Assembly (NCBI GenBank): GCA_964016885.1
Contig: OZ024743.1
Span: 154,628,001 to 154,692,000, forward strand
Source: Eledone cirrhosa
Taxonomy: Eukaryota
DNA length: 64,000 bases
Reading direction: 5' to 3'
Position 1 is the first letter of the stretch. Each line of letters opens with the position of its first letter. The notes under the pieces are model-generated. The model was not told the origin of the DNA and made no database searches. It worked only from the letters and a program-made list of their open reading frames with translations. The position numbers and the translations under genes were made by a program. This document shows, piece after piece, positions 1 through 64,000 of the stretch.

Positions 1-269
1 TCAGCACTGAATAGTCCATCGTAAACCATTGCCTTCCATCTCATTCTTTTAACGACTTGTTCGATTTTATCAATGAGGATTTTGGTGTATGTTGTGTTGG
101 AAGGAGTGGGTATGTTTTTGATAGAATAATCCAAATCATAAAGGTCCATGGTGTATGTTGGTTAAATTCCTGAAAACTGTAGAGTGCTCAACTAATCGGG
201 CTGGAAAGTGCCAATCGTATATGTAATATCGAATATGCTGCGATCAATCCCGGTTGGAGCTGTATAAAT
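1..269 (-). mobile_element. 5' end of a second, tandem copy of Penelope-like element family A (ORF start at 149, runs off the window)
   Basis: 1-269 is nearly identical to 4268-4536 (offset 4267), including the start codon of the MDLYDLDYSIKNIPTPS ORF. Confidence 0.9.
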
Positions 270-377
270 GAAGTAATTCCATCGGAAAAGTCCAGGAAAA
301 AAGAGTGCTCTATGTAAGCAACAGAGCTTAATTATTATTATTATGTAATAAACAACATAAGGCAATTATTCCATTTA

Positions 378-436
378 CCAGTGGTTTCTTAAAAGCAAAA
401 GGTTTTGCTTTCAATCCTCAGAATGAAAAATCCTGG
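378..436 (-). ncRNA. Degenerate or ultra-minimal hammerhead-like motif in the PLE-A UTR
   Basis: Minus strand reads CUGAGGA-UU-GAAA-GCAAAA-CC-UUUUGC-UU: core boxes and stem III present, stem II reduced to UU, weak stem I. A more decayed copy lies 1400 bp away at 1778-1837. Confidence 0.45.
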
Positions 437-529
437 TTTGTTTATTGAATATGGATTCTAAAAACAAAAATGCAATCTATATGAAAGTGAGGCTGGAAAA
501 GGGAGAAGGAAAGGAAAAATAAAATAAAA

Positions 530-790
530 CTACACATGCAAACACACACAAAAAAACACAAAAGCATACTTACACACACATACATATATACACATATATA
601 AATGCACGCATACACATATACATATACACATATATATATATATATACATATATAAAAAGAGCGTACACCTACACACACATACACATATATATACATACAT
701 ATACACATACATACATTCATACATACACACACACATACACACACACACATACACACACACACACACACATACACACACACATATATATAC

Positions 791-864
<74 letters not shown>

Positions 865-1243
865 CTGTGTGTGTACAAGCATACACATACACACACATAT
901 ATATACACACATACATACATTCACACAAACATACAACGTACATACATACACATACATGAATGCACTCCACTACATATTCACACACGCAAATAAATATAAG
1001 AAAAAATTATATAAATATATATTAACAAATTTTTGATACCGATACATGCCCCAGCTAACAGGACAGACACGCGTGGTAAGTAATATACACAAAATCACAT
1101 ATATATACGTACGAAATAGTAAACACATACACACACTCTCACACATAAATATACATATACAAATACATAAACACGTACATACACATACATACACAAACAC
1201 GAACACGTATACAATATAAACACACACATGTATATGTAATTAT

Positions 1244-1305
<62 letters not shown>

Positions 1306-1595
1306 CATACAAAAATGTAAACGCACACACGCATATAAATACGTAAACACACATATACATACATAGCTAAACAATTATACACATGCAAATACGTATATAT
1401 CAAAAGAACGCACAACCAAATACAAACACACACACATTTACACACACACACACACACACACAAACCCACACATACATAAATATAAATAAATACACACGCA
1501 CACATATACATACATACACATACATATACACATACATACATATACACGTATACATATACATACATACACATATATATATATATACATACATATAC

Positions 1596-1627
<32 letters not shown>

Positions 1628-1901
1628 ACGTACACATACACACATGCATACACATACACACACACATATACATGTGTGTATGTGTAAAGCTCAGTATTAG
1701 ATAAGACAAATGAACCTTACATAAATGTATATATAGTAGTAAAGTAATAAAGCCATACAAGGCAATTAATCCATTCACCAGAGGTTTCTTAAAAGCAAAA
1801 AAAGTTTCCTTCAATCTTCAGAATGAAAAAAGCCTGGTTTATCCACATATACATACATATACACACACAAATATACAATTATATACACACATACAGACAC
1901 G

Positions 1902-1960
<59 letters not shown>

Positions 1961-1966
1961 ATACAG

Positions 1967-2003
<37 letters not shown>

Positions 2004-2120
2004 TATACATACATATACATATACATATATATATATACACAAACACATACGTACATATATACATATATACACATATATATATATATACACACAAAAATAC
2101 ATACACATACACATAGGTAT
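530..2120. repeat. Compound (CA)/(TA)/(TACA) microsatellite field inside the PLE-A 3' UTR
   Basis: Direct inspection; it generates the spurious YI/CV/HT ORFs. Confidence 0.95.
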
Positions 2121-2278
2121 GTGAAGGGCAAAACAAAAAGAATATGGGGGGGGGGCTAAGAGGAGGTAAAAATATAAGGGGAGGTAAGGGAGAAAAAATA
2201 TTTTTAAATATACAAGAGTACAAAAGGTAGAATCAGCAAAATAAAAACCGTAGCAAAAGTAAAGAGCAGAGAAGGAGT

Positions 2279-4416
2279 TCAAGTCGGTTGATTTATCGTA
2301 GGAGTGTCAATCCAGTTACAGATCAGATGCGATTTCAGATGAGGACAGCATCTGAAGATCTCAGTCTTTGAGTTAAGGCAAGCGGAAGTGGCTCTCAAGT
2401 TTAGCAAAATCCTATACTTTTCTGTGGTACACAAAGAACAATTCTTTGTGCCCCTTTGGTACTCCCTCGAATGGCTAATATAGACCAATCAATAGAGTAC
2501 GGGATATTACTATCCTTGAGATCCCATACATTACTTGCGAGTGCCGTTGATGTTCGTTTATCTGAGTGTTTAAAAGAAGCGACATGTGAGTAAAATCTGG
2601 TTTTAAACCTGTCCTGGGTCATACCGACATATCGCTCACTTCTGGCTGGCTGGTTGTTGATAACTGGCGTTATCTTAGCCTCATAAACGACAGATTTTGT
2701 GTTACATTTACCCTGCAATGGGCATTCTTCCGGCTTCCTGCAACTGCATCCTGGATTTATCCTCGTACGGTTTGAACTGGTGATTTTGGACTTCATGGAT
2801 GGGCAACAAGAGTAGCTGATCTTAACTACATTCCTATTAAAAATCTTATAATATCTATGAATAGGAGGAAATGTTTGTCTAATAGTTCAAGGAATTTCCT
2901 TCCTACATTAGTTTTGACATTTAGAGAGAAGGGGGAGGGGGTGAACCAAATAATCTTCCTTTTCCTGTTATTATGGTTAGTTTTAGGGGGGGGGGGGGAG
3001 TATGTAAATAAGAAATATTTTCTGTAAAACCGCTGTTCTTAAGGGCTTTATTATAATAAGGGGCGGCTTTATTAAAAATGTCTATAGACGAAGATAAGGT
3101 AGAAATCCTACGGCTAATGTTAGGAATAAGATTATTAAAAACTATAGGGGGATGGCAAGACTCTTTGTGTATATACCTAAGATTTTCATTAGGTCTATGA
3201 TAGGGTTTAAAAGAGGCAGTAGGTAGATCAAGATTAATATCAAGAAAGTTAGCATTAGTAAGGTTCGTATCTATAGTAATTTTAAGGTTAAGATTAACAA
3301 AGGTACTAATTAAATCTTTACGGAATTTATCAAGATTATGGCCATTGGTGGTATGAGAAACTGCTAATCCGTCATCACGGTATAAACCGATATTATGGCA
3401 CGGAAATTTCTCTTTGAGTGTGAGGAGAAGGAATAATCCTACTAAGTCGCACACATCCGCACTGTCATAGGAACCATTGCAACATCGAAAGAGTTTTCAG
3501 GGTTTGACTTTTTAACCCAAATATTATCATTAGTAAAAAGTAAAGTTTTTCTAGCATGAAAGATAATGTTCTCTTCTAATTTGGAGATATTAATGAAGGG
3601 TCTTGCAAAATCTAAGGCTTTAGTTAATAAGGAAACAGTAATAGAAGGGTAAAAATCGACAATATCAAATTGGGTAAATCTACACCTATTTTTACCTTGT
3701 ATATTATTGAACCAAGAAATAACAGAGGAAGTATTTAGCCACTGTGAAAGGACAGTGTTAGTTCTAATTTGGAGAATTATTTTTCTTAAGATTTTCTTAC
3801 TAGCAAGGCCAACCTCGGATTTAGCCGGGTTAATCAGTCTACAACTAGGTCGATTAGTAAAGTCCAATTTATGGTCTTTAAGGTTAATATATTCTTTACG
3901 CTTAGCTAAGCTTTCAATCCGGTTATCAATTTGTAAAGAACTAGCTAGTTCTTTAGCTTCTTTATTGATAGTATTGTAGCTAATTTTATTAGTTAATTGA
4001 TATTTATTGGTAATACTATTAGTTAAAAGTTGGTTATACAAATTACTATTAACTTCAAAGAGGTTTTTAGTTTTATCAGAAAGAACGAAAGTGTTTGTAG
4101 AATTTCTAAAATTAGAGATATCGTGAGAAAGTTTAGTTTGAAAATTATTATTGTACTTACGAAATTTAATATCACTAATTAGATTAACGAGGTCTAATTC
4201 GAAGTTGGCCATGTCTTTAATTCTAGGTGGATATTTACGGGATTTAATGTCAAAATAATCTTTAGTATCAGCACTGAATAGTCCATCGTAAACCATTGCC
4301 TTCCATCTCATTCTTTTAACGACTTGTTCGATTTTATCAATGAGGATTTTGGTGTATGTTGTGTTGGAAGGAGTGGGTATGTTTTTGATAGAATAATCCA
4401 AATCATAAAGGTCCAT
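2279..4416 (-). pseudogene. Frameshifted PLE polyprotein (RT plus C-terminal GIY-YIG endonuclease)
   Basis: Motifs SDKT, LKDHK..RLINPAKSEVG, FDIVDFYPSI, FDVAM(G), GLYRDDG, FLDINL; linker CSCRKPEECPLQGKC; VVYEAK..RYVGMT..FKTRFYSH; CSLCTTEK..LNSKTE..CPH. Split over four ORFs. Confidence 0.92.
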
Positions 4417-4668
4417 CGTGTATGTTGGTTAAATTCCTGAAAACTGTAGAGTGCTCAACTAATCGGGCTGGAAAGTGCCAATCGTATATGTAATATCGAA
4501 TATGCTGCGATCAATCCCGGTTGGAGCTGTATAAATATTTATTTGCGTGTGTGAATATGTAGTGGAGTGCATTCATGTATGTGTATGTATGTACGTTGTA
4601 TGTTTGTGTGAATGTATGTATGTGTGTATATATATGTGTGTGTGTATGTGTATGCTTGTACACACACA

Positions 4669-4761
<93 letters not shown>

Positions 4762-4954
4762 GTTTTTGGCAACCATTCACGATGTGGCTCAATGATGAAT
4801 TAATTAATTAAATAATCAGAGCAATATACTATAAAGTATGTCCAAAGAATCATTTGATAATATATATACAGCATTTCCTCTCCCAATCACCATAATCAAC
4901 CACACAAAAAAAAACAATTAAACCAGGCTATAAATTAAAAGGCACCTATGAAGA

Positions 4955-5011
<57 letters not shown>

Positions 5012-5027
5012 TATTTACTTATTTATT

Positions 5028-5160
5028 GGCATCCGTCGGTCTGGAAAGCCCATGGATTTAGGCCTGATTAATTCTGTGTCAGTTACTGATGGCGGAGCAG
5101 TGTCTGCTGTGGCTGTACATGCCTAAGCTGGTAAGGCAATCACGTATACGGTGACTGCAT
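5028..5160 (-). mobile_element. 3' terminal fragment of an RTE-clade LINE
   Basis: Minus strand ends ...CCAGACCGACGGATGCC-AATAAAT, resembling RTE 3' ends. Confidence 0.45.
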
Positions 5161-5389
5161 TTGTAGATAACACCGTGTAACCTATAGTTTGTTCCCCGGT
5201 TATGAGTGTTATTTCCTCGTTTGGTATATCAGATTTTTATGAACAAATACTATTATTTAATAACAAGTTTGGGTTCGTGGTCAGAAGTTTTATATTTCAA
5301 AGTGTTCATATTTTTCAAGAAAAAACACAATTTTTTTTAATTTATCAGTTCATATAATTAAATCAACAGACTATATATTTATTTTATTA

Positions 5390-6535
5390 CACAAGCTTAT
5401 CAAAAGCATACGAGTAAAAACAAATAACACTTCTAAAGCAACTTATGCACGTCAGAAATGACTGGATTTCCTGGATTTGCGGTTGTAGTCCAGGTCGCAT
5501 TCCCGCACTAGCCCCAAGATATATGCCCCCATCATTATTTCATTGTAGTGGCCTTGGTACCTCCGCTGTATCTCTTTCACATTTTGGTGGAATCGTCCGC
5601 CTCATTCTTCTGAGTAGGCGCCCATATTATCCTTGAATTTTTCCAGGTAAGCTTCCAGCTTATGGTGTTTAAGCGACATCCTACAACCCTTGGCGCCAAA
5701 AGCCTTTTCAGATCCTGCACCAGTTGCTGGTAGTTTTCAGCTCTGTAGTTACCCAGGAAACCCTTAACAACTGCCTTGAAACAGTTCCATGCTGTACTCT
5801 CAATCCTATTGAGTTTATTGGAGAACTCTGTAGACTCAAACACCTTCTCTATCTGAGGTCCAACATAAATTCCACCTTTGATTTTGGCCTCAGATAACTT
5901 GGGGAAGAACTCAACAAGGTACTTAAAAGCGGCTGATTCTTTAGTGAGAGCCTTCATAAACTGCTTCATCAACCCCAACTTAATGTGCAGTGGCGGGACG
6001 AGCACAATCCTGGGATCAACCAGTGGCTCCCACATGATGTTCCGGGTCCCACCTACAAATTCTGCTCACTGCTCCCAGTTCTTTCTTTTGTAGTGATCAG
6101 AGGTGGCTCTGCTGTCCCAAAGGCAAAGGAAGCATTGAAATTTGATAAAGCCGCCTTAGAGGCCAAGCAGGAAAGCCACCATCTTGAAGTCTCCAATGAT
6201 TTCCCAATTGTACTTGTTGTATTGCAGAGCTTCCAATAGGATGTTCCTACTGTAGTAATCTTCCTTAAGGCAAACTGAATGAACTAGGGGCAATGTCGGG
6301 AACTTGTTTCCATTGTGGAGGAGGACAGCCTTCAAACTTGTGGTGGAGCTGTCTATAAATAGCCGCCACTCCTTGGGCACAAACGGCACCCCAATGCCGT
6401 TGTTTGACGTCCAAGCACATCATGGCAGAAGCAGAGGCCATCCCTAAGAGTGTAAAAGACCGAGAAAGGTTCGTGTCGACTTCTCTGACTTGTCACCTGC
6501 ACTTACTCCTTGACCAAGATCCACTGTTTCATCCT
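5390..6535 (-). pseudogene. DDE DNA transposase relic, Chapaev3 (CMC)-like
   Basis: EWRLFIDSS..SLKAVLLHNGN, GDFKMVAFLLGL, CFLCLWDSRA, PPLHIKLGLMKQF, KIKGGIYVGPQI, YSEE*GGRFHQ; stops and frameshifts present. Family name assigned from remembered motifs. Confidence 0.8.
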
Positions 6536-6583
6536 GAAGTAAAAACGAAGTAGTTGCAGATGTTCAATTTTTTCAATAATAAT

Positions 6584-6657
6584 GCTGTGATATATATGTC
6601 AATGGCGACAGTGTCCACACTGTTCTGTGTGCCAGTGTCGCGACATCGTCAGGCAGC
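6584..6657 (-). ncRNA. Type I hammerhead ribozyme with long stem II (GAAA mutated to GACA)
   Basis: gcugc-CUGACGA-ug..gcgaca...ugucgc.ca.uu-GACA-uauaua-UC-acagc. Confidence 0.6.
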
Positions 6658-7666
6658 TTGTTACATAATAAGGTTATGTTTCCGAGGCAATCCATATTGA
6701 ATCGACATAGGAATTGACGAAGTGTGTGCTTTTGGGTTCTTCATCCGTTCCCCTGTGAGTACCAATTCACCCCCACCGGTCTGCGCAGGCGCAGGTCCGG
6801 AGGAAATTGACCATTAGCTACCGCAGATTTCAAGGTCTTTTTGCATTTATTCATTATTGGGTCTTTTCGTTTGTGTACTTTATATCTGTTTTTTTTTGTT
6901 TGTTCGATGTGATGGAAATTATGACTATGTACCCGATTGACTACTGCCTTTCATACTGTAATTTACCCTCCGTTCTATGGTACGGTACTATCGTTCAGAA
7001 TGTGGATAGTGTAACTGTCACATTACTGCCCAGTTCAGAACTTCTTACTTAAACATATCTCTGAATATTATTTACTCACTTCAATCTATATATATTTTTA
7101 GTCACATCAATCCGGATTCTCATTTGAAACATTTTTTAATTTCTATTTGTTAATTTTTTAATTTTTTTAATTTTTTAATTTATAATTTCTGATATTTTAT
7201 TTAGGATTTTCGATTTGAAATTTTAATTTTTATTTCCAACTCTCACTCATAACTTCCAATGTGAAACCATGATACCTAGAATTAAGTATATTTTCTCTTA
7301 GGGGTTGATGGTCAGTTGTACTGTCCATGCTTGGTGAGAGTTAGTATTGGGACCTCTAAATACTAACACACTCCCATCTCTGTGGCTTTCGGCTGACTGC
7401 CACAGACGGGATGGCTATCAGTAAACTATGGTACATGCTTGAATGGGTCATTGTTTTGGCTAAGAGGGGGAACTGACTAAGCGAATTTCGTTGAAATCTG
7501 CGGTAGCTAATGGTCAATTTCCTCCGGACCTGCGCCTGCGCAGACCGGTGGGGGTGAATTGGTACTCACAGGGGAACGGATGAAGAACCCAAAAGCACAC
7601 ACTTCGTCCGTCCCTATGTCGATTCAATTTGGATTGACTCAGAAACATAACCTATTTATGTAACAA

Positions 7667-7740
7667 GCTGCCTGACGTTGTCGCAACAGTGGCACACAGA
7701 ACAGCGTGGCCACCGTCGCCATTGAAATATATATCACAGC
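7667..7740 (+). ncRNA. Type I hammerhead ribozyme with long stem II (CUGACGA mutated to CUGACGU)
   Basis: gcugc-CUGACGU...GAAA-uauaua-UC-acagc; palindromic stem III. Confidence 0.6.
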
Positions 7741-7789
7741 ATTAGTATTAAAAGACTTGTACATCTGAAACTACTTCGCTCTTCCTTAT

Positions 7790-7935
<146 letters not shown>

Positions 7936-8019
7936 AACATATACATACATATATACATAAACACATATACACATACATATACACACAAACACACACACAC
8001 ACATATATATATATATTGG

Positions 8020-8273
8020 TAAACGGAATAGAAAATGCTGACAAATTGTTCACAGTTGAAAAATGGTTTAATTAGGAATAAAAGAGTATTAGTGATTGTA
8101 TGGGTTAGTATTCAGTTGTGGTTTTAAGTTTTTACCGGTTGCTCATATACATATGTATAAATATATACATATATAAAAAATAAATAAAAACATACACCGA
8201 TATATACATAAATACATACATGCACATACACACATACACATACACACATACACATACACACACACACACACAC

Positions 8274-8328
<55 letters not shown>

Positions 8329-8975
8329 TATATATATATTTACAAATAAGTACTCATAAATATACGCGTATACACAGGCACATAAAAAAGATCTCTACAG
8401 GCAGAAAATGCAGATAGGTAAGAGGTACTCACATAACCATAGTGGCCGTATTTGAGGTTGAGGAGGGGTGGGTGGGGTAGTAAGGAAGTAGAGGTGCTAA
8501 AAGGGGGAAGTCGTTTTTAGCCATCGGGCATTAACACTAGCTTAAGATATTTGATATTTGCAAAGTCCTTGTGCATGTAGTTCGGGCAGTGTTAAGAGTG
8601 TTTGTTCAGTAGCGGCCATTGGCGAATAACATTTCGTAGCTCTCTGAGATACAATGGTCGCAGCCCTTGTATCCTTCGTTGTAAGAACGCGCTTTCTGGA
8701 GTATTTTCTATTTAAGCGTGAAGGGGGTGGAGTTCCTTTTGAGGTCCCAAACGTAGGAGGAGAGTGTTGTCTGGTTTGATTTGTCCGGTCTTCTGAAGGA
8801 ATGGGTATGGGCATAACGACGGGTTTAAATGTATTGGAAGTCATGCCAATGTAAGTCTTTTTGTTATTGCAATCATCGGTGCCTGAGATGACATCGCATT
8901 TATATACGATATCAATTGTCAGGCATTTGTTTGAAGTGGGCAGGCTTCCTTATTTGGGCAATTACTTTGTTACTC
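8020..8975 (-). mobile_element. 5'-truncated PLE (GIY-YIG end plus 3' UTR)
   Basis: Minus-strand translation across frameshifts: CP..KCLTIDIVYKCDV..KTYIGMTSNTFK..YAHTHSF..TTLSSYVWDLK..CDHCISE. Confidence 0.8.
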
Positions 8976-9116
8976 TAAATATAAATTATAGCTTTAAAGA
9001 ATTAGCTTTTAATGAATTCCCTTTTCTATCAACCAATGACCTCTACCCATCCCACTCCCTACCCTCTCCTACCACCTGAAGAGACCTATAAATTCCATAT
9101 TTATTTGTTGATACCC

Positions 9117-9167
9117 AGGTACCTGATGATTTCTAAAGAATGAAACAGTTCTAGTCCTGTAGAATCT
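9117..9167 (+). ncRNA. Type I hammerhead ribozyme
   Basis: agguac-CUGAUGA-u.uuc.uaaa.gaa.u-GAAA-cag..cug-UA-gaaucu; ends about 15 nt before a (TA)n tract. Confidence 0.65.
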
Positions 9168-9311
9168 AATCTATATTAAAACTATATATATATATATATA
9201 TATAGTATTTTCCGTAGTGTTGTAATATGAATATTACACACAGTAGATGGACAGCTCACGTAGAGTTTGCTCGACGGTTCCAGTTGTAGTTTCAAAAGTA
9301 ATCCGGAGAAA

Positions 9312-9573
9312 ATAGAAGGATTTAAATGATACAGTTCAGTTAAAAGGAATTTATTGACACGTGTTTCAATAACATTTACATAACCAGAAAACAGCTGCTA
9401 TCTACAAAGTATTAATTATGCTGAAATGACAGTTGATAATAACATTGAAATATTGAGTGTCTGCATATTTAACACTTTGTAGATAGCAGCTGTTTTCAGG
9501 TTATGTAACTGTTATTGAAACACGTGTCAATAAATTCCTTTTAACTGAACTGCATCCATTTAAATCCTTCTAT
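9312..9573. repeat. Fold-back hairpin (arms 9312-9424 and 9460-9573) containing a 5'-clipped hammerhead
   Basis: Near-perfect inverted arms. Plus strand has UGA-AAUGACAGUU...AACUGUUAUU-GAAA-CACGUG-UC. Confidence 0.75.
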
Positions 9574-9778
9574 ATATATGTATATATATATATATCTATA
9601 TCTATATATATCTCTCTCTCTATATATATGTGTGTGTGTATGTGTGTGTGTAGTGTTAGATACACCGGGTCTGAAAATACGTTAGGATGATCACGGTTGG
9701 AACACATGTGTCTATGTCTGTTAAAATAGGTTTGCTGGACGGAGACAAATTAATAGTAGCGAACATCATATTTCTTTC

Positions 9779-9967
9779 ACCGGTGGATTGGCAGTATCGA
9801 TAGAGGGTCGGACGTCTTGTTTGCAGCATAGTTACGTCCCTTTATGATCTGAGTTCAAATCCCGCTGAGGTAAACTTTGCCTTTCATCCTTACGGGGTCG
9901 ATAAAATAAAGTACCAGTAATGTACTGGGTAATTGCTGGCCTTGTGTCAAACGGAGAAACAATTATA
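9779..9967 (+). mobile_element. tRNA-derived SINE, family 1
   Basis: A-box-like TGGCAGTATCG, B-box GAGTTCAAATCC, conserved core GCCTTTCATCCTTACGGGGTCGATAAAATAAAGTACCAG, tail AGAAACAATTAT. About ten copies in the window. Confidence 0.85.
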
Positions 9968-11859
9968 TTTCTTTCCTACAATCATGTCAGCTCACCTATC
10001 ATTCTCTTTTTTCTCTCCACCTCCCTGTCTCTCTGTCTGATGCCCCTATTTTCCCTCTTGTTCACATTCTAAATATCTGCTCCTCTTACGCATATGTTAT
10101 AATTTTTGAAGATTACAACATTTCAAATTCCATAAAAGAAACGTAATAAGAGTACATAACTATTCCTTAATTCTTACTTAATTGACTCTTGGCAGTTCTC
10201 ACGTTCTTGAAGCCAGGTGATTAATATTTATTACCACACGCAATTGAAAATGTTTGATCTTTCATTTTATTATTCTTTGAAGAATGAAAATGCGTTCAAT
10301 AATTATGTGACAGGAATCCTGTAAATTAGAATAGTTCATGTTTCATAGTTGCTTTGATGGATAATCTATTAATGGAATTGTGAGATTTTCATAACAACGA
10401 TATGAAATACAATATTCTATTTTTGTATGCATACAAAATCTGTTTCGCTATTGATCGGAATGTTTTCATTAAGATAATTTAACAGTGACTCTATTCTATT
10501 TATTCAAAAATTGTAATAAAAAAAAACGAAAACGATTCTTACACACTTGTGAATACATGTAAACCTGTATATATATTTATATACTTCTATATGCGTGTAA
10601 TTGATTGTGACCTGAATATACATACCTAAATGTAATAAATCTATATCAGTATGCTTATCACTATTCAAAATGCCATTACATTAAAGTACCAGTAATGTAC
10701 TGGTTAATTGCTGCCGTCGTTCCAAAAGTAGAAACAACTATGTAAAATGCCTGAAAGATTGTTATAACGCAGGTTGGTCGTATTTACAAGCTCTGTGGAG
10801 AAATAAATATTAGTACGTTGGATAGATATATCTTTATGCACTTTTAGTGATACATCATATTCATGCCATCTATGAAGATCTGTGCATCCCTCCCATTGGA
10901 AAAAATAGAATATAATTATATTTATCCTTTGTTAGTTAACTTACGTGTGCAAAAACTCGAATTATCGTCACTAGAGTTCCTAGCTTATCTGTTGTTCTTG
11001 TTTAGACCCAAGTAAATTATGTATATATATTTTGAAATCCACTGCGCAGAGTTCACAATATGCCACGATTGAATTTTTTAGTGTACGAAATATTTCAAAG
11101 CATCAAGTAAATCGTCACTTTTGGAAATATTATGGCAGTTGAATAATTTCTTCGCAACGTGCCAATCTACCGGGATTTCGTTCTCGCCAATGTTTTCACG
11201 CAGGTGATTATGGTAAAGCATTCGATCCAAACCTTATTTGTATCAATTTCTCTATATCATGGAGGGCAGGTGAAAGGCATGGGAACATAACTTTCTTCAC
11301 GGCCTAAACTATAGTGGTGGGGAAGACAAAGAAATGAAAAAGCTAGAAAAAGAGAGCCAGAAATATTGAGAGAGGTAACATAAATGTCGAAGTATCTGGC
11401 AGGATCTAGCGTGCAACGCGATCTAGGTGCACGATATACAGATTAATATTCATACGAAGAAAAGGAAAATGAGGTATGGCAAGAATTTCGTGAGAAGACA
11501 AGAATGAGTAACGACTATGTGGGGATCATATGGAAACTATTAACTGCATTACTCATAATCATACAACCCCGGGCTATAAAGATATAGAAGTACCTTATGA
11601 GGAATTTAATTCCATGTCATATCTCATCAAAGACATATCTTAATTTTGAAAGGCACTTACATCTGGATAAGGCAGAATAAGATGATTTTAAAATAGATTT
11701 GCCGCTATCTCTAGTAAGACGATTGGTCACATAAAGTCCACCCAGTAGGTTATTGGATATTGAGTTCAAATTCAAAAAAGGACCGTTTACTGTGTTATCT
11801 TCATTGTTTCAGTTCATATATGTTATAAATATTACTGACTTTGTTCACGAAAAACATTA

Positions 11860-12103
11860 GAACCTTGAAAGTTCTCCCTTGAGACACAATCTGGGCAAGA
11901 TTGTTTGTGGAAAACCATAAGACGCCCATGTATACCAGTCCTCCTTGTCCACGCCAGCAATATCCAAGGGAAAGGCAAAGTCTGATACGACTGGTCAACA
12001 ATGACATCACAACTCATCTCTACAGCTGAGTGGTTTGGAGCAACGTGAAATGCAGTTTTGTGGCACAAGAACACAATGGAAAACTCGATCTGAGAATCAA
12101 ATG

Positions 12104-12105
<2 letters not shown>
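11860..12105 (-). mobile_element. SINE family 2 fragment (tRNA head, CORE-like body)
   Basis: Reverse complement matches the TGTCCTT..CAAGACAC..TTTCACGTTGCTCC segment of 12915-13022 and 13940-14066. Confidence 0.55.
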
Positions 12106-12145
<40 letters not shown>

Positions 12146-12396
12146 TGTATATACGTGTATATATATATATATACATATATATCTAAATATATATCTAATA
12201 TATGTAGAAATAAAGACAGTAAATTGTGTGTCTAAAATTACGAGGGTAGAAGTACCACATTGGTTTGATTAATTACAGGGTATCAATATGAGTTGGTAAC
12301 TCTATATTTTATTTGTATATATACATATACATATATGCATAATTGCAAACGAATCGAATATTATTATTAATATACGAAAACTCAGATGGCATTTAA

Positions 12397-12453
<57 letters not shown>

Positions 12454-12795
12454 TTATAAATATATATATATCTAATCTGAGTATTTCGAATTTTAATAAT
12501 ATCATTCGATTCGTTTGCAATTATGCACACAGCCTAATTTTTAAAGCCATGTCAGTAGAATGAACCCTTCATTCTTGATCTTGTGTTGGCATGTAAACAG
12601 AACTGCAGACACTAATGTTCCTGGGTATCACCCTTCATCACTACAGCTCACTGTTCACCTGCCAACTGTCAGAGCTAGTGAAAATATATGGTATTTCCTA
12701 AAATATACAGTGAGTGATCGGTTATCATTAATATTCGAAAGACTCACATTATATTTATTACATTCAGCCATGTAGAGCGAAAATTATATGTATAC

Positions 12796-12826
<31 letters not shown>

Positions 12827-12829
12827 CAC

Positions 12830-12914
<85 letters not shown>

Positions 12915-13022
12915 TGTGTTGTTGAGTGGTTAGAGAATTAGATTCACAAACTTGAGGTTGTGAATTCGATTTCTGGATTGGGCGATCTGTTATGTCCTTG
13001 TGCAAATACGTTATTTCACGAG
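12915..13022 (+). mobile_element. SINE family 2 head
   Basis: A box (GAGTGG), B-box-like GAATTCGATTTC, then TTATGTCCTTGTGCAA..TTTCACG. Confidence 0.6.
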
Positions 13023-13039
13023 ATTTATATATATATATA

Positions 13040-13458
13040 TATAGTAATAATAATAAATTTGAAGACTAAAATCCAAAGTGGGCTCGATAAGGATAAATAT
13101 ATATCAAATATATAAGAACCGTAGAGCAAATATTTATTAAAATAACAGATTAAAGTTTAAGCAAAGAAACGCTGCTTTCACCCTTAACGAGATCTTCTGA
13201 AATTAACGAAGTCAATCTGTAAACGCAGAAGTGAATATTTCAAAACACGTTGCAACCGAAGAAAGACAGGAAGACGATACTTTGGTTCGTGGAAACGTTC
13301 GCTGGCAAAGAACGGGAAAAAAACGAATATAATACGTCATTAATAGGAGCGGTGAAAACCAATTACGCGCAATTACAGAACCAAGTTTATGGTATAAAAG
13401 AGGTCGTAGACTAATGTTCTCTTAGGTGGTTCATAGAGACGTTCTCTGTCAATGACAG
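13040..13458 (-). mobile_element. Solo 3' end/pLTR of PLE family B with variant hammerhead (13154-13204), between (TA)n tracts
   Basis: Matches 35586-35910 directly and 57600-57983 in reverse complement. Confidence 0.85.
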
Positions 13459-13496
13459 ATATATGTATAAATATAAACAGATATATATATAAATGA

Positions 13497-13597
<101 letters not shown>

Positions 13598-13609
13598 TAA
13601 AAATACATA

Positions 13610-13706
<97 letters not shown>

Positions 13707-13796
13707 TTATATATATATATCTATATATAAAATATTAAACACTGGATTGGATTGGACACTACCGTAAACTCTTGGTAGATTTATCTACATATCTAT

Positions 13797-13929
<133 letters not shown>

Positions 13930-13939
13930 GGTGTGTGTG

Positions 13940-14066
13940 TGTGGCTGAATGGGTAGAGAATTGGATTTACAATCTTGAGGTTGTGAGTTCAACTCCTTGA
14001 GCGGGCGATGCGTTATGTCCTTCAGCAAGACACATTATTTCACGTTGCTCCTTCTATCTGCAGTTG
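13940..14066 (+). mobile_element. SINE family 2 head
   Basis: TGGCTGAATGG A box, GAGTTCAACTCC B box, TGTCCTTCAGCAAGACAC core. Confidence 0.65.
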
Positions 14067-14084
14067 CGACCGATATGTAGCATT

Positions 14085-16397
14085 AGCAAAAAGTGCAAGG
14101 ATTAGGCGGTATGAGAACAGAGTCAGTCAGTATAAACAGAACTGCATGTTTGACAACAACCAGAAGATGTTGTTTGGACAGCTAGAATGGAAAGATAGAG
14201 GCAACGACGTGATCCCTGAGGCTGAACAGACTAAGACATTATGGAGCGGAATATGAGAGCAGCATGTTGAACATAATGGTTAGGCAGTCTGGATTGAGAC
14301 GGTTCAAAAGGACATTAGTAAATAGGCACACCAACAATTTGAGTATCATAGTTGAAACTCTTAAAGGGCAGGCCAAAAAACTGACCAACTGGAAATCACC
14401 AGGCCCAGATGGTGTGCGAGTGTATTGGATTAAAAACATAACATTCTCCACCCGAAACTGACAACCATGTTCAATGACTGCTTGATGTCGAGTGAGGTAC
14501 CAGAGTGGTTGACAAAAGGTACCACAGTCCTGGTAATGAAAGACCCAATCAAGGGTAATGATGTTAGTAAATATAGGCCCATCACATGTCTGTCCGCTAT
14601 GTGGAAACTGTTAACAAGCATTGTGTCTGAGCAAATCTACCATCACCTCCATATAAACAACTAGCTACCTGACAAGTCGAAAGAGTGCCGAAGGAAGTCC
14701 CGTGGTACAAATGACCAGTTACTTATTGATGAGATTGTAATGAGGAATTGTAAGAGGAGGCATATTGGTCTTACTATGGGTTTGATAGATTACAAAAAGG
14801 CATTCGACATGGTACTTCATTCTTGGACAACCAAAGGCCTAGAGATCTTCAAAGTGGCAGATAACATCAGACAGTTGTTGACTACAATTGCGAAGTCCTA
14901 GGAGACAGAGTTAACATCGGGTGAAGAATCATTGGGAGGCGTGAAGATCAAGATATGTATCTTCCAGGGAGATAGTCTGTCACCTCTACTGGTTGTCTTT
15001 GCCCTGATACCTGACCATTATACTGCGAAAAGTGAGAGCAGGGTACAAGTTGGAAAAGGGAGAGCTTATAATCAATCACCTCCTCTTCATGGACGATCTT
15101 AAACTCTTTGGGAAGAGTGAGAAGGAGTTGGATGTACTTGTTGACACTGTCCGTATTTTCAGCAATGATATATGTATGCAATTTGGTATTAATAAGTGTG
15201 GAGTCTCAGTGATGAAGAGGGATAAATTGATCAGAATCAAGGGAATCCAGGTACCAACAGGTGAGATGATAAAGGAAATTGACACTGAGGAGGGATACAC
15301 ATATTTAGATGATCTGGAAGCATATGACATCAAGAACAAAACGATGAAGGAATTGATAAAATCTGAGTACATTAGGAGAGTAAGGAGCGTATTAAAATCA
15401 CGTCTAAATAGTAGGAATGTCATAAGTGCAGTGAATTCCTGAGCTGTGTCTATTATTAGGTACAGTGCAGGAATTCTGAAATGGAATGTTACTGAACAAA
15501 ACGAAATGGATAGGAAGACTAGGAAGCTATTGACTTTCTACAACATATTCCACAAGAGGAGTGATGTCGAGAGACTCTACTTAAAGAGATCTGAAGGTGG
15601 AATAGGTCATATCAGCATAGAGAACTGAGTTGAGATGAAGAAAAACAACCTGCACAAATACGTGACCGACAGTAGGGAATCAATGCTCAGAATTGTACTG
15701 AAGGAGAGGACAATAGACCAGGGGATTTCCAAGGAGGAAATAACAACTTGGAGGAAGAGCAACCTTCATGAAAAATCCTTTCATATTACCTTTTTTTAAA
15801 AAACCGAATTTAGAGATCCACAGACAGGGAACTGGTTGAAAATAGGAAACCTTAAAAAGGCTACAGAAGGAATGATTATGGTTGTACAAGAGTAGGCACT
15901 CAAAGCGAAGTGGGTGAAACACCATATTTACAGGGAGTAGGCTGCCCACTGTGTAGGATCTGTGGAGAAAGAGAGGAGACTGTGGCTCACATTCTATGCG
16001 AGTGTGAACATCTAACCTAGACTCACTATGAATGCTGGAGACATGATATTATGGGCAGGGTGATCCACTGGCACCTATGCAAAGTAAACAATTTACCACA
16101 TTCTGAGAAGTGGTATGGCCATAAGCCAGAGTCGGGAATAAAAAACGATCAGGTGAAGGTGCTATGGGATTTGAGGATACAGACAGATAAGAATCTGGAA
16201 CACAATATACCTGACCTGGTGGTTTTGGACGAGGAAAAAAAGATCGTACCTGATTGTAGATGTAGTAGTGCAAGAGAAGGAGAGGGAGAAATTACCCGAT
16301 ACCAGGTCTTAAAGTGGGAGGTAAAAAGGATTTGGGACTGCCATGAAATCAAAGTGGTCGTGATTGTCATAGGCGCACTAGGTACTATCTCAAAAAT
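14085..16397 (+). mobile_element. Decayed R4/Dong-type (RLE) non-LTR retrotransposon, family X
   Basis: WKSPGPDGV, YRPITCL, DYKKAFD, INHLLFMDDLKLF, CRICG..ETVAHILCEC, RHD, PDLVVLD; many stops. Confidence 0.9.
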
Positions 16398-19300
16398 GTT
16401 ATTATTATTATTATTACAGTTGCATTTATCTTGCTTTATGTTCATACGAGTTATCACCAAGTCACAACCAGTGACCTCAAGAGACAACAAGGTCCGCCAT
16501 GTTCAAGAAAGAACATACATACTCACACATGTATCTTTAATGTTCAGACTTGTGATGTACTTATATTGACAGAATCTTCCTTAGTATATGGGCAGATCCC
16601 ATTAGCATTATCTTTTGTATTTCTCCTATACACGGGTTTCCTGGTATTTGCGATAAGTAATCATTATACCCATTAGGTATCATTCCCAGAGCGCCTACAA
16701 CCACTGGTATCGTTTTAGTTCTCAATTTCCACATTTTTCCAATTTCTATCTCCAGGTCCTTATACTTGCTCAATTTTTCAAATGTTTTTATAGATACATT
16801 CTTGTCTATTGGAACGGACATATCAATTAGCAGGCATACCCTCTTTATAAAGTCCTTCAATATTATATCAGTGCTATTTGCATATATTTTTCGGTCTGTT
16901 TGGATGCTAAGGTTCCACTAGATGGAGATGTGATCTTTTTCAAGTATGGGAGGTGGTTGATGCTCCCACCAATTCTTTTGATGGGGCAGGTCAAAATGCT
17001 TACACATTATCCAATGTATGTATTGTGCAGCTCTGTCATGCCTGTTTAGGTATTCGGTTGAAGCTATAGGACTGCACATTGAAATTATATGGTCAATGGT
17101 CTCTGGTTGTTTTTTGCATACACGGCATAATGGGCTGCATCCGTTTTTTATTATGTTGGCTTGGTAATTTTTTGATGGCTGACACTGATCTTGTGCTGAT
17201 ATAATCAGTCCTTCAGTCTCCGATTTCAGTCCAGAGGATGCCAACCACTGATGGGTTAAAGTTTTGTCAACATCACGATTGTTAGCTCGCTCTGGGTATT
17301 TTCCATACAGAGGCTTTTCTTGCCATTTCTTAGCCAGTTTCTGTAGCAGTTCTTTCTTTGCAGTTACTTTTACCTGCTTTGCTTTTTCTGTGTTTTCCAT
17401 TTCAGCAGTAAATGGGACTTCTGAAATTTGTAGTCCATTACTGTATCTTTGTGCATCTTTTGTAATGGAATTTGATCTTTTGATGCTTTCGTGTTTCAAA
17501 ACGAGTTTGATCATCCAATCATATGATTCCCTTAGATATGTAGATAATCCAATTGTTGGAGTTTTCAACGCAATGTCTAACTGGATTAACCCACGGCCTC
17601 CTTCTTTCCTAGGGAGATATATTCTATCTATATCTGCCTTAGGGTGATGCATTCTGTGCATGGTTAAGAGTTTTCGAATTTTTGCATCGAGCCTACGGAT
17701 CTCTGTGCTTGACCAGTTGATGATATTGTAACTGTAGGTTACTACTGGTATGGCAAGCGTGTTTATGGCATCGATCCTATTCCTTGCATTCAATTCCGTT
17801 GTTAAGATTGCTCTTACTCTGCGGTAACATTCCTTCCTTATCCTTTCCCTCATTGTCGAGTGCTTGAATCCGTCTCCTTCACAAACACCTAGATATTTGT
17901 AAGATTTTTCTTGATCAAGTTCTCTTCTCACGTTCCCCCGTTCAAGATTAATGTCTGAACTCTTCAGCAGCTTTCCTCTGGTGAACGTTGCTTTGGCGCA
18001 TTTGTCTAGTCCAAACTCCATTTTAATGTCATCACTGAACTGCTCCACAGTGGATAATAGCCCTTACAATTGTTCATCATTTTTTGCAAATAGTTTCAGG
18101 TCATCCATGTAGAACAAGTAATTAATAGGTTTTGTCATAGACTTTATATCCATGTTTTGTTTCATTGAGCATTTTACTTAATGGTATAAGTGCGATGCAG
18201 AATAAAAGCGGTGATAAAGAGTCACTCTGAACAATTCCACAATTAATATGAACTTCTCCGGCTTCCAGTGATTTTGTTTCACTATTCAAAAGGAGTGTCG
18301 TTTTCCATGTCTTTATACTGAATGACAAAAACCTCCTGACAACGGGGGATATTTTGAAAATCTGTAAACATTTTTCAATCCAACTGTGTAGCAAACTATC
18401 GAATGCTTCTTTATAATCTATCCAAGCAATCGATATATTTTTATGTCTATTATGACAATCATCCAGTATCATTTTGTTAACCAGAAGCTGATCCTTACAG
18501 CCATATGAGCCTCGTTTACACCCTTTCTGCTCAATGGGAAATAGGTCATTTGTTATCAGGTGGTCATATGTGTATTCAGTTAGGACTGATGTTAAAATTT
18601 TATACATTGTGGTCAAGCAAGTTATCGGTCTGTAATTCTGGGGATTGTTTGTCTCATCATTCTTCGGAAGCAGGAATGTAATGCCGTTAACTAGCCATGA
18701 TGGTATCTTTTCTGGCTCCTTAACTATTTCATTGTAAAGTTGGGCTAACAGCTCATGAGACTCTGTGAAGGCATTTATCCAAAAGTTTTGTATTTTGTCT
18801 TTTCCTGGGGATTTCCATTTGCTGGTTTTTCTTAGAGCCAAGCGCAACTGTTCAACTGTTATATTTTCCCATATTTGTTCCTCAAGGTGAGCTGTATCTT
18901 TCATTTGTCTGTCTATCCATGGGGCATGTATATTATGAACTTCTTCTTCGGCCCAGATCTTTTCCCAGAATTCTTGCACTTCCTCCTTGGGTGGTATTGA
19001 TTTAGCAGTTATTGTTGACTTACCAATTGTTCTGTAGTAGTTTCTTTGGTTGTTTTTGAACATATTATTGTCCTTATAGAAGTTAGATCGTTTTTCAAAG
19101 CGCCTTATACGAGCAGCTTCGGCCGACACTTTTTGATTGATTATTTCTATCAGCATGTCTATGTCACATGTTGATTTTATACTGTACTTTTTTTTCAATT
19201 TTCCAAGTTTAGTTTGTTTAACATGTTCACCTACTTTATAGTTTGTTAACATTTCTATGTCAGATCGGAGAAGGTTTATTTGGCGATTGATGTTCTCTTG

Positions 19301-20390
19301 CCAAGTAGGTTTATTGTGGGAATTCCTTTGTTTTTTCATCTTCACTCCACATAAGTGAGTGGTGACTTTAGCCGATGCATAATAGAGATGATTTAAATCA
19401 GTAATGTTTAGTTTGTTTGTGATTATAATGTTTTTGAGAATTATGTTAGTCTTGTGTATTATCTTTTGGTTCTGTTTGGAGTTCTGGATCTTAGGGAGGG
19501 TGTCTCGTTGCCCAATGTCAGATTCTTTCATTTTCATCCATTCGATCATAATTCCATCCTTCAAGTTGGCAAGTTCATTCTCATTCATTTCTTTATCATT
19601 TACGATCTCATTATTTTCATTTGGAGTTTCATCCTAAGCATGCACTCCCTCCACTTTTTTCGATCCTTTCTTTAATTTGTTCTGTTGCCATTGATTCCGC
19701 CCCAACCCTGGGATTCGAAGTGTTACAGTTTACCTCGTTTTCACTGACACGTGTTTCATTTTCCCTTCGCTGACTTTGTGCTGATAGCTTGATCTGATAA
19801 ATTTCTATATCAGTTAGTAACTTTTTTCTTACAATATTTCTTCGTATATTGGCTAGTTTGTTACTGTCAATATAGCCTCTGTTTTCGCGATGTTTCTTTT
19901 TCCAGTTGATATATGTCTGTTCTGTATTCGATATATTTGATGGGTAGTACATGGCAGTGTAGAAAGCCTCAAGGACTTCTTTATTATCTTCCCTTGACCA
20001 TTTGTCTCTGTTTTTCTTTGGATTTCTTTGTGGTGAGCATGGAGGGCCAACAGTAGGAGTATTCCGGTTATGGGAGGTCTCCAGCTCCGAAGTGATGGGA
20101 AGGTTTGAACCATTAGCTGATTTTTCGACCCGAGTCTGGTTCCTCTCTGAGGGACGCGGCCCTCTTTTACCCGGGTGACGGCCGATCCGGTATGAAATTT
20201 TATCATTAGACATTTACTTTATTTTGTCGCGTTTTATCCTTATCCGCCAAGGGATAATCATTTCGTGTTACCACTTCTAGAACGAGTGTCAACCAAGACT
20301 AGAGGGGTCGTTCTCCCCTAGAGACACGGCTATTCCCCGCCGGCCGCCATCCCGGTATTTCTCGGTCACGGGGTTTTCTTTTTGTTGTTT
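16398..20390 (-). mobile_element. Near full-length R4/Dong-type RLE LINE, family Y, ending in (TAA)n
   Basis: ORF from 20213 to 16561 with a few disruptions. RT motifs (WKSPGKDKI, YRPITCL, DYKEAFD, FYMDDLK), CCHC zinc knuckle (CRVCKKQPETIDHIISMC), RHD and restriction-like endonuclease region; (TAA)n tail at 16399-16415; GC-rich 5' UTR. Confidence 0.93.
16561..20213 (-). pseudogene. RT-RLE polyprotein of family Y (about 1200 codons, disrupted)
   Basis: ORFs 19629-20213, 18122-19588, 16918-18048 and 16561-16860 are collinear pieces of one protein. Confidence 0.9.
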
Positions 20391-21333
20391 TTTTTAAATT
20401 GTTATTATCACGAGTGGTTCCTTAATGTGAGCATAGCGTGGCTTAAGAATGAAATTATGAATAATTGTCTCCACTCCAGGCACAAGGCTAGCATTCACCC
20501 AGTGCATTACAATAATATAATATACTTTTTGCTGTAGTTGCCTGTTATTGTTGTTGGCTATGTCGGTGGTGTTGACGGGGCTTTTTATATTGTTGATGAG
20601 AAAGGGGTGAGCCAGCAGTCCCATAGTTGTTGATGTTGACGTTTGGCCGGTGGCCAGGTCACTAAGTCAATCTATTTATATCTTTTGCTAGCCTCTCCCT
20701 TGTCTAGTGATATCGCCACCTTCCCCTTTCTCTCTCAAGTTAACAGGGTAATAGTGGTGGTAGCAATGAAGGAGATGTGGCGGGGGCGATGGGATAGTGG
20801 TAGCAATGATGGATGGGTTATCTATGAGTTTGTGTTCGTATGTTTAATATATATTGTGTTGACATATTCCCGTAAAATTGGAATTAAACATTTTGTTAAA
20901 ATTTGAGACAATTATAATAGTAATTATTATTATGATGCTGGGATTGATGGTGGTGGTGGTGAAATCACCGTTATCTGGCTGTTATATTTAGTGTGATGGG
21001 ATAGGTGGTGTATCAAGTTCCTGGTGTTGGTGAAATTGCTGTTATTTGGCTGTTTTATATAGTGGAGACAGAGGGTGTTTTCTTCCATTTATAACCATTT
21101 TCTTATTTTGAATACAAAATATATAATACAAAATTGAATATTTGAGCGATATAACAATATAATATGGATCCGAAATTTTATGGGACTTCATTCGGTGGTT
21201 TACGCAACATTTGTACTAAGAATTGTTATTTCACAATTGATTTAAATATGTTAAAAATAAAAAAACTTACGGGAGCGATTTCATGACCTTCTACCACCTC
21301 GTGCGTCTTCTTCCCTTATTCTTCTTATTCTTC

Positions 21334-23820
21334 TTATTATTATTACAGTTGCATTTATCTTGCTTTATGTTCATACGAGTTATCACCAAGTCACAACCAG
21401 TGATCTCAAGAGACAACAAGGTCCGCCATGTTCAAGAAAGAACATACATATTCACACATGCATATTTAGTGTTTAGACTTGTGATGTACTTATATTGACA
21501 GAATCTTCCTTAGTATATGGGCAGTTCCCATTAGTACTATATTTTGTATTTCTCCTATACGCGGGTATCCTGGGATTTGCGATAAGTAATCATTAGCTCC
21601 CTTAGGTATCATTCCCAGAGCGCCTACAACCACTGGTATTGTTTTAGTTCTCAATTTCCACATTTTTCCAATTTCTATCTCCAGGTCCTTATACTTGCTC
21701 AATTTTTCAAATGTTTTTATAGGTACATTCTTGTCTATTGGAACAGACATATCAATTAGCAGGCATACCCTCTTTTGAAAGTCTTTCAATATTATATCAG
21801 TGCTATTTGCATATATTTTTTGGTCTGTTTGGATGCTAAAGTTCCACAAGATTGAGATGTGATCTTTTTCAAGTATGGGAGGTGGTTGATGCTCCCACCA
21901 ATTCTTTTGATGGGGCAGGTCAAAATGCTTACACATTATCCAATGTACGTATTGTGCAGCTCTGTCATGGCTGTTTAGGTATTCGGTTGGAGCTATAGGA
22001 CTGCACATTGAAATTATATGGTCAATGGTCTCTGGTTGTTTTTTGCATACACGGCATAATGGGCTGCACCCATTTTTTATTATGTTGGCTTGGTCATTTT
22101 TTGTTGGCAGACATAATCTTGTGCCGATATAATCAGTCCTTCAGTCTCCGATTTCAGTCCAGAGGATGCCAACCACTGATGGGTTAAAGTTTTGTCAACA
22201 TCACGATTGTTAGCTCGCTCTGGGTATTTTCCATACAGAGGCTTTTCTTGCCATTTCTTAGCCAGTTTCTGTAGCAGTTCTTTCTTTGCAGTTACTTTTA
22301 CCTGCTTTGCTTTTTCTGTGTTTTCCATTTCAGCAGTAAATGGGACTTCTGAAATTTGTAGTCCATTACTGTATCTTTGTGCATCTTTTGTAATGGAATA
22401 TGATCTGTTGATTCTTTCGTGTTTCAAAACGAGTTTGATCATCCAATCATGTGATTCACTTAGATATGTAGATAATCCAATTGTTGCAGTTTTCAACGCA
22501 ATGTCTAACTGGATTAACCCACGTCCTCCTTCTTTCCTAGGGACATATATTCTATGTATATCTGCCTTAGGGTGATGCATTCTGTGCATGGTTAAGAATT
22601 TTCGAATTTTTGTATCGAGCCTACGGATCTCTGTGCTTGACCAGTTGATGACATTGTAACTGTAGGTTACTACTGGTATGGCAAGCGTGTATATGGCATC
22701 GATCCTATTCCTTGCATTCAATTCCGTTCTTAAGATTGCTCTTACTCTGCGGTAACATTCCTTCCTTATCCTTTCCCTCATTGTCGAGTGCTTGATTTCG
22801 TCTCCTTCACAAACACCTAGATATTTTTAAGTTTTTTCTTGATCAAGTTCTCTTATCACGTTCCCCCGATCAAGATTAATGTCTGCACTCTTCAGCAGCT
22901 TTCCTCTGGTGAACTAAGCTTTGGCGCATTTATCTAGTCCATACTCCATTTTAATGTCATCACTGAACTGCTTCACAGTGGATAATAGCCCTTGCAATTG
23001 TTCATCATTTTTTGCAAATAGTTTCAGGTCATCCATGTAGAACAGGTGATTAATGGTTTTGTCATAGACTTTATATCCATGTTTTGTTTCATTGAGCATT
23101 TTACTTAATGGTATAAGTGCGATGCAGTATAAAAGCGGTGATAAAGAGTCACCCTGAAAAATTCCACAATTAATATTAACTTCTCCAGGTTCCAGTGATT
23201 TTGTTTCACTATTCAAAAGGAGTGTTGTTTTCCATGTCTTCATACTTAATGACAAAAACCTCCTGACAACGGGGGATATTTTGAAAATCTGTAAACATTT
23301 TTCAATCCAACTGTGTGGAAAACTATCGAATGCTTTTTTATAATCTATCCAAGCAATCGATAGATTTTTGTGTCTATTATGGCAATCTTCCAGTATCATT
23401 TTGTTAACCAGAAGCTGATCCTTACAGCCATATGAGCCTCGTTTACACCCTTTCTGCTCAATGGGAAATAGGTCATTTGTTATCAGGTGGTCATATGTGT
23501 ATTCAGTTAGGACTGATGTTAAAATTTTATATATTGTGGTCAAGCAAGTTATCGGTCTGTAATTTTTGGGATTGTTTGTCTCATCATTCTTCGGAAGCAG
23601 GAATGTAATGCCGTTAACTAGCCATGAAGGTATCTTTTCTGGCTCCTTAACTATTTCATTGTAAAGTTGGGCTAACAGCTCATGAGACTCTGTGAAGGCA
23701 TTTATCCAAAAGTTTTGTATTTTGTCTTTTCCTGGGGATTTCCATTTGCTGGTTTTTCTTAGAGCCAAGCGCAACTGTTCAACTGTTATATTTTCCCATG
23801 TTTGTTCCTCAAGGTGAGCT
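21334..23820 (-). mobile_element. 5'-truncated second copy of R4/Dong family Y
   Basis: Highly similar to 16400-18893, with the same 3' UTR and (TAA)n tail. Confidence 0.93.
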
Positions 23821-24060
23821 ATTCCGGTCGTATCGGAGGTTTCTTGCTGTTCCCAGCAAGCATGCCTCTTCAAGTTTTCCAAAAAAAGTGGGAATGGGCT
23901 AACTTTCTTTTACCATCCTTGGAAATTCTTTGAGATAGTACCTAGTACGCCTATTACTATCGGGACCACTTTGACTTCATGGCAGTTCCAAATCCTTTTT
24001 ACTTCCCACTTTCAGTCCTGGTATCGGGTAATGTTCTCCCTCTCCTGTCCTTGCACTCGC
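23821..24060 (-). mobile_element. 3' coding fragment of R4/Dong family X
   Basis: Reverse complement of the 16268-16395 type sequence, continuing to EEACLLGTARNLR. Confidence 0.75.
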
Positions 24061-24510
24061 TTAAGTTTTGTAAGTTCTGCTGTGGTCTGAACAGATCTGA
24101 CGAGTACTTCGGGCCTAGATTCTTAATTTGAAATGATTGCCCCTACGTATTGAAACTGTTGATGCTCACTAATTTCTCGCCGTTTACCATGATGTCAGTG
24201 ATGATGCCGTTGGTGTTGTGCGTTATCACTTTAGTGTGTTGTACACTGATCTGCTTTTCGTAGGCGGTGAAGTCTGATCAAGACGTTCCACTAGGTTGAC
24301 TAGGACCTCTTATTTCCCTCCTAAATCACCTATGTCGTCGGCAAAACATTAGTTCATAATAGTCCTGCCATTAATGCAGATTGCCCCTTCATGGTCTTCC
24401 AGTGTGTGTTTTATAATTCTCTCAAAGATATGCTGAAGAGAGTTCGAGGAGGGTAATCAACCTTGTCTTACTCCGACTGTATTTCTGAACCAGTCCCCAA
24501 CGTTGCTAGC
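24061..24510 (-). mobile_element. RTE-clade RT fragment
   Basis: WFRNTVGVRQG..IFERII..LEDHEGAICINGRTI..CFADDIG. Confidence 0.8.
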
Positions 24511-26872
24511 ATAAATTAGTGAAGAGTAATTTATGATACATTTTCCTCTTATTATAATTGCTTAATATACTTATATAGCTAGACAACGCATATTATGTAT
24601 TCCAGCGAAGGGTACATTCAATGTATAACAAACTTCCAATAAAACGAAATCGATGAATGCGTATTACAGTTAGTGCCTCAATAATGTCTAGCATATAATC
24701 TCAATATTGTTATTTCTCACACAAGGTAGTTGCCTTTTTATGCAGGTTACTAATGTCATTGCTTATTAGTCTTAGCCCGAGGATTGGTTGATGAAATAAT
24801 GGTTTAGAATGAATGGGTAAACTGTCAGATAAAATATTCTGAGATAATATAACATTTTATTCAAATTTATGTTATTCGATCATACTTCCGATCACGATAA
24901 GTACGGTACCATTCAAATTATGAGCTCGGTACTATCATCTATATCCATTCCTCAAATGAGAGCTTGCGCCTATCGTCAGAAATACTGAAAAAATAATATT
25001 TACGATATAAATGTCTGGTTATTATTTCATTGTAAATTATATTAAGTATTACAAGCATGAAGTTGAAACAGAAAAGAGCCTCTATTATAAAACTTTAAAC
25101 CTATTGTTAAGCTGTCTGCAATGTAATTTGAACTACAGGGATCACAATGTAATAGGGAACATCTGTATTATATATTATATTATTACTACAATGTAAAAAT
25201 GTCTATTTAAAAAGGTGTTTTAACTTCTTAGAATTATCTGGCATAACCGATTGCCAAACTACCTCACATTAATAAAATCTAATGGCATACTACTTTTAAT
25301 AATCTATATTCTGCTGACGCATGTAAGCTATATAATGTAACCTCTCTTGCAAATGTAACTGATTTCATATCAATGAAAATATGAAGACTTTGAATCACAT
25401 ACGTCTTTTAATCATTTGATGGCAGGGAACAACACTTGACAAATAGCCAAATACCTACGAAACCTCTCTTCCGCACGCTTTATAACCTACGCCTATTTAG
25501 CTCCATGTCACTTCCTTTTTGCAATAGAATATAGAAAATGAGTACATGGAAAAGACCAGAGATTGGTCGTATTTATTTATGTTTGAATAGCAGAGTATAC
25601 ATCGTTTATATACTTTACTCATAAAATATTGCTAGCAATTATGGTTTGCAATTGGACCAGAGTACATGATTGGCACATAGCTTTTTCAATCCCCAGACTA
25701 AGCTTGTGGCCTTTTTTAATTCTTCAGTACCTGTTATATTATTGTGGCAATGATTTACATTTTCCCAAAAGTTGGATGTGCCCAGCGAAAATAAATCAAT
25801 AGTTCTTTAACTAAACTTTACAAACTGATAAGAAGAATTACAAGTGCAGTCAAATGTTATCTATGAATTGGGTTGAAACTTATGTTTCTGTGTTGTAAAG
25901 CTGTCTAATGTCTTATCAGTAACTTCCTCACCCATCGCAATATGTTCAGTATCATGTGAGCTATTGATCTCTTTAAAGTGAACAATTATTTTAACCTGCT
26001 TAAGCACTTTATGTATGTCTGTGTTAATCGATCACAGAATCTATTTAACTTCTAACTTCTTTAAACATTAAGCGAATTTTAAAGACAATTTCCTACAACT
26101 GAACGTTACATTTTACTCTTTGCGATATTCTAACCAAAACTGTATATGGTTATTAATGGTGAAATTATAGATTCCTTGCTGACAAAAATCAGTTATCAAT
26201 AATTTAAATGTGATATCTAATGAATTCGCTTTCTCTCCAACTGAGTTTCATGGACAATGGCAAAAGTAGCATAACGCCTTTTCGTTAAGATGTTGATATA
26301 GTAACCACATTATATTAGAAGAAATCAACATGAATGATTGCTATTTCGAAGTATCCTGGTGAATATCACCTTTTTTATTTTGTTTTGAACAGAATAATAT
26401 AAATATAAGGAATGAGATTAATTTAAATTATGTCTACCTAGAGTACGTTAGTGAGGAGAACATTAAGCTGAAGATCTCGCCTCGTCCTGTTGGTGAGTGC
26501 AAAATTAATGTTCACTTTCTCGTGTATGCTGTCAAACTGATTAATATAATGTTGATGTTTTTCCTTTATATCAATTGTTTGCTGGCAATATACTTATATG
26601 AACGTTAAAATGGTTCATACAGTATATGTATTAAAAGATACACTACAACTACAAGAAGATAAATGTACTTGTTCGGACATATCTAACACATAAATACTGC
26701 ACGATACGTGAACAGAAAGACGATACTAAGCGGTTAAATACAGCAGTGGAATGTTGAATGGTGATGACACAAATGAGGAGCGACAGTGGTGAAAATTTCC
26801 AAATGTTTACACATGTACACAAACATTAAACATATCAAGTTATGATAATGAGGATCATAATAATGATAACAA

Positions 26873-26982
<110 letters not shown>

Positions 26983-27243
26983 AAAAAATGAAACAACATT
27001 TATTTTCTCACTCTTAGTACAGCTGTTACTTAAATATAAGTATGTATACGTACATACATATATGTATACAGACGTACAATAGCATGTATATATATACATA
27101 CATGCACACACATATATATATATGTACGTATATGTACCGAACATTTATTATAATGCTCGGTTCGTTTGTAAACAAACATCCCGAATTAAGCCGTACAATG
27201 TTTAATAACCATCATTGCACATTTGTTCAACACTGACAAAGGA

Positions 27244-27286
27244 ACGATGTACTAGTTTCAAGCTTATTTGCTATCGTCAGCATCGT
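27244..27286 (-). ncRNA. Minimal type I hammerhead ribozyme (intact)
   Basis: acgaug-CUGACGA-u.agc.aaauaa.gcu.u-GAAA-cuag-UA-caucgu: perfect 6-bp stem I, palindromic ACUAGU stem III, GUA cleavage triplet. Confidence 0.88.
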
Positions 27287-27671
27287 ATACCTTCCTGCCA
27301 GATGATTGCACGTCTGAAAGTATATACTTTTATTATGCATATTAATGGCTGAGCAGCCTAATTTGCATATCGAGTGAGTTAATCCACCGGGCGCACCGAA
27401 AACGATAAATGGAAAAACTGAAACGAAATTTCATTTATATCTTAGTATGGCTGTTACTTAAATATAAGTATGTATACGTACATACATGTATGTATACATA
27501 CGTACAATAGCATGTATATATATACATACATGCACACATATATATATATGTACGTATGGATTTACCGAACATTTATTATAATGTTCGGTTTGTTTGTAAA
27601 CAAACATCCCGAATTAAGGTATACATTGTTTAGCAACCAACGTTGCCCTTTTCTTCAACACTGACAAAGGA

Positions 27672-27714
27672 ACGATGTACTCGTTTCAAGCTTATTAGCT
27701 ATCGTCAGCACAGT
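27672..27714 (-). ncRNA. Minimal type I hammerhead ribozyme (second unit, weakened stems I and III)
   Basis: acugug-CUGACGA-u.agcu.aaua.agcu.u-GAAA-cgag-UA-caucgu. Confidence 0.7.
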
Positions 27715-28285
27715 ATACCTTCCTGCCAGATGATTGAACGTTTGGAAGTATATACTTTCCTTATGCATATTAATGGCTGAGTAGCCCAATTTGCATATCG
27801 AGTGAGTTAATCGGCTTGGCGCACCGAAAACGATAAATGGAAAAAATGAAACGAAATATATATATATATAACCAAATATTAGTATGATTCGTTGATTACT
27901 TAACGAATACCACATAGCTATGCCCAAATGTATATTCATGTATTTATCTATGCTTTATACTATAACAAATTATTCCCCTTAGTCTCTCTATCCTTGATCA
28001 ATTCTCTTTTGCTTTCTATACTTCTAGTAAGTATATTTTTTCCTCATCTGATTCTCTCTGTCTTTCTTCTTTCTTACTTTTTTCTTCAATAATTTAAATT
28101 ATTTGAATCTCTAACAGTTATGTATCTATTGTTAAGCCTTCTTACACGCACCCTCTGTATTATATGTAAATGTGTTCATGTCTCAATCTTAAGGTATATA
28201 ATTATTGAGTCTTGTCATATCATAGTCACTAACCATGACTGAACCATAACCATCTACTATGTCAGGGTATGTCATGAATCATCTT

Positions 28286-28350
28286 CTATTATCTGATGAG
28301 GACGTACTTTTGAAGATAGCTTAGTACTTCTGAAATATGTATAATAAAAT
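28286..28350 (+). ncRNA. Type I hammerhead ribozyme
   Basis: cuauuau-CUGAUGA-gga.guacu...aguacuucu-GAAA-uaugua-UA-auaaaau. Confidence 0.75.
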
Positions 28351-28392
28351 ATACTAGATCACACGAATGTCTATTTTTGTTAACATTTTGAA

Positions 28393-28455
<63 letters not shown>

Positions 28456-28595
28456 AAGGTTAAACAAGGTTCACTCAATAAATCAAAGAATAACGTTTTA
28501 CAATAGATTGGAAGCACTCCACAGTTATGGTTTTCCGGGGTTATTAAGATTAATTCAAGATATTAACAAAACTAGACATTCGTGTGATCAAGTAT

Positions 28596-28660
28596 ATGCT
28601 ATTATACATATTTCAGAGGTACTGAGCTATCTTCAACAGTACATCCTCATCAGATAAAAT
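28596..28660 (-). ncRNA. Type I hammerhead ribozyme
   Basis: auuuuau-CUGAUGA-gga.guacug...caguaccucu-GAAA-uaugua-UA-auagcau. Confidence 0.75.
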
Positions 28661-28820
28661 AAGATGATGCATGACATACCCTGACTAAGTAGATGCTTAA
28701 GATGCAGTCGTGGCAGTGAATAAGATATAATAAAACTCAATATGTATATACCTTAAGATTGAGACATAAAAATGTACATATAATACAGAGGGTTCGTGTG
28801 AGAAAGCGTATAAAAATACA

Positions 28821-28933
28821 TAATTGTTTCTACTTTTTGGCACAAAGCCAGCAATTACCCAGTGCATTACTGGTACTTTATTTTATCGACCCCGTAAAGA
28901 TGAAAGGCAAAGTCAACCTCGGCGGGATTTTAA
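28821..28933 (-). mobile_element. SINE family 1, 5'-truncated
   Basis: Reverse complement of the family 1 core and tail. Confidence 0.85.
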
Positions 28934-29265
28934 CCAACTACTAACATAACAGAAATTTACATAACTTTAAGAGATTCAAATAATTTAAATTATTGAAGAT
29001 AGAAGACAGACAGCGAGAGAAACAGATGAGGAAAAGGATAGTTACTAGAAGTATAGAAATATATTATGCACGAAAGCAAAATAGAATTGACTAAGGATAG
29101 AGAGACAAGGAAGAATAATGTTTATAGTATAAAGCATAGAGAGGGAGATTAGTATTGTCGTGGATAAATAGCGTATAATTAGATGATGCAAAAAAATATA
29201 TATAAATAAATAAATAAATATACCATTGGGCATAGCTTAATATATGTTTATTTTATATATATATA

Positions 29266-29347
<82 letters not shown>

Positions 29348-29906
29348 AATCTATTTCTGGTTGATATGTAATGCTCAGATCCATTTATTGGAATCTTTGA
29401 GCTTATTCTACAGTAGATATAGCGTATGTCTCTCAGACATTACAACCCTTAATTTTACTTTTGGATATATATACGGCCCCTTGATTGTTGCGCTAATTCA
29501 GTTGAATAGACTCGGCTGCTATTTCTGGCTGTCAATGGTCCTATTCACGCCACTGGGATGGCGTTGTGCAATGTGTCTATTTTTTTTTTAATGCAATGCG
29601 TGGTTCGAGTCATTCACAGATTTGCATTTGCTTTGTAAACGCAGATAGTTATCTTCTCCTTTGGTGACCATCCGTGAATTTGACTACTGAGAATTACGGA
29701 TTAATTGGTGAAATATATTTCTTACTTAAAGAAATATATACAAAGGATATTAATCATTTTAAAATGTAACTATATTTGAAGTTCCAGTTAAACTTTAATT
29801 AGTTATCTACCTAGCTATGCGTGCTTACATTCTTTACAAATTATTCCATGTGATTGTTTCATATGTTTATTTTATATATATATATATGTTAATCTTTTTC
29901 TAGTTG

Positions 29907-30020
<114 letters not shown>

Positions 30021-30059
30021 GATATTAATACATGAAAACTATATTTATAAATACATATT

Positions 30060-30124
30060 TATTTCATTATACATATTTCAGGGATACCAAATTAAATCAT
30101 GGTAAGCCTTCATCAGACAAAATA
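30060..30124 (-). ncRNA. Type I hammerhead ribozyme
   Basis: uauuuugu-CUGAUGA-agg..uacca...ugguaucccu-GAAA-uaugua-UA-augaaaua. Confidence 0.8.
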
Positions 30125-30383
30125 CAATATATAACAGTTTTACAAATAAGCTTTGACGTACCCTTTTAAAATGCAACAATTATTTTTGGAAGCCATCTGG
30201 ATAGTGAATTGTTTATATTATTTTAATAAGTCTTAGTGTTAAGGACAATTAGAAAAAGACGGAGAGAAAGAAAAAAGACGGAGAGAGAGAAAAAAACGGG
30301 AGAGATAGTAAGATAGTGGTTTCTCAAATTTTAGTATATTGATCTTAAGTTTTAAACTAAACATATAATCATTATTAAACAAT

Positions 30384-30566
30384 GGCGGTGAATTGGCAGT
30401 ATCGGTAGAGGGTCGGACACCTTGCTTTGACACTTAGAGTTACGGTTCTGAGTTCAAATCCCGCCGAGGTTTATTTTGCCTTTCATCCTTACGGGGTCGA
30501 TAAAAATAAAGTACCAATAATATACTGGGTAATTGCTGGCCTTGTGCCAACAGTAGAAACAATTTT
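30384..30566 (+). mobile_element. SINE family 1, full length
   Basis: GGCGGTGAATTGGCAG head, GAGTTCAAATCC B box, core and tail. Confidence 0.85.
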
Positions 30567-31092
30567 TAATTTCTCATATTATATATTTATGTCCTATTCA
30601 TGAATATTAATATTTATATTGTTATTATTCATTTCATATAAATTGTTAACTCAACTTAATATGACATGGCGTAAAGTTTTCATTATCTGCCCCTCTCTCT
30701 ATATATTATTTCTCTCTCTTGAGTTTTTCTATCTGTCTGATGACTTGATATCTCTCTGTTGCTTTCCTCTGTTTTTCTTATTTCTTCCTTTTTTCTTTTT
30801 TCTTTCTTTCCTCCTGTCTTTATTTATCTCTCTCTTTTTTCTCCATGCATTTTTCTCTCTCCGATATTTCTCCACGTTTCTTTCTTTTTTTTTCTTTTTC
30901 TTTTTTATCTCTCTCTCCGTTTTTTTTCTCTCTCTCCGTCTTTTGTCTTTCTCTCCCTATTTTTCTAATTGTCCTTAACACTAAGACTTATTAAAATAAT
31001 ATAAACAATTCACTATCCAGATGGCTTCCAAAAATAATGCTTGCATTTTAAAAGGGTACGTCAAAACTTATTTGTAAAACTGTTATCTATTG

Positions 31093-31157
31093 TATTTTGT
31101 CTGATGAAGGCATACAATGATTTAATTTGGTATCCCTGAAATATGTATAATGAAATA
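31093..31157 (+). ncRNA. Type I hammerhead ribozyme
   Basis: 8-bp stem I (uauuuugu/augaaaua with GU pairs), CUGAUGA, agg.auac/guau.ccu stem II, GAAA, uaugua, UA. Confidence 0.82.
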
Positions 31158-31285
31158 AAAATGGTTTTATAAATATAGTTTCCATTTATTAATATCGTAT
31201 ATCTACTCCAAATAATTGTCGAGTTCTTTATATCAGTTATAAAAATATTTACTTGTTGTATCCCAACAATTTTAAATAGAACTTT

Positions 31286-31387
<102 letters not shown>

Positions 31388-31824
31388 TGTATGTATGTAT
31401 TTTCAGCAAAAATGAAACAAATTAGGATTAGTGCTCTGAAATAGCGATATATACATGGATGTATGTATAGTATATTTGGCAATATACCGTATGTTTAATT
31501 ACATTTTGAATACCTTGCGCTATCATTGTAAAGTAGTCACTATGTCACTTACTTCTTTTTTCGGCAAAGGTATGGAGAGAAGCTGACAGATTCTGATTAT
31601 TACTGGAATTCTATAAGAATCCAGCCCCTATAATTTATATATATATATATATATAATGTTACTGGCACACTTTATCCAATAATAAATGTACGGCCCTCTG
31701 GTGTCCATGAGCCAGTCAATGTGTCCCCCCGATACATACGTTTTACATACCCCTACTCTATGTGTATTTCTCATTTTCTATTGGACGGGCAAACGGGAAG
31801 CGCCATTGATCTAGCTAAACCGGT

Positions 31825-32310
31825 TATGCGGGAACTTTATTTTATGACTTCAAATCTGGCCTATACTCACCAGCATCAGTTCGCCTCATTAGCAATGCTC
31901 TTGTGTCACACAACATATGTGAACGTAGTGCCAGGGACAGTTTGGTGCGCTTCCTTTCCGGTCATTACAGGCTTTAAAATCGACGTCCATCCGACTTCAA
32001 TGACAAATAACAGCGTGAGCTGGTGGAAGCTCGCCCATGCCAGATATCCCGGAAAAATAGCCGAAGTGATTTGGGCATCGAAAAAAAAATACATCCTAAA
32101 GCTCTTGCACGCAATAAGGAAGGTGACAAGCTTGACAAATAGGTTCCTCGCAATTTGACTGACCGTAATCGTGAATGTCTTACGAGAGCTGTGATTACTC
32201 TGCTTTCCTCATCTCACCACTAACAGTTTACATTCCGTTGTCACTGTTGATGAACAAATGGTGTTACTATATTAATCTTTAGTGCAAGGGCTCGTGAGTT
32301 GATAAAGAGA
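31825..32310 (+). pseudogene. Mariner transposase N-terminal relic
   Basis: GRPSDFND..ELVEARP, KLDK*VPRNLTDRNRE (WVPHEL-like) and VVTVDE-KWCYYIN (first catalytic D), across frameshifts. Confidence 0.7.
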
Positions 32311-32509
32311 ATGCGCCACAACGGCAACCAAGGTGTGGCCTAATATATATATATGTATAGGTGGTCTAGCATGGCCTCAGCCGGATGGCTGGAACAGGTA
32401 AAAGAGTAAAGGAGTAAAGATATATATATATATAGCGAATACAAATTGTATGAGTATGTAGGCGTTCTTTGATTTCTTTTACACATATATGTATATCTAT
32501 ATATATATA

Positions 32510-33372
32510 TATATAAAGAAAAGATGAATATAAAATGAAAGTGCATTTATAAAGGAATTTATTAGGTATTGACATTTGTTTCTGTAACAGACGGAATACC
32601 TATGTATCGCTGCTTGCGTAATCATATAATCTTAGCAAGTATTCGATAGCAAATGTATAATCAGTTGTAACTTCTTCAGATATATTGGATAAATTGGAAA
32701 AAAATCAGAAAAATTGAAGTATTTATATTAGTTGTAAGAAAGGAAGAAGAGAGGGGATAGAATATGACAGATGGCAATTCAATTTACTGGTAAACAAGTA
32801 TATAGAAGATTTTTAATGAGAATACAATGAGTATATGGCTTATTTTATCTGAATAAGAATTTTGGGAGTGCCTATTTTAATCTATATTTGACCAATTGAA
32901 CAATGGACAGGGCTGGTCGTTTGGTGTAGTAGTATTAATACATATATAAAGTGTCAATTAAGGAAGAGGGAGATTTTCACTGCTACTGTATAACAACAAT
33001 GCTGGTAGCCTGCTAGTATATGCATTAGGGAAATTAAGAATTCTCATTTTATCTATAGCAGTTTATATTAAATGGTAAAGAATAGAAGAGTTGATAGAAT
33101 TAAGACTAATAGAGAATGTTAATATGTATTTTGACAATCAAACGGAGATGGAGACAGGTGTTCAATCCTGGTAGCGTTTGTAATATGAAAATGTAGATTT
33201 CAAGCGATGGTTACAGTATAACGATCGCTCTATTCTGTTATTTAATAAACTATTTATGGATTTCATAATACAAAATAATTCCATATAACACAATTTACCA
33301 AATTCCTGTCCTTGTTTATGCAGAGGCTTGTACTATTATATCCCATTTTAGGTTAAATTGTTGGTTAATTTC
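32510..33372 (-). mobile_element. 5'-truncated PLE (end of GIY-YIG plus 3' UTR) with a degenerate long-stem-II hammerhead at 32566-32685
   Basis: FNLKWDII..KLCYMELFCI..LLNNRIE..CNHRLKSTFSYY aligns with the C-terminus of PLE-B; CUGAAGA...~90 nt...GAAA-caaaug-UC in sense orientation. Confidence 0.7.
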
Positions 33373-33585
33373 GCGCAGCTGCCAAGCCTTGTCTGCGAGT
33401 GTTGTTACATAACGCTGTTGTTACCCGATAACACATGAAAACCAGCGTTATGTAACAACACTATAGAAAGACAGTTCATCGCCAACAATTACGAGATCCA
33501 ACCACGAAACAGATACCACTCAGTGCACATCTAGACATTTGCGCAAGTAATAAGACACCCGAATTCCATGTCTTCCCATTTTACC

Positions 33586-34200
33586 TTTGCACTGACAATA
33601 CAACAGTTGAAATACGAATAAATAAGGAAAATATGTTTATTCAAAAATATAGACCAGCATTAAATATGGTTTAATATACATTATGTCAACACCAAAACAT
33701 GCTAACCAACCAAACAGACACATACACACACACACATAACTCCTTCTACTTTAGAAAATAAAAACCCGAACTAAATAAACCTTAACATACGTTTGCGCTG
33801 ACAATACAACAGAATAAATACGAATAAGTAAAGAAAATATGTTCATTCAAAAATCTTCCTACTAACGGAATCATTTTCCTGAAACACACACATACACAAA
33901 CACACAAAATATATATTCTCTTCATCTTAACATGCTAACCATACTCCCAAAAACACATAACACCCATACACACACACATAACTCCCTCCCCCATTTCTAC
34001 TAATAGAATCACTTTCCTACACACAGACACACAAAATATATATATATTCTCTCCATTTTAACGTATTCCCGCCCACACACACAACCCCCTCCCCCATGTC
34101 TACCAATAGAATCAGCTTCCTATACACACACACACACACACACACACCAACACAAATAAACATACATATGTCTACTCTCTTTATTTCAATAGAAAATCTG
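33586..34200. repeat. Local degenerate duplications (63-bp segment at 33586 and 33792; three CTAC.AA..GAATCA..TTCCT units)
   Basis: Direct comparison. Confidence 0.6.
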
Positions 34201-34283
34201 AACTCTGACACCCCAGCGAACTAGCCATATTCACTGAACCAGAACAATTCTCCAATCCCATTTCTCTTGATCATTCTTTTGCT

Positions 34284-34713
34284 TGTCATAAAATACTCTA
34301 AAAGGCTACGAAATAAATTCCCCAAAGCGGGCGCGGAACATGTTCACGTGATAGTCATAATTATACATTTACAACCAATCAAATTGCATTTAAAAAAAAA
34401 GCCTTCAGGAGCCACTTTTTTTATTGTCATAAAATTCTCTATAAGGCTACAAAATAAATTCCCAAATACGGGCGCGAAATTTAATGAACTTGTCAGGTGA
34501 CAGTATTAATTTCATTTATAACCAATCAAATTACATTTAAAAAAAAAGCCTTCGTGACCCCCCTTTTGTTAAGTAAAAAGAAATTCAAACACTCATATAT
34601 GAAAAACTCAACCGGAGAACCCCCCCCCCCCGCACACACACACACTTGTTTGAAGAGCTTTGTAACGCGAGCTGGCCCGAAATTTATTATACTTTTTGAC
34701 CAACCAATCAAAT
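34284..34713. promoter_or_regulatory. Tandemly duplicated module with CCAAT, E-box and E2F-like motifs (possible promoter)
   Basis: AACCAATCAAATT at 34375, 34522 and 34704; CACGTG at 34345 and CAGGTG at 34494; GGCGCGAAA at 34471. Confidence 0.3.
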
Positions 34714-35008
34714 TACTTCTATAAACACCTGGCGTTTCGAGCCACATTTTTTCCATATAAAACAAGTAACATTCAAAGACCAACCAGATGGGAGAAAAAC
34801 CAGAGACCCTCCATCTCAACTCTACCTTTGAAAATCAGAAGAACAGCGAAACCGCTAAAGGAACCAAATAAATATATATATATTTAAATAAGACTCCAGT
34901 TGCATTTTCGATTTCATCTTTTTTTCTTTATACATTCACTCGTGTAGGGCACATCGGTTATTTTTCATTTTGTAAAAAAATCTCACTTTCCAATATATAT
35001 ATATATAT

Positions 35009-35495
35009 ATATTGTTATATTTGGGGAGGGTCATATTTGCGTAATATTGCCAGAATTAATAACAGAACACACTCACTGTTTGGTTGGTTTTCGCTTCTCG
35101 CTGTCTTTTATATATATATATCTGCGATCTAACTTACTCGGTCCTCAATGTTGCCATTTTCATATTGACTGTTATTGTGTGTTTTAGCCGTTTAGCCGAT
35201 GTTGCAGATGTGCAACGAAAGATTTATGTAAACTATATATATATGTGTTTGTCTATATTGTATCTGTATTATTTTTGACCGCCGGTCAGTCAATGGCAAC
35301 ATTGAGGACCGAGTAAGTTAGATCGCAGATATATATATATAAAAGACAGCGAGAAGCGAAAACCAACCAAACAGTGAGTGTGTTCTGTTATTAATTCTGG
35401 CAATATTACGCAAATATGACCCTCCCCAAATATAACAATATCTGTTTCGACACACGATTTCATATAAAAAACCTCGCAAAACTAATTCATCGCCG

Positions 35496-35496
<1 letters not shown>
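35009..35496. mobile_element. Fold-back mini-element between (TA)n tracts; perfect 150-bp arms (35009-35158 and 35292-35441)
   Basis: Arms identical by eye, including an internal (AT)6; a diverged family member lies at 39819-40079. Confidence 0.85.
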
Positions 35497-35567
<71 letters not shown>

Positions 35568-36476
35568 AGAGAGAGAGAGAGAGAGATATTTATTAAAATA
35601 ACAGATTAAAGTTTAAGCAAATAATCGCTGCTTTCACCCTCAACGGGATCTTCTGAAACTAACAAACTCAATCTGTGAACGCAGAAGTGAATATTTCAAA
35701 ATACGTTGCAACCGCAGGAAGACAGGAAGACGATACTTTGGTTCGTGGAAACGTTCCCTGGCAAAGAACAGAAAAAAAACGAATATATTGCGTCATTATT
35801 TGGAGCGGTGAAAAACAATTACACGCAAAGAGAAAACCACGTTTACGGTATAAAAGATGTCGTAGACTAATATTCTATTTGGTGGTTCATAGAGACGTTC
35901 TCTGGCAATGAACGGCAAAAAAGGAAGATAATACGTCATATGTGGGGCGTGGATGAACAATTGCACGCAAAGACAAAACCACGTAAATGGTATAACTGAA
36001 GTCGTAGACTAAAATTCTAACTAGGAAACCGAATGATTCTCGGCTTCAGAGTTAAGAATAAAGTAAATAAAATACAGAGGTAATTGAAATTAAATAAATA
36101 CATACACGCATCCAAATGCGTACATACACAAGCATACGCGAAAACACTCGCCATAGGTATACAAATACACGCACATATAAATATGTGTGTGTGTGTATGT
36201 GCGTGTCTACAAATAATTAAATAAACGTATATAAATTAATAAATACGTATATAACAAGCGCACACACATACATACATGTAAATACACAAATGTTCGGAGA
36301 CTACGTCAACCAAAACACGAAGTACACATATACACACACCCTACATACGTACGAACCCGCATACTCACATAGACGCAAAACTCACGTATACACATCTCTT
36401 TGGATTTTAGTCTTCAAATTTATTATTATTACTATTTGGCTCCCTCGGTTGAGCAATCTATTGACTCATATTCATC

Positions 36477-38566
36477 ATGCAGAAACAACATCTGAATATT
36501 TCTACAAATAACATACCCGTACCAAGCCAGAAAACATACCTAAAACTCCTGATACATAAAACAGACGCGTTCATTAAAAGGTTGCGATGGCGTGCTTTTT
36601 ATTTAGATAATCAGCGAAAAGCAGACAACAAACAGGATAAATGTGGGTTTAAAACCTATAATAACCCTCCCTGTAACGCAGCATTCGAAAATGATATCTT
36701 GGAACTGATACGGAGTATCAAATTTCGGAATAGGAGCAATTCTTTCCAGCAGTACCTGAATAATAGAATTCCTTCTATTAAGGAATCTAATGCCGTGCAC
36801 GTCCAATCCGACAAAACTGGCAAACTATATCAAGTGGAGCGCAGTAATTACCATCAATTACAAGATAATGCTGTAACTAAGGATTACCGTAAAACTAATC
36901 GGTGCGTCACTAATGAGATCAACGATGCTGTGTTTAAAATCACCTCTGATCTCAACAGCCTGGACCGGACCGAACCTCTGGACCCTATATCTCCCCACTT
37001 TACCCTGAAGGATCACAAATCCAATTTTCCGAATATTTATTACGGCTTATTAACTCTACGTATTCCGATTTAGGTAGACTTAGTAAAAGGATTCCTGATA
37101 GAATTATACCTGGAATTAGAAGTTTGGCCCCTCTTGCACTGTGGAACAATTCTTTCGCGGTGATTGATTGGTTCAACGGCATATGCAACAAGGAACATTG
37201 CCCTTTTATCCAATTCGACATCAATAATTACTACTCCTCCATCACTTTACCACTTCGCCTTAGATCTATCAATTTCGCTAAAACACTCACAGTGGTTAAG
37301 AATTTCGAAGTTGATGTCATCCTCAATGCCCGTAAGTCGGTGATTAATTTCGACGACTCTATTTGGATTAAAAAAGATAATAGTACCCCATTCGACGTGA
37401 GTATGGGCGCCAGCGATTCTGCGGAGGTTACTGTTCTTATCGGCCTTTTCCTTCTTTTCCCTATCAAGGACGTATTCCCCAATGTGGGCGGTGGTTTGTA
37501 CCGTCATGATGGTCGTTTGACCATGACTAAGTGCGGCCCACGTGCTTGCAACAGGTTCAGAAAAAAACTCACAGACTTCATTAAAGGCTTTAACCTCTCT
37601 ATACAGGTTGGGGCCAACCTCTCGGTCGTTAATTACATCGACCCTCTATTTATCGAATGGCTTGTATTACCCGTATAGAAAGCCGAATGATATGCTTAAT
37701 TACATAAGTAAGCATTCTAACTATCCTGTCAGCATAACCAAGAACCTGGTAAGAAACGTTTCTTTGAGGCTTTCCCGTCTATCTACTAACGAGCATATTT
37801 TCAACGACCATTCCACATATTACAATGAAGCTCTTGTTCGGAGTGGATTTGTCGATAAGGTAGCATATACAGAGTACGAGAATAGACCTAGAAGAAATAG
37901 ATCCCGACGCATTATATGGTATAACCCACCATATAATATGGAGGTAGCCACCCCATTAGCTAAGATCTGTCTCTCCCTTATTACGAAGCATTTCCCCCTA
38001 CACATAAACATAGTAACATTTTTAATAGAAATACTATTAACATTTCTTACTCTACGACTTCAGCTTCTAATTTAGCTAAACTACCTAGCCGTAGGAACAC
38101 GTGCAACCCTGTAGTTAGTACTAACTGTAATTGTAGGAATCGAGTTGACGGCCGCCTATCCGTGAAATGCCTCTCTAGTAACATTGTCTACAAATGTAAG
38201 GTTGAAACACCCACGCCCCGTAGGGCCTACATAGGGTTAACCGCCAATAGATTCAAGCAGCGTCTTTACATGCATACCCATTCTTTTCCTTACCCTCTAA
38301 GAAAGAATATGACGTCACTTTCAGCTTATATCTGGAGTCTAAAAGACAACCACACCCAATATAAGTTACACTGGGAGATCCTAGCTAAGGTTAGATCGTA
38401 TAACGGAAATAAAAGACGATGTGACATCTGCGCTGCTGAGGCCCTGGAAATACTCTACGCCACAGACCACATCTTAAACAAACAATCTGAGGCAATTTCG
38501 GCTTGTAAACATAAATTGCACAAAACTTTCCTGTATTACAGCCCCACATTATACCCTAACGGATAG
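36477..38566 (+). pseudogene. Frameshifted PLE RT plus GIY-YIG polyprotein
   Basis: SDKTG, LKDHK, FDINNYYSSI, FDVSMGASDSAEV, GLYRHDG, CNCRNR, IVYKCK..AYIGLTANRFKQRLYMH, CDIC..E, LNKQSE..CKH. Confidence 0.92.
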
Positions 38567-39490
38567 TACGATCTATACGCGGATATTTTACGTCTTGATG
38601 AGGTAGCTAAGTATATGTTATGTTTATACCATTACTTATTTGTATAGGTAAGTATATATTACCTGTATGTTTTGAGAGGGTACGTATACTTTCTCGTACA
38701 TATATTTGATTGTATATCTTATGGCGTATATTTTATATATTCTGGTACATAGGCTTTTGGTTATGTGTATACGTGAGTTTTGCGTCTATGTGAGTATGCG
38801 GGTTCGTACGTATGTAGGGTGTGTGTATATGTGTACTTCGTGTTTTGGTTGACGTTGTCTCCAAACATGTGTGTATTTACATGTAGGTATATGTGTGCGC
38901 TTGTTATATACGTATTTATTTATTCATATACGTTTATTTAATTATTTGTATAAACGCACACACACACATATTTATATGTGCGTGTATTTGTATACCTATG
39001 ACGAGTGTTTTCACGTATGCTTATGTATGTACGTATATGGATGCGTGTATGTATTTATTTAATTTCAATTGCCTCTGTATTTTATCTACTTTATTCTTAA
39101 CTCTGAAGCCCAGAATAATTCGGTTTCCTAGTTAGAATTTTAGTCTACGACTTCAGTTATACCATTTACGTGGTTTTGTCTTTGCGTGCAATTGTTCATC
39201 CACGCCCCACATATGACGTATTATCTTCGTTTTTTCCCGTTCATTGCCAGAGAACTTCTCTATGAACCACCTAATAGAATATTAGTCTACGACTTCTTTT
39301 ATACCGTAAACGTGGTTTTCTCTTTGCGTGTAATTGTTTTTCACCGCTCCAAATAATGACGTATTATATTCGTTTTTTCCCGTTCTTTGCCAGGCAGCGT
39401 CTCCACGAACCAAAGTATCGTCTTCCTGTCTTCCTGCGGTTGCAACGTTTTTTGAAATATTAATTTCGGCGTTTACAGATTGAGTTTGTT

Positions 39491-39541
39491 AGTTTCAGAA
39501 GATCCCGTTGAGGGTGAAAGCAGCGATTCTTTGCTTAAACT
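39491..39541 (+). ncRNA. Variant hammerhead (CAGAAGA core) at the PLE-B 3' end; homologues at 13154-13204(-), 35610-35660(-), 57821-57871(+)
   Basis: aguuu-CAGAAGA-u.ccc.guuga.ggg.u-GAAA-gca...ugc-UU-aaacu; all three stems form. Confidence 0.65.
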
Positions 39542-39543
39542 TA

Positions 39544-39693
<150 letters not shown>

Positions 39694-39818
39694 AATTGGC
39701 ACTCTGAGACTGTCACTACTGTAAAACAATAGCATAAGGTCTTCGAAATGCTTTTAATTAAGCATACAGTATATTGCAAAATCCACTATATATACATTCA
39801 TATAAATATATATATATA

Positions 39819-40079
39819 TTAGTTTTGCGTAATTGTTGATATTTAATTGTGTGTCGAAACAAATAATATTGTTATACTTGGGGAGGGTCATATTGTTGTA
39901 ATAATATTGCCAGAATTAATAACAGAACACACTCACTGTTTGGTTGGTTTACAGTAATTTATTCGCTCCTCACCGTTTACCATTGACTGACCAACGGTCA
40001 AAAATACGGATGTAATATAGACACAAACACATATATATATAGTCTAACAAATTTCTTTCGTTGCACATCTGCAACATCG
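39819..40079. mobile_element. Second copy of the 35.0-35.5 kb mini-element
   Basis: Reverse complement of about 35197-35485, with indels. Confidence 0.75.
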
Positions 40080-40449
40080 ACAGTGGTGCTATTATGTTTC
40101 CTCCTGTTGTATCGTATGCCTAAGCCATCTTTATTTAATCTGTTTATTTATTTATTTATTTATTTTTGTCTTCTTATCTTCGCATGCGTTTGCTTATGTG
40201 TGTAGTGTTTGATTTGTTTTCGTGTTTGGGTGACTGTGTTTTGGTTATCGTATTATATATTAGTTTACCAGTGTGTGTTTATATGTGTTTGTTGTTATTG
40301 TGCTTGTGTATTTATTTATTTATTTATTTATTTATTTATATTTCTCTTAGGTCAGTATTCTTTGTTTCGGTGTTGTTGTTATTCCATTCATTTTCTTCTG
40401 TTTAGCTTTGGCCTTGTAAGTTCTATTTCACTGGCCTCTCTGATTTGCC

Positions 40450-43130
40450 TATCTGCTGGGTCATTTCTATGTTTAGATATTATTTTAATTTCTATTTTGT
40501 ATGTTACCATCATGTTGTTGTCTGGCGTCTTCGTATTGTACGGAACCGTTTTTTCATCCTTTTAGTTCCCCCAGTGTTGGTCTATCCTTTCACCTATGCT
40601 ACGAGCTGTCTCGCCTGTGTATGTTGTTGTCATGTGTGTGCAAGTACCCTCTGTACATCTTATGCTATAGACTACGTTTCTAGTTTTACAGTTTATCCGG
40701 GGTTTACTTTACATATAATACATTTCCTATTAGTACAGTAGGTTTTCTTAAAAGGGTATGTTTTACTCATCAGGGATTGTATGGTGGTTCCTAGCTTTTC
40801 TACCACCTTAATCTTTAAGTGGGTCTTTCTCAGGGCGTTTCTACACAGGCTAGCTAATTTCCTTCCAGGGGTAGCGTCCACGAACATGGCACTCTGGTAT
40901 CTCGGGTTGTCGTACCATGAGGTAGCTTTCCCTATCTTATATTTAGTCCAATCTAAGCTATTCCATGATTTGACCCTGTATAATGGGAACATTCCTTTCA
41001 TGTCCAGTTATATAAGGGTATTATACTTCTCCGTGGCTCCTTCGTATACTCTGATTCTGTCTCTTTAATTGTAGCCAGAAAACTGCATGCGGTTGATGAA
41101 GTGTTGGATGTGTCTCTCCATTGATGTTGGGTCGCACATGTGGGACACCTTCTTCATCACTCCTACCAAGTCTGCGATCAGAATATTAAATTTAGCACTA
41201 CTGGACATTGCTGAGTTTTTGAGTATCAGGTATTTAGAGGCTATGGGTTTAGAATAGTGTGAGTAGGGACTGTGGGCTCTCTCGTCTATAGTGTTAATCC
41301 AGAGTTCCGTGTCTAATACATGTAGTCTATTGTTAGGGTGTTTGGCAGGGTAGTCGATAGTTACAGTTATATTCTGGTGTATGGAAAAAGCTATCTGCTG
41401 GATGCTTTCCATTGTGCTACGTTCTAAATCAAACTTGTTAGTGCTTTCTAGTGGGGATGTTCTTATAACTATATTGATATCGTCTACGTAACGAGAGTAC
41501 ATGAAGAGGTCTATGGAGCTCTCATCAAGGACATCTTTGAGTCTCCTTTCCCACCATACCATAAAAAAAGGTTGGCAACGTCACCAGCTATGCTGACGCC
41601 AATGGATGCCCCCTCATTTTGGGTGTAGATCTAGTGAATTTGAATATGTGGCTCTTTAGGGTAGTTTTAATACTAGCCTCTATTGCATGTGCGACCATTT
41701 TTCTTCCCTGATCATTGTTTTGGGGGGACCGTATGGCTTTGGTCCACCCAAACACCTTCCCATCGATGGGAGTCTTTTTTGCCATTGAGGTTATGGTGGC
41801 GGTGTCTACCTCTGATGGGTCTACTGAGGCATAAACGGCTAAGTTCATGGCTGTCTAGGTAGTCAGTGTCATAGGAAAGTCTAAGTAGGAGGCCCAGTTC
41901 ATCTGTGTCGACGTCACAGAACTCCACCTCACTCTCACTGATCATCTCCACACGTTTTTCCACAGCAAAATCAATGTTAATGGATGCGTATAGTGATATC
42001 ACGTCCATACTGCCTATTATGCAGTTGGATAGGCTCCTGTTTTTGTTGCACTTAATGATTCTGCTGAGGAGGTCCTCGGTACTGTCACATACATCTGGGG
42101 ACAACTTGATTATGGGGCGTATAACCATTGAGAGGAAGTAGGAGATCCTGTAGTTGCCAGCGATATTGGCTCCGCATACAGGTCTTGTTGGTGGTCCTGT
42201 TGTCGGGTCGTCGACTGTCTTATGGTCTTTGCGGAGCCCATACAAATGTGGTATGTCATTGTTAGACGCCTGGAAGTTTTTGGCAGTGCATCTGCTTGGC
42301 TTTATGATGTCGGTCCACATCATCATGTGAGCGTTGAGGATTTTCTCTCTCCCCTCATGTGTTTGCTGTGTAATTTCGCTCGTGTTGGTGATGTGGGTTG
42401 CATAGCCTTGATATAGTTCGGTATGCTCTCTATTGACATCCTACCAGACTTATCCGTGGGTAGACATACTACCCCACCATCCCTTGTGCGCTGCTTGAGG
42501 CCAACTATGCCTTCTACAGGTTTACTTCCAAGTTGTTGGACCTCTGTTCTCTTTTGTCTCTTAGTATATCGGTCTTCTATTGTCTATTCTTATTTCTAGC
42601 TATGGTGAACTGTGCCTCTGTTTCGTCATCTATTTGTTGTGGTATACAAACTATATTATTAAAGGGTAACCTCGTAGGATAAATATTACCCATCTTATAT
42701 GTTTTGTCAGCTGGATTGACGAATAGTTTCTCTAAGGGGTTGTCATTATATCTATCGTCATAATTGTGTGTGTTGCTATTATTGTTTTTATGGTGGCTGT
42801 TGCTGTACCTATCATTAACATTGTTATTATTGTTATGTTTGCTAGGTGTATTGTTATTATGATTGTTAGATAAATTGCTGTTGTTTTCTCTATTGTTATT
42901 GTTGTTTTTACTGTTATTTCTACCATTGTGGTTGTTACGTGTATTATTTCCATTATTACTACTGTGGTTGTTGTGTCTGACGTAAATGTTTCTATTATTA
43001 TTATTGTGGTTGTTGTTGTTCTCTCTATCGTTAATATTATTACAATTATTATTATTACTATTTCTCACTCTCCTGCTATTGTTATTTATGTACTCAATAA
43101 AAGTTTTAAAAACATTATACAATTAATCTC
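40450..43130 (-). mobile_element. Divergent PLE family C: Asn-rich N-terminus, RT with a long motif A-B' insertion, Cys linker, C-terminal GIY-YIG; disrupted
   Basis: PTDKSG, LYGLRKDHK, PPTRPVCGA, GSMDVISLY, QNEGASIG, YSRYVDDI, LHVLDTELW, CTNRKCIIC..NCKTRNVVYSIRC..YTGETARSIGERIDQH. Confidence 0.85.
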
Positions 43131-43660
43131 TTATACTAAAATACACTATACTTATAACTGCACTCATCAAATACATCCAATAGTATATATAAATATATAA
43201 AATTATATATATAGTTTATATAAATATATAAAATACATATATTAAATTAATAGTTCTCACTTTAAACATTAATTTATTGTTGTTGCCTTAATATTATAAA
43301 TGTTTACAAATTATGAAATTGAATAAATGAAAATAATTATAATTATTTCATTCATTCTATACCCATGTAAATATGTTCGGATTTCTATAAATATTCTGAA
43401 AGTGGCTTTACATATTTTTCCTTCAATTTTCTCTTCAAATGTTTCTTCAATTTTCATAGCAAACCTATATTTTAAAAAACAAACAATTCAGATAATTATT
43501 TAAATATATCTAGTGTCTAAACTTAACGGTCCTTTTCCGTTTTAACGTTATCCTCATTAGCATATTTATCCTGAGTTTTGAATATTTATTCACTATCTGC
43601 ATTGAACTCATAACATTAAGTTCACATGTCGATATGTCACTATCTTTAAACCAAATATTG

Positions 43661-43721
43661 TATTTTATCTGAGGAAAGCGTACCAAAATACTGGAAGCCT
43701 TGAAATATGTATAATAAAATA
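43661..43721 (+). ncRNA. Type I hammerhead ribozyme
   Basis: uauuuuau-CUGAGGA-aag..cca.aaauac.ugg..cuu-GAAA-uaugua-UA-auaaaaua; perfect 8-bp stem I. Downstream flank resembles 31157-31200. Confidence 0.8.
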
Positions 43722-43878
43722 AATATGGTTTTATAAAGATTTTTCCATTTATTAATATTATCGATCTTATATTCCAGAAAAATCTATTGAATGCTTCTAA
43801 TCTATTATAAATTGACTTTGTTGAATAATCAACAAAACAAATAACCCATTGTTTATAAATATATATATATGTATATAT

Positions 43879-44079
43879 ATAGGAGAAAGCATGACACCGA
43901 TGGCAGAGCTCAAGCCGTTTCGACGGTTATTTCTGGACGCTTTAGTCAAGAAATATCCATCGAAACGGCTTGAGCTCTGCCATCGCGGTCATACTTTCTC
44001 CTATTACCCACTCTACTACTTTAAGTATTGAGTACTCTGGTGCGTTATGGTCCACCTGGTTCCTTACCACAACTCCTTC

Positions 44080-44081
<2 letters not shown>
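43879..44081 (+). mobile_element. ~200-bp fold-back mini-element in (TA)n (arms 43879-43938 and 43945-44004, plus tail)
   Basis: Same family as 62063-62257. Confidence 0.85.
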
Positions 44082-44129
<48 letters not shown>

Positions 44130-44135
<6 letters not shown>

Positions 44136-44784
44136 TATGTATACGTACATACATATATGTATATAGACTTACATTAGTATGTATACATACATGCACACAC
44201 ATATATATATATATGTACATATAGATTCACCAAACATTTATTATAATGCTCGGTGTGCTTGTAATCAAACATCCCGTATTAAGCCGTAGTGTATAGCAAC
44301 CACCGTTGCTCGTTTGTTCAACACTGACAAAAGAATTCTGTACTAGTTTCAAGATTGTTAGATATCGTCAGCAACGTATACCTTCCTGCCAGATAGTTGA
44401 ACGTTCGAAAGTATATACTTTCCTTATGCATATTAACGTCTGAGTAGCCCAATTTGCATATCGAGTGGGTTAATCGGCCGGGTGCACCGAAAACGATAAA
44501 CGAAAAAAATGAAACGAAATTTCATTTCCCACTCTTAGTACGGCTGTTACTTAAATATAAATATGTATACGTACATACATATATGTATACAGACGTACAG
44601 TAGTATGTATATATACATACATGCACACATATATATATGTACGTATGGATTCACCAAACATTTATTATAATTCTCGGGGTGTTTGTAAAGAAACATCCCG
44701 TATTAAGCCGTAGTGTCTAGCAACCACCATTGCTCGTTTGTCATTGTTGAACACACGAGCAACAGTGGTTGCTAGACACTACGG
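44130..44784 (-). mobile_element. Second locus of the ~425-bp retrozyme-like unit (1.5 units, HHR at 44335-44377, terminal fold-back 44708-44784)
   Basis: Aligns with 26981-27858; internal period 424 bp (TATTAAGCCGTAGTGT at 44277 and 44701). Confidence 0.85.
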
Positions 44785-45934
44785 GAACTTTACCGATATT
44801 TTGCAACTGAGGATAATTGACACTGTTTCTTTACTTAGTAACGATTTGTTTGTAGGGATAATTAATTCTTCTCAGTATATTACACATGTAGTATGAGATG
44901 AGTGTTATCTGGCCGCTTCTCCTAAATCAGAAGCTATTTCGCACTTGACTAGATTCATACTCATAAAAGAGGACACCTCTGTGATATACTTCTAATTCTA
45001 TTCTTGTTTGTTAGCAATCAACTTCTCTCTTAAAAGTACAATTGTTTGTTCGTGATTACAAAACTTTCATCCATATAGTTAGTTATTGTTCTTCAGAAGA
45101 CACCTGAACGTATCATGGAACTCTAGTTAATTTATTGCATCGTGTTATTTTCTAAATAAAGACCAAAAATTCAATACAAAATAAATGAAATATCCTTTGA
45201 AACATTTGCATTTGAAATATGGTAAAAGCGACTAGAACTAACAATTCATCAATAGAGCTAGAGACACTTTGATTAACTGTTAACGATAAGAATTGCTATT
45301 TGCGGTCCCCCTTTCCACACGTAAACCTACATTACACAGCCTTTGATCATTTAGATTTATAACTAACATTTGAACTCTAACCTGAAACATTTAGTCCCTA
45401 TTTTCATCTTTCTTTCATTCTGTCTCATATAGTTCTCACTTATATTGTTTTACGTTACACTACATTCACTATCACATTTATCCGTATTTATTTTCTCGTT
45501 TCTTACACATTCTTTCTCTTCTATTTGACCTACCTTTTTCAAAGGGTCATCATCTATAATAATAACAACAACAACAACAACAACAGTATGGAAACCTACA
45601 CCAAACAATGTAACCTCTACATTTGTTTCCGCTTATCCCAATAAGTTGTTTACTCTCTACCTTACCTGTACGTTTTATTATCTTCTTTTGCCATCCAAAT
45701 CCCACGCGCCTCTCCTCCTCTCATGTAATTTAACATATTTCACTTTCAAAATTCTTTCCACCATTTATCTTTACTATGGTTCGGCCTTTTTTCCTTCTAT
45801 CATTTCTTTGTTTAATATTTTCATTTTTCTTTGACACAACCTTCCATACACTTCGAAGCTATTATTACTACTGATAACTACAATGTTATCTCATGCCGGC
45901 AATTCACGAAACACTAAACCTCCACCACTAAATC

Positions 45935-46310
45935 AATGGTGTCTTCGTCATCATCAGCATCGTTATTGATACCGTTACCGTTATTGATATTGTCGTTGCC
46001 ATTGGTACTGCTGCTTGTAGTGATGATGGTTTTATCGTCATCGGCGTCGCCGTCACAACCACCGTCGTTATTTTTGCTGTTGTTGTCGTTGTTAGTGGTG
46101 GCGCTACTGCTGCTGTTGTCGCTGTTGTTATTGTTGTTGTCGTTGGGAATGTCAATGTTGTTTGAGCGTTGTTGTTGCTCCACTCGCTCCTGCTATTTCT
46201 ACATTGATTGCCGCTGATGGTGGTGGTGATGATGTGTAGGCGTCCATCGTAAATCCCAATAATACCACACTTGAGGATGATTGTCGTTGTTGGTGTTGTT
46301 GCAGTCGTTG
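45935..46310. repeat. Degenerate (GTT/GTC/GAT)n trinucleotide low-complexity tract
   Basis: Direct inspection. Confidence 0.8.
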
Positions 46311-46537
46311 ATTCCGACACACCTCCTATTACTAAAACTTATCTTGAGGTTGTCTACTCGCTTACCCCTTCCGCCGGAGCACATTAATCAATTTTCTCTT
46401 AATTATATTTATTTTACATTATTCATTTTATTACTACTATCAATGTGCCAGATACGAAACTTCGCCCCACTAGTATCATAGTTGATGTTGATGATGTTGC
46501 TACAGTCGTTGGCGTTGTTGTTCTTGTTGTTGTAGAC

Positions 46538-46785
46538 CAGTAATGGGCAACCTGCGGCCCGTGAAGTTTTTTGTATGGATCGCCTACGTGAAATCTTTCT
46601 GATTTTTTACCCCAACTTTTCAGTCGTAATTTATCTTTCTATCATTTTTACGATCGAGGAAAACAACGTGTACGAAAGCTGAAGAAGCAATTCAAAACAA
46701 CCTGAGTTACCGCCCTTTGTTAATATGGGCACGAATGTAAACTAGCGCTTGCAGCCCGCTTGTCGAAAAAGGTTACCCACGCCTA
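46538..46785. mobile_element. hAT (Charlie-like) MITE
   Basis: 8-bp TSD TTGTAGAC at 46530-46537 and 46786-46793; imperfect TIRs CAGTAATGGGCAACCT / AGGTTACCCACGCCTA. Confidence 0.8.
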
Positions 46786-46894
46786 TTGTAGACACTATTA
46801 TAGACACAGCCAAAAAAGAATTCCATCACACAAAAAATCACAGCTAAACAAATAAAACCACTACCTGTAGCTTCAATCTAAGCATCCATTGTAA

Positions 46895-47044
46895 ATAATT
46901 GTTTCTACTTTAGGCACAAGGCCAGCAATTACCCAGTACATTACTAGTACTTTATTTTATTGACCCCGTAAGGATGAAAGGCAAAGTTAACCTCGGCGGG
47001 ATTTGAACTCAGACTGCAAAGGGACGTAACTATGCTAGAAAGCA
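46895..47044 (-). mobile_element. SINE family 1
   Basis: Core, B box and tail in reverse complement. Confidence 0.85.
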
Positions 47045-47330
47045 ATGACAATTAGAACCCCTTGTTATTGTTGGTGTCCATGCCAATACACAATTCTATT
47101 TCTATTACTAAAACAGTATCTTCAGTGTCACCCCGCCTATACTTTCACACATATACATTATTGTTTCTTTCTTTTATTTAATTTTATTTTATTACAACTA
47201 CCCCCATCAGCGCAATCATTATTTATTTTTTCATCTTCACCACTACTCGTACATTTATTTTATTTCATTATACTTTATCCGCCACTTTAATTTCTCACTC
47301 GATTACTTATTATTATTGTTTTTTTAACCG

Positions 47331-47641
47331 CCTAGGTTAACTTTGCCTTTCGGGTCGATAAAATAAAGTACCAGTAATGCACTGGGTAATTGCTGGCCTT
47401 GTGCCAAAAGTAGAAACAATTATTGTTTTTTATTATATTACTATTAAGGGCAGTGAATTGGCAGTATCCGTATAGGGTTGGACACCATACTTTGTAGCAT
47501 AAAGTTACGGCAATTTACAGTCTGATTTCAAATCCCGCGCAGGTTAACTTTGCCTTTAATCCTTACTGGCTCGGTAAAATAAAGTACAAGTAATGCACTG
47601 GTATATTTGCTGGCCTTGTGCTTAAAGTAGAAACAATTATA
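47331..47641 (+). mobile_element. Two SINE family 1 copies in tandem (fragment 47331-47424, full copy 47448-47641)
   Basis: Core and tail occur twice. Confidence 0.85.
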
Positions 47642-47869
47642 TTACTATTATTATAGATTCGTTATGTTTGTCTTTATTTTTGTTAACCTGTACTCCTCTT
47701 TTTTTGTTACTTTTATTTTTTAACTTTTTATTTAAGCTTTTATATATGTATATAATTTTAATATAATATATTTTTACTTTTTACGTCCTCTACCCTTTAT
47801 ATTTTCATCTTTCACCCGTATACCCAACCCTCTAAACCTAAATCCACTTTACCACAAACCTTACAAATA

Positions 47870-49000
47870 CTGCCCATGAAGCGGATTTTGTTTCCATTTA
47901 GTGCGCAGTCTTTGTTGGACTTCGTGTTCTGCCAACACTTTGATATTCTTTGCGGCTTTATTTGCAGAATCGCCATAATTTTCAAATTACTTTCGCAGTC
48001 CTTTCGAAAATTTCCTACTTTTCTTTGTGACTGAATGTAACCTCTTCTTCATTTCGTGAACTGTATCCATTTTCCTCTTCCAATCAGCTGTCGTTTTAAG
48101 ATGCTGATTGAGTCCAATGGTCGTTATCCTGCATGAAATCTCTACCTGGATTATTCGTCTACCTCCATTTTGTCTGGAGAGATAGAGGTGACCCACATCT
48201 GCTTTTGGGTGATGTATTCTATTACATGTCAAACGTTTCCTGATTTTGGTGTCTATCCCCTTAATTTCATCAACGTTACAATTTATAATTGTTTCTACTT
48301 TAGGCACAAGGCCAGCAATTACCCAGTACATTACTGGTACTTTATTTTATCGACCCCGTAAGGATGAAAGGCAAAGTTAACCTCGGCGGGATTTGAACTC
48401 AGACTGTAAAGGGACGTAACTATGCTAGAAAACATGGCGTCCAACCCTCTACCGATACTGCCAATAACATTTATAATATTGAAACAGTAGGCGACAACTG
48501 GGATTGCAAGCGAATTTATAGCAGATAATTTATTTCTCAAGTTAAGCTCTGTTTTCATGACAGCACGTACTCTCCTTTCTTATTCTAGCTCCCTTATTAC
48601 TGTATTCACAACTATCTCCATTCAGCTTGAGCTTTTCATTCTGGCTTTCTTGAATGTTGCATTGGGGCATTTTTCTAGTCCAAAATCCATCTCCACATCA
48701 TTGCTGAACAACTTCATTATCTTCAGAAATCCTTCCAGTCCGTTGTCATGTTTCGTATACAGCTTCAAGTTATCCAAATAAATATATTGTTATGCCGTCC
48801 ATTTTGTAGACATATTTTGTTTTCTTGAGTGTTAAAGATATTAGTTTGAGTCCATTGCAATATATCAGAGAACAAAACGATTCCCCCTGGAGAATACTAC
48901 AGTTAATACTTGTGCTGTTGGAATTTATAATTCCATCACTGTGTGGTAATGATTGGTTTGTATTCCATATATACACTTTTAATGGAAATAGATGTGGATA
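47870..49000 (-). mobile_element. Old R4/Dong-type LINE fragment interrupted by a SINE (48286-48465)
   Basis: ILQGESF, KTELNLRNKLSAINSLAIPVVAY, DTKIRKRLT..HHPKADVGHLYL..GGR. Confidence 0.8.
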
Positions 49001-50081
49001 CAAAAACGAAGGAATTAGGTGAACATATAAGGGGGGGTCAATGAAGACCAAGTTAATCGTCATTCCAGCATGAAAGTGAATGCAGTCTTGAAAACCCAAC
49101 TCACTTGATAATACAATGTCATCTATACACGCTTTTGCAATCCCAGATGACCCTTATAGTTTCAACGTGCCAGATTAATGAAATGATGAAACGAATTATT
49201 CAAAACTAAGGTCAGGAAATAGTTATACTGTAATAAACTACATCATACAAAAGCAGTAATGGTTCGCGCCTATCTCCCTGAATAAAGTAGCAGTTGCGGA
49301 ATGATCCAGTTTATTTCTCATGCAAAATATCAATAATCAGACTCGATCAATACGTTAATATTCAGATGAGTCTATGCTGAAAATGGTTGCCGAACATGAT
49401 AGCCAGAAGTATTTAGGTTCATTAACAAACAGGAGGACATTCGAGGAGAAATACGCAAGGAATATTCTGAAAACGATGGCGATTCTGCAATTAAGGGTAC
49501 ATATAACATGAAAATGAACGCCATAAGTAAATACATCTAGTCAACATTATTTTCTTGGACTGAAAGTACAGAGGTATTGTTACATAATTTAAATAGGTCT
49601 CACGATTAAGTCAAGCTAACCTCGCGTTCGGTGCCCATTCTGGAAGCCACTATTGAATGTGTTTATTCATCGTAATGTCGTAAATATGTTCGGGTGCTAA
49701 GGTTTTTGGATTTTGCTAATTATCTAAACAAATTTAAAGTGTTGTTTTTAGACACATGCCAGCCCAGGATAATCACTCTATATGCGTGAAACGATGAAAT
49801 CCTCTTGGTACTAAAACGACAATAAAATATATTCTCTACGGACTAACCACAAATGTTATAACTTTGTATCTTTGTTACAATTAACATTGACCTACCATAA
49901 AGCATAAACAATGAACAAGAACAAGCAAAACAAAACATATATACAAATAAAGTACATGAAATATATTTAAAACGAACAATTACAGAGCAACAAATTCATA
50001 CACACATATGCATATTTCCGTATAACATATATATATATATGCGCGTGTGTGTTTATGTGCACGTGAGTGTACGTAAGTATC

Positions 50082-50114
<33 letters not shown>

Positions 50115-50714
50115 ATGTGCGTGTGTGTGTGTGTGTATATACACTAGACTAGAGTAAACACGGAGTAACGATTGTTTATACTTTTATAGTTCATTCAATA
50201 TACTTCCTTTTCCTGTTTTCCCGTATTTCTTGTTTATCTACAGTTTTGTGCTATTTTTATCCTTTATTAGTTACAATGATTTTATTGGCTCTTTTACAAT
50301 GCGGTTCATTCTATAATAACATATTACGAATAGAATGTCAGTTGATTGATTATTGGTGGGTGCTCATTATATTTCTTCTTTTTGTTAACAATAATAATTT
50401 AATGGTGATGTGAGTGGGTAGCATTTTGAAGATTCGAATGAATCAATACTACGGCCAATTTCACTTTTCAATGTGGTGCCAGTTTTTCGTCTATACTACT
50501 CATAGTATTTCTCTGAGGCATTATAAAGCTTTTATAAAGCTGACATTTCTATTGTTGAGGAAAATAAAGGACATTGACCCTAAAACTGTAGAGAAACTAC
50601 TACTAATATTAATAATACTGCTATGCTTGAAATTATGTTTAAAGCGAATTGTTTAAAAAAACTTAAAACACACAGTTTATTGCAAAGAGTAATTAGAAAT
50701 AAATGATGATAACG

Positions 50715-50898
50715 ATAATTGTTTCTACTTTTGGCACAATGACAGCAATTACCCCCGTGTATTACTGGTACTTATTGTATCGACCCCGTAAGGATGGAAG
50801 GCAAAATTAACCTCGGTGCGATTTGAAATCAGACCATAAAGGGCCGTAACTCTTTGCTGAAAAGCATGGCGTCAGACCCTTTACCGATACTGCCAATC
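50715..50898 (-). mobile_element. SINE family 1
   Basis: Core and tail in reverse complement. Confidence 0.8.
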
Positions 50899-50907
50899 CA
50901 CACCCAA

Positions 50908-51006
50908 ATGAGGATAACGATAATGACGATGATGTTGTTGAGGATGGTGATAATAATATTGATGATGGAGTTGAGGATGATGATAATGACGATAATGATG
51001 ATGATT

Positions 51007-51055
<49 letters not shown>

Positions 51056-51230
51056 TGTTGATGATGATTATGATGATCATGATGATCATGATGAAAATGA
51101 TGATGATGGTGATGATGATGATAATGATGAGGATGGTGATGATGAAAGTGATGACGAAGATGATGATGATGATGATGATGATGATGGTCATAATGAAAAT
51201 CATGAAAATGATGATGAAGGTGATTTCGTT
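50908..51230. repeat. (GAT)n microsatellite
   Basis: Direct inspection. Confidence 0.95.
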
Positions 51231-53084
51231 GCTGGTCATGAGCTTCGTTGTTTGAAGTAGCATATGGAAATGTGTAATACAAATGTGTAATTACAAATAT
51301 TATTTTATGTTTAAAAGATATTTCAAAGACAAATCGAAACAGAATCGATTACACAGCTACTGTTAATATTCACGTATAAAATTGTAGTGAAATATTCAGA
51401 GACGAAGAGACATCATAGTATGAGAAATTCGAATGTCTTGATGTTGTTGCTCATTAGACACATTGCTGACCATTGATAACGTTATTAAGTTTCACCATGG
51501 CGTCTACGCATAAATATATAGTATGCCTAAGTATACTCTATCTAATATATGCTTTGTTTAGGATTCTTAATTGCAGGCCCCATTCATGATACAAATGTAT
51601 TAACTAGGATGAGTTTTGTGTGCATAAAATGGGTTTTACTGCGTATTCAATGCAGTTAAATCAAACCAAGGAGCCTCTTATACTGCAAAATGTAATGTTA
51701 TGCCGAGTATAAATGTTTTATTAAGTTTACTGTGTATGAAATAGAAAGGGTTTGTAGGAACGTTTATATATATGGAGCGAAGTGTGATTTCTGGACAGAG
51801 TTCTAGTTACAGCGTTACATTTCTAGATGTTGAAACACTTTGCGTGTTAAAGTATATCTTTTAAAAATCTGCATAATGTTCCATATTTAAGCAGGTGTAT
51901 ATACGATAATATCTACTTAAGTTCATTTTTGGTAATTGATTTATAGAATCAGAAAGTGTAATAGGTAAAGTAGACTTCATTGCAATTTGAATTAAGGAAT
52001 GCTAAAAAATGCTTCTGGATTACATTACAGAAATACGTCATATTTTAAATCTCTTGCTTCCTCATCTAGGAATTGTTATTATTTATAACAAGAGAAGACT
52101 GATATCCTATCGTTGTAGGTTTTGATACCCACACCTGTGCAATTCATTTGTAAATGAATGTTTGGAAATTAATATTTGATAATATCTGAACTATTAAGAT
52201 ACATAATTGTCCACAATACAGTTTTTTAATGTTAAATTAAATAAATCATTTCAATGATCAAAACATGTCAAGTGAATGTGATATCTGTGCAAAAGGGTAA
52301 TGACTAAGGACATGTGAAGGGGAAATAATATCTATACCATGGACGTGACTAAGATCGCCTTGTTGCGGAGCAAGGAATACTGCGTACGTAATCAGAATAT
52401 AATCAGATTAGCTCAGAATAGATAAGTCGAGAAAATCTCTCGTCTTATGCGGATTAAAATTATCACTGTCATTAATATATAATATATTTTGCATGAAATT
52501 AATATCAGACAAGTAATGTTGTATACATATATTTCGGGGTCGCTGTTTAAGGTTTTCAATTATCTCTGGCATTAATATATTAAATTAATCCTCGTATTAG
52601 TGTACTATGTATGCATTTAATAGAAGGCAAGTGACGCTGTGTAAATATTGTGTTTTGAGGCCGCTGTTTCAGGTTTTGAATTATTATTACTTGTCGCTCC
52701 ACTAAGATATCTACTCGTTTTTATTCTTTGCTGAATACAATTAGAGGGGGCAGAAGCCTCGGGGAATATTTAATAAGTTAAGTGCACTGAAATGTTAAGA
52801 GGGAGAATAATAGATATAAATATCTTGGCTTCGGGGGAAAACACAATTCTTAAGATATTTCGAGAGGAATTGCCTTTCAGCAACTTTCATACAACTACCA
52901 TCCTTCCCCTTATTTGACCCATACCATGAAATATGATAATAATCCTATTTATGAGTAGGGATTTTATTTTGTTTGCGCCAGCAGTTATTTAAACATGGAT
53001 TTCCCACCAGCGTCAATATTATCATCACGTCATCGATCCCACACATCACCACCATCATTATCATACTCATGATCCACCATCCAT

Positions 53085-53240
53085 TTCTTCCTCTTCTTCT
53101 TCTTCTTCTTCTTCTTCTTCTTTTTCTTTTTCTTTTTTCTTCTTCTTCTTCTTCTTCTTCTTCTTCTTCTTCTTCTTCTTCTTCTTCTTCTTCTTCTTCT
53201 TCTTCTTCATAATTATCATCGTCGTCGTCGTCGTCGTCAT
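53085..53240. repeat. (TTC)n microsatellite
   Basis: Direct inspection. Confidence 0.95.
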
Positions 53241-53536
53241 GTATTGCTTCAAAATAGTATATTGTCAGTGTCAATGAATACTATTAGTTGTATTGGTGTA
53301 CCCATAATCTACATCCTTCGCTGCAAGAGGATGTTGCACACATTAACTAATTTTGCACAATCAGATGAGGCCGGTTGATTTCGACGGTGTTATTCAATAA
53401 TTCGATACATGTTGTTATGTGTTTACAATCTTGAATGCTCCCAATGATAAAATAATAGTACATCTCTCAACACATACTGAGCTCTACTATGCAACACTTA
53501 ATACCATGCATTGTAGAACTCTACAATGAGTTCTAA

Positions 53537-53556
53537 TCTATATATATAAACTGAGG

Positions 53557-53609
<53 letters not shown>

Positions 53610-54522
53610 TGTTTCTGTGAGTTGGAATCCCTAACACTCGAGAAGTACCCAAGCAATTTTTTTTTACTGTACATGTGTATTAATTATGTTTCAGGGAGTG
53701 TTATGCCCATAAATTGGCTAAATTTTCAACAAAACTTGACTAAATTTTCAACAAAAATTGGCTAAATTTTCAACAAAAATTGGCTGAATTTTCAACAAAA
53801 ATTGGCTAAATTTTCAACAAAAATTGGCTAAATTTTCAACAAAAATTGGCTGAATTTTCAACAAAAATTGGCTAAATTTTCAACAAAAATTGCCTAAATT
53901 TTCAACAAAAATTGGCTAAATTTTCAACAAAAATTGGCTAAATTTTCAAAAAAAATTGGCTAAATTTTCAACAAAAATTGGCTAAATTTTCAACAAAAAT
54001 TGGCTGAATTTTCAACAAAAATTGTATCAAATGTTTGATCCACTAGTGCCCGCATTAGATGAAAAACTGCTTTTTTTCAGTTTTTGGGGATTCTTTTGAG
54101 GCGTTACCTCAGACAAATTTCCTTGAAATTGTAACTATGCATTAGTCAGTCTCTTCTTCGTACCGTGAGCAAAGAAAATCCAACTTTGTTATGGCTTAAG
54201 GTCCGCATTAGGTGAAAAACTTCATTTTTTTCAGATTTTTAGGGCTTTTTACGTCTAGCCGATTTTCCCGAAATGTCAAGGCATTTTATGAACATAAACA
54301 ATTTATTTTCTTGATCTCCTAGGGCCCGCATAAGGTGAAGACCTGCACTTTTCCTGCTTCATCGAGGAAAATCTTAAAGATTATCCAGCCATCAGAGTAT
54401 TCGGTTTATTTTCTTTACATATTGTCCAGGGATGCAGGTTTTCCACAATTAGGTCTGTTGGCGCCCCGCGTTCCAAAATACCAAAATACCTTATCCCGTG
54501 AAACGCCGGGTACCACTGCTAG
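53537..54522 (+). mobile_element. Complete non-autonomous Helitron (986 bp)
   Basis: A^TCTATATATATAAA 5' end followed by (GT)n; 3' hairpin CCCGTGAAACGCCGGG (54495-54510) 8 nt before CTAG^T; inserted between A and T with no TSD. Confidence 0.85.
53711..54024. repeat. 22-bp minisatellite (ATTGGCTAAATTTTCAACAAAA, about 14 copies) inside the Helitron
   Basis: Period 22 (53716, 53738, 53760, ...). Confidence 0.92.
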
Positions 54523-54629
54523 TTTAATATAACATATGACACATTCGATACTCAAAAAAATATGATTGTAGCTACTTACCTATGGAAATATTGTTATTAA
54601 AATAATTTCAAAAACAGGATATATATATA

Positions 54630-57600
54630 TAGTCTTCAAATGTATTATTATTACTATTTGGCTCCCTCGGTTGAGCACTCTATTCATCATGCAGAAACAA
54701 CATCTGAATATTTCTACAAAGAACATACCCGTACCAAGCAGGAAAACAGACCTAAAACTCCTGATACAGAAAACAAACGCATTCATTAAAAGGTTGCGTT
54801 GGCGTGCCTTTTATTACGATAATCAGGGGAAAGAAGACAATAAACAGGATAATTTTGGGTTTAAAACCTATAATAACCCTCTGAGCAACCCAGCATTGCT
54901 ACCCTTCGAAAATGATGTCTTGGAACTCATACGGAGTATCAAGTTTCGGAATAGGAGCAATTCCTTCCAGCAGGACCTGAAGATTAGAATTCGTTCTATT
55001 AAGGATGCTAATGCCGTGCACGTCCATTCCGACAAAACTGGCAATCTATATCAAGTGGAGCGCAGTACTTACCATCAACTGCTACATAATGCTGTAACTA
55101 AGGATTACCGTAAAAATAATCGGTGCGTCACTAGTGAAATCAACGATGCTGGGTTTAAAATCACCTCTGATCTCAACATCCTGGACCGGACTGAACCTCT
55201 GGACCCTATTCCCCACCTTACCCTAAATGATCACAAATCCAATTTTCCAAACAACCCCTCTATTCGGCTTATTAAACCTACGAAGTCCGATTTAGGTAGA
55301 CTTAGTAAAAGAATTATTGATAGAATTATACCTGAAATTAGAAGTTTGGCCCCTCTTGCACTGTGGAACAATTCTTTCGCGGCGATGTATTGGTTCAACG
55401 GCATATGCAACAAGGAACATTGCCCTTTTATCCAATTCGACATCAATAATTACTTTCGTCCATCACTTTACCACTTCTCCTTAGAGCTATCAATTTCGCT
55501 AAAACACTCACAGTGGTTAAGGATTTCGAAGTTGATGTCATCCTCAATGCCCGTAGGTCAGTGATTAATTTCGAAGACTCTATTTGGGTTAAACAATCTA
55601 ATAGTACCCCATTCGGCGTGAGGATGGGTGCCAGCTATTTAGCGGAGGTTACTGATCTAATCAGCCTTTTCCTTCTTTTCTCTATCCAGGAAGAAATCTC
55701 CAACGTGGGCGGTGGTTTATACCGTGATAATGGTCTTTTGACCATAATAAAGTGCGGCCCACGTGCTTGCGACAGGTTTAGAAAAGAACTCACAGCCTTC
55801 TTTAAAGGATTCAACCTCCCCATACAGGTTGAGGCCAACCTATCCTTCGTTAATTACCTCGACGTTACACTCAATTTATCGAATGGCTTGGACTACCTGT
55901 ATAGAAAGCCGAATGATATGCTTAATTACATAAGTAAGAATTCTAACCATCCTACCAGCATAACGAAGAACCTGGTAAGAAAAATTTCTTTGAGGTTTCC
56001 CCTCTATCTACTAACGAGCATATTTTCAATTACCATTCCACATATTACAATGAAGCTCTTGCTCGGAGTGGATTTGTCGATAAGGTAGTATATACAGAGT
56101 AAGAGAATAGGCCTAGAAGAAATAGATTCCGACGCATTATATGGTATAACCCATCATATAATATGGAGGTGGCCACACCATTAGCTAAGACCTTTTTCTC
56201 CCTTATTATGAAGCATTTTCCACCTACACATAAATATAGTAAACTTTTTAATAGAAATACTATTAAAATTTCTTACTCTATGATACCTAACCTTGCACAT
56301 AACATCACAGCTTCAAATTTAGCTAAACTACCTAGCCGTAGGAAGACGTGCAAACCTGAAGTTAGTACTAACTGTAATTGTAGGAATCGGGTTGTCTGCT
56401 CCCTATCCGGGAAATGCCTCTCTAGTAACATTGTCTACAAATGTAAGGCTGAAACACCCACGTCCCGTAGGGCCTACATATGGTTAACCGCCAATAGTTT
56501 CAAGCAACGTCTTTACATGCATACCCATTCTTTTCGTTACCCTTTAAAAGGAATCTGACGTCACTTTCAGCTTATATCTGTAGTCTAAAAGTCAACCACA
56601 CCCAATCTAAGTTACACTGAGAGGTCCTAGCTAGGACTAGATCATATAACGGAAACAAAAGACCATGTGACCTCTGCGGCCCTGAAAATACTCTACGCCA
56701 AAGACCACATCTTAAACAAAAAATCTGAGGCAATTTCGGCTTGTAAAGATAAATGGCACAAAACTTTCCTGTATTACAGCCCCACATTATACCCTAACGC
56801 AAGTACGAACTATTCGTGACTATTTTACGTCTTGATGTGTTAGTTAAGTATATGTTATGTTTATACCATTACTTATTTGTACAGTTAAGTATATATTACC
56901 TGTATGTTTTGTGAAGTTACGTATACTTTCTCGTACGTATATTTGATTGTATATGTTATAGCGTATATATTATATATTCTGGTACACATGATTTTGGTTA
57001 TGTGTATACGTGAGTTTTGCGTCCGTGTGAGTATGCGGGTTCGTTACGTATGTAGGGTTTGTGTATATGTGTACTTCGTGTTTTTGTTGACGTACATCTC
57101 CGAACATATGTGTATTTACATGTAGGTATGTGTGTGCCCTTGTTATATACGTATTTATTTATTTATAAACGTTTATTTAATTATATGTATACACGTACAC
57201 ACACACACATATATATATATATAGTTTTTTTTCATATTATTTCCATGTGTATTTCGTTTATACTTTCGTATGCGTGTCTGTACATGCGTTGCGCGTGGGT
57301 TCTGTATGTGCGTGCGTGTTTTTTATTGTGTACGTGCGTGTATTCGTAAACCTATGGCGAGTGTTTTCGCGTATGCTTGTGTATGTACGTATATGGATGC
57401 GTGTATGTATTTATTTAATTTCAATGACCTCGGTATTTTATTTACTTTATTATTAACTCTGAAGCCGAGAATCATTCGGTTTCCTAGTTAGTATTTTAGT
57501 CTACGACTTCAGTTATACCATTTTCGTGGTTTTGTCTTTGCGTGCAATTGTTCTCCACGCGCCACATATGACGTATTATCTTCGTTTTTTGTCGTTCATT

Positions 57601-57978
57601 GCCAGAGAACGTCTCTATACGACTTCTTTTATACCATAAACATGGCTTTGTTTTTGCGTGTAATTGTTTTTCACCGCACCAAATAAGTACGTATTATATT
57701 CGTTTTTTCCCGTTCTTTGCCAGGGAACGTTTTCCACGAACCGATGTATCTTCTTCCTGTCTTCCTCCGCTTGCAACGTTTTTTGAAATATTCACTTCTG
57801 CGTTCACAGACTTAATTGTTAGTTTAAGAAGATCCCGTTAATAGTGAAACCAGCTTTTCTTTGTTTAAACTTTACTCTGTTATTTTAATAAATATTTGCT
57901 CTACGGTTCTTATATATTTGATATATATTTATCCTTATCGTGCCCTCTTTGGAATTTAGTCTTCAAATTTCTTATTAT

Positions 57979-57983
<5 letters not shown>
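54630..57983 (+). mobile_element. Penelope-like element family B, copy 2, one full unit with ~28-nt terminal direct redundancy, in (TA)n
   Basis: Disrupted ORF 54671 to about 56800, homologous to 36477-38566; TAGTCTTCAAAT..TTATTATTACTAT at both ends. Confidence 0.92.
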
Positions 57984-58016
<33 letters not shown>

Positions 58017-60189
58017 GCACACACACACACACACACACACACAAACATATATATATAAACACACGTGTATATATGTGTTTGTGTGTATGATTGTGTGTGC
58101 ATGCAAGTGTATTTATCTGTTCTATATATTAGATTTCAATAAAATTCCTTTATGAGGCTGGGTGCTTAAATAAGTAACACGCAAGTTCTCTATTTCTATA
58201 TACGCAATAATCAACTGTCACACTTTTGATTAGCTATTGAAATTCTTACCCTGTTTCTAATTGAATAAAATTGAAGATTTTCATCAAACTTTTCATATTA
58301 GAATTCTCGCTTTTCCTTCTAGGCTCCCAGCTGCGAAAATATATAACAATGCAACGAGGAATACGTGTGATCATAGAAATTCCCCACAATTTACAATCAG
58401 GTTAGAGTATACAATTGCATATTTTCTTAAGGAATGCTGATTTGTGTCCCTAACAGTATAAGTATTTTGTCTTTGTGTCCATTATATATGTATTTCATGC
58501 AAATGTATTTGAAATGTTTTTATATTTACTACATACATACTCAGCTTAATTAATATACTGTATACTTCCATTAAAGCAACATGTTCTATAAAAATACTAT
58601 ATTTATGAATAATATATTTCTGTATTCATTACTCTATCAAACCTCAAGAGAATATATATTAAAGTTAATGCTTAGGTCAATTATCAATGAATTATATATG
58701 TTTTATCGGTTTGAATGTCACGAGTGTTTACATCACATCATGATATTCAATGTCTACTTTTACTTTGGCAGATCATGAATTTCTTATAGCTCGCATTTTG
58801 CTTTACAGTATTTGCATTGTGTGCCGCCCTTGGTACATCTTGCTAAACACTGAAGGAAACAGTCCCAATATGCAATAACGTGAAAAACGATTTCCTAACA
58901 GGAGAAAAAACACTTTAACAAAAAAATTGAAATAAATATGCCCTAACAGTTAAAGGGGCATTCTAGAATTAAATCATTTTTGCAATTGATAGAATGGCCA
59001 CAAAGTCCATGTTAATATGCAGGGTGGTTTTCACTCTGAAGTTGTTTTTTTCTGTATGCCTTTATGTATGTATACATAACGTATAGCAATTTCATGCATG
59101 AAAGCAACGGCACTGTATCACACTTAAGACGCTACGATGTATATAACACGTTAAATTTCAATCAATTGACTAGTTTTTGCAGTGTTCCTCTGCGAGAGAC
59201 AGGAGTCAAATTTTAAATCATGTCTCCTATAGATCAATGGCTATCGAAATAATGTTGTTTTCTGATGCTCAAAAACATGGGTCAGATGGATGCTGACCTT
59301 CTGTTGAAGACGTTTCAGCATTACAATCTGTATTTCGTACGATATTAATATGGAATTTATGCCCCGGTCATCATTCATGCAAGGAAAATATAGCCTATCC
59401 ACACTATAATTGACTTTAAAGTTTCTAGTTGTGCTGGGCTGCTTGCGAATCCTTAAAACATTATCATGTAGTACATGCAGTAGCCTGTTCAGCAGACCAA
59501 ATGCTGGCAGGATAGTTAGCGTAGCGTAAGTATTTTGGGCATAATTTTATTGTATACTGAGAGTTCTGAGGATCAAATATTCTGTACTCTATTGAGGCGT
59601 TAATTCCTGGTCCTACCCGCTCCATCCTATTTAAAATTCTCATTCAGTTCCATACGTCTATAGTTGCTGTCTGACTGCACATGTTGTATCGTCAAGCCGT
59701 TCAATTTTAGGTTTTCGGTATAGGGCACGAGGTTTCCATGACTGATCACCACAAATGTTCTTTTGGCCTCACAAATTTCATTTTAATGCTTATAGGAATT
59801 TGGTATTGAGGTTCTATTGCTTTTTGATGTGGTTGATATTTTCCCCATACAATATCAGGCTGCCGACAAATTGAATTGTGACATAGTTGTGGATTCATTT
59901 CTATAACCACTCTATTTTGTTAAGAGGTTTGGTAATGGGATTAACTAGAGGATGAATAGCATCAACGACAACCAATCGCTATGCAAGATGTTTTTTTGCG
60001 TAGTGTGTGGTAGAAGACACAATCTGCTTTTTCTCAACTCTAAGGAATAAAATGGGGCAGTAACTCTTGTTGAAAATCAGGTACTAGATTTTGTGGGATT
60101 TTTGGCTAACCGTAAACGTCTAATAATCCACCAATGTGAAGTCTTTTTTACAGCTGCATTTTAAAATAATCCACCAACACCGATGTTGG

Positions 60190-60240
<51 letters not shown>

Positions 60241-60241
<1 letters not shown>

Positions 60242-60572
60242 CACAAACAGTCATGACCGGCATGGGCTGGTGTTTGGATTCTGTCGATCAAGTGGTTATT
60301 GATTATTCGATACCCCCTGATGAAACCGCATAAGCCGATTGTGCATTGTTGCATAATATATGCAGACAGATGGTGCAGTGCACCATACTGCTGCATTAGT
60401 GGTGCCGAAACTCGAGTCCGGGAACTATTATAGGCCCACGTTTTACGTGTGTCGTATTGACGCGAGTGACTATGTCTATACTCTGGGAAAGTATCTCACA
60501 TTGCTCATGGAATACGCTGAGATACAACCGGTCCTGGCATTGGTAAATATGGTGGGTCCGTCAACTCCTTAT
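60241..60572 (+). mobile_element. ~330-bp non-coding HHR-bearing insert between two (TA)n tracts
   Basis: Flanked by (TA)n at 60190-60240 and 60573-60594; contains a hammerhead. Confidence 0.7.
60311..60424 (+). ncRNA. Type I hammerhead ribozyme with an 83-nt stem II domain
   Basis: uacccc-CUGAUGA-a.accgc...guggu.gcc-GAAA-cucgag-UC-cggga; palindromic ACUCGAGU stem III, GUC site. Confidence 0.7.
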
Positions 60573-62022
60573 TATATATATATATATATATATACAATAT
60601 CGAACAAAAGGAACGCGCTTTAGCAACCAACCCTTCTTTGGTTCATCAAGAATATATTGCTCTGTTACGTGGTATTTTTTTTATGCAGACGATTGTGATC
60701 TTCCTAACCACAGGGTAAAAGATCATTTACATCTGATGTGTTGATTCTCGGCAGTGTGTAATGTTTTGACATTTACCCTCAAAACGGAAGTTGACTTGTA
60801 CCAGTATACACCTGGAAAGCCATATCTCACCGTTCATATCTGAAAGCTATGGATATATCACAACGTGTATATTGAAGGAGGTGGCTGAAATCATCTACTT
60901 GTGAAATATTCTATCCAGTATTAGCACTCATGATAATAGATAAGCTACTATCTGTCTAAAACATCCGATGAATTAGATAAACTGGAAAAGCTTTTTCCGG
61001 TTACAATCAGATATCAATGTGTGAACGTAGCTGTACTTGCAGCCATGCTGTATGAATCATGAACATGCTGTGGGTATATCTAGCCCCTCGAACGTTTCCA
61101 CCAACAACATTTTCGCTCCATTCTAAAGATTTCATTGCCGTCTCATACAACATATCCTGATGTACTGCAGCAGGCCTGCCTGACAAGGATTCAAACCACA
61201 ATCATGAAACAAGGTGTCTGATGATCAGGGCAAATGGTACCCCAAGTGGACGGCTGACTCCCATTACATCATAAATTTGTATGTGGCATCCGTAGCAAAG
61301 TGTGTCACTCTGCAAATGGGATAATACGACACCAAAAAGCATGCCATGTCAACCAAATTCAAGCAGGCAAGAAACTTATCAAGCTGCACACATGTATGTT
61401 ACTTCCTGGTGTGATAATGCTACTAAGGCAGCGTCAAAGCAGCAACATTAATAACATGTTTTTACCAATGTCTGTTTTTATTCTGGTTTAAGAAATGGCG
61501 GTACTAGGAGGCGAGTTGGCTTTCACTATGTATGTATGCATATATGTATGTTTAAAGGTATGTATGTATGGATATGTGTGAGGTAGCTTATAGATCGGAC
61601 AACGCACGCTCTCTTTGTTGTTATTTGAGGGATGCTGGTTGGGTGGGTGGGGGTGGGTGCTCAGTATTTTTTGTATTCTGAAACATCCAAATTCGATAAA
61701 CATTTTGCTTACTAGACTCTGCATATAACCTGACAAAAGTCGTGGAAGTTGCATGAATATTTTCATAAATTTTCCCAATGCAATCGTTGTTTACATTTTA
61801 CATTTTACATTTTACTTAGATCCTAATCAAACATGGCTAAATTTCAAATTTTGAAAAGAGAAGAAAACGGTCAAATGAATTAGTTACATTTCACTGCCCC
61901 AACAACAACAATAACATCTACAATCTCTCCCCACCACCACATTTACACTCACAAAAGTCAATCCCCAACCTATCAAGGCTAAAGTCAATTACCTGCTATC
62001 GGGCTCACTACTGTGTGTTGAA

Positions 62023-62062
<40 letters not shown>

Positions 62063-62063
<1 letters not shown>

Positions 62064-62252
62064 CGAAGGAAACGTGGTTAGGGAACAGATGGACCATAAC
62101 GCACCAAAGTACTCAATACTTAGGGTAGTAGAGTGGGTAATAGGAACGAGTAGGACCCGAAGGCTGAGCTCAAGCCGTTTCGACGGCTAATTCTGGACTC
62201 CAGAATTAGCCGTTGAAACGGCTTGAGCTCAGCCGTCGGGGTCCTACTCATT

Positions 62253-62257
<5 letters not shown>
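62063..62257 (-). mobile_element. Fold-back mini-element in (TA)n (arms 62140-62197 and 62199-62257, 1-nt loop)
   Basis: Same family as 43879-44081, opposite orientation. Confidence 0.85.
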
Positions 62258-62329
<72 letters not shown>

Positions 62330-62879
62330 TTACAGTAATCAAAGTTCAGTTTAAGTCATTTATTTGCTTACAATTGTTTCCTCCAAACCGAGGTTTAGAT
62401 TCTTCGGAGCAACTATTTATAACATACTTGACCTCCTTTTCAACCCAAGAGACACATAAAACATATGCGCATATTGATCAACAGTGGGGTGACATTCATC
62501 AAATGATATAGCATGGCAATTTACATATAAAGGTTACAGGATAAAAATAAAATAAAAACAAGAGTGAAAATAAGAGTGAAAATAAAGATAAACATGAAGC
62601 GTTGGCAGTCTATGAAGATAAAGCATATATATATATGACTTACTCAAAATGACGAACGTTGAATGTTCAACCTCAACACCTACAATAACAACGTCACTGG
62701 AATACCAACAACAATATCTACAACAGCAACAACATCAGAATGAACAGCAATACTAATATGTACAACATCAACATTAGAAGGAACAACAACAATATCTACA
62801 ACAACTGCGGCATCAAACGATAAAAAAAGCCAAACAACAGCCACCACCATTACCATCACCACTCGGTCAACGATCAAAT

Positions 62880-63310
62880 ATTATGAAAGGGTTGGACTCC
62901 ATGCTTTGCAGCAAAGAGTTACGTCCCTTCATGGTCTGATTTAAAATCCCGCCGAGGTTAACTTTGCCTTTCGTCCTTACGGTGTCGATAAAATAAAGTA
63001 CCAGTAATACACTAGGATATGTGCTGGCCTTGTGCCATAAGCAGAAACAATTATGAAAACAATAACAACGATAATACTGTTCAGTATTATCGTTGTTGTC
63101 AACAGTTGCCATATCTATAGTATTAATAATTGTTTCTACTGTTGGCACAAGGCCAGCAATTGCCACCGTGTATTACTGGTACTTTATTTTATCGACCCCG
63201 TAAGGATGAATGGCAACGTTAACCCCGGTGGGATTTGAACTCAGACCATAAAAGGCAGTAACTCTGTGCTGCAAAGCATGGCGTCTGACCCTCTACGGAT
63301 ACTGCCAAGC
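62880..63310. mobile_element. Two SINE family 1 copies tail-to-tail (62880-63053 plus, 63128-63310 minus)
   Basis: Core and tail on both strands. Confidence 0.85.
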
Positions 63311-63454
63311 TGTGTAAGTGATTGGCGTGTGTGTGTGTTTGTATGCATGAGGGTCTGTGTGTTTGCGTGTGAGTGAATGTGTGTGTGTGTGTGTGTGTTT
63401 GTCGTATGTATGAGTGTCACTAAGTGATATTTTTTTCATGCGCGGCGACATAGA

Positions 63455-64000
63455 AATTATCGGGTGGATATCCGATCGTGTGGTCAAACAACTGGGAATG
63501 AAGGACTCCTAGCCCTTATCAGGGCAATCTTGCAGTAGACGACATCTGAAGAAACTTGGTTAACTCCGACATAAAACCTGCGGCTCAGTAGTTACCGATA
63601 ACGTTGATCTTTTCTTCTTTTCGGGTTATAGCCAGTGTCGCTAAGAGAGTGGAATGGCACAGTCTTTCCTCACTTTAACAAAAATCTTCGCGTACAGGCA
63701 TTGCACGATAGCATTAATTAATAATATTAATAATGTTGTTGTTATTATTTCTTTTTCTATCAGCTGAATTTCTGGCTGGAGCCTTAAAAAGAAACCAATT
63801 CAATGATGTTCCAAAACAATATACAAGATATACTTGGCAATAAGGTCTCTGGAACAAAAGAGATAATTGAATAATAAGGGCAGGGGCCCCAGGGTATCAC
63901 AGCCTGAACACGCTCGTCATCATGCCACTATGATAGAGCCAAACAAGGCATGTAATATTGGGTGCTGGAAATTACGGACTCTTCCTGACAGGGATTCCTC
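63455..64000 (+). mobile_element. Probable 5' end of an RTE-like LINE
   Basis: Ends with CNIGCWKLRTL, resembling the IGTWNVRTL start of an AP endonuclease. Confidence 0.4.

What the first reader, a model, noticed from the sequence alone, without database searches (positions are those of the whole stretch)
43879..44081. 200-bp hairpin mini-element whose palindrome seems rebuilt at each insertion (partner at 62063-62257)
Seen: two diverged copies in opposite orientation, both in (TA)n, both folding back at nearly the same apex (CTGGA) with the short arm ending at the same CCTAT. Copy-specific variants are mirrored in both arms (GGAGAAAG.ATGAC versus GGAA.GAGTAGGAC). The arm contains a hammerhead 3' half, GAAA-CGGC..GCCG-UC (62215-62237), with the apex where stem II would be and no CUGAnGA box. 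Inference: cDNA snaps back on HHR stem II and self-primes, giving a reproducible palindrome; alternatively the arms are homogenised after insertion.
Basis: partly seen in the sequence, partly recalled or inferred. Interest (0 to 1): 0.72.

Follow-up and report, generated by a model that had tools for sequence, protein, structure and literature searches.

The report
Twin-primed Penelope stubs, not snap-back
The two hairpins are stub-sized, head-to-head insertions of a Penelope-like jumping gene with tens of thousands of copies in this genome, and their mirror arms were likely written by two separate copying events that ran off the likely start of the element's RNA and were then joined, rather than by one copy folding back on a ribozyme stem.

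Summary
Real, but a known kind of product. Both hairpins are minimal insertions of a Hydra-type Penelope-like element (PLE). The genome holds 50,438 exact arm hits. A near-complete parent has a 719-aa RT/GIY-YIG ORF and a hammerhead with a U3-A8 core.

The palindrome is rebuilt at each insertion: 119 of 122 junctions differ. Snap-back on stem II does not fit. The arms end independently, the tailless arm often reaches further 5' than the arm it would be copied from (17 clean cases of 122), and only 1 of 122 fits the stem II product. Arms match by subfamily, not by locus, so they are not homogenised.

Arm ends pile against a sharp edge at a pyrimidine-A step that splits the ribozyme. This is likely the RNA's 5' end (inferred; no raw RNA reads; cap-G test inconclusive). 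Both copying starts are a TAT just before a same-shaped bulged hairpin.

The inverted-copy-plus-tail layout is published. The two-primer run-off reading was not in the papers I searched, but this scan reached it before on other families of this genome.

The parts
43879..43938 (-). Copy A, tailless arm (S): element sense strand from +2 down to CCTAT; inferred second cDNA primed at the TAT at the foot of hammerhead stem I
43939..43939 (.). Copy A junction: one G found in neither parent arm at that place
   Evidence: (row L001)
43940..44082 (+). Copy A, tail-bearing arm (T): from -4 through stem II 3' strand, GAAA (43962-43965), stem III with palindromic loop, cleavage-site C at 43984 (preceding G decayed to A), stem I 3' strand, CCTAT (44000-44004) and 78-nt tail
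44010..44033 (+). Predicted bulged hairpin (4 bp, 2-nt bulge, 4 bp, 6-nt loop) just 3' of the S start; a same-shaped hairpin follows the T start in the parent
43860..43878 (.). (TA)n target, left of copy A
44083..44133 (.). (TA)n target, right of copy A
62063..62199 (-). Copy B, tail-bearing arm (T): sense strand from +1 to the tail end
62199..62257 (+). Copy B, tailless arm (S): from +3 to CCTAT; holds the hammerhead 3' half at 62215-62237; 1-nt overlap with the T arm at 62199
62031..62062 (.). (TA)n target, left of copy B
62258..62327 (.). (TA)n target, right of copy B

Best explanation
Each hairpin is a minimal head-to-head insertion of a Hydra-type Penelope-like retrotransposon into (TA)n, made of one tail-bearing and one tailless arm, likely written as two separate cDNAs primed from the two cut target strands that likely ran off the 5' end of the element's RNA and were then joined end to end. 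Steps: (1) shown: the target is (TA)n and both arms start at a TAT of the element, 80 nt apart, so the 78-nt tail is the distance between two starts. (2) Inferred: the element protein nicks both strands, and each 3' end anneals to UAU beside a bulged hairpin and primes reverse transcription, as Poseidon from Anolis does in vitro (PMC11167929). (3) Inferred: the RNA begins in the upstream pseudo-LTR at a pyrimidine-A step (-5/-4, possibly also +1). That is about 45 nt downstream of the ribozyme's 5' box, so this half-ribozyme could not cut and copying runs through the cleavage site and off the end after about 65 or 145 nt. (4) Shown as pattern, inferred as cause: the two ends are trimmed and joined by 0-7 nt overlaps or short inserts. 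(5) Speculative: long and tandem copies arise when the enzyme instead jumps to the RNA's 3' end.
For: Parent L226 has an inverted truncated copy, a pseudo-LTR whose tail runs into the 5' UTR and a 719-aa ORF, and a second pseudo-LTR ending at CCTAT; both window copies map on it at 82-93%. 122 of 125 head-to-head pairs from 197 apex-unbiased loci are one T plus one S arm, with 119 of 122 junctions distinct; overlap in 61, blunt in 18, insert in 43. The S arm reaches at least 20 nt further 5' than T in 23 pairs (17 with a join of 2 nt or less), and T stops inside the tail in 12 (9 clean). The offset is symmetric (31 vs 28) and unrelated to an age proxy (rho -0.02, n=117). Two of 85 pairs carry different subfamily signatures in their two arms (L236, L238). 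Ends: 207 of 366 arms at -5..+8, 11 at -10..-6, 43 longer, 105 shorter. In copy A's subfamily 11 arms end exactly on the A at -5, against 1 at -4 and 1 at -6. Genome-wide, a 19-mer just 3' of the edge has 49,954 hits and one at the 5' box 5,286. Both starts are TAT followed within 3-5 nt by a same-shaped bulged hairpin of different sequence. Precedent: two internal starts define the tail and both strands are extended (PMC11167929); the Penelope promoter with Inr lies in the pseudo-LTR (PMC2377424).
Against: No RNA evidence for the start: only contigs were served, and the two RNA-guess runs laid gave nothing. The non-templated G test is inconclusive: 7 of 19 vs 21 of 90, p=0.25, and 7 of 20 vs 8 of 66, p=0.038, two tests with sites chosen after looking. 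The genome listings show G in 17 and C in 12 of the first 100 (A not asked) and G in 3 of 100. The edge coincides with the tip of a small hairpin inside stem II, so a stall is not excluded. T and S ends correlate weakly (rho 0.30). Mixed pairs are rare and could be recombinants. End calls are uncertain by about 2 nt, three overlaps of 14 are palindromic mis-calls, and 116 arms stayed unpaired (28 of them long). The 5' box count misses subfamilies with other boxes, so the tenfold step is an upper estimate.
Confidence: 0.62

Rival explanations
1. Two primers as above, but the pile-up marks a stall or a cut at the tip of the extended stem II on a longer read-through RNA, not a transcription start.
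For: The edge at -4/-5 sits at the top of the 3' strand of a 7-8 bp hairpin in stem II in both subfamily groups; the cap-G test is inconclusive.
Against: The stronger 9-bp helix at +7..+16 and stem III are mostly passed. The sharp peak in copy A's subfamily is 2 nt into the loop, on an A after a pyrimidine. Polymerases usually pause on entering a stem (own knowledge).
Confidence: 0.2
2. One reading: one cDNA snaps back on stem II and copies itself. Self-priming was also proposed for Penelope palindromes in PMC3846280, on an antisense template.
For: The apex lies at the stem II tip; both arms nearly always share a subfamily (47 of 53 by strict call); one pair, L204, fits the predicted product.
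Against: Only 1 of 122 fits. The tailless arm extends beyond the arm it would be copied from in 17 clean cases, including young copies (L211, L227, L230, L305, L374). Offsets are symmetric. Two mixed-subfamily pairs exist.
Confidence: 0.09
3. Symmetric hairpins are made first and later eroded by deletions at the apex or homogenised by gene conversion.
For: Palindromes are unstable (own knowledge); weak T-S end correlation; 11 mirrored changes.
Against: Asymmetry does not rise with age. One-arm changes outnumber mirrored ones 120 to 11, and several mirrored ones are minor-subfamily signatures. Arms are no closer to their partner than to other loci.
Confidence: 0.06
4. An ordinary inherited hairpin element (MITE-like or a fixed non-autonomous master) copied whole.
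For: 21 of 29 best hits of copy B share its junction.
Against: Those hits were chosen for likeness and carry both tail variants (12 and 9). Unbiased junctions are 119 of 122 distinct. No column separates S from T arms (smallest p 0.2 of 49 columns). Arms continue into an RT-encoding parent.
Confidence: 0.03

Closest known systems
Hydra clade of C-terminal EN+ Penelope-like elements, e.g. Hydra-1_Obim (Craig et al. 2021, PMC8557442; section 11, passages and supplement rows seen)
   Same: RT then C-terminal GIY-YIG; RWR for RWK, DKT, divergent RT4, CxCX5C linker, no CCHH, CxxC and CxH around E/N; (TA)n target
   Different: A different family: U3-A8 ribozyme core with a 4-5 bp helix III versus the listed canonical motif of Hydra-1_Obim; two exact-word searches of the supplement did not find it (line breaks could hide a hit); unit about 3.1 kb; stubs dominate
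PLE insertions with an inverted 5'-truncated copy and a one-sided tail (PMC8557442 Fig. 2 legend; PMC3846280 passages)
   Same: Head-to-head inverted copy, tail on one end only, partial tandem pseudo-LTR in L226
   Different: Tail is 78 nt rather than 30-40; both arms are reduced to 60-145 nt; the self-priming reading of PMC3846280 does not fit these junctions
Poseidon of Anolis in vitro (Frangieh et al. 2024, PMC11167929; parts 1-2 of 4 read)
   Same: Two internal RT starts whose distance is the tail; AT-rich target; both strands cut and extended; ribozyme cleavage not needed in vitro
   Different: Starts here lie in the 5' UTR at TAT with 3-nt homology to the target, whereas that paper reports starts inside the ORF at non-homologous sites; the parts read do not treat how inverted copies form
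PLE hammerheads, including the U3-A8 variant of Schistosoma Cercyon elements (Cervera and de la Pena 2014, PMC4209133; parts 1-2 of 4 read)
   Same: Type I topology, U3-A8 covariation, G10.1-C11.1 pair, palindromic loop III; close opposite-strand pairs noted there
   Different: Stable helix III and a long extended helix II here; the stubs hold only the 3' half
L1 twin priming and retroviral strong-stop DNA (recalled, not from a call)
   Same: Two target ends prime on RNA; a short cDNA runs to the RNA 5' end
   Different: Here both cDNAs copy the same stretch; no tRNA primer; strand transfer is not shown

Membership tests
Hydra-clade PLE | Single ORF, RT followed by C-terminal GIY-YIG | tested here: met
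   719-aa ORF with YRDD and VIY...YIG. Pfam gave GIY-YIG at E=0.012, below cut-off, for the L181 fragment and nothing for the whole L226 frame; atlas neighbours carry HTH_animal, GIY-YIG and RVT_1
Hydra-clade PLE | RWK motif, DKG changed to DKT, divergent RT4(B) | tested here: met
   RWR (conservative variant), DKT, MGATDSA
Hydra-clade PLE | CxCX5C linker; CCHH absent; CxxC and CxH beside E and N | tested here: met
   CNCPDRSIC; one Cys between VIY and YIG; CNLC...E...N...CKH
Hydra-clade PLE | Insertion into (TA)n | tested here: met
   281 of 330 tail ends are followed by TATATAT exactly, most others by near variants
Hydra-clade PLE | Canonical hammerhead core in the pseudo-LTR | tested here: not met
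   Core is the U3-A8 variant in 60 of 65 parent arms, C3-A8 in 4, U3-G8 in 1; hence filed as a variant
Hydra-clade PLE | Length under 3 kb | tested here: inconclusive
   One unit measured, about 3.1 kb in L226, which has an internal 427-nt length difference between its repeats
Hydra-clade PLE | Phylogenetic placement of RT | not tested
   No tree was built; supplement proteins were only viewed
EN+ PLE insertion structure | Inverted 5'-truncated copy and tail at one end only | tested here: met
   122 of 125 pairs are T plus S; long pairs 125 bp to 2.8 kb apart
Type I hammerhead ribozyme (parent) | Three helices around the core, free N7, G10.1-C11.1, NUH site | tested here: met
   N7 is A, C, G or U across subfamilies with fixed neighbours; the fold is obtained with the core held open and is also the free MFE in 2 of 6 representatives
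Type I hammerhead ribozyme (parent) | Self-cleavage | not testable with these tools
   Needs an in vitro assay
Type I hammerhead ribozyme (window copies) | Both core boxes present | tested here: not met
   5' box and stem I 5' strand absent; no hammerhead among the 150 of 206 Rfam rows shown
Non-LTR retrozyme | Non-coding head-to-tail monomers, each with a whole hammerhead | tested here: not met
   Head-to-head stubs with half a ribozyme and a coding parent
MITE or inherited hairpin element | Fixed inverted termini and fixed interior shared by copies | tested here: not met
   119 of 122 junctions differ; the ends differ by the tail

The most novel reading that the evidence does not exclude
Penelope-like elements replicate through a target-primed strong-stop step. 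A dimeric enzyme starts twice at twin bulged hairpins near the capped 5' end of an RNA whose start splits the hammerhead, makes two short cDNAs, and must jump to the redundant 3' end left by the whole ribozyme to copy the body. Failed jumps give tens of thousands of palindromic stubs; repeated jumps give the pseudo-LTR tandems. That would make the class a mechanistic bridge between target-primed and LTR retroelements.
Probability: 0.3. Interest if true: 0.75.

Novelty: new variant of a known kind. Interest (0 to 1): 0.45.

Why it matters
How Penelope-like elements make their inverted and tandem ends is called open in PMC8557442. This family supplies at least about 25,000 natural products (half of 50,438 arm hits). 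They argue against self-priming, point to two primed cDNAs, and name exact testable sites: two TAT starts, twin hairpins and an RNA edge inside the ribozyme. A near-intact ORF is present for biochemistry. The element is also a large source of perfect hairpins and of short repeats that could be misfiled as MITEs or microRNA precursors. As a discovery it is modest: the layout is published and this scan noted the same reading on other families.

Tried and rejected
A canonical CUGANGA box upstream of GAAA gave only 43 genome hits, mostly junction accidents or chimeras; two of them (L073, L082) led to the U3-A8 parent.

Rfam showed no hammerhead among the rows listed, only microsatellite-driven microRNA matches. 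PDB sequence search gave nothing.

My first idea, that the left arm is the parent's natural stem II 5' strand, was rejected. The apparent left-arm T/right-arm G asymmetry was query bias: no column separates the arms in unbiased loci. My first clade call, Neptune, was replaced by Hydra. My first placement of the RNA start at the A of AGTCC alone was revised to -5/-4.

RNA evidence: only contigs were served and 16 of the 20 rows had a share of 0.04; two such runs laid gave no cover, and two runs of unknown kind repeat the genomic depth step. This is no evidence on transcription.

A-to-G editing marks: none convincing in 164 arm segments; the two larger T-to-C clusters come from 1-nt misalignments.

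Parsers had an off-by-one tail pattern and are superseded. One tally returned empty and was redone.

Literature searches for a strong-stop or two-primer model of PLEs returned no paper stating it in the listings and passages seen. Subscription papers are missing from the library and bioRxiv supplements are closed, so absence from print is not shown.

Full report
Observation. Each is a hairpin of about 60 bp per arm plus a 78-nt unpaired tail. The hammerhead 3' half at 62215-62237 is as described and no 5' box is present. I number positions from the A of AGTCC (+1) and call the tail-bearing arm T and the tailless arm S. Copy A joins S at +2 to T at -4 across one extra G; copy B joins T at +1 to S at +3 with a 1-nt overlap.

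Family. The window's genome is 3.0 Gb. A 28-letter arm pattern has 50,438 exact hits against 0 for the reversed control, so there are at least about 25,000 insertions.

Parent. A search for a canonical 5' box failed (43 hits), but two hits showed the upstream sequence. It occurs in thousands of longer copies, often as minus/plus pairs 125 bp to 2.8 kb apart with unequal truncation. Locus L226 is near complete: an inverted truncated copy, a pseudo-LTR whose tail runs on into a 5' UTR and a 719-aa ORF, and a second pseudo-LTR ending at CCTAT. The protein has the Hydra-clade marks listed in PMC8557442 section 11: RWR for RWK, DKT, a divergent RT4, a CxCX5C linker and no CCHH. No tree was built. 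The layout of inverted truncated copy plus one-sided tail is that paper's Fig. 2.

Ribozyme. The parent holds a whole type I hammerhead with core UUGANAA. Position 7 is A, C, G or U across subfamilies while its neighbours stay fixed (60 of 65 arms U3-A8). This variant is known from Schistosoma PLEs (PMC4209133). All 4 parent arms of copy B's subfamily read C3-A8, a mismatch predicted to be poorly active. Helix III has a palindromic loop. Helix II is long and ends in a small hairpin whose 3' strand is -3..+4. Cleavage was not tested.

Is the palindrome rebuilt each time? Yes. I parsed 197 loci chosen by patterns 3' of the apex (64 by a generic pattern, 133 by the two window subfamilies; 13 overlapping duplicates dropped). 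Of 125 head-to-head pairs, 122 are one T plus one S, and 119 of 122 junctions are distinct: 61 overlap, 18 are blunt, 43 have inserts, some copied from nearby sequence. A further 116 arms were unpaired. No column separates S from T arms. An S arm differs from its own T by 2.84 positions of 49, from other loci of its subfamily by 2.67-2.74 and from other subfamilies by 7.2. Changes are one-sided 120 times and mirrored 11 times. So the arms are two fresh copies of one subfamily source, neither inherited as a hairpin nor homogenised later.

Snap-back or two primers? Snap-back from the T cDNA needs S to be a sub-copy of T; snap-back from S cannot make the tail. Yet S reaches at least 20 nt further 5' than T in 23 pairs, 17 of them with joins of 2 nt or less. 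In 12 pairs T stops inside the tail (9 clean), so it holds none of the sequence in S. Where both arms reach the ribozyme, S is longer in 31 and T in 28. Asymmetry does not track age and is present in copies with near-unchanged tails. Only L204 fits a fold on the stem II hairpin. L236 and L238 carry different subfamily signatures in their two arms (2 of 85), which suggests two RNA molecules at least sometimes, though recombination could also explain them. Both starts are a TAT, matching the (TA)n primer, 80 nt apart. Each lies 3-5 nt before a hairpin of the same shape and different sequence (the second hairpin is seen intact in 2 of 4 read-through copies and altered in 2). This agrees with the in vitro finding that a Poseidon protein extends both target strands from two internal starts that bound the tail (PMC11167929).

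Why the same apex? Of 366 arms, 207 end at -5..+8, 105 further 3', only 11 at -10..-6, and 43 are long. Genome-wide counts drop about tenfold across the edge (an upper estimate). In copy A's subfamily 11 arms end exactly on the A at -5. The edge falls on pyrimidine-A steps that resemble an initiator (consensus recalled), and Penelope's promoter with an initiator lies in its pseudo-LTR (PMC2377424 passages). I therefore read the edge as the RNA's 5' end. This is inferred. The cap-G test is inconclusive (p=0.25 and p=0.038 in two versions; listings are mixed), no raw RNA reads were available, and the edge also coincides with the tip of the stem II hairpin. A start there would leave the upstream ribozyme without its 5' box, which would explain why cDNAs cross the cleavage site. 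It also implies, speculatively, that long copies need a jump to the RNA's 3' end or a circular or read-through template; circles were proposed in PMC4209133.

Papers seen. PMC8557442: passages, section 11, supplement rows. PMC11167929 and PMC4209133: parts 1-2 of 4. PMC3846280 and PMC2377424: passages. bioRxiv 10.64898/2026.07.22.740005: part 1 of 5. Others: listings only. Searches found no statement of a two-primer run-off model; PMC3846280 favours self-priming. Earlier notes of this scan reached the same reading for other families of this genome; these are unchecked and not independent support. A look-up by sequence found none on this family.

Verdict. A real and very abundant feature of a known class: a new family with a variant ribozyme. 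Identity as a PLE stub about 0.97; two-primer joining about 0.8; the edge as a transcription start about 0.65. Interest 0.45.

Noticed in passing
window 36477-38563 (+), 54689-56801 (+), 2443-4416 (-); fragments 8621-8940 and 33165-33417 (-): Three other broken Hydra-type PLE ORFs, 34-53% identical to the L226 protein; the first sits inside long inverted repeats at about 35609-39542.
   Followed up: partly
window 6537-7787, 9312-9573, 12336-12527, 28113-28828, 29858-31387, 35009-35441, 44708-44784, 62888-63292: Other close inverted repeats of unrelated families, several beside (TA)n; they may be stubs of other PLE families.
   Followed up: no
window 26975-27857 and 44103-44741: A 428-bp tandem unit; a further copy starts in the (TA)n directly right of copy A.
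   Followed up: no
window 16399-18427 and 21328-23354: Direct duplication with a period of about 4.93 kb at 94-99% identity.
   Followed up: no
L167, L170, L279, L285, L315, L352: Recurrent 22-nt loss between two 6-nt direct repeats that removes GAAA and helix III from one arm; likely template slippage during copying.
   Followed up: partly
L163, L275, L278, L295: Parents of copy B's abundant subfamily carry a C3-A8 mismatch in the ribozyme core (4 of 4 arms), suggesting that cleavage is dispensable for spread.
   Followed up: partly
L189:4754-6934 (+); L213 minus strand; L208 minus strand: A 727-residue open frame of another Hydra-type element, a 532-residue frame of another RT type and a 452-residue Hydra-type frame lie beside or between family copies.
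   Followed up: no
L190:252-1271 (+): A 340-residue cysteine-rich repeat frame, likely a host exon with von Willebrand C-like repeats (name recalled), about 2 kb from a long copy.
   Followed up: no
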